Source: Aliivibrio fischeri ES114 (GTDB taxonomy: Bacteria; Pseudomonadota; Gammaproteobacteria; Enterobacterales; Vibrionaceae). Taken from it: DNA of 32,000 bases. Below are positions 1 to 32,000 of the stretch, one piece after another. Under the pieces are notes generated by a model that was not told the DNA's origin, did no database searches, and saw nothing but the letters and a program-made list of their open reading frames with translations. The translations under genes and the position numbers were made by a program. Each line of letters opens with the position of its first letter. Positions within the stretch are counted from its first letter, which is position 1. The stretch lies in the NCBI RefSeq assembly GCF_000011805.1, contig NC_006840.2; one strand, written 5' to 3'.

Positions 1-224
1 GCTCTGCCGAGTATTTGGCCATCTTCATCTTTAATTAACGTTGGGTAAAGTAGCCCTTTTTTATATTCAGCCAGACAAAAATTAACATGTTCTTTTATGC
101 CATTATCATCAAAGAAATCATCGTCTCTGGCTTCAATGAAAGATTCAAACCACTCTTTATTGTTTAGTTCAAACTTTAGTAATGCCGACGCATCACTTTG
201 TTTTAGTAATTCTAATTTGACCAT
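1..224 (-). CDS. GNAT-like N-acetyltransferase, N-terminal fragment (gene runs off the left window edge)
   Basis: My own minus-strand translation from the ATG at 224-222 gives MVKLELLKQSDASALLKFELNNKEWFESFIEARDDDFFDDNGIKEHVNFCLAEYKKGLLYPTLIKDEDGQILGR, open to the window edge. An SD-like AGAGGGA lies just upstream. The N-terminal pattern resembles RimJ/RimL-type GNAT proteins, but the family call is tentative. Confidence 0.4.
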   Translation of the reverse strand, partial: MVKLELLKQSDASALLKFELNNKEWFESFIEARDDDFFDDNGIKEHVNFCLAEYKKGLLYPTLIKDEDGQILGR

Positions 225-310
225 TATTAATCCCTCTTATGTTATTTCCTTTAGCAATGGCGTTAACTGAATTTACGTTAATATTATGTTGCTATAAATT
301 GATTATAGAC

Positions 311-339
311 AAAAAAAAGCCACGATATGTGATCGTGGC
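311..339 (-). terminator. Rho-independent terminator downstream of the U32 gene
   Basis: Perfect 8-bp stem GCCACGAT (319-326) / ATCGTGGC (332-339) with a 5-nt loop. The A8 run at 311-318 becomes a U-run on the minus-strand transcript. Confidence 0.75.
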
Positions 340-368
340 TGACTATTTAAATCAAAGCGAAAAATTGA

Positions 369-2612
369 TTAAAGACCTTTCACATACTGATTATGTGTAT
401 TAATAGGTACCATTGAATATAACGCTTCTTGAACCGCAGTTTCACCTTTAACCAGAGCCTCAAAGTGCGTTGCTAACTTAACAATATCCGCTTGTTCTTT
501 AGAACCACCACCAATATTAGTTAAATCAATAAAGAATTCATCAAACAAATCAGATAAATCATTAACGACATCCATGTTTAAAAACTGCTCATGGTTATAA
601 ATACTTGGGTAGCCACCTTTTTGCTTATCTACAGCAAAAGAGACCCCTTTCATGTTCGTAATAGTTGTCGCTTTTTCACACTTAATCATACAACCCGCTT
701 CAATCGCACGCTTATTACAACCAACCGTTTGTTGGAAGAAGCATTGACGACTTGTCATCAACAAAATTGGATGATAAATGCTGTAAAGTAACTTAAAGTT
801 TTCAGGACGACGAATGTGTTTCATTTGTCCTTGATTTATTTCATTAGAAATGAACGCACCAGCACAATTAAACTCTTCTTTTAGTGTAATTAATGCGTGT
901 GAGTTGGTGGTATTCATGAATGGACCCGCAACCCACTCAATTCCCATTTCATAAGCTTTATAAGCAATACCTGTATTATTAGTAACAATACGTGCAGGTT
1001 TCACTTCTTCAAGGAATTTCACAGCTTCATTATAATCTTTACCAATCAATACCGCAGGGAACCATGGGATCAATCTTGGATTTTCTGAGAAGATGTTGAT
1101 GTACGTTTTATCATTGCGTCTAAAACTTTCTGGTAACTTAAAGTAAATATCTGCATCAGTAGCATCACATATTTTTAAGTCGGCAATATCTGCGATAAGC
1201 ATAGATAGCTTAGGTTGCTGTTCAACTTTCGGCTTCTGAGCTAATTTTGGTAATTCAACATGTTTAATAACGGCTTTATTTCCATTTAAACGATACGCAA
1301 TCTGATCTTTTAGATCTGAAAGTTCTTTAAAAGGCAGGATTAAACCTTCATCAACTTGAGAAAAATCATAGCCAGAGAACTCATAATCGCTATTAGAAAC
1401 CCCTTTAAAGCGTTTCTCTAGCTCTTTTTGTGTAATTGACTTCTCACCAGCAGCCATAAGTAACGATGTCGATTCTAATTCAAAGATCTCTTTTGAAGTT
1501 GCTACCACCACTTTTAATGGACTATCAAGCTGTGCTTTAAATGCAATGGATAATGGCAGTTTTGAAATATCCAGATCTTGAATTTTCTCACGTAGCTCTT
1601 CACCAAGATTGTCTTTTGCTGCGTTCAATTCAGCTTTAACATCATGAATTTGAACCACATCAATGGCATTACTTTTCTCTACCGCATGAGTAACACTGTG
1701 ATCTCTAGGGTTATCGATGAACATGTCTTTGGTTAAGTTACCAGTCAAAAATGAATTGGTAAAATCACGGTTAAACACTTTGTGAAGGTTTGAATCATCT
1801 TCTAATAAATCGCCAGACTCGATGAATTTATTGATGTTTTTGCGCCAATTATCAATAACCGTATAAACGTAATGAGAGCCTTTAATACGCCCTTCTACTT
1901 TTAAAGAATCAACTTTAGCATCAACCAGATCTGGCAAATCAAAATACGCTGAGTTGTCTTTTAAGTTTAGAGGGTATTTGTTACCAACCGCGGTTTCTTC
2001 GTATTCATCACGACATGCTTGGCTACAACGGCCACGGTTACCTGAGTTACCCGCACTTACTGATGTTGAATAACATTGACCAGAAAATGCAATACATAGT
2101 GAACCATGAACAAACACTTCGGTTAGCACATCGTGCTCATGAGCAACAGCAGTCAGTGATTTCACTTCTTCAATATTTAGTTCACGAGATAAATTAACAC
2201 GAGAAGCCCCTAACTTAGCTAAGAACTTAATTTGTCCTTCATTATGCGTAGTTAATTGCGTTGAAGCGTGAACATCGAGTGTTGGGAAGTATTTTTTCAC
2301 TAAATCAAACATCGCTAAATCTTGCACAATAATGCCGTCAACTGATGTATTCACTAGTTGATTAAGTAATTTAGCAATGCTTTTAATTTCATGTTCAAGA
2401 AGAACAATATTCAAAGTAAGGAATACTTCACAGCCATGCTCATGAGCAAGGCGTAAAATACCAGTCAATTCATCAAATGAGAGATTGGATGCACGGTTAC
2501 GGGCGTTAAATACATCTAAGCCACAATAAACGGCATTTGCCCCTGCTACGATGGCCGCCTTTATCGCTTCTACATCACCGCCGGGTGCCAATAATTCAAG
2601 TTTTCTGCTCAT
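369..2612 (-). CDS. U32-family (peptidase U32 / PrtC-like) Fe-S protein with two tandem U32-like halves, possibly RlhA-like
   Basis: Long ORF. The N-terminus MSRKLELLAPGGDVEAIKAAIVAGANAVYCGL is typical of U32 proteins (compare E. coli YhbU and YegQ). Cys motif C-x6-C-x15-C-x3-C (CIAFSGQCYSTSVSAGNSGNRGRCSQAC) sits in the first half and C-x7-C-x8-C-x3-C (CFFQQTVGCNKRAIEAGCMIKC) in the second. I prefer the ATG at 2612 over the GTG at 2627 by N-terminal alignment with family members. Confidence 0.85.
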   Translation of the reverse strand: MSRKLELLAPGGDVEAIKAAIVAGANAVYCGLDVFNARNRASNLSFDELTGILRLAHEHGCEVFLTLNIVLLEHEIKSIAKLLNQLVNTSVDGIIVQDLAMFDLVKKYFPTLDVHASTQLTTHNEGQIKFLAKLGASRVNLSRELNIEEVKSLTAVAHEHDVLTEVFVHGSLCIAFSGQCYSTSVSAGNSGNRGRCSQACRDEYEETAVGNKYPLNLKDNSAYFDLPDLVDAKVDSLKVEGRIKGSHYVYTVIDNWRKNINKFIESGDLLEDDSNLHKVFNRDFTNSFLTGNLTKDMFIDNPRDHSVTHAVEKSNAIDVVQIHDVKAELNAAKDNLGEELREKIQDLDISKLPLSIAFKAQLDSPLKVVVATSKEIFELESTSLLMAAGEKSITQKELEKRFKGVSNSDYEFSGYDFSQVDEGLILPFKELSDLKDQIAYRLNGNKAVIKHVELPKLAQKPKVEQQPKLSMLIADIADLKICDATDADIYFKLPESFRRNDKTYINIFSENPRLIPWFPAVLIGKDYNEAVKFLEEVKPARIVTNNTGIAYKAYEMGIEWVAGPFMNTTNSHALITLKEEFNCAGAFISNEINQGQMKHIRRPENFKLLYSIYHPILLMTSRQCFFQQTVGCNKRAIEAGCMIKCEKATTITNMKGVSFAVDKQKGGYPSIYNHEQFLNMDVVNDLSDLFDEFFIDLTNIGGGSKEQADIVKLATHFEALVKGETAVQEALYSMVPINTHNQYVKGL

Positions 2613-2783
2613 TCTGAAATTGCTCACTTCGTTTTGCTGTAATAATTTTTGAGGGAGTATTCTACTCGCCTCACACTTTTATTACCAGAAGTAAGGGTTT
2701 TTATTGATCCAGATCATGAGGTATAACTATGATTTTCATTAGCAATGACACATATTCGACTTCATTCAAAGTTTAAGGTAACG

Positions 2784-3428
2784 ATGACTATTCCTATTCT
2801 CTACTCATTACGACAGTGCCCATACGCAATGCGTGCACGCTTAGCCATTCTGTATGCAGGACAAACTGTTGTGCTACGAGATGTAGACATGATGAATAAA
2901 CCAAAAGAAATGTTATCCATTTCCCCTAAAGGCACGGTACCTGTACTTCATTTTGAAGATACGGTTATTGAAGAAAGTGTTGATGTGATGCTTTGGACAC
3001 TAACCCAATCCGACCCAAGAAACTTACTATACCATCATGATTTGCTTCAGCTTCCATTGATGTTGGATCTCATTCAAAAAAGTGACTCTGAATTTGTGCA
3101 AATTTTACAAAAATACAGGGCTGCTTCTCGCTATCATGACGATAATGAAATGGAGTATAGGGATAAGTGTGTCGAATGGTTATCAGACATTGAAGAGCGA
3201 TTATCTAAACATACATTTATCATGGGGGAAAGTGCCAGTATCGTTGATTACGCGCTTTTGCCTTTTATTCGCCAATTCTCTCGAGTAGATAAGAAATGGT
3301 ACAACATCGCTCCTTTGCCACATTTAAGAGCTTGGCTTGTTCGCCATTATAACGACCCTATTTTCTCTAAAGCCATGACAATCTACCCTAAATGGAACCG
3401 TGATGCTGAACCTGTCATTTTCGGTTAA
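2784..3428 (+). CDS. Glutathione S-transferase family protein (thioredoxin-fold N-domain with CPYA motif)
   Basis: ORF with LYSLRQCPYAMRARL...SPKGTVPVL, a GST N-terminal / Grx2-like signature. I prefer the ATG at 2784, which follows AAGG, over the upstream ATG at 2745. Confidence 0.7.
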   Translation: MTIPILYSLRQCPYAMRARLAILYAGQTVVLRDVDMMNKPKEMLSISPKGTVPVLHFEDTVIEESVDVMLWTLTQSDPRNLLYHHDLLQLPLMLDLIQKSDSEFVQILQKYRAASRYHDDNEMEYRDKCVEWLSDIEERLSKHTFIMGESASIVDYALLPFIRQFSRVDKKWYNIAPLPHLRAWLVRHYNDPIFSKAMTIYPKWNRDAEPVIFG

Positions 3429-3898
3429 GATTCCCCCATATAACCACTGAAACAAAGAGAGCGCTCCATCTCAACAAAATGCTCATCTTCTCTGACAATT
3501 TGATAGCCTAACGAAAGATAAAAATTGATAACCGATTTATTGACTTTGAATGCGGATAAGCAAGATTTTGTGACAGCGTCACTATAGTGCTTTTGATAAC
3601 ACTTCATAACTGCGGTGCCTACGCCTTTATTTTGGTATTTTTCAAAAACAATCAATAAGTGAATATGAATCGTACTTCTAATGGCGTCGGGCTTAGTGCA
3701 AATGATCCCTAGGCGCTCACCATTATACATTATCCAATCAAACCACTCTTTTTGGTATGATTGATTAAAGCGCTGTTGTTGGTACAATTCATCCCAACCC
3801 AGCGCTTCCTCTATCGTTGGTTTCAAGTACTTTTTGTAAATAGAGAATAAGGACGGATACTCACAATCAGTTACTCGTTGAAATATGATTTTATCCAT
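3425..3898 (-). CDS. GNAT family N-acetyltransferase
   Basis: 157-aa ORF. The acetyl-CoA motif region LLIVFEKYQNKGVGTAVM matches the Q/RxxGxG/A type. The stop codon overlaps the GST stop within TTAA at 3425-3428. Confidence 0.8.
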   Translation of the reverse strand: MDKIIFQRVTDCEYPSLFSIYKKYLKPTIEEALGWDELYQQQRFNQSYQKEWFDWIMYNGERLGIICTKPDAIRSTIHIHLLIVFEKYQNKGVGTAVMKCYQKHYSDAVTKSCLSAFKVNKSVINFYLSLGYQIVREDEHFVEMERSLCFSGYMGES

Positions 3899-3987
3899 AA
3901 CATTATCCTTATCTCATAAATCCATGACTCATACTTGCAATAGACTCTTTCAGTTTAGACCATCATGATGGTTTCACTTAACTACCA

Positions 3988-4434
3988 CTACAATTTCTTT
4001 AAAAATTTGATCTTACTATTGTCGCTTGAGCCTTCATCTTCGTAGCCTGAAATGTGATATCCACTAGAGATAAGCAGTTGCAACATGGCAGGATAACGAT
4101 TCATTGATTTAACACTGATCGCTTCATAACCTTGCTTTTTAGCCCACTCTTCTTGGGTCACTCTTAACTGAGTTGCAATGCCTTGCTTTCTTGCACTTGG
4201 GACGACACCACCTAGCCAACTATAGAACTCAGAGTCAGAAAGTTGGTAGCCCATCTTATACGCTACTGGAATACCTTCAGAGACAGCAACTAAGATAAGG
4301 TGCTTTTTATCACTTAGACGTTGTGTCAGTTTCTCATGTGTATTTCGGTTATCAAATTCAGGGATTTGTTGATCAACAATAAGAACGTCTGCCACTGCGC
4401 CTTGATGTATTTCTATTTTCATTTTACTTTCCAT
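3988..4434 (-). CDS. GNAT family N-acetyltransferase
   Basis: 148-aa ORF with motif GVVPSARKQGIATQL (RxxGxA). An alternative start at ATG 4422 (MKIEIHQ) is possible. Confidence 0.8.
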   Translation of the reverse strand: MESKMKIEIHQGAVADVLIVDQQIPEFDNRNTHEKLTQRLSDKKHLILVAVSEGIPVAYKMGYQLSDSEFYSWLGGVVPSARKQGIATQLRVTQEEWAKKQGYEAISVKSMNRYPAMLQLLISSGYHISGYEDEGSSDNSKIKFLKKL

Positions 4435-4641
4435 CTAAAACCATCGTTTTTATTTTGTATGCTTTTTCAAAGTGATCTAATTTATGTGTTGATATCCACC
4501 ATGTCGCCGCTTCCATTAACAGCTCAGGGTCATCATTTTTATTAGCAAAAAAGCATAAAAAGAGACACCAACGTTATCTCCCTTTTGTTCTATTTTTTTA
4601 TCACAAACCGCAATTACTTTATCTCTTAGGCTTTGTCGCAT
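4424..4641 (-). pseudogene. Small ORF split by a frameshift at an A5 run (about 72 aa if restored), or two tiny ORFs
   Basis: My own translation gives two pieces. ATG 4641 with an AAGGG SD gives MRQSLRDKVIAVCDKKIEQKGDNVGVSFYAFLLIKMMTLSC*, stop at 4518-4516. A second frame reads ...NDDPELLMEAATWWISTHKLDHFEKAYKIKTMVLDGK*, stop at 4426-4424. One extra A in the run at 4536-4540 would join them. Confidence 0.3.
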
Positions 4642-4675
4642 TATCTAACCCTTGACTCTTCAAAGAACAAACTCA

Positions 4676-5521
4676 TTATTCAATCGGTAAATTGTGATTA
4701 CTTCCCCAATCAGCCCATGAACCATCGTATAAAACGACATTTTTATAGCCAATTGAAACCGCTGCCAAAATTAAAATACAAGCCGTTATGCCTGAACCAC
4801 AACTGAAAAATACCTTTGTTATATTTGATGGTACTCTTTCTTGAAAAATCGAGTTCAAAATCTCTTTATTTTTAAAGGTCGTATTATCTAACAACATAGC
4901 AAATGGGAGATTTTTAGAACTTGGAATATGACCGCTACGAACCCCTTCACGAGGCTCAGCTGCTTTACCTAAAAATCGCATCTCACCGCGTGCATCTAAA
5001 ATGACGGCATCTGTATCGATAACGTGAAGGATCTCATCTGAATCACAAGCTAAATGCCTATTCGGCTTAGCGACCGCATTACCTAAAGAAGGTATTTGTT
5101 GGTAAGAAGTAACGACTTCCCTCTTTTCTTCTTGCCATTTTGGTAAGCCGCCATCTAATACATAAACGTGCTCAAACCCCATTACTTTAAATGTCCACCA
5201 AGCACGTGGAGATGAGTAGATCCCTTGGTTATCGTATATCACAACGATGGAATCTGAATTAATGCCAAGCTCTTGAACGGCTTTTGTAAACTGTGATTCT
5301 GTTGGTAATGCATGAATTTGAGAAGATGCGTGATCGCAAAAATCCAACTCAACATCAAGCTTACGCGACTTCGGTAAACAACAAAACTCGTCATAAACAA
5401 TCGGTTCTTTGCCAACAATATTCGCCATATAGGCATCAACAATGACAAGATTAGTATCATTAATATGTTCTGCTAGCCACTCGGTAGTAACTAATGGGTT
5501 ATCAGCTAATAATTGATTCAT
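4676..5521 (-). CDS. sseA: 3-mercaptopyruvate sulfurtransferase (tandem rhodanese domains)
   Basis: 281 aa, the same length as E. coli SseA. Active-site loop CGSGITAC matches the CG[ST]GVTA type. PRAWW and GHIP motifs are present, and a GGGAG SD lies upstream. Confidence 0.85.
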   Translation of the reverse strand: MNQLLADNPLVTTEWLAEHINDTNLVIVDAYMANIVGKEPIVYDEFCCLPKSRKLDVELDFCDHASSQIHALPTESQFTKAVQELGINSDSIVVIYDNQGIYSSPRAWWTFKVMGFEHVYVLDGGLPKWQEEKREVVTSYQQIPSLGNAVAKPNRHLACDSDEILHVIDTDAVILDARGEMRFLGKAAEPREGVRSGHIPSSKNLPFAMLLDNTTFKNKEILNSIFQERVPSNITKVFFSCGSGITACILILAAVSIGYKNVVLYDGSWADWGSNHNLPIE

Positions 5522-5544
5522 GATGACTCCCTATTTGGTCTCTG

Positions 5545-6327
5545 TTAGCTATCATACGTAATATTCATCACATCAGGGTGAATAAATTCATAACCTAACG
5601 CTTCTTTTATTTTATGATTACTGATGATTTTAAATGTTTGTTCATTGGATTCGATAAACGTTGGCGTTTCAACGCCAATACGTTGCGTTGCTTGTGTATA
5701 AAACTCACGCTTACTTGGATGAGTATCAGCACACGCATTAAAGATCTCATTCCATTTTTCTTGCTTAATAATTTGAGTGATCAGCCCAATACAGTCATCC
5801 TGATGGATCATATTTACTGGTACATCAGGGTTACTCACAGAGCGCCCACTTTTGGCAAAAAAGCGTCCTGGATTCCGTGAATACCCTACAAGTCCACTAA
5901 ATCGAATTACGGTTGTTGTGAACTTAGTCGACTGCATAAATAAACGTTCAATCTGTGATAATGCAGAAGAAGGTATGGTTGCATCTTCTTCAGTAACCAC
6001 TCGATTAGCATCCTCATAAACTGATGTGGAGCTTACAAATAGCACATGTTTTATCGACGAGGCTTCAATAATAGGAATTAAAGAGGTAAACCCTTCGATA
6101 TTTTTTGATGGTATCGCAATGATTAAAACATCGGAGGTTAGAAACTGACTCCATGATTGTTCAACGGCATCGATATCCAATAAATACGGTTTAATATGAT
6201 TTTTTTCTAATTCACTTATTTTATTCGAACTTCTTATAGAGCCTTTGACCATAAAACCAGTATCAACGAGGTGTTTTGCTAAAGGCAACCCTAACCAGCC
6301 ACATCCCAGTACGCTTATTGATGTCAT
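5545..6327 (-). CDS. NAD(P)-binding Rossmann-fold protein (SDR / epimerase-like)
   Basis: 260-aa ORF with the N-terminal dinucleotide-binding motif VLGCGWLGLPLAKHL. Only 19-23 nt separate it from its flanking genes. Confidence 0.65.
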   Translation of the reverse strand: MTSISVLGCGWLGLPLAKHLVDTGFMVKGSIRSSNKISELEKNHIKPYLLDIDAVEQSWSQFLTSDVLIIAIPSKNIEGFTSLIPIIEASSIKHVLFVSSTSVYEDANRVVTEEDATIPSSALSQIERLFMQSTKFTTTVIRFSGLVGYSRNPGRFFAKSGRSVSNPDVPVNMIHQDDCIGLITQIIKQEKWNEIFNACADTHPSKREFYTQATQRIGVETPTFIESNEQTFKIISNHKIKEALGYEFIHPDVMNITYDS

Positions 6328-6346
6328 AATAGTCCCTAATCTTTAT

Positions 6347-6793
6347 TTAATTTATATCTAAAGCAAGTACCAAACGATCTTCGCCAAGACCAAAATAGTC
6401 CTGCTCTTCCTTCAATAAATAGAATCCATAGGATTGGTATAGTGCGTATGCTTTTTTATTTTTTGGGCATACGGTTAACAACAGTCTGTCATACTCTTTT
6501 GCAGTTGCAATTGCCGTTTCAAGCAATTTTTTCCCAAGGCCACAACCTTGTGCTGCTTTTGATACCGCAACCGCTAATATCCAAGCATCACCTTTAACCA
6601 CACTTGATGGTACTTGCAATACATAACCAAGCGTTTCTTTCTCTTTTTTAGCAACTAATAAGCCATCAGCCCAGCAATCAAATGCTTGTCTAATAAAGAA
6701 AGATGGATAACCATGATCACCAAAGGCTTCAGTTTCAATATCAAAAATTCGAGCCAAATCGGTTTTTTCTGCTGTGCGAATACTTACCATCAA
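6347..6793 (-). CDS. GNAT family N-acetyltransferase (RimI-like)
   Basis: 148-aa ORF with the acetyl-CoA motif VAVSKAAQGCGLGKKLLE. Confidence 0.8.
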   Translation of the reverse strand: MMVSIRTAEKTDLARIFDIETEAFGDHGYPSFFIRQAFDCWADGLLVAKKEKETLGYVLQVPSSVVKGDAWILAVAVSKAAQGCGLGKKLLETAIATAKEYDRLLLTVCPKNKKAYALYQSYGFYLLKEEQDYFGLGEDRLVLALDIN

Positions 6794-6975
6794 TACATTT
6801 CCCTTTCTACTTCATGAATCACATTGCGTATGTGCTTTTGTTTATATTTCATACTATTTGAAACAACTCGCATTGTTAAAACAGATATAACGGATGAGAT
6901 AACTAAATCTACTAAAAACTCCTATAGTTATTCCAACTTAATTTCGTTTTTAAATTATCACAAGGAACGTTAATC

Positions 6976-8667
6976 ATGTTTAAACTCGCTCTTTTACCTT
7001 CATTGCTAGCATGCAGTTTTGCAGCGAATAGTTTTACAATGAACCCTCAACCTGACCCTGATAATCCAACAGGTTATGTTGTCTCTAAAGCTGAAATTAA
7101 AGCAGCTGAAGATGCGAAAACATTAGACCCTATGTACGATGTTTGGGCTAAAGCATTAGAAACTCGTCCTAATAGCGTTGTTGAAGCCATTGATGCGGGC
7201 GTTCCTACTAACCCAGATAACGTGAAACGTGTTGAACGAGTTTTTCCGCAATCTGAATGGTTCTTCTTAACCCAAATGGCGGCTCCAGAATATACTTATA
7301 CTCGCTTCTTACGTGCTATTGGTAAATTCCCTGCGTTCTGTGGTGACTATACAGATGGACGCGATGCTGATGCTATTTGTAAAAAATCCATTGTAACGGC
7401 ATTTGCACATTTCTCACAAGAAACGGGTGGCCATATTGCTGTAGATAACGTATCAGACAACCCACTAGGACTTGAAGAATGGCAGCAAGCACTTGTTCAC
7501 GTTCGTGAAATGGGATGGTCAGAAGGTCAAGAAGGTTATACAACAGGTTGTGGCCAAAATGATTGGCAAAACAAACGTTGGCCGTGTGCAGCAGGTCAAG
7601 GTTACTTTGGCCGCGGTGCTAAACAGCTTTCTTACCACTTTAACTACGGTGCTTTCTCTGAAGTCATGTATGACGGCGATGCGACTGTATTATTAAACAA
7701 TCCAGGTTTAGTTGCTGATTCTTGGCTAAACTTAGCGTCTGCTATTTGGTTCTTCTTAACACCGCAAGCGCCAAAACCAGCAATGCTTCACGTTATTGAT
7801 CGCACATGGACACCATCACAACGTGAAACAGATGCAGGAATTGGTTACGGATTTGGTACGACTATTAACGTAATTAATGGTGGTATCGAATGTGGTGAGC
7901 AGAATAAGGATAAAGGACAACCAGTTAACCGTATTCGTTACTGGGAAGGACTGTCTTCACATTACGAAATCCCAGTGGAAGCAGACGAGAAAAATACTTG
8001 TTGGCAGCAAACTCCTTACGGTAGTTTGAACCTAAATGGTGCAACGGATGTACTTTATACTAACTGGGATGGTAACTGGAAATATTACCCAGATCGTCCA
8101 GAAGGTGCGTCTTTTGAGTGTGAATTAGTTGGCTTCCAAACCGCCTACTCTGCGCTTGTTCCTGGTGATTATGAAAAATGTGTCACTAACTTCTATGGTT
8201 CTCATGCAAATTGGCCTGAAACTCGAGTTGTAGAAACACTACCAACAGACCCATCTGAACCAACGGATCCGACAGACCCAGCAAATACATGGGATGCAAA
8301 CAAAGTTTATAATACAGGTGATCAAGTTGTTGTTAACGGCGTAACTTATCAAGCTAAATGGTGGAACCAAGGTGATAACCCAGCAACAAGTACAACTGGT
8401 GTTTGGGAAGTAATCAGCGGTACACCAACAGAACCAACACCTCCTGTAGCCGTTGAGCCAACTCCTGTTGAACCTACACCACCGGCACCAGTTGAACCTA
8501 CTCCGCCAACGGAGCCAACAGATCCATCATCAACGTGGGATGCAGCTGCAACATACAACACTGGTGACCAAGTTACGGTTAATGGTGTTACGTATCAAGC
8601 TCAGTGGTGGACTCAAGGCAATAACCCAGAAACATCTGGTGAATGGGGAGTTTGGAAAAGAGTTTAA
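6976..8667 (+). CDS. Secreted glycoside hydrolase family 19 chitinase with two C-terminal CBM5/12-type chitin-binding modules
   Basis: Signal-peptide-like N-terminus. GH19 motifs FAHFSQETGG and YFGRGAKQLSYHFNYG are present. Two modules carry the pattern YxxGDxVxxNGxxYxAxWWxQGxxP (AKWWNQGDNP and AQWWTQGNNP). An AAGGAA SD lies upstream. Confidence 0.9.
   Translation: MFKLALLPSLLACSFAANSFTMNPQPDPDNPTGYVVSKAEIKAAEDAKTLDPMYDVWAKALETRPNSVVEAIDAGVPTNPDNVKRVERVFPQSEWFFLTQMAAPEYTYTRFLRAIGKFPAFCGDYTDGRDADAICKKSIVTAFAHFSQETGGHIAVDNVSDNPLGLEEWQQALVHVREMGWSEGQEGYTTGCGQNDWQNKRWPCAAGQGYFGRGAKQLSYHFNYGAFSEVMYDGDATVLLNNPGLVADSWLNLASAIWFFLTPQAPKPAMLHVIDRTWTPSQRETDAGIGYGFGTTINVINGGIECGEQNKDKGQPVNRIRYWEGLSSHYEIPVEADEKNTCWQQTPYGSLNLNGATDVLYTNWDGNWKYYPDRPEGASFECELVGFQTAYSALVPGDYEKCVTNFYGSHANWPETRVVETLPTDPSEPTDPTDPANTWDANKVYNTGDQVVVNGVTYQAKWWNQGDNPATSTTGVWEVISGTPTEPTPPVAVEPTPVEPTPPAPVEPTPPTEPTDPSSTWDAAATYNTGDQVTVNGVTYQAQWWTQGNNPETSGEWGVWKRV
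8241..8283 (+). repeat. Pro/Thr/Asp-rich interdomain linker (PTDPSEPTDPTDP)
   Basis: Low-complexity repeat seen in the translation between the catalytic domain and the first chitin-binding module. Confidence 0.7.
8421..8530 (+). repeat. Imperfect tandem (V)EPTP(P) linker repeats between the two chitin-binding modules
   Basis: Translation reads TPTEPTPPVAVEPTPVEPTPPAPVEPTPPTEPTDP. The DNA shows reiterated GAACC(T/A)AC(A/T)CC units. Confidence 0.7.
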
Positions 8668-8684
8668 TCATATCAAATAAAAAA

Positions 8685-8706
8685 ATGGGCCGTTTCGTCG
8701 GCCCAT
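8685..8706. terminator. Bidirectional Rho-independent terminator between convergent genes
   Basis: Stem ATGGGCCG (8685-8692) / CGGCCCAT (8699-8706) with loop TTTCGT. It is flanked by an A-run upstream and the T-rich TCTTATTT downstream. Confidence 0.8.
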
Positions 8707-8712
8707 TCTTAT

Positions 8713-9504
8713 TTAAAATAACTCAATATATAAAGTTTCATTCGACTTAAAGTTTAATGTTATATTTCCAATATGTTGGTCCGGTACTGAAAGAAGATTA
8801 CGACCATTTATATCCGCTAATATTGAGCACTGATCATAGTTTTCTTTTAACCCTTCAATAGTTTCATTGTAATGGTTCAACAAATCAAAACTTGCGAATG
8901 CAAAGCCTTCAGAAACAATATAATTTGGTTGTTTAGATTCTTTACTAAGGGCTACATCTCCATTGCTATAACAACGTAAAGAATGTATATCTATATCATA
9001 ACGATGATCGGATGCAGCACTCCATTGGATACGAACACTATTAGTTAATTCATAAGAGTTTATTGAAATATCACTAATTGGTTCAGGAAGGCGATCAAGA
9101 GTTGTATATCCAACAAGTTCATCATTTCTATACCAATTGAATTCATACATTGCTCCCATTGCATCGATTGTTGGAAACTCAATACCTGACAAATTCTCTC
9201 TACTATGTACAACTCCATCTTGAACTATTTCAACACGATCAATATCTGAAACATACATTTCATATGGAAATATAGGAGGTTTATAATCACTATAAAAATC
9301 ACCTCTAAAATACATGCTGTTATCATTTCTTAGGTGCATTGTATATCTCAATTCAAGCTGAGAAACAGGATATGTGCATGTCATTTCTTGTGCATTACTG
9401 CAATATCCATAAGGAGGATCTGTCTCATCACTTCCACCACCATCACTACCGCCACAAGCAGCAAGTAGCCCAAAACATGGGATCACTAATAAACTCTTTT
9501 TCAT
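8713..9504 (-). CDS. Hypothetical lipoprotein
   Basis: Start at 9504 gives MKKSLLVIPCFGLLAACGG, which contains the lipobox LAAC, and AAGGA lies 9 nt upstream. The longer ORF-track start at 9564 has no such support. I recognise no family. Confidence 0.65.
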   Translation of the reverse strand: MKKSLLVIPCFGLLAACGGSDGGGSDETDPPYGYCSNAQEMTCTYPVSQLELRYTMHLRNDNSMYFRGDFYSDYKPPIFPYEMYVSDIDRVEIVQDGVVHSRENLSGIEFPTIDAMGAMYEFNWYRNDELVGYTTLDRLPEPISDISINSYELTNSVRIQWSAASDHRYDIDIHSLRCYSNGDVALSKESKQPNYIVSEGFAFASFDLLNHYNETIEGLKENYDQCSILADINGRNLLSVPDQHIGNITLNFKSNETLYIELF

Positions 9505-9703
9505 AATAATCTGTCCTTGATAAATACCCAGAACAATTTTACGAACAAGAATCATACAATTCATTTACATAAATTATACCGAATGATAGGAGTCGCAATT
9601 TTGTATTTTAATGAAAACAATCTGCGAGCGACTTCATTATTATTAATTGAACAGCAAAATACATAATTGACTTCATTCAAAACATCATACCTAAAAACAA
9701 AGA

Positions 9704-9737
9704 AAAGCCCTTTAACTCTATAGAATTAAAGGGCTTT
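9704..9737 (-). terminator. Rho-independent terminator after the 9743-10231 gene
   Basis: 12-bp perfect stem AAAGCCCTTTAA (9704-9715) / TTAAAGGGCTTT (9726-9737). On the minus-strand transcript it is followed by a T-rich tract. Confidence 0.75.
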
Positions 9738-9742
9738 ATTTA

Positions 9743-10231
9743 CTATGCCGTAACTAGTGTTAACTGCTTATCTTGATTTTCTACATACCAGAAAGCCAAT
9801 AATGATACCGCCCAGAATTGAAATAAATATTGGACGTCAGAGGCTCCTGCTAATGTTTGTGTAACAGCCATTGATGCCGTTACAAACAAAGAGGATAACA
9901 AGCCTGCTTTCAATAATGTTTTAGGCTTATTCGGTAAGATTTCTAATTTCAGAAACGAGGTAATTAATAGCACAACAGGTAAAATTTGAAGCACGATTAA
10001 TACAGGAAATAAATAATCATACATAGGCACAAATATCGCGTCTGTTAATGGTTTTTTCGACCACGTACCTGCTATATATTCTTTCCATCCATCCCAACTA
10101 TCACCTTGTCGAGTACCAAATAAAATCCCATAAAACTTATCGACAACCCCGTTTGAAAACCAAAACGGAGCAAACAACATATAAAATGGAAGATATTTAA
10201 TAATTTCAATCGCTTTTTCTAATTTTTTCAT
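9743..10231 (-). CDS. Hypothetical multi-pass membrane protein
   Basis: ORF with several hydrophobic segments. AGGA lies 7 nt before the second ATG at 10231 (MKKLEK...), so I prefer that start over 10237. I recognise no family. Confidence 0.55.
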   Translation of the reverse strand: MKKLEKAIEIIKYLPFYMLFAPFWFSNGVVDKFYGILFGTRQGDSWDGWKEYIAGTWSKKPLTDAIFVPMYDYLFPVLIVLQILPVVLLITSFLKLEILPNKPKTLLKAGLLSSLFVTASMAVTQTLAGASDVQYLFQFWAVSLLAFWYVENQDKQLTLVTA

Positions 10232-10376
10232 TGTCATTTCCTAAGTATAAAATAAAAATATTTAATTAAATTTATACTAATTCCATTCATGCACTCGTAA
10301 CCCTAAACACAACAATTAAGTGGTGTAATTCGTAATAGTTAACGAGCAATCCCTGAAATTAGTATTACTTAGGTTT

Positions 10377-10772
10377 TTATTCTAGAAAAACGCAGAATCT
10401 AAGATGCCGACGCCGAACCTTCTGAACTTGTCGTTCTATGGGTCCAATAAAGATTGGAGGTGAATGAAGTAAAGGGATAACAACGAGAGCAATCGCTATG
10501 AATAACCAAGCACCTAAAAGTAAATCGTGCATGCTATTTTCAAAGGATAATAAGTGCTCAACCAATTCGCATTTAGGCGCTATCGGCTGAGAATCACTTC
10601 CTGTCACCGCCTCTAATTGGTGTACTTTTGTTTGCGCCTCAATCAAGTGTTCTTTACAACTTGAAGTTACACCAATCAATTGACTAAAACAGATAAACAC
10701 ACTTAAAAGAACTAAGCATAATAATAGCTTAGCTCTAAATTGTTTATTTCTATTTGAAATAAGTGTGCTCAT
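10377..10772 (-). CDS. Hypothetical two-TM protein with repeated Cys/His motifs
   Basis: 131-aa ORF with an N-terminal hydrophobic anchor and a second TM segment. The segment between them carries SSCKEHLIEA and PKCELVEHLL. No clear SD is present, so coding status is uncertain. Confidence 0.4.
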   Translation of the reverse strand: MSTLISNRNKQFRAKLLLCLVLLSVFICFSQLIGVTSSCKEHLIEAQTKVHQLEAVTGSDSQPIAPKCELVEHLLSFENSMHDLLLGAWLFIAIALVVIPLLHSPPIFIGPIERQVQKVRRRHLRFCVFLE

Positions 10773-10872
10773 AAATATCTTAGTAATAAGTTGAATATCA
10801 ATTACACCAACCCTAACAAAGAATCTCTTTGATATAAATCAGTTTTTTACTTATCAATAACCCATTCCTTGA

Positions 10873-11331
10873 TTAATATTCATCAGGTACTTTATCTAAT
10901 ACTCGTGTTTGAGCTAACTTAAGATAAGAGTGCAATTCATTATTCTTGTACTCTATTGCAGAATGAATATTTACAGATGAATTTGCCACAACCACGAAAT
11001 CATATTGATTTTCGTTCTTAAAAATTGATATGTATAGCAAACCATCAATGAGTTCCCAATGCCCTACCGTTTTTAATCGCTCAAACAAAGTAAACTCAAT
11101 TAAGCTCCCATTTTGACTAAATATAAGCTCCGTAATATAGCCAGCCGTACACGTTTTTATCCAGTGTGATTCAAAGATTTCTTCAAGTGAAAAATCTCTT
11201 TTTTGCTGACACCATGTAACGAGTTCTTTTTCTTGAATATCACAATGAGAAAGTTCATTACGTTCAACAATTGGCGTTCCTTTTACTTCACGCAAAAATA
11301 ACTGCTGCAATACGGCTTCTTTATTTGGCAT
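10873..11331 (-). CDS. Hypothetical cytoplasmic protein
   Basis: 152-aa ORF with a good SD, AGGAG, 7 nt upstream of the ATG. I recognise no family. Confidence 0.6.
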   Translation of the reverse strand: MPNKEAVLQQLFLREVKGTPIVERNELSHCDIQEKELVTWCQQKRDFSLEEIFESHWIKTCTAGYITELIFSQNGSLIEFTLFERLKTVGHWELIDGLLYISIFKNENQYDFVVVANSSVNIHSAIEYKNNELHSYLKLAQTRVLDKVPDEY

Positions 11332-11370
11332 ACATTCACTCCTGAAATAGTCGTTTATCCATAATAAAAA

Positions 11371-11399
11371 AGGCTTACCGCAGTTTCTGCGATAAGCCT
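11371..11399 (-). terminator. Rho-independent terminator after the BCCT gene
   Basis: 13-bp stem AGGCTTACCGCAG / CTGCGATAAGCCT with one G-U pair on the minus transcript and a 3-nt loop. It is followed on the minus strand by TTTTTATTAT. Confidence 0.8.
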
Positions 11400-11439
11400 C
11401 TCATTCAATCAAAACGTTTTATTGGGTCGTTATCAATAA

Positions 11440-12996
11440 CTACACCGTAACGCTTTTTGTGCAATCTACCGATGATTTACTTTCAAGCTCTGCACTCTTC
11501 ATACGTAGAACCGCAATCGGTCCAGTAATAAAAGTAACACCAACCAAGAAAGAAACCGGTACAGCTGTAATTACGATAAAGGATTGAAGTGCATTTAATC
11601 CACCATCACCCGCAATCAATAAAACGCCAGCAACCACACCCATCATAACCGCCCAAAATAGACGCTGATATCTTGACGGTGTATCAGTGCCCTCTACTGC
11701 CATTGCAATAGAATAAGCCATTGAATCACCTGTTGTTGCTACAAACGTCGTTGTAAGTACAAGGAATGCAGGTATCAATAAGAAACTAAAAGGTAATTGA
11801 GCTAATGATGCTAATAACACCGCAGGTAAGCCCGCTTCTTGCAATGGTTGAGAAATGCTACCCGGAGTTTGTAGCTCAAGGAAAATCCCTGTTCCACCCA
11901 ATGATGAAAACCAAAAGTTGGTCGCAATTGGAGCAATAATGGCTACCGTAATAATCAACTCACGAATGCTTCGGCCTTGAGAGATGCGTGCAATGAAAAT
12001 AGCCATCATTGGAGCAAAACCAATAAACCATCCCCAGAAGAACCACGTCCACCACGAATTCCAAGAAGGATCCGCTGTACTCAAGCTCATTTCAGGTAAG
12101 TGCTGAATATAAGTACCAAAAGCCATACCGAACTCTTTAAAGATAAAACCGGTAGGACCAAGAACTAAGATCGCAACTAATAATGCAACAGCACCAATAA
12201 CATTCATACGACTCAACCACTGTAAGCCCTTGTCCATGCCAGAGAAGGCCGAAACAGAATAAATGCTAACAATCACGGTCAAAATGATGATTTGGCTCAT
12301 CAGCGAGCTTTCAAGCCCTGTCAGGACTGTCAGACTGTAACTTAACTGTGTTGCTAAAAATCCAATAGGTCCAATGGTTCCTGCTGCTACAGCAATAATA
12401 GAACAAGCATCAATGACCGAACCAATCCAATGGTTCTCTAATTTGTCACCCAAAATAGGATATAACAATGCACGAGGACGAAGTTTTACACCGCAGTTAT
12501 AGTGGGCATACATAAGAACAATCGTGCTTAATGTGCCAAGCACAGCCCATGCTAAAAATCCCCAATGTAAAAAGCTTTGGCTTAAAGCTGGAGCAACTGC
12601 TGCCAACGTGCCACCTTTAACATCAGAAAAGCTTGGTGATGGTGTAATGAAATGGAAAATAGGTTCAGCTGCTGACCAAAACACGCCTCCGCCTGCAAGC
12701 AGAGTACACATGATCATTGCCACCCAACGAAAGGTACCTATCGTGGGTTTTGATTCACTGCCCATCTTAATTTTGCCATAACTGCTCATCGCAATGATAA
12801 AAGCTAAAACAAAAGTGATGATCATTAGCCACTGCCACCAATAGCCGAACATGGTCGAAACCGACATGAACAAAGATTGAATAGTTGCAGTAAATGCTGA
12901 GAGATCAACAAAGGCAGCTAAAAGAAATAGAAGGATAAATCCTATTGTGAGGGTTGGAACAAGTTTGTCGCTAGTTTGCTTACTATTTGTAGACAT
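11440..12996 (-). CDS. BCCT family (betaine/carnitine/choline) transporter
   Basis: 518-aa polytopic ORF with the Trp-rich BCCT signature WNSWWTWFFWGWFIGFAPMMAIFIARISQGRSIRE. Confidence 0.9.
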   Translation of the reverse strand: MSTNSKQTSDKLVPTLTIGFILLFLLAAFVDLSAFTATIQSLFMSVSTMFGYWWQWLMIITFVLAFIIAMSSYGKIKMGSESKPTIGTFRWVAMIMCTLLAGGGVFWSAAEPIFHFITPSPSFSDVKGGTLAAVAPALSQSFLHWGFLAWAVLGTLSTIVLMYAHYNCGVKLRPRALLYPILGDKLENHWIGSVIDACSIIAVAAGTIGPIGFLATQLSYSLTVLTGLESSLMSQIIILTVIVSIYSVSAFSGMDKGLQWLSRMNVIGAVALLVAILVLGPTGFIFKEFGMAFGTYIQHLPEMSLSTADPSWNSWWTWFFWGWFIGFAPMMAIFIARISQGRSIRELIITVAIIAPIATNFWFSSLGGTGIFLELQTPGSISQPLQEAGLPAVLLASLAQLPFSFLLIPAFLVLTTTFVATTGDSMAYSIAMAVEGTDTPSRYQRLFWAVMMGVVAGVLLIAGDGGLNALQSFIVITAVPVSFLVGVTFITGPIAVLRMKSAELESKSSVDCTKSVTV

Positions 12997-13273
12997 AAAT
13001 ATCTCACTTGATGCGTGAGGGATGGAACTCTAGCAGCTTAAAAAACGTAAAACCAGTGAAATATTTTTCAACTTTCCGATTTTCTAGTGAAAAAAATATG
13101 AATATCATCACAAAAAAAGAATATTACGCCTAAAAATCAGATAGTTATAAAATCAACCATAAAATAATACAAACAACCAAAAAAATTTACACTTTTATCA
13201 AAATAATCCATTCTGGGTAGGCTGTTTTTTAATCGTTAATTATATTCTTCATGGTTTATCTATCTCCTGTAAA

Positions 13274-13307
13274 ATTCATTTTATATTCATATTCGCTGTT
13301 TTATACT
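13274..13307 (+). promoter_or_regulatory. Candidate response-regulator box (ATTCAT-N5-ATTCAT) plus a -10-like TATACT upstream of the PepSY gene
   Basis: ATTCAT occurs at 13274-13279 and 13285-13290, an 11-bp period, with a partial third copy ATTCG at 13291. TATACT at 13302-13307 lies 31 nt before the ATG at 13338. Confidence 0.45.
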
Positions 13308-13337
13308 TAATCTCATAGCGAACTATTGGGATAAATC

Positions 13338-13724
13338 ATGCTTAAAAAATCAGTCATATACCTCGCCGCTCTTCTCTCTATATTCTCTCAGAATGTATTG
13401 GCCGATAATCATCATCAAAATGGGCATGAATTAGTCCAAGATATTCAAACGGCAGATACACGAATAGAGATAGACGAAGATCAAGATGAAGTATATGAAG
13501 CGGTTAAATTAGGGCTAATTAAGCCATTTTCTGAACTGTATACCACTGTCGCTCAAGACTTTAACGGCCGAATCATCAAAGTAGAACTTGAAGAAGACGA
13601 TGACGAATGGACCTATGAATTAAAAATCGTACACAATAACAATGTATTAAAAGTTGAATACAATGCGGCTAACCTTGCGATCACAGAAATTAAAGGTCGT
13701 GATATTCGAGCAGCACTTAAATAG
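13338..13724 (+). CDS. Secreted PepSY-domain protein
   Basis: 128-aa ORF with signal peptide MLKKSVIYLAALLSIFSQNVLA. The C-terminal part (IIKVELEEDDDEWTYELKIVHNNNVLKVEYNAANLAI) fits the PepSY fold pattern. It sits first in an operon with an OmpR-type RR and HK, which is a recurrent arrangement. Confidence 0.7.
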   Translation: MLKKSVIYLAALLSIFSQNVLADNHHQNGHELVQDIQTADTRIEIDEDQDEVYEAVKLGLIKPFSELYTTVAQDFNGRIIKVELEEDDDEWTYELKIVHNNNVLKVEYNAANLAITEIKGRDIRAALK

Positions 13725-13762
13725 ATCAACCCACAATTATATAAATAGAGATAACAATAATA

Positions 13763-14419
13763 ATGAAAATTTTAGTTGTAGAAGATGACTTACGTTTAGG
13801 CGCACAAATTGTAGAAACCCTAGAGTCTGCCGATTGGGTTCCTGAGTTATCACAAGATGGTGTTGATGCATTATATAGAGCAACAACTGAGGAATGGGAT
13901 GCTATTGTTCTTGATTTGGGCTTACCAAAATTAAATGGCCTAACGGTACTAAAAAGCATTCGTGATGAAAACATTAACACGCCCGTTATTATTTTAAGTG
14001 CTCGTGATACGTTATCACAACGTGTTGAAGGCTTAAATGCAGGCGCAGATGACTACTTAACTAAACCGTTTGAAATGGTGGAATTGATTGCTCGCATTCG
14101 TGCTCAATTACGTCGAGCCTCTGGCAATGCCTCCCCTATTTTAAAAATTGGTGATTTAAGCTTAGATACCCGCAGTTCCAAAGTTCTGTGGCAAGACCAA
14201 GCTGTAAGCCTGACAGCATTGGAATACAAGGTCGTTGCTTATTTCATGCACAATCCAGATAAGGTGATCTCTAGAACGACACTTGTTGAACATATCTATA
14301 AGCAAGATTTTGATCGTGATTCAAATACCGTTGAAGTATTTATTGGCCGAATTCGTAAAAAAATAGCGCCAAATATCATCAAAACCGTACGTGGTCTTGG
14401 TTATCAATTAAACTCATAG
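13763..14419 (+). CDS. OmpR/PhoB-family response regulator
   Basis: 218 aa. The REC domain reads MKILVVEDD...IVLDLGLPKLNG...KPF, and the winged-helix C-terminus reads LTALEYKVVAYFMHNPDKVISRTTLVEHIY...RGLGYQL. Confidence 0.92.
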   Translation: MKILVVEDDLRLGAQIVETLESADWVPELSQDGVDALYRATTEEWDAIVLDLGLPKLNGLTVLKSIRDENINTPVIILSARDTLSQRVEGLNAGADDYLTKPFEMVELIARIRAQLRRASGNASPILKIGDLSLDTRSSKVLWQDQAVSLTALEYKVVAYFMHNPDKVISRTTLVEHIYKQDFDRDSNTVEVFIGRIRKKIAPNIIKTVRGLGYQLNS

Positions 14420-14437
14420 AGCAAATCAAGGATAACG

Positions 14438-15802
14438 ATGAAAAAGGCACCCCGTCGTCTTCAACATACATTAAAAAAATTAAGTTTAAAAAGCCGCTTG
14501 CTTCTTGCTGCGGCTTTTTGGCTATCTTCAATGATTTTAGCGGCTGGCATTGGTATTCCAAAACTAGTCAATGATTATCTGATTAAAGATGTAAAACAAC
14601 AATTAGCCTTATCTATGGATGAAATCACGGCTAATTTAGAAACCAACGAACAAGGAAAGTTAGTTTTATTCTCTCGACTTTCTGATCCTCGTTTTAATCA
14701 GCCTTATAGCGGTCTATACTGGACTGCAAGTACCAAAAAAGATGAACTGCGTTCTCGTTCTTTATGGGATAAGAAGCTAAAATTTAAAGACAATTCTTTA
14801 GATATCGCTCCTACAGTAAAGGGAGCAAAAGACGAAAAACTTATCTATATTCAAAAACACATATACCTTCCAGAAATTAAAGCACCAATAACAATAACCA
14901 TTGGTGTGGATGAAAATCCCTTAGAAAAAACATTACACCAATTAACAGGACAAGTTTGGGTTATCTTAGGATTACTATTTAGCGGTGTTTTATTCCTTAT
15001 TGGTATTCAAGTCAGTTGGTCTTTACGCCCACTTGCTAAAATGCAATCTGAACTTATTCAACTGCGCAAAGGAGAACAACAAAATTTAAGCCAACACTAC
15101 CCTCAAGAAATAGCCCCTTTGGTTTCGGATCTCAATGCGCTTTTATTTCATTATCAAGAATTACTGGATCGTGCTCGTAACCATGCAGGCAACTTATCTC
15201 ATTCTTTAAAAACACCACTATCCGTCCTTAAAAATGAGTTAGAGCATTTAAGCGAAGAGGATAAAAAGCGCTTATCTCTGCCTATTAATAAACTTCAAGA
15301 GCACATCGACTACCATTTAGGCCGTGCTCGCATGGCTGGATCAATGAATATTTTATCTGTTTCAACCTCTCCATCCGATCGTGTTGATGCCATATCAATG
15401 GCTTTTGATAAAGTCTATGCTGTTCGTGAAATCATGTTAATTAACGAACTTAATAGTGATGACAATATTGCCGTAGAAGCAACAGATCTTGATGAAATGC
15501 TTGGTAATTTACTCGAAAATGGCTATAAGTGGGCAAGTTCTATGATTCGTGTTCATTCAAAATACGCTGCTGACAATCTCATTGAAATCACGATCGAAGA
15601 TGATGGAAATGGCATACCAGAAGATAAACTAGAGCACGTAATTCGACGAGGTGTACGTCTGGATGAATCAACCCCAGGTACAGGGCTTGGTTTAAATATT
15701 GTAGACGAAATGGCACACAGCTACCGCGGTTCATTGCTTTTAGATAGAAGTAAAATGGGCGGCTTAAAAGCAACCCTCACCTTTCCACTGGTGACTAATT
15801 AA
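14438..15802 (+). CDS. Sensor histidine kinase (PhoQ/PmrB-like architecture: TM-periplasmic-TM-HAMP-HisKA-HATPase)
   Basis: 454 aa. H-box is NLSHSLKTPLSVL, N-box LLENGYKWA, and G-boxes DDGNGIP and GTGLGLNIV. The periplasmic segment contains DPRFNQPYSGLYW. An AAGGA SD lies upstream. Confidence 0.9.
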   Translation: MKKAPRRLQHTLKKLSLKSRLLLAAAFWLSSMILAAGIGIPKLVNDYLIKDVKQQLALSMDEITANLETNEQGKLVLFSRLSDPRFNQPYSGLYWTASTKKDELRSRSLWDKKLKFKDNSLDIAPTVKGAKDEKLIYIQKHIYLPEIKAPITITIGVDENPLEKTLHQLTGQVWVILGLLFSGVLFLIGIQVSWSLRPLAKMQSELIQLRKGEQQNLSQHYPQEIAPLVSDLNALLFHYQELLDRARNHAGNLSHSLKTPLSVLKNELEHLSEEDKKRLSLPINKLQEHIDYHLGRARMAGSMNILSVSTSPSDRVDAISMAFDKVYAVREIMLINELNSDDNIAVEATDLDEMLGNLLENGYKWASSMIRVHSKYAADNLIEITIEDDGNGIPEDKLEHVIRRGVRLDESTPGTGLGLNIVDEMAHSYRGSLLLDRSKMGGLKATLTFPLVTN

Positions 15803-15813
15803 CAATAAATAAC

Positions 15814-15853
15814 CTCGTACGTTATCCATTATTACCAATAGGTAACGTACGAG
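15814..15853 (-). terminator. Hairpin at the convergent HK / DedA-LssY junction, probably the terminator of the minus-strand operon
   Basis: 11-bp perfect inverted repeat CTCGTACGTTA (15814-15824) / TAACGTACGAG (15843-15853). The right arm lies inside the last codons of the minus-strand CDS. On the minus transcript the stem is followed by TTATTTATTGTT. Confidence 0.5.
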
Positions 15854-17099
15854 TACTGATAACCAATATCTCTCCATCAGAATAATAATCATGCTCTTCA
15901 TCTTTACTCACAGGTGCTGAATAAGCTTGTTTCGATGTAAATAGATTGTTCGAAAATAAATCGATCGTTCTTTTAAATTTATCTCTTTCTTTATCTACAT
16001 CTGAATCAATGCTGTGCAGCATAGTTACTATTCCTCGATATGGAGTAAAGGTCAGACCATCATCATAACTTAACGCCCCTAACCAAACCTGTTGTTCCCC
16101 GCTATTTCTTCCAGCATTCCACCAACGGATATGACTTCGTTTTAATAAATTTCCTGGTAATTGAAAAGCCATATCTTGAACTCGCCCATTCCAAAACAGA
16201 TCGGATACTGGTGGCGTCTTATTCCTCATAAGTAAAAAATAATCGACTAAATTAATATCATTTCTTGAAAATGTTTTGTTTTCAATCCACCCAAGTTGAT
16301 TCATTATCGTCTGAGGATTGTTACCGATAAATACAACGTTAATTGCTTGTGCATCAAAAAAAGACGACTCTCCAGGGAATGCTTTGAATACGGTGCGTGT
16401 TTCATCAAAATACAAAGGGTTAGCCTTAACATCTTTGATTAAGTCATCGGCCGACCAAAAAAAATGACTGTAATTTAAATAAGCCACTGCCGCTATAAGA
16501 GCAAAGGTGAATTTTAATCCGAGTCTGCGCCATCGATAACGTTTAGCTATGAACAAAAAAACACTCAAGAAAACCAGCATCAGAATAGACTGTATATGTT
16601 CTACAACAAAAAGCTCAGCTTCTTTTAGCAATGGTAGCGTATCAATGCCATAAGATAATAAATATCCCCATAGAACAAATTGAGTAACACCGAGTAGCAA
16701 ACCAATAGAAGTCAATAATGTAAATCTCCCCCAAGCAATATGATTAACACCAGCGATAAAAGGAACTATCCACGCTACAGGTCCTAACAAGCGAGAAAAA
16801 ACAAGAACGATAGTTCCTCTCTTTTGCAATAGCAAACGGCAACGAGCGATAGGACGTCGTGTTTTTGGCAGCCACCTCATTAACCATGATTGAGCATTTC
16901 GTCCAAATCGGCGACCAATAACATAGCTAATTTGATCGCCTAAAAAACCGCCTAAAATGACAGCAACAACGCCACTCCAAATACCTTGATGAAGCCGAAA
17001 GCCTGCTGCAATTAAAAAAGGTTCCCCAGGAACAAATACATTAGGTCCTATGAGCGCATCAAATAATGCGCCCCAAAACAAAGTCATCGTATCAAACAT
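15822..17099 (-). CDS. DedA (VTT/SNARE-associated) membrane domain fused to a C-terminal LssY_C-like domain
   Basis: 425 aa. The N-terminal part carries DedA motifs (GEPFLIAAGF...GGFLGDQISYVIGRRFGR) and is followed by further TM segments. The roughly 210-aa soluble C-terminus (HIRWWNAG...VWLGALSYDDGL...HSIDSDVDKERD) resembles the LssY C-terminal domain. It starts 20 nt downstream of the GT2 gene. Confidence 0.75.
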   Translation of the reverse strand: MFDTMTLFWGALFDALIGPNVFVPGEPFLIAAGFRLHQGIWSGVVAVILGGFLGDQISYVIGRRFGRNAQSWLMRWLPKTRRPIARCRLLLQKRGTIVLVFSRLLGPVAWIVPFIAGVNHIAWGRFTLLTSIGLLLGVTQFVLWGYLLSYGIDTLPLLKEAELFVVEHIQSILMLVFLSVFLFIAKRYRWRRLGLKFTFALIAAVAYLNYSHFFWSADDLIKDVKANPLYFDETRTVFKAFPGESSFFDAQAINVVFIGNNPQTIMNQLGWIENKTFSRNDINLVDYFLLMRNKTPPVSDLFWNGRVQDMAFQLPGNLLKRSHIRWWNAGRNSGEQQVWLGALSYDDGLTFTPYRGIVTMLHSIDSDVDKERDKFKRTIDLFSNNLFTSKQAYSAPVSKDEEHDYYSDGEILVISTRTLPIGNNG

Positions 17100-17119
17100 A
17101 ATTTACCTTTACGTATAAA

Positions 17120-17851
17120 TTACTTTTGATTTGAATAATGTCCGAACTTATATTCCATTTCGTTATTGCGCATTTCTCCAAACAAGAAACGGCGAACATT
17201 AGCTTTTAAATAGGTATACCCCATTCGCAAAAAGCCATCTTGTTCTAAACGACGTGGATCAAACTCAAATGTCATTGGAAGAAAACGAAAACGCCAAGTT
17301 CTGCTTGCTCTTTTTACGTAATCACAATCTTCGCATAACGTAATATTTTCATCGAAGCCAAGAAGATCTTTATGCGCTCTTCTAGTCGAAAAAATACACG
17401 CTCCAACTGCGGTAGGAAATGCAAATTGAGTTAGAAACAGACCAATATTAAACGTCATATAACCAAGTTTATGAGCAACAGGTAACCCTTTCGAGCCCAT
17501 ATATACGCCTGCCACTTCAAGTCCTTTTTCATTAAGTTGAGTTAATGCTTTAGTAAGAAAGTCTGGAGACAAACGCACGTCAGCATCTAAAAATAATAAA
17601 CGTTCATGTTTAGCAAGTGATGCTCCTGTATTACGACCTAGACTAACTCCTTGTTTATCCATTTTATGAACGGTTAAATCAGGAATACTTGCAGAGAAGG
17701 ATTGTGCAACCTCACACGTCGCATCTGAACTATTTGAATCAACAACAATTACTTCAAAATTTTTGAATGTTTGCTCTGTTAAATCTTCAAGTAAACGTCC
17801 AATACGATTTTCTTCATTTAAAGTAATAATAACAATGCTTAATGGGTTCAT
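17120..17851 (-). CDS. Family 2 glycosyltransferase
   Basis: Start at 17851 (MNPLSIVIITLNEE...) follows a GGAGG SD. The GT2 pattern includes IVVDSNSSD and the DxD-like LFLDADV. The ORF-track extension to 17917 lacks support. Confidence 0.85.
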   Translation of the reverse strand: MNPLSIVIITLNEENRIGRLLEDLTEQTFKNFEVIVVDSNSSDATCEVAQSFSASIPDLTVHKMDKQGVSLGRNTGASLAKHERLLFLDADVRLSPDFLTKALTQLNEKGLEVAGVYMGSKGLPVAHKLGYMTFNIGLFLTQFAFPTAVGACIFSTRRAHKDLLGFDENITLCEDCDYVKRASRTWRFRFLPMTFEFDPRRLEQDGFLRMGYTYLKANVRRFLFGEMRNNEMEYKFGHYSNQK

Positions 17852-17930
17852 AGTGTACCTCCAAGTAAAATGAATTAAGCTACTTGAGGCCATAATAACG
17901 AATACTATCTTAACCAATGGTGAGAGGTTT

Positions 17931-17947
17931 ATTCATCTTTGATTCAT
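17931..17947 (+). promoter_or_regulatory. Second copy of the ATTCAT-N5-ATTCAT direct repeat, in the GT2 / small-ORF divergent region
   Basis: ATTCAT occurs at 17931-17936 and 17942-17947, the same hexamer and same 11-bp period as at 13274-13290. It lies about 80 bp upstream of the GT2 start (opposite strand) and about 135 bp upstream of the 18082 ORF. Confidence 0.45.
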
Positions 17948-18081
17948 TCTTTGCAATCGAACTTGTTATTTGCATATAAACCATCGTCTGCTTTTTATTC
18001 AATCTAACATTTCATTTTTAGCTGTAGCACATCATTCTCACCTCATATATTGTTAAATTTGTGTTTAAGAAGGAGAAAGAA

Positions 18082-18264
18082 ATGAAAGTGATAATTCAAT
18101 ACACTCAAACAGGTATGTATAAAGACCATGCATGGGAAGCATCTACAATTAGAATTCAGGGACAGTATCATGCAGTTACGCCATCCTATGCCGCTCAACT
18201 TATCGAACAAAATAAAGCACAGTTACACACCGATAATAGCAATAATATTGTGTTAGTTGATTGA
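18082..18264 (+). CDS. Small hypothetical protein (60 aa)
   Basis: ATG at 18082 follows AAGGAG with a 6-nt spacer. Translation is MKVIIQYTQTGMYKDHAWEASTIRIQGQYHAVTPSYAAQLIEQNKAQLHTDNSNNIVLVD. I recognise no family. Confidence 0.45.
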   Translation: MKVIIQYTQTGMYKDHAWEASTIRIQGQYHAVTPSYAAQLIEQNKAQLHTDNSNNIVLVD

Positions 18265-18304
18265 TTTAAAGATTGAAAATTCGATTGGAATTTGATGATT
18301 TATC
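18259..18304 (+). repeat. Four tandem 11-12 bp GATTG-type repeats
   Basis: The units are GATTGATTTAAA, GATTGAAAATTC, GATTGGAATTT and GATGATTTATC. They start at the last codons of the small ORF. Confidence 0.5.
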
Positions 18305-18326
18305 AATAAGATAAAAAGAGAAAGGA

Positions 18327-18352
18327 AAGCCACACGTCTCAAAATGTGGCTT
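18327..18352. terminator. Hairpin, a possible bidirectional terminator
   Basis: Stem AAGCCACA (18327-18334) / TGTGGCTT (18345-18352). The minus-strand reading is followed by the T-rich TCCTTTCTCTTTTTATCTT; the plus-strand U-tract is weak. Confidence 0.45.
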
Positions 18353-18508
18353 AATTTGGAACTGTTCGGGGTCATAACCGGACGTGTTAACTATCTAATA
18401 TCACTGACTTAATTTCAACAGTTTTTGTGAACACAATGGTCAGAAAAAGTACAAATTTTGAAGTTGTTCCGTATTTTGTGAGTCGTGTAACACTAATTAG
18501 CTTGCTAC

Positions 18509-20551
18509 TCAACCTACCAAATTATGATATTGCTGTTCTTCTGTCTTTGTTGGCAAATAGATCGTAAAGACGGTTCCCTTTCCAAGTTGTGATCTCACTT
18601 TAATTTCACCACCAGTTTGACTTAATAAACTTTGAGAAACAGATAAACCAAGCCCTGTTCCATCACGCTTTGTTGTATAGAACGGGTCAAAAATTCGATT
18701 CAATTGTTCGCCAGCAATACCACATCCAAAATCTTCTACTTCTATAATCGCACCAAACTCAACCCCTTCATGACACCAAGTTCGACTACGAATGATAAGT
18801 TTACCTTTACTGTTCATCGCATGGATGCCATTCATTTGCAGATTGACTAATACTTGCAATAAATGATGGCGATTCACTTCCACTCTTGGTGGCTGCTCAA
18901 AATCAAACTCAACCTCAATATCTCGTTTGTGAGCCCCTGTACGAACTAAGGTAACGCTTTCTTCAATGATTGGATTAATGTATTGCCATGTCACCTCATC
19001 TTGAATCCCACCTTGTCGACTGTACTGCAATAAACTACGAGTGATATTACGGATTCGGTCTATTTGCTCCATAATGGTTTCTAGCTCTTCAGCTATTACG
19101 TGGGCCTCTTCACCTAATTCATATTTAATTAATTCTGCATTACCTAGAATAACAGCTGTAGGATTATTAATTTCATGAGCAATACCAGCAGTCAACTCAC
19201 CAAGTGATGCCAATTTTTCACTCATTACCAGCTTATCTTGAGCTTGTTTTAGCAATTTTATGTATTGCTCTAATTCCACTGTCTTTTCATGCAAACTTGC
19301 CGTTCTTGATTCAACTTTTGACTCTAACTCTTTAGATGCCCTTTGGATCTCTAAATTTCGTAACTGAAGTTGATCAAGCATATTGTCAAACTGCTGCGCT
19401 AAGCTGGCCAGTTCATGACTATTATCTAATCCTAAGTCCCCAATTCGAACATCTTTACCTAATTGGACAGACTTTACTACAAAGTGAATTTTTTCGATCG
19501 GTTGAAATAGATCTCGAGCTCCTCGATGCACAAAAAAGGTCGACAATAATAACGTAATAAGAATGGTGATCCCTGCTTCAAGCAAGTTTTGTAAATACTG
19601 TTTTAATAGCGGCCACTCTAAATAGCCGGTATAAAGCATTCCAATCACATCTCCATTCATATCTTTAATCGGTTGATATGCTGAAATGTACCAATCATTG
19701 TAAACATAAGCTCTATTTACCCATCGCTCTCCAGCACCAATAACTTGTGCTTTCACTTCTGGAGATACTTTGGTTCCAATAGCACGGCCTTGGTTTAGCT
19801 CTTTATTTGCAAAATCAGTATGCAGTGGAACGTTGGTACTAATACGAAGTCCATCTAAAAATAACGTTACTGTCCCTATATTATTGGATGGTAAATCGCC
19901 TGATGGATAGATCAAATCACGGATTCTATCGACAAGTAATGTGCTGTTATTTAATATAATTCCACTATCGACAATCCAAGTTAACGTCCCTTTATTATCA
20001 AAAATTGGTATTAACGTTCGGCTAATCAAACCACGCTTTTCTATACTTCCATCTTCTTTGTTAGTCACCCAAACCTGTTGTTTCAGTTTAGGATTAATAT
20101 CCGCTAACTCTTTTTCAGACATGACTTGAAAGAAGGTTCGTGACATACCAATCTTCATATCATTGACTAAAGAAGAAGGTAGCTCATTCATATAAGAGAT
20201 TGGATGTAACGCAATAAAATCAGAGTTGTATTTCCCCGCTTGTTGCGAAACCCACAACTCAAAATCAGGTGCTTTATTTTCAAACTTTTTTTGAAAATAA
20301 TACGATTCTACAAAGCCTCTCAATTCTGCGCTTTGCTCTCGCTGTAAAAAATCAATACTGTTATTGGCAACAGATAATTTACTACCAACATCATTCAGTG
20401 CATTTTGCCAAGTATAATGTGTAGACCAAAATGCAGTAATGATCACGAGAGCGAGTAAGGTTAAGAATAATGGAACCGAGTTCAACCAAAGTAAGCGATA
20501 ACGCACCATGGTTTTAATGCGTTTTTTCCAAACCGTCGGAGATAGCGTCAT
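18509..20551 (-). CDS. Sensor histidine kinase with a large (about 280 aa, double-Cache-sized) periplasmic domain, HAMP, coiled coil, HisKA and HATPase
   Basis: H-box is GELTAGIAHEINNP (NtrB/AtoS type), and G-boxes are DFGCGI and GTGLGLSVS. Two TM segments flank a long periplasmic region. I prefer the ATG at 20551 because it forms an ATGA overlap with the upstream regulator's stop codon. Confidence 0.9.
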   Translation of the reverse strand: MTLSPTVWKKRIKTMVRYRLLWLNSVPLFLTLLALVIITAFWSTHYTWQNALNDVGSKLSVANNSIDFLQREQSAELRGFVESYYFQKKFENKAPDFELWVSQQAGKYNSDFIALHPISYMNELPSSLVNDMKIGMSRTFFQVMSEKELADINPKLKQQVWVTNKEDGSIEKRGLISRTLIPIFDNKGTLTWIVDSGIILNNSTLLVDRIRDLIYPSGDLPSNNIGTVTLFLDGLRISTNVPLHTDFANKELNQGRAIGTKVSPEVKAQVIGAGERWVNRAYVYNDWYISAYQPIKDMNGDVIGMLYTGYLEWPLLKQYLQNLLEAGITILITLLLSTFFVHRGARDLFQPIEKIHFVVKSVQLGKDVRIGDLGLDNSHELASLAQQFDNMLDQLQLRNLEIQRASKELESKVESRTASLHEKTVELEQYIKLLKQAQDKLVMSEKLASLGELTAGIAHEINNPTAVILGNAELIKYELGEEAHVIAEELETIMEQIDRIRNITRSLLQYSRQGGIQDEVTWQYINPIIEESVTLVRTGAHKRDIEVEFDFEQPPRVEVNRHHLLQVLVNLQMNGIHAMNSKGKLIIRSRTWCHEGVEFGAIIEVEDFGCGIAGEQLNRIFDPFYTTKRDGTGLGLSVSQSLLSQTGGEIKVRSQLGKGTVFTIYLPTKTEEQQYHNLVG

Positions 20552-21975
20552 GCGTTTTCTTCGCTCCACTCTTTAAACTTACGCTCTAAAGTTTTACGAG
20601 CAACCCCCAACTGCCTTGCAGCTGCAGATTTATTACCATCATGAAGATCCACGACAGTGATGATGTGTGATTTTTCCACTTCTTTTAATGTCCATTTTTC
20701 TGGGTAAGTATCTAAGATAGGCATACAAGTACACTCGCCTTCTTTATTCCTTGATGCGTCATCATTTTTATTCTGTTCATTGTCTTGATGAATTGGCTCA
20801 TCACCTTGTAGTTCAGCCCAATGTTCAACAGGTGGTTTGCCTAATAAAATACAGCGTTCAATCATGTTTTTAAGCTCACGGATATTACCCGGCCAATCGT
20901 AATTTGCCATTGCGACGATATCTTCATGAGCCCAATGCACAGGTTTTACTCCCATTTCACTCGCAATCATTTGAGAAAAATGCTCAGTTAAACATGCAAG
21001 ATCCGCTTTTCGCTCTCGTAATGCTGGTAGAGAAACCGTCAAAACATTTAAACGATAAAATAAATCTTTTCTGAAATTTCCTTTTTCCACTTCTTCTAAT
21101 AAATTACGGTTAGTAGCAGCAACAATACGAACATCAACAGGAATTTCTTTTTCAGAGCCTACAGGTCTAATGGCTTTTTGCTCTAACGCTCGCAGCAACG
21201 ATGATTGCATTCCAATTGGCATTTCACCGATTTCATCTAAAAACAGTGTCCCACCATTCGCAACTCTGAATAAACCCTCACGCCCTTTCTTAGCACCAGT
21301 AAACGCACCAGAAGTATGCCCAAACAATTCACTTTCAAGTAAGTCAGGAGCAATAGCCCCGCAGTTTAATGGTACAAACGGCCCTTTGCGTTCACTTAAT
21401 TGGTGCAAACCACGAGCAACTAACTCTTTACCTGTTCCTGATTCACCTTCAATTAATACAGCTGCATTAGATGGAGCAAGTTGAGCAACCATTTTCTTTA
21501 GTTGTAACGTTTTCTCTGCATTACCGATGATCTCAATCGGATTCTTCTTCTCGACTTCTCTTTTTAAAGCAAAGTTTGTTCGCTCAACTAAACGACGATC
21601 CATGCATCGTTTTACTGCTTGTAGCATGTTTTCAAGATTAAACGGTTTTAAAATAAAATCAGATGCGCCAAGTCGAAGTGCTTGAATCGCCGTATCTAAC
21701 TCCGCATAACCTGTCATGAAAATCACATCATAATTACGCGCATCACATGCAATGCTTTCTTGCCACTCTAAACCTGTTTGACCTGGTAAGTTAATATCAA
21801 GAATGATTAAATCAAGATGGTGAGATTGTCGAATTTCTTCTGCTTCTTCAATCGTACCTGCGGTATGCACTTGTCCAAATTGTTTACTTAATGCTTTTTT
21901 TAGTATGGTTTGCATACCAATTTCATCATCAACAACAAGAACTGAAAACGCATTCCAATCTGATTTTACAACCAT
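20548..21975 (-). CDS. Sigma54-dependent (NtrC-family) response regulator
   Basis: The REC domain reads VLVVDDE...LIILDINLPG. The AAA+ domain has Walker A GESGTGKE and the sigma54-contact motif GAFTGA. The C-terminus has the Fis-type HTH AAARQLGVARKTLERKFKEW. An AGGA SD lies upstream. Confidence 0.92.
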   Translation of the reverse strand: MVVKSDWNAFSVLVVDDEIGMQTILKKALSKQFGQVHTAGTIEEAEEIRQSHHLDLIILDINLPGQTGLEWQESIACDARNYDVIFMTGYAELDTAIQALRLGASDFILKPFNLENMLQAVKRCMDRRLVERTNFALKREVEKKNPIEIIGNAEKTLQLKKMVAQLAPSNAAVLIEGESGTGKELVARGLHQLSERKGPFVPLNCGAIAPDLLESELFGHTSGAFTGAKKGREGLFRVANGGTLFLDEIGEMPIGMQSSLLRALEQKAIRPVGSEKEIPVDVRIVAATNRNLLEEVEKGNFRKDLFYRLNVLTVSLPALRERKADLACLTEHFSQMIASEMGVKPVHWAHEDIVAMANYDWPGNIRELKNMIERCILLGKPPVEHWAELQGDEPIHQDNEQNKNDDASRNKEGECTCMPILDTYPEKWTLKEVEKSHIITVVDLHDGNKSAAARQLGVARKTLERKFKEWSEENA

Positions 21976-22009
21976 ATTTATTCCTAATAAGATCTAAAGT
22001 GTTATGTGG

Positions 22010-22082
22010 GTCAAAATGTCCTAATTATTCTAACCTGTTATTCGCAAAATGTATCCTTTCTATTGCGACATTTTGTCCTAAT
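22010..22082 (+). promoter_or_regulatory. Candidate upstream activator sites: three related motifs sharing CAAAATGT..CCT / TGTCCTAAT
   Basis: The three copies are GTCAAAATGTCCTAAT (22010-22025), GCAAAATGTATCCT (22044-22057) and GACATTTTGTCCTAAT (22067-22082). The last contains the dyad GACA-N3-TGTC. They lie about 90-160 bp upstream of the -24 element. Confidence 0.4.
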
Positions 22083-22169
22083 CACATTTTTTGTAAGGTT
22101 TTTATGTAAGAATCCAATTCAACCACTTAAATATCATTACGTTAAGTGTGTGTTTAAAGGCATTATACT

Positions 22170-22185
22170 TGGCATAGTGATTGCT
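22170..22185 (+). promoter_or_regulatory. Sigma54 (-24/-12) promoter of the tupA operon
   Basis: TGGCATAGTGATTGCT has GG at 22171-22172 and GC at 22183-22184, exactly the GG-N10-GC spacing. It matches consensus TGGCAC-N5-TTGCW at all but one position and lies about 70 nt upstream of the tupA ATG. Confidence 0.7.
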
Positions 22186-22256
22186 TTAGTGGGTACGAGT
22201 CTATTCACTTCAGAGCATTATGCTTTGCAAGTTAAACTTCATTACATGGATATAAC

Positions 22257-23078
22257 ATGAACAATAAAATTAAGACATTTTCTGCAGTTGCTGCACTGGC
22301 TTTAGGTTCTTTCTCTGCGACTGACGTATACGCTAATGACGCAAACGTTGTACGTTTAGCAACGACAACAAGTACTTACCACTCAGGCTTATTAGATTAC
22401 CTTCTTCCAGAATTCCAAAAAGATTCAGGCTACGAAGTTCAAGTTCTTGCTGCTGGTACTGGTAAAGCATTGAAAATGGGCGAAAATGGCGATGTTGATT
22501 TAGTAATGACTCACGCACCAAAAGCTGAAGCAAACTTTGTTGAAAAAGGCTACGGTGTTGAGCCAAAATCACTGATGTACAATGACTTTGTGCTAGTAGG
22601 TCCTAAAGCTGACCCTGCTCATATTCACGGTATGAAAGACGTTACTGCAGCATTCAAAAAAATGGCTGAATCTGACGTAACTTTCGTATCACGTGGCGAT
22701 GATTCTGGTACAAACAAAAAAGAATTGAATCTTTGGGCTCAAACTAAAATTGAACCAAACTTCGGTGGTTATAAAGCCGTTGGTCAAGGTATGGGTCCAA
22801 CACTAAACATGACTTCTGAACTACAAGCTTATACCTTAACAGACCGTGGTACTTGGTTAGCTTACCAGAACAAACTTGATCTTGAGATCATGGTTGAAGG
22901 TGATAAACGTCTATTCAACCCTTACCAAGTAATTCTAATTAACCCTGAGCGTTACAAAAACCTAAACACAAAAGGTGCGCAAGCATTCAGTGATTGGTTA
23001 GTAAGCGATAAAGGTCAGGCAATGATTAATAGCTTCAAACTGAATGGTAAACAACTGTTCACTGCGGACGCTAAATAA
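22257..23078 (+). CDS. tupA: Tungstate/molybdate ABC transporter periplasmic binding protein, TupA type
   Basis: The ORF has a signal peptide. The TupA hallmark RLATTTSTYHSGLLDYLLPEF (TTTS motif) is followed by AAGTGKALKMGENGDVDLVMTH. Confidence 0.85.
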   Translation: MNNKIKTFSAVAALALGSFSATDVYANDANVVRLATTTSTYHSGLLDYLLPEFQKDSGYEVQVLAAGTGKALKMGENGDVDLVMTHAPKAEANFVEKGYGVEPKSLMYNDFVLVGPKADPAHIHGMKDVTAAFKKMAESDVTFVSRGDDSGTNKKELNLWAQTKIEPNFGGYKAVGQGMGPTLNMTSELQAYTLTDRGTWLAYQNKLDLEIMVEGDKRLFNPYQVILINPERYKNLNTKGAQAFSDWLVSDKGQAMINSFKLNGKQLFTADAK

Positions 23079-23081
23079 TAC

Positions 23082-23780
23082 ATGACTATTTTAGCCACCT
23101 CTCAAGAGGCAATTCAATTACTGTTTAGTGGTGATACTGCATTATGGAGCATCGTAGGTGTTTCATTTTCTGTATCCCTATTTGCAATGGCAGTTGTATT
23201 ATTACCTGCTCTTTTGTTGGCATTTGCGCTTGCTTATGGATCTTTTCCTGGGCGGTGGCTATTACTTTCTATTATGAATACATTGCAATCCGTGCCCACC
23301 GTTGTTATTGGGTTGCTACTGTATATGATGCTTTCTCGTGCTGGCCCATTAGGTGACTGGCAACTACTCTTTACCCAAGAAGCAATGGTTATTGGACAGA
23401 TATTTATCTGTTTTCCAATTATGGTCGCTATGATGCATGGTGCATTTCAGCACAGTGACCGTCGTGTTTGGGAAACCTCATTCACGCTTGGTGCTTCACT
23501 TCCACGCGCATTTGGCAGCTTAATTTGGGAGACTCGCTTCCCTATTTTAGCCGCTGTAATCGCTGGATTTTCTCGTATAATTACTGAAGTAGGTTGTTCA
23601 ATGATGGTTGGTGGTAACATCTTCAACTCTACTCGAAATATTCCAACTGCGATTGCAATGGAAAGCCAAAAAGGCGCATTTGCACAGGGTGTTGCTCTTG
23701 GTATGGTGTTATTAGTTTTAGCACTCGTTTTAAACTTTTTACTCTCTATCACTCGTGGTAAAGGGTATTTACGTACTTAG
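23082..23780 (+). CDS. tupB: Tungstate ABC transporter permease
   Basis: 232-aa polytopic ORF starting 3 nt after tupA, with an ABC permease (BPD_transp_1-like) pattern. Confidence 0.8.
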   Translation: MTILATSQEAIQLLFSGDTALWSIVGVSFSVSLFAMAVVLLPALLLAFALAYGSFPGRWLLLSIMNTLQSVPTVVIGLLLYMMLSRAGPLGDWQLLFTQEAMVIGQIFICFPIMVAMMHGAFQHSDRRVWETSFTLGASLPRAFGSLIWETRFPILAAVIAGFSRIITEVGCSMMVGGNIFNSTRNIPTAIAMESQKGAFAQGVALGMVLLVLALVLNFLLSITRGKGYLRT

Positions 23781-23793
23781 TAGGCATATAACG

Positions 23794-24501
23794 ATGACAA
23801 TTAGAATAACTGCCGATAATCTATCTATGCGATTTAACGATCGTGTGCTTTTTCATATCCCTCATTTATCTCTTGGGCCAAAAGAATCCGTTTATTTACG
23901 TGGCGCAAATGGCGTAGGTAAAACCACTCTACTCAAAATCTTATCGGGTCTGCAAACCGCGACAACAGGTAAGATCAACCTTGACCAACCTCACTGGTCT
24001 GTTCGTCTACTTGGCCGTTCAGGTAACAATCAAATCGTTTATTTGCATCAGAATCCATTTCTTTTTGATGGTACGGTTTATGACAATGTCATTTACGGTG
24101 TGAAATACACAGCGATGAGCAAGCAAAACAAACGTAATATGGTGATCAACGCCTTACGTATGGTTGGACTTGAAACCTTAGCTGACGAACATATTTCTGT
24201 TTTATCTGGTGGTGAAAAACAACGTGTCGCTATGGCTCGAGCTTGGGTATTAAAACCGTCTATTTTGCTAATGGACGAACCAAGTGCTAGTGTTGACCAA
24301 GAGTCCATCGATTTATTAGTAATTATGGCTAAAGATCTACTTGATCGTGGCTCTAGCATTGTCGTTACCAGCCACCAAACCAATGCCTTAACTGAAATTT
24401 GTCATCGTCAATGGACCATTTCAGATGCAAAGCTGATAGAATCAACCCCATTAAAAGTGATTGTTAGCAAGGATAAGTATGCTCCAGCCAAAGCAAACTA
24501 G
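23794..24501 (+). CDS. tupC: Tungstate ABC transporter ATP-binding protein
   Basis: Walker A is GANGVGKTT, the ABC signature is LSGGEKQRV, and Walker B is ILLMDEP. I prefer the ATG at 23794, which lies after the tupB stop, over the GTG at 23755. Confidence 0.85.
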   Translation: MTIRITADNLSMRFNDRVLFHIPHLSLGPKESVYLRGANGVGKTTLLKILSGLQTATTGKINLDQPHWSVRLLGRSGNNQIVYLHQNPFLFDGTVYDNVIYGVKYTAMSKQNKRNMVINALRMVGLETLADEHISVLSGGEKQRVAMARAWVLKPSILLMDEPSASVDQESIDLLVIMAKDLLDRGSSIVVTSHQTNALTEICHRQWTISDAKLIESTPLKVIVSKDKYAPAKAN

Positions 24502-25063
24502 TTGGGTAATTTTAGCGGGTGGGCAAGCTCGTCGTATGGGTGGAAAAGATAAAGGGTTTGTTTTATTTCAAGATAAAGCACTCATCGAGCACGCTCTAGA
24601 CACATTGACATCTCAAACTGACCAAATTGCCATTAATGCTAATCGCAGTATTGAAGAATACTCACGTTACGCTGTCACCTTCCCTGACCAATTTAGTGAA
24701 TACCCAGGGCCTTTAGCGGGTATGCATTCTGGTCTTGTAAATATGAATTCTGACTGGGTTGGGTTTATTCCATGTGATTCCCCTAACCTACCAAACAATT
24801 TAGTTTCTTTGCTTTGTAATGCCGTCAAAGAAGATACTGATATTGTGGTAGCTCACGATGGTGAGTACATGCAACCGGTTGTCACTTTAATGCACAAACG
24901 TATTATTCCAAAAATTGATGCCTTTTTAACGCGTGGAGACAGAAAAATCATCCTATTATACAAAGAGTGTAATACTGTATTTGCTGATTTCTCTGACTAC
25001 CCTAACGCGTTTATCAATTTGAATAGTCCTCAAGAACTTGAACAATTTGGAACTTTATTATGA
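24479..25063 (+). CDS. mobA: Molybdenum cofactor guanylyltransferase
   Basis: VILAGGQARRMGGKDKGF, YPGPLAGM and PCDSP align with E. coli MobA. Starting at ATG 24479 after AAGGA gives 194 aa, the E. coli length. The gene overlaps the tupC 3' end by 23 nt. Confidence 0.9.
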   Translation: MLQPKQTSWVILAGGQARRMGGKDKGFVLFQDKALIEHALDTLTSQTDQIAINANRSIEEYSRYAVTFPDQFSEYPGPLAGMHSGLVNMNSDWVGFIPCDSPNLPNNLVSLLCNAVKEDTDIVVAHDGEYMQPVVTLMHKRIIPKIDAFLTRGDRKIILLYKECNTVFADFSDYPNAFINLNSPQELEQFGTLL

Positions 25064-26841
25064 GCTTAACGTCTGCGTCTATCCCTCTATTGGGTTTTGC
25101 TGCTTATAGCGGCACAGGTAAAACAACATTACTTGAAAAACTGCTGCCTAAACTGACTGATATGGGACTAAAAGTCGCAGTCATTAAACACGCTCATCAT
25201 AATTTTGATATCGACCAAGAAGGCAAAGACAGCTACCGCTTACGTAAAGCGGGCGCTAGCCAAATGTTGATCAGTTCACGTTTTCGCAATGCCTTGATCA
25301 CTGAAACCCCCGATGAAGAAACAACATGTCAGCAGTTAATCAATAAACTCGATCAAACTGAATTAGACTTAATTCTTATTGAAGGGTTTAAACAACTACC
25401 ATCCACCAAGATTGAATTGCATCGTAATGAAATCGGCAAGCCTTGGATTTTCCCAGAAGATGAAAACATCATTGCGATTGCCTCGGATTTAAAAGCCGAC
25501 TCTGAACTGCCTCAAATGGACATCAATGATACCGATTCAATCACGCAATTCATTGTTGACTACGTCAAACAACATCAGCATAAACAGCAAAGTGACCTAT
25601 CCGCCAACTGCGATGAGTTATCCCCTGCGTTTTTATCTGTTAGTCAAGGCAGAGCTAAGATTTTAGAGGCGATCACTCCACTAAATTCACAAAGTGATGT
25701 CTCTTTAGTTGAGTCGATTAATGCATTAGCCGCTCAAGATATTTTATCACCGATTAATGTTCCCCAACATAACAATTCAGCAATGGATGGCTATGTGATT
25801 TGTGGTGATGATTTAGAGTGTGAAAGCTATACGGTCGTTGCCGAAATCATGGCAGGTCACAGCTATGATCGCCCTCTTCAACATGGTGAAGCAGCTAAAA
25901 TCATGACGGGGGCGCCAGTACCTGAAAATGGTCATGCCGTGATCATGCGAGAACAAGCGACTCAAGAAGGTGATCAAGTACGCTTCGATGCGGGTAAATC
26001 AGGCATTCGTAAAGGCCAAAATGTTCGTCTAGCCGGTGAAGATCTGGCTATCGATCAGATCTGTGTGGCTAAAGGTTCACGTATTACAGCACCTGAAGTG
26101 GGTATGCTTGCGTCTTTAGGCATTGCTTCTGTTCCTGTTATCGCTAAAACAAAAGTAGCTATCTTCTCGACTGGCGATGAAGTTCAAGCACCAGGTGAAG
26201 CACAAAAAGCCAACTCTATTTACGACTCAAACCGTTTTACTTTAACGGCATTACTGCAAAAATTAGGCTGTGAAGTGATTGATTTCGGTATCATTGAAGA
26301 CAGTGAAGCCGCTTTAGAATCAACGCTTTCTCAAGCATCACAACAAGCAGATATGATTTTATCTTCTGGTGGTGTGTCGGTTGGTGATGCGGACTACATC
26401 AAAACGATTTTAGACAAACTGGGCAATATTAATTTCTGGCGTATCAATATGCGTCCGGGACGCCCTCTTGCCTTTGGTCATATTGGTGATACGCCATTCT
26501 TCGGTTTACCGGGTAACCCTGTAGCAGTAATGGTGGCGTTCTTACAGTTTGTCGAGCCTGCACTTCGCAAACTTCAAGGCGAAGATAATTGGCAGCCTGA
26601 AACCTTTACTGCAATTGCAAAAGAGTTTATTCGTTCTCGCACTGGCCGAACTGAATACAGCCGTGGTATTTACTCTATTAACCAAAATGGTCAAATGGAA
26701 GTCGTAACCACAGGCAAACAAGGCTCTGGTATTTTACGTTCAATGAGTGAAGCCAACTGCTTAATTGAAGTGCAACCAGAAGTTGAGTCGGTAGATATTG
26801 GTCAGAAAGTGACGATCATTCCGTTGAGTTCGAGAGTGTAG
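25060..26841 (+). CDS. mobB/moeA: Fused MobB (MGD biosynthesis adaptor, P-loop) / MoeA (molybdopterin molybdenumtransferase)
   Basis: The N-terminal ~170 aa align with E. coli MobB (LLGFAAYSGTGKTTLLEKL...KDSYRLRKAGA). The remaining ~410 aa align with MoeA (NSAMDGY, MTGAPVP, SSGGVSVGDADY, GLPGNPV). It is one uninterrupted frame with no in-frame ATG at the junction, and the start forms an ATGA overlap with the mobA stop. Confidence 0.9.
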   Translation: MSLTSASIPLLGFAAYSGTGKTTLLEKLLPKLTDMGLKVAVIKHAHHNFDIDQEGKDSYRLRKAGASQMLISSRFRNALITETPDEETTCQQLINKLDQTELDLILIEGFKQLPSTKIELHRNEIGKPWIFPEDENIIAIASDLKADSELPQMDINDTDSITQFIVDYVKQHQHKQQSDLSANCDELSPAFLSVSQGRAKILEAITPLNSQSDVSLVESINALAAQDILSPINVPQHNNSAMDGYVICGDDLECESYTVVAEIMAGHSYDRPLQHGEAAKIMTGAPVPENGHAVIMREQATQEGDQVRFDAGKSGIRKGQNVRLAGEDLAIDQICVAKGSRITAPEVGMLASLGIASVPVIAKTKVAIFSTGDEVQAPGEAQKANSIYDSNRFTLTALLQKLGCEVIDFGIIEDSEAALESTLSQASQQADMILSSGGVSVGDADYIKTILDKLGNINFWRINMRPGRPLAFGHIGDTPFFGLPGNPVAVMVAFLQFVEPALRKLQGEDNWQPETFTAIAKEFIRSRTGRTEYSRGIYSINQNGQMEVVTTGKQGSGILRSMSEANCLIEVQPEVESVDIGQKVTIIPLSSRV

Positions 26842-26864
26842 ATACCTCTTATCCAAATGATTAT

Positions 26865-26900
26865 AAACAGGCCTATTTTACAACTAGGCCTGTTTTCTTT
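26865..26900 (+). terminator. Rho-independent terminator of the tup-mob-moeA operon
   Basis: Stem AAACAGGCCT (26865-26874) / AGGCCTGTTT (26886-26895), followed by TCTTTTC. Confidence 0.8.
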
Positions 26901-26978
26901 TCTAATCACTTTATCCAATCCCATGTTGATGGTATAAAGTGCCTAAAATACTGTGTTCTAAAATTATAAGGCTCCAAG

Positions 26979-27311
26979 ATGTCTAAAATGTTCTTCAAAG
27001 GTCGTATCGAGACTCGTCAAAACCACGTTCTTTCTGGTTACAACACTAAACGTGACGTTAAGTTAGGTACTGAAGAAGCACCATTAACTCTAGTTGTTCA
27101 AACTGAAGAGCGTAAAATCGAAGTTGAAGCCCAAGTTGCTGAGCATAAATTGTTTGCTAACATTGAAGTGAATGCAGAGAAAGAAGAAAATATTCTTGAG
27201 CTTGAAGGCGTATTAAACAAGCCTAAGACAACTCGCTTTGAGAAAACACCTAACCGCAACGATCCTTGTTCTTGTGGTAGCGGTAAGAAATACAAAAAAT
27301 GCTGCGCTTAA
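26979..27311 (+). CDS. Small SEC-C motif (zinc-binding) protein
   Basis: 110-aa ORF ending in the SecA-C-terminus-like metal-binding motif DPCSCGSGKKYKKCC. Confidence 0.75.
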   Translation: MSKMFFKGRIETRQNHVLSGYNTKRDVKLGTEEAPLTLVVQTEERKIEVEAQVAEHKLFANIEVNAEKEENILELEGVLNKPKTTRFEKTPNRNDPCSCGSGKKYKKCCA

Positions 27312-27361
27312 TAGCTAATTAACGTTAAGTTACTTAATTAAATCTAAGCGCATTACAAAAA

Positions 27362-27407
27362 AGAGCCTCTGTTTATCTGTTACTAATAACAAACAACATG
27401 AGGCTCT
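27362..27407. terminator. Bidirectional terminator between the SEC-C gene and nagK
   Basis: Outer stem AGAGCCTC (27362-27369) / GAGGCTCT (27400-27407), flanked by an A-run upstream and TTTTTG downstream. Confidence 0.7.
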
Positions 27408-27443
27408 TTTTGTATCTAAATTTCTATCTTATTTTTGTAGAAC

Positions 27444-28355
27444 TTAGTCTTTAATATTCAAGAATGCTGCACCACGCACACCACCAGAATCACCGTGCTT
27501 CGCTTTAATAATACGAGGAACGCGACCTACTGATAATAAATGTTTTGGTAAACGCTTTGGTAGCTCTTCGTAAATCAACTCAAAGTTAGATAAACCACCA
27601 CCAAGAGCGACAACGTGTGGGTCAAAACAAGTAAATAAATTAGCGAAACAGATTGCTAAGAGCTCCATGAAACGATCAACATGTTCTACTGCATTCGCAT
27701 CACCTTCAGCATGAGCTTTAATAATATCAATCGCTTTCTTTTGCTCACCATAGTAATGCGCGTAAAGCAGCTCAAAGCCACGTCCAGAAAGGTAGTTATC
27801 AATACAGCCTTTGTTACCACAGCCACATTCAAGTAATGGTGCGTTTTCACCTAAATGAAACCATGCATCAATAGGTAAACGTGAATGACCTAATTCACCA
27901 GCAACATGGCTGTAACCCGAGAAGGCCTTACCATCAAAAATTAAACCACCACCAAAACCAGTCCCTAGAATTAATCCCATCACTGATGGTGAATCTTTTA
28001 ACTCTTCATCCCATGCTTCTGATAATGCAAAACAGTTAGCATCGTTATCAATTTTTACTGAACGACCAATTTTTGCTTCTAAATCTTTACGTAAAAATTG
28101 CCCTTTTGCAGCCGGAACATTACTTGTTAATAAAGCACCAGTTTCAGCATCTTCCATTCCCGGAATACCTAAACCGACTTTACCTTCAACGCCAAACTCT
28201 GCATCATACTTTGCAATCAATGATGCAATATCATCAACTAATAACGAGTAATTTTCAGTTTGTGTTGGAATTCGCTCAGTTGCGACACGCTCAAGTTTTT
28301 CATTAAACGCACCAAACTCAATCTTGGTTCCACCCACATCAAAACCGTAGTACAT
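27444..28355 (-). CDS. nagK: N-acetyl-D-glucosamine kinase (ROK family)
   Basis: 303 aa, collinear with E. coli NagK. Shared motifs are [47 protein letters not shown] and [13 protein letters not shown]. Confidence 0.92.
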
Positions 28356-28480
28356 AAGGTATCCTTGTCCTAATCTATTCTAAATTTTTATGGTGTTATC
28401 TTACCTAATTTTTAGCTATACAGACTGTGACCTATCCGATATTCATCGGTTTTTAGTGTGAATTGAACCTCAAACTGGTA

Positions 28481-29224
28481 TTAGATTTCGTTATTTACTT
28501 TCAGATTTGTACGAAATTCAATCAAACGTTTTAACCCCATACCTCGTTCTGCACCTTTTACTGGTCGCTTACTATAAAGGTAATGCTCTCGGAACAATTC
28601 AAACCAGTGCTCTAAATGTCTTGCGTTCTGTTGTTCACCAAACAGATCAAGTACCAAGCTAGCAACTTCTGCAGTAGCAAGTTGATGATCTTTTGAAGCT
28701 TTACGCATAATGTAATTAGAAAGCTGCTCACTCTTAAAAGAAAGAACGGGTAACTGATGTAAATATGGGCTTTTACGATACATTCTTCCTGCTTCACGCC
28801 AACTACCGTCTAATAAGATAAATAGTGGTGTTTTCCCTTCTTCCATAATCACTTCGTTACGCACTAATGACTTATCTTCAATTTGCTCTTCTGGGAAAAC
28901 CACAAAAGGCTGATAAGCTTCATTATTTAGCAATGCTAACATTTCTTCACTTGGCTCAGTACGCGACCAAAGATAGGCGTGCGTTTCTGGGATCACATCA
29001 GCAATCAATTTGCCTGTATTACTTGGTTTTAATACCTCTGTATCAAACATAATAAGTAAGAAAGCAGCATCTGATGTGGTTTCTGGTTGATATTCACAGA
29101 TACAGTGGTCTTTATGAACTTGGCAAAATTCACAGCGATTCACATTCGCCCCTCTTGCATTAAAAGGTTTAGAAGAACGAGCTAATCTTTCTTTATGTAA
29201 CTGGTGAACTTTATGAATGCGCAT
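28481..29224 (-). CDS. tapT: DTW-domain tRNA-uridine aminocarboxypropyltransferase (YfiP/TapT-like)
   Basis: From ATG 29224 the protein reads MRIHKVHQLHKERLARSSKPFNARGANVNRCEFC...FLLIMFDTEVLKPSNTGKLIAD...LFILLDGSWREAGRMYRKSPYL and aligns along E. coli YfiP. The ORF-track N-terminal extension to 29425 overlaps the divergent gene and is rejected. Confidence 0.8.
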   Translation of the reverse strand: MRIHKVHQLHKERLARSSKPFNARGANVNRCEFCQVHKDHCICEYQPETTSDAAFLLIMFDTEVLKPSNTGKLIADVIPETHAYLWSRTEPSEEMLALLNNEAYQPFVVFPEEQIEDKSLVRNEVIMEEGKTPLFILLDGSWREAGRMYRKSPYLHQLPVLSFKSEQLSNYIMRKASKDHQLATAEVASLVLDLFGEQQNARHLEHWFELFREHYLYSKRPVKGAERGMGLKRLIEFRTNLKVNNEI

Positions 29225-29315
29225 GAACAACAACCAAGCAATTTTATTTATATGGAAAAAAAAGCGCATTTTACTTACAGTATGAGTAATAACAAGTTCT
29301 AAAGAGAAATTCCTA

Positions 29316-30119
29316 ATGGAAAATAATTGGATTGAATACAGTGACACGTTACGTTTTGGATTTTTTGTTACTGCTTTCATCATTTTTGCTTTGGCTGAAT
29401 ACAAATGGCCTCGTAAAGCACTCACTCAAAATAAACAGTTCCGTTGGTTAAACAATATAGGCTTAATTTTTTTCAACAGTATCGTCCTTCGTTTAACCTT
29501 ACCGTTATTAGCCGTTGATGCTGCTCTTATCGCAAATCAGGAACAATTTGGTTTATTTAATTACCTCAATACGCCTACTTTCTTAACGATTCTCTTATCC
29601 ATTTTATTATTGGATTGGCTGATTTATTGGCAACACCGAGCGTTTCACCGCATTCCTTTACTGTGGCGATTACATCGTATGCATCACTCAGATCAAGATA
29701 TTGATGTCACAACAGGTACACGCTTTCATCCCATTGAAATTATTCTCTCTATGTTGATTAAAATCGCAGCGATAGGATTACTTGGTATTCCAGTTGAAGC
29801 CGTCATTATTTTTGAAATCATTTTGAATGTCAGCGCGATGTTTAATCACAGTAATTTATTTATCCCACGTACACTTGATCGATACATTCGAGGCTTATTA
29901 GTAACTCCTGATTTTCATAGAGTGCACCACTCTGTTCACATCTCTGAAATGCATAATAATTATGGTTTCTTTTTATCTATTTGGGACCGAATTGGAAATA
30001 CTTATTTAGTAAAGCCCATTGATGGTCATGAGGATATGAAGATTGGATTGGGATTTTTCAGAAAAGAAAGAGAACAGCGCTTAGATAAAATGCTGACCCA
30101 ACCCTTTAGAAAGAAATAA
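29316..30119 (+). CDS. Fatty acid hydroxylase / sterol desaturase family membrane protein
   Basis: 267-aa membrane ORF with the di-iron histidine boxes HRAFH, HRMHHSD and HRVHH. Confidence 0.8.
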   Translation: MENNWIEYSDTLRFGFFVTAFIIFALAEYKWPRKALTQNKQFRWLNNIGLIFFNSIVLRLTLPLLAVDAALIANQEQFGLFNYLNTPTFLTILLSILLLDWLIYWQHRAFHRIPLLWRLHRMHHSDQDIDVTTGTRFHPIEIILSMLIKIAAIGLLGIPVEAVIIFEIILNVSAMFNHSNLFIPRTLDRYIRGLLVTPDFHRVHHSVHISEMHNNYGFFLSIWDRIGNTYLVKPIDGHEDMKIGLGFFRKEREQRLDKMLTQPFRKK

Positions 30120-30126
30120 ACAAAAA

Positions 30127-30148
30127 AAGGCGATCCGAAGATCGCCTT
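30127..30148. terminator. Bidirectional Rho-independent terminator
   Basis: Stem AAGGCGATC (30127-30135) / GATCGCCTT (30140-30148) with loop CGAA. An A7 run lies upstream and T-rich TTTTATTT downstream, between convergent genes. Confidence 0.85.
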
Positions 30149-30192
30149 TTTTATTTATAGATTATGTATTTCTAGCTAAATTTCTATATTGA

Positions 30193-31785
30193 TTATGGTG
30201 TATAGAACGTAGCTGCACCAGGACCAACTGGTAGACCAAATACAAATACCCACACGTAAAACAGAACACTCCAACCAAACATAAAGCAGATTGAATAAGG
30301 CAGCATAGTTGCAATCAGAGTACCGATACCTAGATTCTTCATGTAACGTGTTGCTACAGCAAGAATAAGACCGAAGTAGCTCATCATTGGTGTAATGATG
30401 TTCGTTGTTGAATCACCAATACGGTATGCAGCTTGAATTGTTTCAGGTGCATAACCTACTAGCATTAGCATTGGAACAAAGATTGGTGCGGTTACTGCCC
30501 ATTGTGCAGACGCTGAACCGATCATTAAGTTAATGAAGCCACACATTAGGATGAATGCGAAGAATAACATAGGACCAGTAAGACCTACGTCTTGTAGGAA
30601 GCTCGCCCCACCAACCGCAATCACTTGACCAAAGTTAGTCCACTTAAAGAAAGCAACAAACTGTGCAGCAAAGAATACAAGAACAATGTACATACCCATT
30701 GACGACATTGATGTAGCCATTGCATTGATGACATCACGATCATTCTTCATTGAACCAGTCACTTTACCGTAAACAAAGCCTGGAATAGCAAAGAATACAA
30801 AAATAAAGGCAACGATACTCTTAAGGAATGGTGAACCAGCGACGGTACCAGTAGCTGAACGTAAAACACCATCTTCAGGAACAATTGTCCATGCAAGTAA
30901 TGCACTCACGACTAGAACAGCTATACCAGCTAATTTAAGACCTTTCTTTTCAACATCCGTAAGTTTACCCATCGAATCATTAGACAGATCTTCAGATGCT
31001 TCTTCATCATTGTATTTACCCAGTTTCGGCTCAACAATTTTCTCTGTTACAAATGCACCAGTGATAGCAATAAAGAAAGTAGAAACAAACATAAAGTACC
31101 AGTTTGCTTCAGGACCAACAGTATAAGTTGGGTCAATCATTTGCGCTGCAGTTTCAGTGATACCAGAAAGCAGTGGATCAACCGTACCAATAAGAAGGTT
31201 TGCAGAATAACCACCAGATACACCCGCAAACGCAGCAGCAAGACCAGCTAATGGGTGACGGCCCAATGAGTGGAAAAGCATAGCAGCAAGAGGAATAAGT
31301 ACAACATAACCAAGCTCTGATGCAGTATTTGAAATAATACCAGCAAAAACAACGGTTACAGTAACCATACGCTTAGACGCACCCATTACCATGCCACGCA
31401 TTGCCGCAGATAATAGGCCTGAATGTTCTGCAATAGCAACACCAAGCATCGCTACAAGTACGGTACCTAATGGAGCAAAACCAACAAAGTTTTTCACTAA
31501 GTTAGTTACGATCAATTGTAAACCTTCTGCATTAAACAAGCTTACAACATGGATCATCCCATCAGCGGCACGTCCTTTCGCTCCTTCTGGGCGAGGGTCC
31601 ATAACTGATAGCTCAAAATAACCTGCGATACCGGATAAAACGAGAATAGCCACACAAAAGATTGCGAAAAGAGTAATTGGGTGTGGTAGTAAGTTTCCTA
31701 GGTATTCAACAGAATCAAGAAAGCGAGTAAATAAAGGCCTTTTAGGCTGTTGTTGGTTTTGTTGTTGTGATGCAGACGAACTCAT
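30193..31785 (-). CDS. AbgT family (p-aminobenzoyl-glutamate / antimetabolite) transporter
   Basis: 530-aa polytopic ORF. The N-terminus FTRFLDSVEYLGNLLPHPITLFAIF and the overall pattern are typical of AbgT/MtrF family proteins. Confidence 0.88.
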   Translation of the reverse strand: MSSSASQQQNQQQPKRPLFTRFLDSVEYLGNLLPHPITLFAIFCVAILVLSGIAGYFELSVMDPRPEGAKGRAADGMIHVVSLFNAEGLQLIVTNLVKNFVGFAPLGTVLVAMLGVAIAEHSGLLSAAMRGMVMGASKRMVTVTVVFAGIISNTASELGYVVLIPLAAMLFHSLGRHPLAGLAAAFAGVSGGYSANLLIGTVDPLLSGITETAAQMIDPTYTVGPEANWYFMFVSTFFIAITGAFVTEKIVEPKLGKYNDEEASEDLSNDSMGKLTDVEKKGLKLAGIAVLVVSALLAWTIVPEDGVLRSATGTVAGSPFLKSIVAFIFVFFAIPGFVYGKVTGSMKNDRDVINAMATSMSSMGMYIVLVFFAAQFVAFFKWTNFGQVIAVGGASFLQDVGLTGPMLFFAFILMCGFINLMIGSASAQWAVTAPIFVPMLMLVGYAPETIQAAYRIGDSTTNIITPMMSYFGLILAVATRYMKNLGIGTLIATMLPYSICFMFGWSVLFYVWVFVFGLPVGPGAATFYTP

Positions 31786-31903
31786 CTGTAACTCCTTGTT
31801 TTTGACCTACCTTAAATAAATCATATTAAACGTTAGAAACAATGAACAATATTGTGTGATTTAGTTAAAAGTAAGTACATCCAAAATTCACAGAAAGGTT
31901 ACT

Positions 31904-31918
31904 TGATTGTTACAATCA
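31904..31918. promoter_or_regulatory. Perfect 7-1-7 palindrome upstream of the AbgT-family gene, a candidate operator
   Basis: TGATTGT-T-ACAATCA at 31904-31918, about 120 bp upstream of the start codon at 31785. Confidence 0.3.
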
Positions 31919-32000
31919 TTAAAAGAGCAAAATGTCACAAAGTATTTCAAATGTAGTTAATTTGACCAGTTTAACATCACAAAACAAAACTTTTGATTAA

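Follow-up and report, generated by a model that had tools for sequence, protein, structure and literature searches.

The closest described counterpart of the locus analysed here is the DbfQRS envelope-stress system of Vibrio cholerae (earlier called PhoPQ-like), whose genes for a PepSY-domain protein, a response regulator of the OmpR type and a PhoQ-like kinase stand in the same order. The system responds to outer-membrane damage and to polymyxin B, is not activated by Fe(II), and its DbfQ ortholog, VC1637, binds DbfS. Phospho-DbfR stimulates its own operon through a short promoter fragment: a P_dbfQRS-lux fusion of about 210 bp showed a rise of about 40-fold upon DbfR phosphorylation, which was abolished by the D51V substitution. 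In a dbfS mutant, dbfQ and dbfR were up by 6.1 and 6.9 log2 units, respectively. The one other reported DbfR target is vca0732 (sipA). In the literature, neither a DNA site nor a direct target of DbfR was found, nor were DbfR binding, EMSA, footprint or ChIP data for any species, and nothing published was found on DbfQRS of Aliivibrio fischeri.

Among regulators of the same family, PhoB recognises the pho box, a tandem repeat with an 11-bp period which takes the place of the -35 element, some 10-11 nt before the -10, in activator-dependent promoters. BqsR (CarR) of Pseudomonas aeruginosa binds TTAAG-N6-TTAAG overlapping the -35 region upstream of its own PepSY genes, and its regulon includes envelope and cationic-stress genes; its partner BqsS was considered as the DbfS ortholog (Nguyen et al.). 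CarRS/VprAB (VC1320/VC1319), which controls almEFG and eptA, is like DbfQRS a polymyxin-responsive, autoregulated two-component system of the OmpR family involved in envelope modification. It is however a different, paralogous system, with the proposed motif GACAN6TACA, an ompV-virK operon context and no PepSY gene.

The dbfQRS locus of A. fischeri and the neighbouring operon

The window, i.e. the whole stretch of 32,000 nt that was analysed, contains the following genes around the regulator:

13338..13724, + strand: dbfQ, secreted PepSY-domain protein, 128 aa (Pfam PepSY; operon head in all 80 genome loci)
13763..14419, + strand: dbfR, OmpR/PhoB-family response regulator, 218 aa, phospho-acceptor D51 (Pfam Response_reg and Trans_reg_C)
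14438..15802, + strand: dbfS, PhoQ-like sensor histidine kinase, 454 aa (HATPase_c and HAMP_PhoQ domains)
15822..17099, - strand: DedA (VTT domain)::LssY_C fusion membrane protein, 425 aa, second gene of its operon (Pfam VTT_dom and LssY_C)
17120..17851, - strand: family-2 glycosyltransferase (GT2), 243 aa, first gene of the same operon (Pfam Glycos_transf_2, E = 2.6e-26)

By their Pfam and NCBIfam domains, the three products of the operon are a small PepSY protein that is secreted, a regulator of the OmpR type and a histidine kinase resembling PhoQ; the best NCBIfam match of the kinase is PhoQ, with a score below the cut-off of that model. DbfR was the only OmpR-type regulator found by domain search in the window, as the first-pass annotation had stated. 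The order PepSY-regulator-kinase is kept in all 80 genome loci; DbfR is 80-100% identical across the Vibrionaceae loci and the dbfS orthologs in Aliivibrio and Vibrio are 60-96% identical. The regulator and the kinase are 83-84% and 63% identical to those of the V. metoecus and V. mimicus loci (84% and 63% for V. mimicus locus L071). The V. cholerae primers vc1637_2700up, vc1639_2700up and vc1639_Real_C map to L071 at the expected offsets, and so do the primers of the P_dbfQRS reporter. In the translations, D8, D9 and D51 of the regulator match the residues reported for VC1638, and H255 of the kinase matches H254 reported for VC1639. By this sequence mapping via V. mimicus, the three genes are assigned as the A. 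fischeri ortholog of DbfQ-DbfR-DbfS (VC1637-39). An identity with CarRS/VprAB was rejected: the locus maps to VC1637-39 and not to VC1319-20, the regulator is not VC1320-like, and the site described below differs from GACAN6TACA. In sequence, DbfR matches BasR/PmrA (full length, E = 1.5e-41) more closely than BqsR/CarR (E = 1.3e-26, for a receiver domain, the only BqsR/CarR chain among the matches listed).

In V. cholerae, rplY directly follows dbfS, and the GT2-DedA::LssY_C operon is therefore apparently missing at this position, unlike in A. fischeri and many other vibrios. The PDB relatives of GT2 are generic family-2 glycosyltransferases only. For the DedA::LssY_C fusion no PDB relative was obtained by sequence or fold search; its AF2 model (mean pLDDT 80) displays a helical membrane part and a C-terminal beta-rich domain, and the named sources among its best 120 homologs all belong to Vibrionaceae. 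A role in membrane glycosylation is proposed for the operon, whose products probably remodel the envelope by means of a sugar linked to polyprenyl phosphate.

A conserved direct repeat at the dbfQRS promoter

The first-pass annotation had reported that the same direct repeat occurs twice in the window, and both copies were recovered: ATTCAT-N5-ATTCAT, i.e. ATTCATNNNNNATTCAT, has two exact matches, at 13274-13290 and 17931-17947, both on the + strand. The flanks and distances given with them were right, including a TATACT 11 nt past the first copy and a gap of 230 bp (17852-18081) between GT2 and a small ORF. Only 0.03 exact copies are expected, and none of 100 dinucleotide-preserving shuffles of the whole window contained at least two. 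When up to two mismatches were allowed, 10 matches were obtained in the window against 9.4 expected; thus, only the exact copies exceed chance while near-matches occur at chance frequency. The window has 27 copies of the hexamer ATTCAT on the + strand and 22 on the - strand, i.e. about one per 1.2-1.5 kb per strand. This is more frequent than the once per 2 kb estimated earlier, but the conclusion drawn from it, that far fewer than one pair at a given offset should occur per window by chance, holds. A further copy of the 10-mer ATTCATTTTA had been noticed on the minus strand in the GT2 leader at 17865-17874; it is located one base further, at 17866-17875. With 0.43 copies expected and at least two copies in 5 of 100 shuffles of the window, this extra copy is weak evidence, and a regulatory role is not supported. 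In related loci it is lineage-specific and its orientation differs between lineages.

The first copy belongs to the following promoter, which has no -35 hexamer:

13274..13290, + strand: predicted DbfR box of the dbfQRS promoter, ATTCAT-tttat-ATTCAT, direct repeat with an 11-bp period at the -35 position (exact match; conservation)
13302..13307, + strand: proposed -10 hexamer TATACT of the dbfQRS promoter, 11 nt past the box (conservation; promoter-scan listing)

With 20.0 bits, this box has the highest position weight matrix (PWM) score in the window. Of 81 Vibrionaceae loci, 80 have the pattern RTTCAN-N5-RTTCAN ahead of dbfQ, and in 77 of the 81 a TAnnnT follows exactly 11 nt further (in 62 when only the 66 unique sequences are counted). 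Among the 66 unique sequences the TTCA cores are invariant, with the exception of one TTAA in the second half-site, and the flanks carry only about 0.1 bit per column. Grimontia has no dbfQ, and only a degenerate box precedes dbfR. Over 1.1 Mb of related loci, 141 occurrences of the pattern were counted against 11.8 in shuffles, an excess of about 12-fold; dbfQ promoters account for 81 of them and GT2 promoters for 40, and the other 20 or so correspond to the chance level. From sequence and position, the dbfQ box is predicted to be an activator site of the PhoB/BqsR type which replaces the -35 element.

Architecture of the GT2 promoter

Upstream of GT2, three elements were recognised:

17931..17947, + strand: predicted high-affinity DbfR box of the GT2 promoter, ATTCAT-ctttg-ATTCAT on the + strand, 80-96 nt upstream of the GT2 ATG (exact match)
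17909..17925, - strand: proximal degenerate direct repeat TCTCAC-cattg-GTTAAG, proposed low-affinity DbfR site at the -35 position (conservation)
17892..17897, - strand: proposed -10 hexamer TATTAT of the GT2 promoter (conservation, 37 unique promoters)

As the box (17.0 bits) reads on the + strand, it is inverted relative to GT2. Neither this inversion nor the degenerate repeat paired with the box had been noticed in the first-pass annotation. The box is present and inverted in all 37 GT2-DedA::LssY_C operons near dbfS, with its distal edge 89-120 nt, mostly 93-96 nt, before the GT2 ATG; a few boxes of GT2 promoters carry TTAA in one half. It also travels with the operon. Where GT2 is unlinked from dbfQRS, as in V. 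coralliilyticus, V. profundum and V. hangzhouensis, the box is kept, as it is in Grimontia; in V. caribbeanicus it precedes a divergent, 40%-identical GT2 gene. Of five GT2 operons fetched separately from elsewhere, four have it, the exception being V. amylolyticus (L084).

An ungapped alignment of the 37 unique promoters (PGT2) delimited the conserved elements. The inverted box carries 1.53 bits per column, the 5-nt gap 0.50, the proximal repeat 1.21, the 11-nt spacer 0.33 and the -10 hexamer 1.34, while the upstream flank carries 0.31. T1, A2 and T6 of the -10 hexamer reach 2.0 bits. All spacings are fixed: the proximal repeat (consensus nCTmAs-N5-rTTAAk) begins 5 nt past the inverted box, its centre lies 22 bp or two helical turns from that of the distal box, and it ends 11 nt ahead of the -10. 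Its half-site scores fall within the top 0.02-1.8% of background 17-mers and its full score is weak (top 0.06-2.6% of background). A factor other than DbfR may bind there. For simple class II activation, a strong box in inverted orientation is unusual. The earlier suggestion that the boxes should be kept in orthologous loci while the flanks drift was borne out at both promoters. Direct-repeat half-sites with an invariant 11-bp period are found across 66 + 37 unique orthologous promoters, located at or near the -35 position and at a fixed distance from a conserved TAnnnT.

The probable regulator of the two promoters

The boxes are conserved promoter elements across the Vibrio family and most likely represent an unreported DbfR site, which would be the first one described. 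Autoregulation by DbfR and control of the GT2 operon are well supported, based on the conservation of the box at both promoters together with the published induction by phospho-DbfR. The single module proposed in the first-pass annotation, in which the OmpR-type regulator controls its own operon and GT2-DedA::LssY_C, gains further support from the 12-fold excess and from the association of the box with the operon; the computational checks suggested in that annotation all came out in its favour. We estimate a probability of about 80% that both boxes are DbfR operators working by the following mechanism. A phosphorylated DbfR dimer would bind head-to-tail to RTTCAY-N5-RTTCAT at the dbfQRS promoter and, from the -35 position 11 nt upstream of TATACT, recruit RNA polymerase in a class II activation leading to positive autoregulation. 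At PGT2, a dimer on the strong distal box would help a second dimer to load on the weak proximal repeat, which takes the -35-replacing position 11 nt before TAnnnT, and the operon would fire only after DbfR~P has been amplified. The cooperativity of two dimers, the start sites, the binding of DbfR to the box and the biochemistry of the operon are what we infer from these arrangements.

Other readings of the two sites were weighed against this one. A coincidence in an AT-rich genome would fit the abundance of ATTCAT (49 copies on both strands) and the unremarkable number of near-matches. Two exact copies are nevertheless far above expectation, and the position, orientation and spacing of both sites are kept across dozens of species with fully diverged flanks; on these comparative data chance can be regarded as already refuted, with a negligible probability left. 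The second box might instead serve a 60-aa ORF (18082-18264), which had also been named as a target, or an unannotated transcript. The box on the + strand indeed faces this ORF as the first one faces dbfQ, and the ORF is 75-98% conserved in five Aliivibrio loci. It is however absent from all Vibrio and Grimontia loci examined and from two Aliivibrio loci which keep the box, its start lies 135 nt beyond the box end, and the flank on this side is unconserved, whereas the distance to the GT2 elements is fixed. Moreover, no -10-like hexamer occurs 11 nt past the box on the + strand, neither in the window nor in other clades, and no Rfam family matched the region. The ORF is not supported as a target, and control on that side is considered highly improbable.

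It is also improbable, though less so, that the box belongs to another direct-repeat regulator of the OmpR family, such as PhoB or CpxR, with DbfR autoinduction being indirect. The TTCAY half-site resembles TGTCA of PhoB and, on the reverse strand, TTTAC of CpxR, and the literature searched yielded no binding of DbfR to DNA. Overexpression of CpxR raises vc1639 and vca0732 (Matson et al.). Against this stand the association of the box with dbfQRS in nearly every locus and with an operon that usually adjoins dbfS, and the induction of the short V. cholerae fragment, which includes the box by homology and requires D51 of DbfR. With its 11-bp period and RTTCAY half-site, the box is in addition unlike those of CpxR (10-bp period), PhoB, PmrA, PhoP and RstA/CarR (GACAN6TACA). 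Regulators commonly autoregulate through their own operator, as demonstrated for the analogous BqsR. A more serious, although still unlikely, alternative concerns PGT2 only: DbfR would use only the inverted distal box there, as an activator of class I type, a repressor or an anti-activator, and the proximal repeat would be the site of another factor or an unusual core-promoter element. The weak score of this repeat fits such a reading, as do its half-sites (CTCA/CTAA, TTAA), which consistently differ from TTCA, and BqsR boxes are reported to regulate positively or negatively depending on their position. On the other hand, the proximal repeat agrees with the dbfQ consensus box in its period of 11 bp and in lying 11 nt from the -10, and in all 37 unique promoters exactly two helical turns separate it from the distal box. 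Simple repression is disfavoured by the position of the distal box, which does not reach into the core promoter.

Taking both boxes as DbfR operators, the comparison with known sites is as follows. The pho box shares the period and the -35 replacement but differs in its half-sites, and the additional consensus box of PGT2, inverted and placed two helical turns further upstream, is outside the textbook pho-box architecture. The BqsR box likewise consists of 5-6-bp half-sites in direct repeat, has a period of 11 bp and overlaps the -35 region upstream of PepSY genes heading an autoregulated operon; its half-site is TTAAG versus RTTCAY here. The boxes lack the BqsR pattern (TTAAG/TTAMG repeated after 6 nt), and on sequence grounds the DbfR box is of a different type, although it would work in the same manner. 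A TTAA(G/T) half-site occurs only in the proximal repeat of PGT2, which alone resembles the BqsR box, with CCTAAG-N5-GTTAAG in the Splendidus clade.

The DbfQRS system and its probably autoregulated promoter

The window is from Aliivibrio fischeri; the kinase, the regulator and their neighbours share 96-100% identity with a genome contig of this species. The genes relevant to this analysis are arranged in the following order.

Gene order around the regulator system
BCCT transporter, minus strand
PepSY protein, OmpR-family regulator and PhoQ-like kinase with a HAMP_PhoQ domain, all plus strand
DedA/VTT::LssY_C fusion (15822-17099), then GT2 glycosyltransferase (17120-17851), both minus strand
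60-aa ORF (18082-18264), plus strand
Cache kinase and sigma-54 regulator, minus strand

CarRS/VprAB was the first guess for the two-component system. It was rejected, since CarRS corresponds to VC1319-20 in a carRS-ompV-virK operon, and also by its site, GACAN6TACA, as proposed in V. vulnificus. As judged from sequence comparison, the module corresponds to V. cholerae VC1637-VC1638-VC1639, now named DbfQ-DbfR-DbfS. Matson et al. described this system as PhoPQ-like, with D8, D9 and D51 in the regulator and H254 in the kinase. The cloning primers of the DbfQRS paper could be placed at the expected offsets on the V. mimicus locus, which has the same gene order as the window (regulator 84% and kinase 63% identical). 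DbfQRS is a system already known, recently described as an envelope-stress and biofilm-lifecycle pathway. Its regulatory logic is the classical one of the OmpR/PhoB family. Two-component modules linked to PepSY proteins occur widely among bacteria.

The first-pass annotation had proposed a shared regulon from a direct repeat, ATTCAT-N5-ATTCAT (the box), lying in two intergenic regions near the only OmpR-type regulator of the window. DbfR is indeed the only such regulator, and both copies were recovered, with no third one in the 32-kb window.

Exact copies of the box
13274-13290, plus strand, upstream of dbfQ
17931-17947, plus strand, upstream of GT2

The reported surroundings were also correct: TATACT follows the first box after 11 nt, the PepSY gene starts with ATG at 13338, and 230 bp separate GT2 from the 60-aa ORF. 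Two exact copies compare with 0.03 expected, and at least two were found in none of 100 dinucleotide-preserving shuffles. When up to two mismatches were tolerated, 10 matches were obtained in the window versus 9.4 expected, so that the exact copies alone stand out. Further matches to the position weight matrix (21441, 12866, 22246 and others) lie in coding sequence or over a start codon and were taken as chance. Among them is a weaker box-like site, GTTCATGTTATATCCAT, at 22246-22262 (minus strand, 13.2 bits); it extends over the PBP_like_2 start codon and has TCCA as the core of its second half-site. No Rfam family was detected by E-value in 12900-18600.

Conservation was assessed in 80 orthologous loci from Aliivibrio and Vibrio, one per species; counts over 81 loci include the A. 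fischeri contig carrying the window sequence. Of the 81, 80 have RTTCAN-N5-RTTCAN in the 300 nt preceding dbfQ, and the single exception reads ATTCAT-N5-ATTAAT. Ungapped, box-anchored alignment of the 66 unique promoter sequences revealed an invariant TTCA core in the first half-site, the same core save one TTAA in the second, and a spacer preference for tTTct. The 30 nt upstream contained about 0.1 bit per column, and the box is thus kept while its flanks drift. In 77/81 loci the box is followed, at a distance of exactly 11 nt, by TAnnnT (consensus TATAcT), a count which does not depend on how the box was chosen. What lies upstream of dbfQ varies by clade: in the window it is a divergent BCCT gene, whereas in most Vibrio species a gene of the same direction ends there; therefore the element belongs to dbfQ. 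The promoter displays an 11-bp-period direct repeat at the -35 position and no -35 hexamer. This is the class II arrangement known from PhoB. Experiments have demonstrated it for P. aeruginosa BqsR, where a TTAAG-N6-TTAAG box overlaps the -35 region upstream of the regulator's own PepSY genes.

Published data from V. cholerae agree with autoinduction. Mutation of dbfS or dbfQ, a state in which DbfR is phosphorylated, raised a P_dbfQRS-lux reporter about 40-fold; with DbfR D51V the signal fell below wild type. RNA-seq of the dbfS mutant gave increases of 6.1 log2 units for dbfQ and 6.9 for dbfR. As defined by its primers, the reporter fragment measures about 210 bp and ends at the dbfQ ATG. In the V. 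mimicus locus, the start of the box is 65 nt away from this ATG, and the remainder of the fragment is mostly the 3' end of the upstream gene. A short fragment with the box and the -10 as its only conserved non-coding features thus suffices for activation dependent on phosphorylated DbfR. Together with the conservation of the box, these reporter data support the proposed autoregulation. No motif, EMSA or ChIP is given in the DbfQRS preprint or in the 2025 Nature Communications paper, and their authors consider the DbfR regulon and direct targets undefined. According to Saul-McBeth and Matson, it is unknown whether VC1638 binds directly at sipA (vca0732), the one target reported for it and VC1639. 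No YgiW/BOF homolog was detected by phmmer in the 1.1 Mb of fetched loci using E. coli YgiW and Salmonella YdeI as queries.

Assignment of the second box

The GT2-DedA::LssY_C operon lies beside or near dbfS in 37 of the 80 genome loci, and the box was found in all 37. GT2 and the box are on opposite strands in every case, and the distal edge of the box is 89-120 nt (mostly 93-96) before the GT2 ATG. Five additional GT2 operons were fetched via DedA::LssY_C homologs. The box is present with unchanged place and orientation in V. coralliilyticus, V. profundum and V. hangzhouensis, where GT2 is unlinked from dbfQRS, and in Grimontia. The V. amylolyticus operon, in which GT2 comes after a cytochrome c gene, has no box. 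A divergent GT2 gene of V. caribbeanicus (40% identity), located between dbfS and rplY, carries the same promoter as the GT2 operons. Over the 1.1 Mb of fetched loci used as background (86 loci), RTTCAN-N5-RTTCAN occurs 141 times, versus 11.8 in shuffles; 81 sites are at dbfQ promoters, 40 at GT2 promoters, and the other 20 or so correspond to the chance expectation.

The second box could alternatively have served the divergent 60-aa ORF, which had been named as a possible target, alone or with the GT2 operon. This ORF was found in five Aliivibrio loci only, no -10 follows the box on the plus strand and the ORF-side flank is unconserved; it was rejected as target. Shared control of the GT2 operon is supported by the box in every linked operon and in unlinked ones. 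The probability that both boxes are DbfR operators, one for autoregulation and one for control of the GT2 operon, is put at roughly 0.8.

The 60-aa ORF itself has a good Shine-Dalgarno sequence, belongs to no Pfam or NCBIfam family, is 75-98% conserved among the five Aliivibrio loci and is absent from Vibrio, with no tie to the box. The boxless V. amylolyticus operon (within L084 1635-11332) has two further OmpR-type two-component systems and a GT2/PMT (ArnT-like)/GtrA cluster in its flanks, and its control may have passed to another regulator.

Proposed layout of the GT2 promoter

Thirty-seven unique GT2 promoters, aligned without gaps and read in GT2 orientation, revealed a composite arrangement. 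The upstream flank contained 0.31 bit per column.

Elements of the GT2 promoter
17947-17931, minus strand, inverted box RTGAAY-N5-RTGAAY, 1.53 bit/column
5-nt gap between inverted box and proximal repeat, 0.50 bit/column
17925-17909, minus strand, proximal repeat nCTmAs-N5-rTTAAk (TCTCAC-cattg-GTTAAG in the window), 1.21 bit/column
11-nt spacer from proximal repeat to -10, 0.33 bit/column
17897-17892, minus strand, -10 hexamer TATTAT (TAnnnT), 1.34 bit/column, 2.0 at T1, A2 and T6
17851, minus strand, GT2 ATG

The proximal repeat matches the consensus box of the dbfQ promoter in period and in distance to the -10, and its centre is exactly 22 bp away from that of the inverted box. Its half-sites score in the top 0.02-1.8% of background 17-mers with a matrix built from the dbfQ boxes. 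Its resemblance to the box in sequence is weak and is no proof. In the Splendidus clade it reads CCTAAG-N5-GTTAAG, close to the P. aeruginosa BqsR box. The inverted site, presumably of high affinity, might help a second DbfR dimer onto the weak class II site, and with such two-site loading the response of the GT2 operon would lag behind that of the autoregulated dbfQRS promoter. This composite inverted-plus-direct operator would offer a tidy model of threshold control by an OmpR-family regulator.

A further half-site had been noticed in the GT2 leader. The minus-strand 10-mer ATTCATTTTA does exist, at 17866-17875, one base off the position initially given. With 0.43 copies expected it is not significant on its own, and the half-site is lineage-specific and of mixed orientation (RTGAAY in 16/38 and RTTCAY in 3/38 unique leaders). 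It was rejected as an element, being unconserved and the 10-mer without significance.

The output operon and its distribution

No relatives other than generic family-2 proteins were found for the GT2 protein (243 aa). The second protein is a DedA/VTT membrane domain fused to an LssY_C domain, and its best 120 homologs come, wherever a source is named, from Vibrionaceae. DedA proteins have been linked to the flipping of undecaprenyl phosphate and to resistance against polymyxin. The AF2 model of the fusion (mean pLDDT 80) consists of a helical membrane part and a beta-rich C-terminal domain. No relative was found in the PDB by sequence, nor with Foldseek on the model at E <= 0.001, and the LssY_C domain has no solved structural neighbour. 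This domain (residues ~235-416), predicted to be beta-rich, contains the invariant residues H323, H362, D369 and H403. Envelope remodelling through a polyprenyl-phosphate-linked sugar would be a reasonable role for the operon.

In V. cholerae, the species of the DbfQRS study, rplY directly follows dbfS, hence the GT2 operon is missing at that position. In V. caribbeanicus (L078, 7394-8659) and V. coralliilyticus (L085, 3632-4982), the GT2 promoter and rplY (ribosomal protein L25) diverge from each other. Together with the V. cholerae gene order, this suggests that the operon was lost, or moved, from this slot in some lineages. Grimontia indica (L086, 6370-8470) has dbfR and dbfS orthologs (regulator 84% identical) and no dbfQ upstream; the box before dbfR is degenerate, while the adjacent GT2 operon retains a consensus inverted box.

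New here are a specific candidate DbfR operator, a conserved candidate direct target operon and the composite promoter design. The candidate operator RTTCAY-N5-RTTCAT, 11 nt before the -10, renders the question of the DbfR regulon directly testable. The nominated target, a glycosyltransferase with a DedA::LssY_C membrane protein, would tie the sensing of outer-membrane damage to what may be a new route of envelope modification, with relevance for antimicrobial-peptide tolerance. A more far-reaching reading, less likely than not, sees in the operon the main effector output of DbfQRS in Vibrionaceae, ancestral and under direct control. The operon would then be a pathway of polyprenyl-phosphate-linked envelope glycosylation or recycling turned on by outer-membrane damage. 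Its 39-bp composite operator would bind two DbfR dimers head-to-head, the strong inverted box loading the weak box at the -35 position. The output would have been lost in V. cholerae, the sole species studied so far, and if so the published biofilm-dispersal picture of DbfQRS misses its core function.

Elsewhere in the window, four consecutive ORFs at 8713-11331 (minus strand; 283, 164, 131 and 152 aa) match no Pfam family at E <= 0.01, and the order of all or some of them is kept upstream of the BCCT transporter in most Aliivibrio loci. At 18509-26841, the Cache-domain kinase and the sigma-54 response regulator adjoin a PBP_like_2 ABC transporter, after which come mobA and a mobB-moeA fusion gene; an uptake and cofactor cluster of the molybdate/tungstate type, controlled through sigma-54, may be encoded here. 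Four harveyi/alginolyticus-type loci (L074, L045, L059 and L066) share the intergenic sequence GTTCAAAAA(A/T)TGTTCA(T/C). The L074 copy (10231-10247, plus strand) has a 5'-nucleotidase gene on one side and a 96-aa ORF on the other, and no -10 is present at +11; the sequence may be another DbfR site or unrelated.

Follow-up and report, generated by a model that had tools for sequence, protein, structure and literature searches.

Organization of the locus

We analysed a 32-kb stretch of Aliivibrio fischeri ES114 DNA, hereafter the window, in which a response-regulator gene and a sensor-kinase gene are transcribed divergently from a tupABC-mobA-mobB/moeA cluster (Table 1). The regulator gene and tupA are separated by 281 bp, which form the divergent control region. 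The order regulator-kinase on one side and tupABC-mobA-mobB/moeA on the other is retained in every orthologous locus long enough to show it.

Table 1. Genes and regulatory features of the tup locus of A. fischeri (positions are those of the window)
Feature	Position	Strand	Description
Sensor histidine kinase, 686 aa	18509-20569	-	two TM segments, periplasmic region of about 280 aa, HisKA, HATPase_c
NtrC-type response regulator (bEBP), 475 aa	20548-21975	-	REC, AAA+ with GAFTGA, Fis-type HTH
Distal dyad TGGGTCAAAATGTCCTA	22007-22023		2 mismatches to TGNGACA-N3-TGTCNCA; centre 156 bp 5′ of the -24 GG
Weak middle site or half-site ATTCGCAAAATGTATCC	22040-22056		core CAAAATGT; centre about 123 bp 5′ of the GG
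Proximal dyad TGCGACATTTTGTCCTA	22064-22080		1 mismatch to TGNGACA-N3-TGTCNCA; centre 99 bp 5′ of the GG
IHF-like string ATTCAACCACTTA	22117-22129	+	between dyads and promoter
IHF-like string TATCATTACGTTA	22132-22144	+	between dyads and promoter
Sigma-54 promoter TGGCATAGTGATTGCT	22170-22185	+	-24 GG 22171-22172, -12 GC 22183-22184; predicted TSS about 22195-22197
Block GAGTCTATTC	22197-22206	+	predicted transcript start
tupA	22257-23078	+	periplasmic tungstate/molybdate-binding protein
tupB	23082-23780	+	permease; NCBIfam ABC_perm1 192 bits (cut-off 100), TupB 164 bits; Pfam BPD_transp_1
tupC	23755-24501	+	ATPase; Pfam ABC_tran; TupC and other ABC ATPase models below cut-offs
mobA	24461-25063	+	NCBIfam MobA 213 bits (cut-off 152)
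mobB-moeA fusion	25060-26841	+	NCBIfam MobB/MoeA bifunctional 1004 bits (cut-off 532)

The initial annotation had read the divergent genes as a sigma-54 activator bearing a GAFTGA motif and its kinase, and the Pfam matches bear this out. Indeed, the regulator combines Response_reg, Sigma54_activat (229 bits), AAA_lid_14 and HTH_8, the domain content of a bacterial enhancer-binding protein (bEBP), with GAFTGA visible in its translation, and the kinase combines Cache, HisKA and HATPase_c domains. The regulator scores below all NCBIfam equivalog cut-offs (AtoC 386 against 714, NtrC 385 against 558.6, LuxO 330 against 800, ZraR 328 against 760), and its sequence places it in none of the named bEBP groups (NtrC, AtoC, ZraR, LuxO, GlrR, FlgR and others). 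By elimination, it is probably VF_1401 of strain ES114, which appears without a name among the class I bEBPs in PMC10162802. Six class I enhancer-binding proteins are counted in V. fischeri, VF_1401 among them. In the open-access literature that we searched, both VF_1401 and V. cholerae VC1522 are unnamed. A single-protein genome scan with the regulator gave only Aliivibrio orthologues and unrelated enhancer-binding proteins. One locus considered as a variant lacking tupABC (L073) was rejected: it holds a paralogous system whose dyad is different and NtrC-like.

On the other side of the control region, the tupA product is identified from its sequence as a TupA-family tungstate/molybdate-binding protein. 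Its PDB matches are VP1501 of V. parahaemolyticus (3muq, 409 bits), TupA of D. alaskensis (5my5, 233 bits) and a Geobacter TupA (3lr1, 228 bits), and alignment to 5my5 and 3muq reveals TTTS, taken as the criterion for TupA, together with HAP, SRGDxSGT and TDRGT. The residues equivalent to H59, R118, T124 and D170, listed as tungstate-binding in D. alaskensis TupA (PMC5517513), are all present. The NCBIfam TupA score of 255 lies below the equivalog cut-off of 400; the VP1501/3muq subgroup, to which this protein belongs, was classed as TupA by Otrelo-Cardoso et al. (PMC5517513). In terms of binding, the TupA family is defined by picomolar affinity for tungstate and nanomolar affinity for molybdate. 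Further downstream, the products of mobA and the mobB-moeA fusion are predicted to insert the metal into the molybdopterin cofactor and to guanylylate it, which completes bis-MGD synthesis. These two genes are probably in the same operon because their coding regions overlap one another, and a simple scan 3′ of position 26841 detected no terminator-like site.

A conserved sigma-54 promoter upstream of tupA

The GG-N10-GC element that the initial annotation had placed about 70 nt upstream of tupA is found there, and all the strings quoted in that annotation are at their given positions: TGGCATAGTGATTGCT lies 73 nt from the tupA ATG at 22257 and has the exact 10-bp GG/GC spacing of a sigma-54 promoter. 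It is the sole zero-mismatch match to TGGCAY-N5-TTGCW in a scan of the 32-kb window, where a simple base-frequency estimate predicts about 0.06 by chance; when one mismatch is allowed, two further matches appear, for a total of 3 against 3.0 expected from shuffles. In 11 Aliivibrio sequences, the -24 and -12 elements are invariant and two spacer positions vary. More generally, the promoter, the upstream motifs and the IHF-like strings are invariant blocks across these sequences, separated by intervening DNA that varies. Conservation of the -24/-12 element in orthologous loci had been proposed as a check, and an exact TGGCAY-N5-TTGCW, oriented toward tupA, is present in all 52 of the orthologous loci that span the region. 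These come from Aliivibrio, Photobacterium, Moritella, Vibrio and metagenomes, and represent 50 distinct promoter regions.

Beyond its sequence, a sigma-54 promoter is defined by the presence of bound RpoN, by transcription that depends on RpoN and by a start site about 12 nt 3′ of the GC. In V. cholerae, the orthologous locus VC1521/VC1522 - VC1523-27 has the same gene order as in A. fischeri and carries TGGCATCCCATTTGC at the equivalent place. This counterpart was found as an RpoN site by ChIP-seq, and VC1523-27 drop together, 5.4- to 2.1-fold, in the rpoN-deleted condition (Dong & Mekalanos 2012, PMC3439928). Locus L060 of our set carries TGGCATCCCATTTGC plus three other published RpoN sites in the expected order. 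The proposal that tupA is driven by a sigma-54 promoter is thus supported both by the conservation in 52 loci and by the V. cholerae data, and we regard the control region of tupABC-mobA-mobB/moeA as holding, by its sequence, a genuine and strongly conserved sigma-54 promoter. The transcription unit starting from it probably includes mobA and mobB-moeA besides tupABC. Sigma-54 control of the tup operon is not new in itself, as it was already published for V. cholerae. No enhancer-binding protein, upstream site or signal was attributed to VC1523-27 in that study (PMC3439928).

A scan of the intergenic region for sigma-70 promoters and terminators yielded nothing convincing, with one weak sigma-70-like site at 22241-22270. 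At the predicted transcript start, the TCTATT of GAGTCTATTC is invariant and its flanks nearly so in the 11 Aliivibrio sequences; this conservation is limited to Aliivibrio, and the other genera diverge. At Rfam gathering thresholds, the tupA leaders of the window and of six further loci contain no RNA family, including the Moco riboswitch. The sole Rfam match in this search was V_AS5, located elsewhere in L060.

Dyads and IHF-like strings in the control region

Three related elements had been reported upstream of the promoter. All three are present, and they are better described as 17-bp dyads with the consensus TGNGACA-N3-TGTCNCA, the middle one being a weak half-site; the GACA-N3-TGTC noticed earlier in the last element turns out to be the core of this conserved dyad. 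The distal dyad TGGGTCAAAATGTCCTA lies 32-48 bp from the response-regulator start codon and is invariant in the 11 Aliivibrio sequences. The core of the middle site, ACATTTTG, is read on the minus strand at 22045-22052; its CAAAATGTAT is invariant in Aliivibrio and the CC that follows varies in one of the 11 sequences. Finally, TGCGACATTTTGT, the core of the proximal dyad, recurs in Photobacterium, Moritella and Vibrio. In 32 kb there are six copies of the shared core ACATTTTG against 3.6 expected, and three of these copies fall within 64 bp, at 22012-22075.

In 655 kb of metagenomic orthologous loci, dyads with zero or one mismatch occur 73 times, against about 1.4 expected from base frequencies. 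Most of them (62/73) sit 37-207 bp 5′ of a sigma-54-like promoter, and in the orthologous loci dyad centres lie 67-156 bp 5′ of the -24 element. Dyad symmetry, a position about 70-160 bp 5′ of the -24 element and co-occurrence with sigma-54 promoters are the features by which upstream activating sequences of bEBPs are recognized, and these dyads display all of them.

An IHF-like string had also been pointed out at 22132-22144. It is indeed found there, and this string and its neighbour ATTCAACCACTTA each have one mismatch to WATCAANNNNTTR. Taken alone, such strings are at chance level, since the window holds 89 matches with at most one mismatch against 76 +/- 10 in shuffles, and we rejected the consensus match as stand-alone evidence. 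Their placement is more regular: among the 50 distinct promoter regions, IHF-like matches cluster 45-49 bp (25 loci) and 30-39 bp (22 loci) 5′ of the GG. The defining bases of both strings are invariant in Aliivibrio, and it is ATTCAACCACTTA, not the string first pointed out, whose position is kept in the other genera.

Dyads at formate dehydrogenase promoters

The same dyad is also found away from the tup locus. In all ten of the Vibrionaceae loci that contain a formate dehydrogenase (FDH) operon (nine of Vibrio type and one unplaced), a dyad with zero or one mismatch and two weaker sites lie about 80 bp 5′ of the FDH sigma-54 promoter, and in Vibrio loci the FDH promoters show the three-site layout seen 5′ of tupA. 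The operon encodes an Fe-S protein, a chaperone and the FDH alpha subunit of a Tat-exported, respiratory enzyme, and no regulator gene adjoins it. The dyad scan detected no good dyad near the sigma-54 promoters of fdhD and VC1518-17. In A. fischeri, FDH genes are not adjacent to the tup locus, whereas they adjoin it in V. cholerae; we found none in the window or in the 10 kb beyond its right end. An attempt to extend past the right end by way of a 530-aa gene ended in an AbgT-family transporter, and not in the ABC-F gene that borders the Vibrio FDH cluster.

In published data on V. cholerae, the FDH operon neighbouring the tup locus is RpoN-dependent like the latter, by 22- to 69-fold (PMC3439928), and in a V. 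parahaemolyticus rpoN mutant it is down by log2 3.2 to 4.75 (PMC9817140). In a gel-shift assay, the VP1510 promoter was not retarded by purified V. parahaemolyticus RpoN, and the authors called the control indirect (PMC9817140), a reading that we ascribe to their having had no activator to test. VC1510-18 and VC1523-24 have also been seen to rise jointly in riboflavin-pathway mutants (PMC5816637). Altogether, we consider it likely that the regulator encoded beside tupA also activates the respiratory FDH operon in Vibrio.

A putative formate site in the sensor kinase

The periplasmic region of the kinase, flanked by the two TM segments, comprises two modules, of which the membrane-proximal one is sCache_3_3-like. 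Pfam sCache_3_3 matches residues 206-325 with 93.5 bits over model positions 3-104 of 107, and Cache_3-Cache_2 matches in part (model positions 114-198 of 299). The formate-binding sCache family is marked by a full-length sCache_3_3 or a partial Cache_3-Cache_2 match, a signature that the kinase carries; every soluble member tested bound formate, micromolar affinity being the criterion for binding (PMC11804620). The chemoreceptors PacF, Atu0526, R3 (8PY1) and R6 (8PY0) (PMC11804620) share this signature with the kinase, and their Arg, two Thr and Tyr align with it; the A. fischeri protein differs from them in being a histidine kinase, at about 20% identity, in which formate binding is putative.

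The sole PDB sequence matches of the sensor are the formate-bound sCache structures 8PY1 and 8PY0, and these matches are weak, with E-values of 0.002-0.03 over about 60-70 aligned residues. Four kinase residues match formate-site residues in the phmmer alignments: the arginine of RVSTN, a threonine at +3, the threonine in GT at +16 and the tyrosine in YxP. The RVSTN arginine aligns with index 106 of 8py1 and index 103 of 8py0, which are R118 and R111 under an inferred numbering offset. The equivalents of the four residues are the salt-bridge arginine (R118 in R3, R111 in R6, R142 in PacF), T145 and T158 of PacF, and the tyrosine Y167/Y160. In the kinase, these positions are R242, T245, T266 and Y298, and they are invariant in the orthologs. 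The second hydrogen-bonding threonine (T105 in R3, T100 in R6) falls N-terminal to the aligned stretch; T233 and T235, both invariant, are possible counterparts, with a different spacing. The AF2 model of the kinase (pLDDT 83) contains the two modules, and a Foldseek search with the whole sensor gave generic dCache similarity, with formate-bound domains among the top matches and having the highest identity (19-20%). A structure prediction of the module alone (residues 195-330) was unusable, with a pLDDT of 48. A protein search with the sensor domain gave 12 mostly fragmentary matches, which served to seed a structure alignment, and a profile from a seven-sequence sensor alignment brought no gain over the single-sequence search against the PDB.

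From these alignments, the sensor looks more like a formate receptor than like a metal sensor, so that the link with the transporter is probably one of formate demand for the W/Mo cofactor rather than of W/Mo sensing. Whether the membrane-proximal module indeed binds periplasmic formate through R242, T245, T266 and Y298 is in our view an even call. The two-component system had been linked to tungstate/molybdate uptake from the outset; the regulatory link is supported, and it is the nature of the signal that we would revise, from the metal to a probable demand set by formate.

The main alternative leaves the promoter, the dyads and the activator as described and has the kinase sense W/Mo scarcity, another small carboxylate or a periplasmic cue of redox state or anaerobiosis, FDH being co-regulated only as the main consumer of the cofactor. 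The marginal E-values of the formate-bound matches speak for it, as does the architecture of the sensor: the formate-like module is membrane-proximal, behind an extra distal module that has no recognisable ligand site, whereas the formate module of PacF is distal, and a five-residue insertion, in a stretch modelled with low confidence, lies beside the putative pocket in A. fischeri. The operon also begins with genes for a metal transporter. Moreover, the distant kinase homologues (27-43% identity; L083-L116) have no formate dehydrogenase within 10 kb and therefore give no independent support for formate sensing. Against this stand the identity and invariance of the four aligned formate-contact positions, formate binding by all soluble family members tested (PMC11804620), and the pairing of the transporter with FDH in the regulon in 10/10 loci. 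For a metal-type signal in particular, the tupA leader has no Moco riboswitch in Rfam, and the known W/Mo regulators (ModE, TunR and the Moco riboswitch) act as repressors in the cytoplasm or as RNA, none of them being a periplasmic Cache kinase. We thus judge a signal other than formate unlikely, though by no means negligible, and retain formate as the preferred input.

Proposed assignment of the activator to the dyads

It is highly likely, judging from conservation and gene order, that the protein binding the dyads is the response regulator encoded divergently from tupA. The initial annotation had proposed that an NtrC-type system activates tupA through the upstream repeats, and this proposal gains support from the conservation of promoter, dyads and gene order in 52 loci and from the invariance of the HTH. 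The HTH of the regulator, GNKSAAARxLGVARKTLERK, shows no change between genera, in parallel with the constancy of the GACA/TGTC half-sites. The dyads could alternatively be operators of another protein, such as a repressor of the regulator-kinase promoter or a metal-responsive factor, the tupA promoter being fired by another bEBP from elsewhere or from solution. Such a reading would suit their location, which at 23-105 bp from the regulator start codon is closer to that codon than to the tupA promoter, and the wide range of their distances to the -24 element (67 to 156 bp). It is nonetheless very improbable, given that the pairing of 62/73 dyads with a sigma-54 promoter at an enhancer-like distance extends to the unlinked FDH operon that has no adjacent regulator gene, that no further regulator gene is conserved in the locus, that the HTH of the adjacent regulator is as invariant as the half-sites, and that the 17-bp geometry is that of NtrC-family operators. 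Because the dyads are only 23-105 bp from the start codon of the regulator, it can be speculated that the regulator bound there also autoregulates the regulator-kinase operon.

The last alternative, that the -24/-12 match and the repeats arose by chance in AT-rich intergenic DNA and that tupA is read from a sigma-70 promoter, could appeal to the chance frequency of IHF-like strings and one-mismatch sigma-54 matches in the window and to the weak site at 22241-22270, but it is effectively refuted, with a probability next to nil, by the conservation of the -24/-12 element and dyads in 52 loci of four genera amid diverging intervening DNA and by the RpoN ChIP-seq and RNA-seq data on the V. cholerae ortholog (PMC3439928), besides the single exact match against about 0.06 expected.

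Comparison with known systems and proposed mechanism

Our reading corresponds to a canonical sigma-54 mechanism with a new pairing of input and output. In DctB/DctD of rhizobia and in NtrB/NtrC, a kinase and a group I bEBP act through tandem upstream dyads on a sigma-54 promoter that drives an operon for transport or assimilation. The NtrC operator is a 17-bp dyad, and DctB is a two-module periplasmic PAS/Cache-like carboxylate sensor. These systems share with that of A. fischeri a two-component kinase and a bEBP on upstream dyads. The latter differs from NtrC in its half-sites (GACA/TGTC instead of GCAC/GTGC), in its sensor family, which is sCache_3_3-like, and in its regulon.

ModE, the LysR-type TunR of Desulfovibrio and the Moco riboswitch work at sigma-70 promoters of mod or tup operons, as repressors or RNA that respond to the metal or the cofactor. 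ModE and TunR thus resemble the present system in controlling a mod or tup transporter operon, and no ModE/TunR-type gene is present in the conserved neighbourhood of the orthologous loci. Here, in contrast, control of tup would be positive, sigma-54-dependent and probably driven by a substrate, formate, and not by the metal. A characterized sigma-54 two-component regulator of tupABC had been surmised to be lacking, which agrees with our searches of the open-access literature; these found no paper assigning an activator, or a sigma-54 two-component regulator, to tupABC.

Formate-responsive sigma-54 activation of FDH from upstream sites, tied to molybdenum supply, is known from FhlA of E. coli. 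FhlA is a one-component, cytoplasmic protein with GAF domains that binds formate itself and controls the cytoplasmic FDH-H and hydrogenlyase (fdhF, hyc, hyp). In the A. fischeri system, by comparison, a membrane kinase with a periplasmic Cache sensor would act on a REC-domain activator, the target FDH is Tat-exported and respiratory, and the regulon includes a tungstate transporter. An FhlA-like class is listed in PMC3162934.

We propose that the sigma-54 holoenzyme would wait on the tupA promoter as a closed complex. The Cache-domain kinase would phosphorylate the response regulator, which would then assemble on the dyads centred 99 and 156 bp upstream, between which the weak site is centred at 123 bp. 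By bending at the IHF-like strings, the DNA would bring the regulator to the polymerase, and the GAFTGA loop of the regulator would serve to open the promoter using ATP. Transcription of tupABC-mobA-mobB/moeA would follow, allowing tungstate/molybdate uptake and the final bis-MGD steps. Formate would thereby turn on, together, the enzyme that oxidises it, the uptake of the metal and the finishing of the cofactor. As a whole, this divergent sigma-54 switch, with an NtrC-type activator on the dyads, a formate input and a tup/mob/FDH output, is the explanation that we favour with reasonable confidence, and its regulon very probably includes formate dehydrogenase. What the analysis adds beyond the published RpoN data is the FDH dyad and the formate signal, which we infer. 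The advance is one of assignment and not of principle, the mechanism being textbook sigma-54 activation. More tentatively, the kinase may be the first histidine kinase with a formate-binding Cache domain, governing, with its sigma-54 activator, a single periplasmic formate regulon (the respiratory FDH, the high-affinity tungstate importer TupABC, and MobA/MobB-MoeA) in Vibrionaceae and Moritella; this is possible, and somewhat less probable to us than formate binding itself.

Implications

If this is true, uptake of a trace metal would be set by demand, via the substrate of the enzyme that uses it, and not by sensing of the metal, and the locus offers a testable case of substrate-driven against metal-driven control of W/Mo acquisition. 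It would also hint that the formate dehydrogenase of these marine bacteria is loaded with tungsten. Furthermore, our assignment would name the missing activator of two RpoN-dependent operons in V. cholerae and V. parahaemolyticus, and it would give the recently defined formate-binding Cache family a role in transcriptional control besides chemotaxis. For the squid symbiont, it equips the bEBP VF_1401 with a signal, an operator and a regulon, all of them predicted. Fermentation in the gut and in the squid light organ yields formate as a major product, and this circuit may therefore matter for host colonisation.

Organisation of the tup locus

The response regulator and tupA lie on divergent strands on either side of a 281-bp gap, and from tupA to the fused mobB-moeA the neighbouring genes abut or overlap. 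The TupA-like protein shares ~50% identity with the biochemically characterised TupA of Desulfovibrio alaskensis, keeps the TTTS motif and the equivalents of H59, R118, T124 and D170 (PMC5517513), and is orthologous to VP1501 of V. parahaemolyticus (PDB 3muq, 409 bits); its score against the NCBI TupA equivalog, 255 bits, is below the cut-off of 400.

Features of the divergent tup locus (window coordinates)
Feature	Position	Strand	Remarks
Histidine kinase	18509-20569	minus	periplasmic sCache_3_3-like domain, then HisKA, HATPase_c
NtrC-type response regulator	20548-21975	minus	REC, sigma-54 interaction AAA+ with GAFTGA, HTH_8
Distal dyad	22007-22023		two mismatches
Middle site	22040-22056		weak half-site
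Proximal dyad	22064-22080		one mismatch
Leader block GAGTCTATTC	22197-22206	plus	predicted +1 to +10; highly conserved in Aliivibrio
Leader block CATTACATGGATATAAC	22237-22256	plus	directly 5′ of the tupA ATG; highly conserved in Aliivibrio
tupA	22257-23078	plus	
tupB	23082-23780	plus	
tupC	23755-24501	plus	
mobA	24461-25063	plus	
mobB-moeA, fused	25060-26841	plus	

The regulator belongs to no named activator group. By elimination among the six class I enhancer-binding proteins of V. fischeri ES114 (LuxO, SypG, NtrC, FlrC, VpsR and the unnamed VF_1401; PMC10162802), together with NCBIfam scores, we infer that it is VF_1401. Its counterpart on L001, another contig with this locus, is 99% identical.

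A strain-variable island borders the locus: in A. fischeri strain GCA_001640525.1, an Hcp-VgrG-DUF4123-LysM type VI secretion cluster (L118 15092-21055) comes after an SEC-C-motif gene, where the window strain has mobB-moeA. On the other side, the 590-bp gap between kinase and glycosyltransferase contains an ORF of 60 codons (18083-18265) that has a good ribosome-binding site and is followed by a hairpin, AAGCCACACGTCTCAAAATGTGGCTT, at 18329-18353. A second, unrelated two-component pair (13763-15802; a 218-aa ORF, then a 454-aa histidine kinase-like ORF) is followed by a DedA-like membrane protein and a glycosyltransferase.

A sigma-54 promoter preceded by dyads

All strings quoted in the initial annotation were found in place, and the -24/-12 promoter that it proposed for tupA stands: TGGCATAGTGATTGCT, at 22170-22185, is the sole exact match to TGGCAY-N5-TTGCW within the 32-kb window, where matches with one mismatch occur at chance level. 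The three related upstream elements are also real. They share the core ACATTTTG, three of whose six window occurrences fall within 64 bp (another match comes from the hairpin at 18329-18353), and when both strands are read they are copies of a 17-bp dyad, TGNGACA-N3-TGTCNCA, of which the GACA-N3-TGTC already noticed is the core. In length and symmetry this dyad equals the classical NtrC operator. An IHF-like string is indeed present at 22132-22144, but by itself it is non-significant, with 89 such matches in the window versus 76 +/- 10 in shuffles; a second one adjoins it at 22117-22129.

In 11 aligned Aliivibrio intergenic regions, the -24 and -12 elements, the two dyads and the middle site, the bases that define the two IHF-like strings, GAGTCTATTC and the ribosome-binding region are fully or almost fully conserved, in contrast to the freely varying DNA between these blocks. 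Outside Aliivibrio the two leader blocks are not conserved, and neither has an Rfam match. The dyads always lie 23-105 bp from the regulator start codon, and a -10-like hexamer, TAGAAT, can be read by eye on the minus strand between sites 1 and 2; the regulator-kinase operon could therefore plausibly be autoregulated, though this is speculative.

Dyad-like 17-mers also occur inside mobB-moeA. In the window, TGGGACTAAAAGTCGCA (25163-25179, two mismatches) codes for MGLKVA of MobB. In Photobacterium/Moritella-type loci, TG[CA]GACAATTTG[AT]CCC[AC] is conserved ~0.7 kb into the coding sequence (L041 4679-4695, L043 1433-1449, L044 4664-4680, L045 4659-4675, L072 4684-4700, L076 4686-4702, L081 4672-4688), with no sigma-54-like promoter 37-207 bp away. 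Such 17-mers may reflect coincidence within coding sequence or serve as internal sites for the regulator.

Conservation across genera

The comparison was extended to orthologous loci in Vibrio alginolyticus, V. alfacsensis, Photobacterium profundum, P. leiognathi, P. damselae and Moritella, whose regulators show 66-70% identity. The divergent gene order, an exact TGGCAT-N5-TTGCT 5′ of tupA and the dyad core TGCGACATTTTGT are kept in all of them. With the kinase sensor domain as seed, a metagenome scan gave 46 further orthologous loci; gene order is unchanged in each contig long enough to tell, and upstream of tupA there is always an exact -24/-12 element together with a dyad of 0-1 mismatch. 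Conservation of the promoter and repeats, which the initial annotation had singled out for comparison, extends through Vibrio, Photobacterium, Moritella and the metagenome loci.

Relative to the GG of the -24 element, dyads in the 50 distinct promoter regions are centred 67-156 bp upstream and IHF-like matches cluster 45-49 bp and 30-39 bp upstream; paired dyads are spaced by 45 bp in Vibrio-type loci and 57 bp in Aliivibrio. The 655 kb of metagenomic loci contain 73 dyads with 0-1 mismatch versus ~1.4 expected from base frequencies, 62 of them 37-207 bp upstream of a sigma-54-like promoter. The regulator helix-turn-helix, GNKSAAARxLGVARKTLERK, does not change across genera. Conserved dyads, promoter, gene order and helix-turn-helix together argue for the adjacent NtrC-type system as the probable activator, as had been suggested.

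A paralogous two-component system (L073 5109-10210; regulator 52% and kinase 47% identical) adjoins mobA and mobB without tupABC. There, a sigma-54 promoter, TGGAATGGTATTTGCT, lies 3′ of the kinase and is preceded by two NtrC-like dyads, GCACC-N5-GGTGC; its operator is therefore different, and probably its regulon too.

Formate dehydrogenase as a probable second target

Sigma-54 control of the tupA operon is supported but not new, as the V. cholerae ortholog VC1523-27 is RpoN-bound and RpoN-dependent (Dong & Mekalanos 2012, PMC3439928). The same study reported this also for three neighbours, VC1516-10 (formate dehydrogenase, with a 22- to 69-fold dependence), VC1519 (fdhD) and VC1518-17. VC1522, the divergent regulator of V. 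cholerae, appears in the open-access papers searched solely as an unnamed response regulator, and no activator, operator or signal for the tupA operon is assigned in the open-access literature searched, in agreement with the earlier remark that no sigma-54 two-component regulator had been characterised for tupABC.

L060, a contig from V. cholerae or a very close relative, carries each of the four published RpoN sites, arranged as reported. Some 80 bp 5′ of its formate dehydrogenase promoter, TGGAACGCTATTTGCT, is a perfect dyad, TGAGACATAATGTCTCA, with two weaker copies ahead of it; the genes after the promoter encode a 4Fe-4S protein, a TorD/NarJ-type chaperone and a Tat-signal, Cys-type, molybdopterin formate dehydrogenase alpha subunit. 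The succession of a dyad (0-1 mismatch), a -24/-12 element ~80 bp downstream and the Fe-S gene recurs in 10/10 loci that include the upstream region of this operon. We propose that formate dehydrogenase probably shares the tup operator and regulon, at least in Vibrio. Independent transcriptomes agree with shared control: in V. cholerae, riboflavin-pathway mutants show a joint rise of VC1510-18 and VC1523-24 (PMC5816637), and the V. parahaemolyticus cluster VP1510-15 is down by log2 3.2 to 4.75 in an rpoN mutant (PMC9817140).

The divergent sigma-54 promoters of fdhD and the DUF3305/DUF3306 genes (VC1518-17) lie ~65 bp apart (L060 14841-14936), with no dyad of 0-1 mismatch near them; the closest copy to the fdhD promoter, AGAGTCAATATGTCGCA (two mismatches, L060 15136-15152), is ~290 bp away inside VC1518. 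The same contig has a match to the Vibrio antisense RNA AS5 (Rfam V_AS5, 2074-2198, minus strand, 101.8 bits), unrelated to the present finding. In A. fischeri, where fdnI is VF_1358, the formate dehydrogenase genes are absent from the window and from 10 kb beyond its right end.

The kinase sensor

The sensor matches Pfam sCache_3_3 over its full length and Cache_3-Cache_2 in part, the signature of monomodular formate-binding Cache domains (Monteagudo-Cascales et al. 2025, PMC11804620). Among all PDB sequences it matches only 8PY1 (R3) and 8PY0 (R6), both formate complexes (PMC11804620), weakly but specifically (E = 0.002-0.03). With the Photobacterium ortholog as query, which is without a 5-residue insertion seen in the Aliivibrio kinase, the alignment reaches the Arg of the conserved R-[IV]-S-T-N-V-P-L motif. 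Using an offset to the published numbering inferred from the spacing of named residues, the salt-bridge Arg (R3 R118, R6 R111, PacF R142) aligns with R242 of the A. fischeri kinase, PacF T145 with T245, PacF T158 with T266 and the Tyr (R3 Y167, R6 Y160) with Y298. These four residues are invariant in a seven-genus kinase alignment. The fifth formate contact, R3 T105, falls upstream of the stretch aligned with 8PY1 and 8PY0, and no counterpart was placed.

Modelled by AlphaFold (pLDDT 83), the periplasmic region consists of a long helix followed by two PAS-like modules, the membrane-proximal one being formate-like. Foldseek returned generic dCache sensors, the formate-bound domains being among the top matches and having the highest identity of these (19-20%). 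Though weak, the match fits a regulon with formate dehydrogenase, and formate sensing by this kinase would be about an even call.

Proposed mechanism

Periplasmic formate would bind the kinase, and the regulator would be phosphorylated and assemble on the dyads. An IHF-type bend could then carry it to the sigma-54 closed complex, and ATP hydrolysis would open the promoter for transcription of tupABC-mobA-mobB/moeA and, at least in Vibrio, of the respiratory formate dehydrogenase operon.

This sigma-54 activation is canonical and works as in NtrBC and DctBD. The E. coli FhlA formate regulon is alike in function, whereas here periplasmic two-component sensing would be coupled to a respiratory enzyme. 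The system also differs from the known tup/mod regulators ModE, TunR and the Moco riboswitch, which respond to metal or cofactor and act negatively; none is present at the locus (Rfam for RNA). The initial observation is confirmed and its interpretation supported, part of it being already published for V. cholerae; the putative operator, the assignment of the adjacent regulator, the candidate formate dehydrogenase co-regulon and the possible formate sensor are new.

Smart et al. reportedly found in 2009 that the formate dehydrogenase of Campylobacter jejuni receives its tungsten through TupABC. The physiological sense of the proposed circuit would be that the substrate induces formate dehydrogenase together with the import of metal and with the MoeA/MobA steps completing its bis-MGD cofactor.
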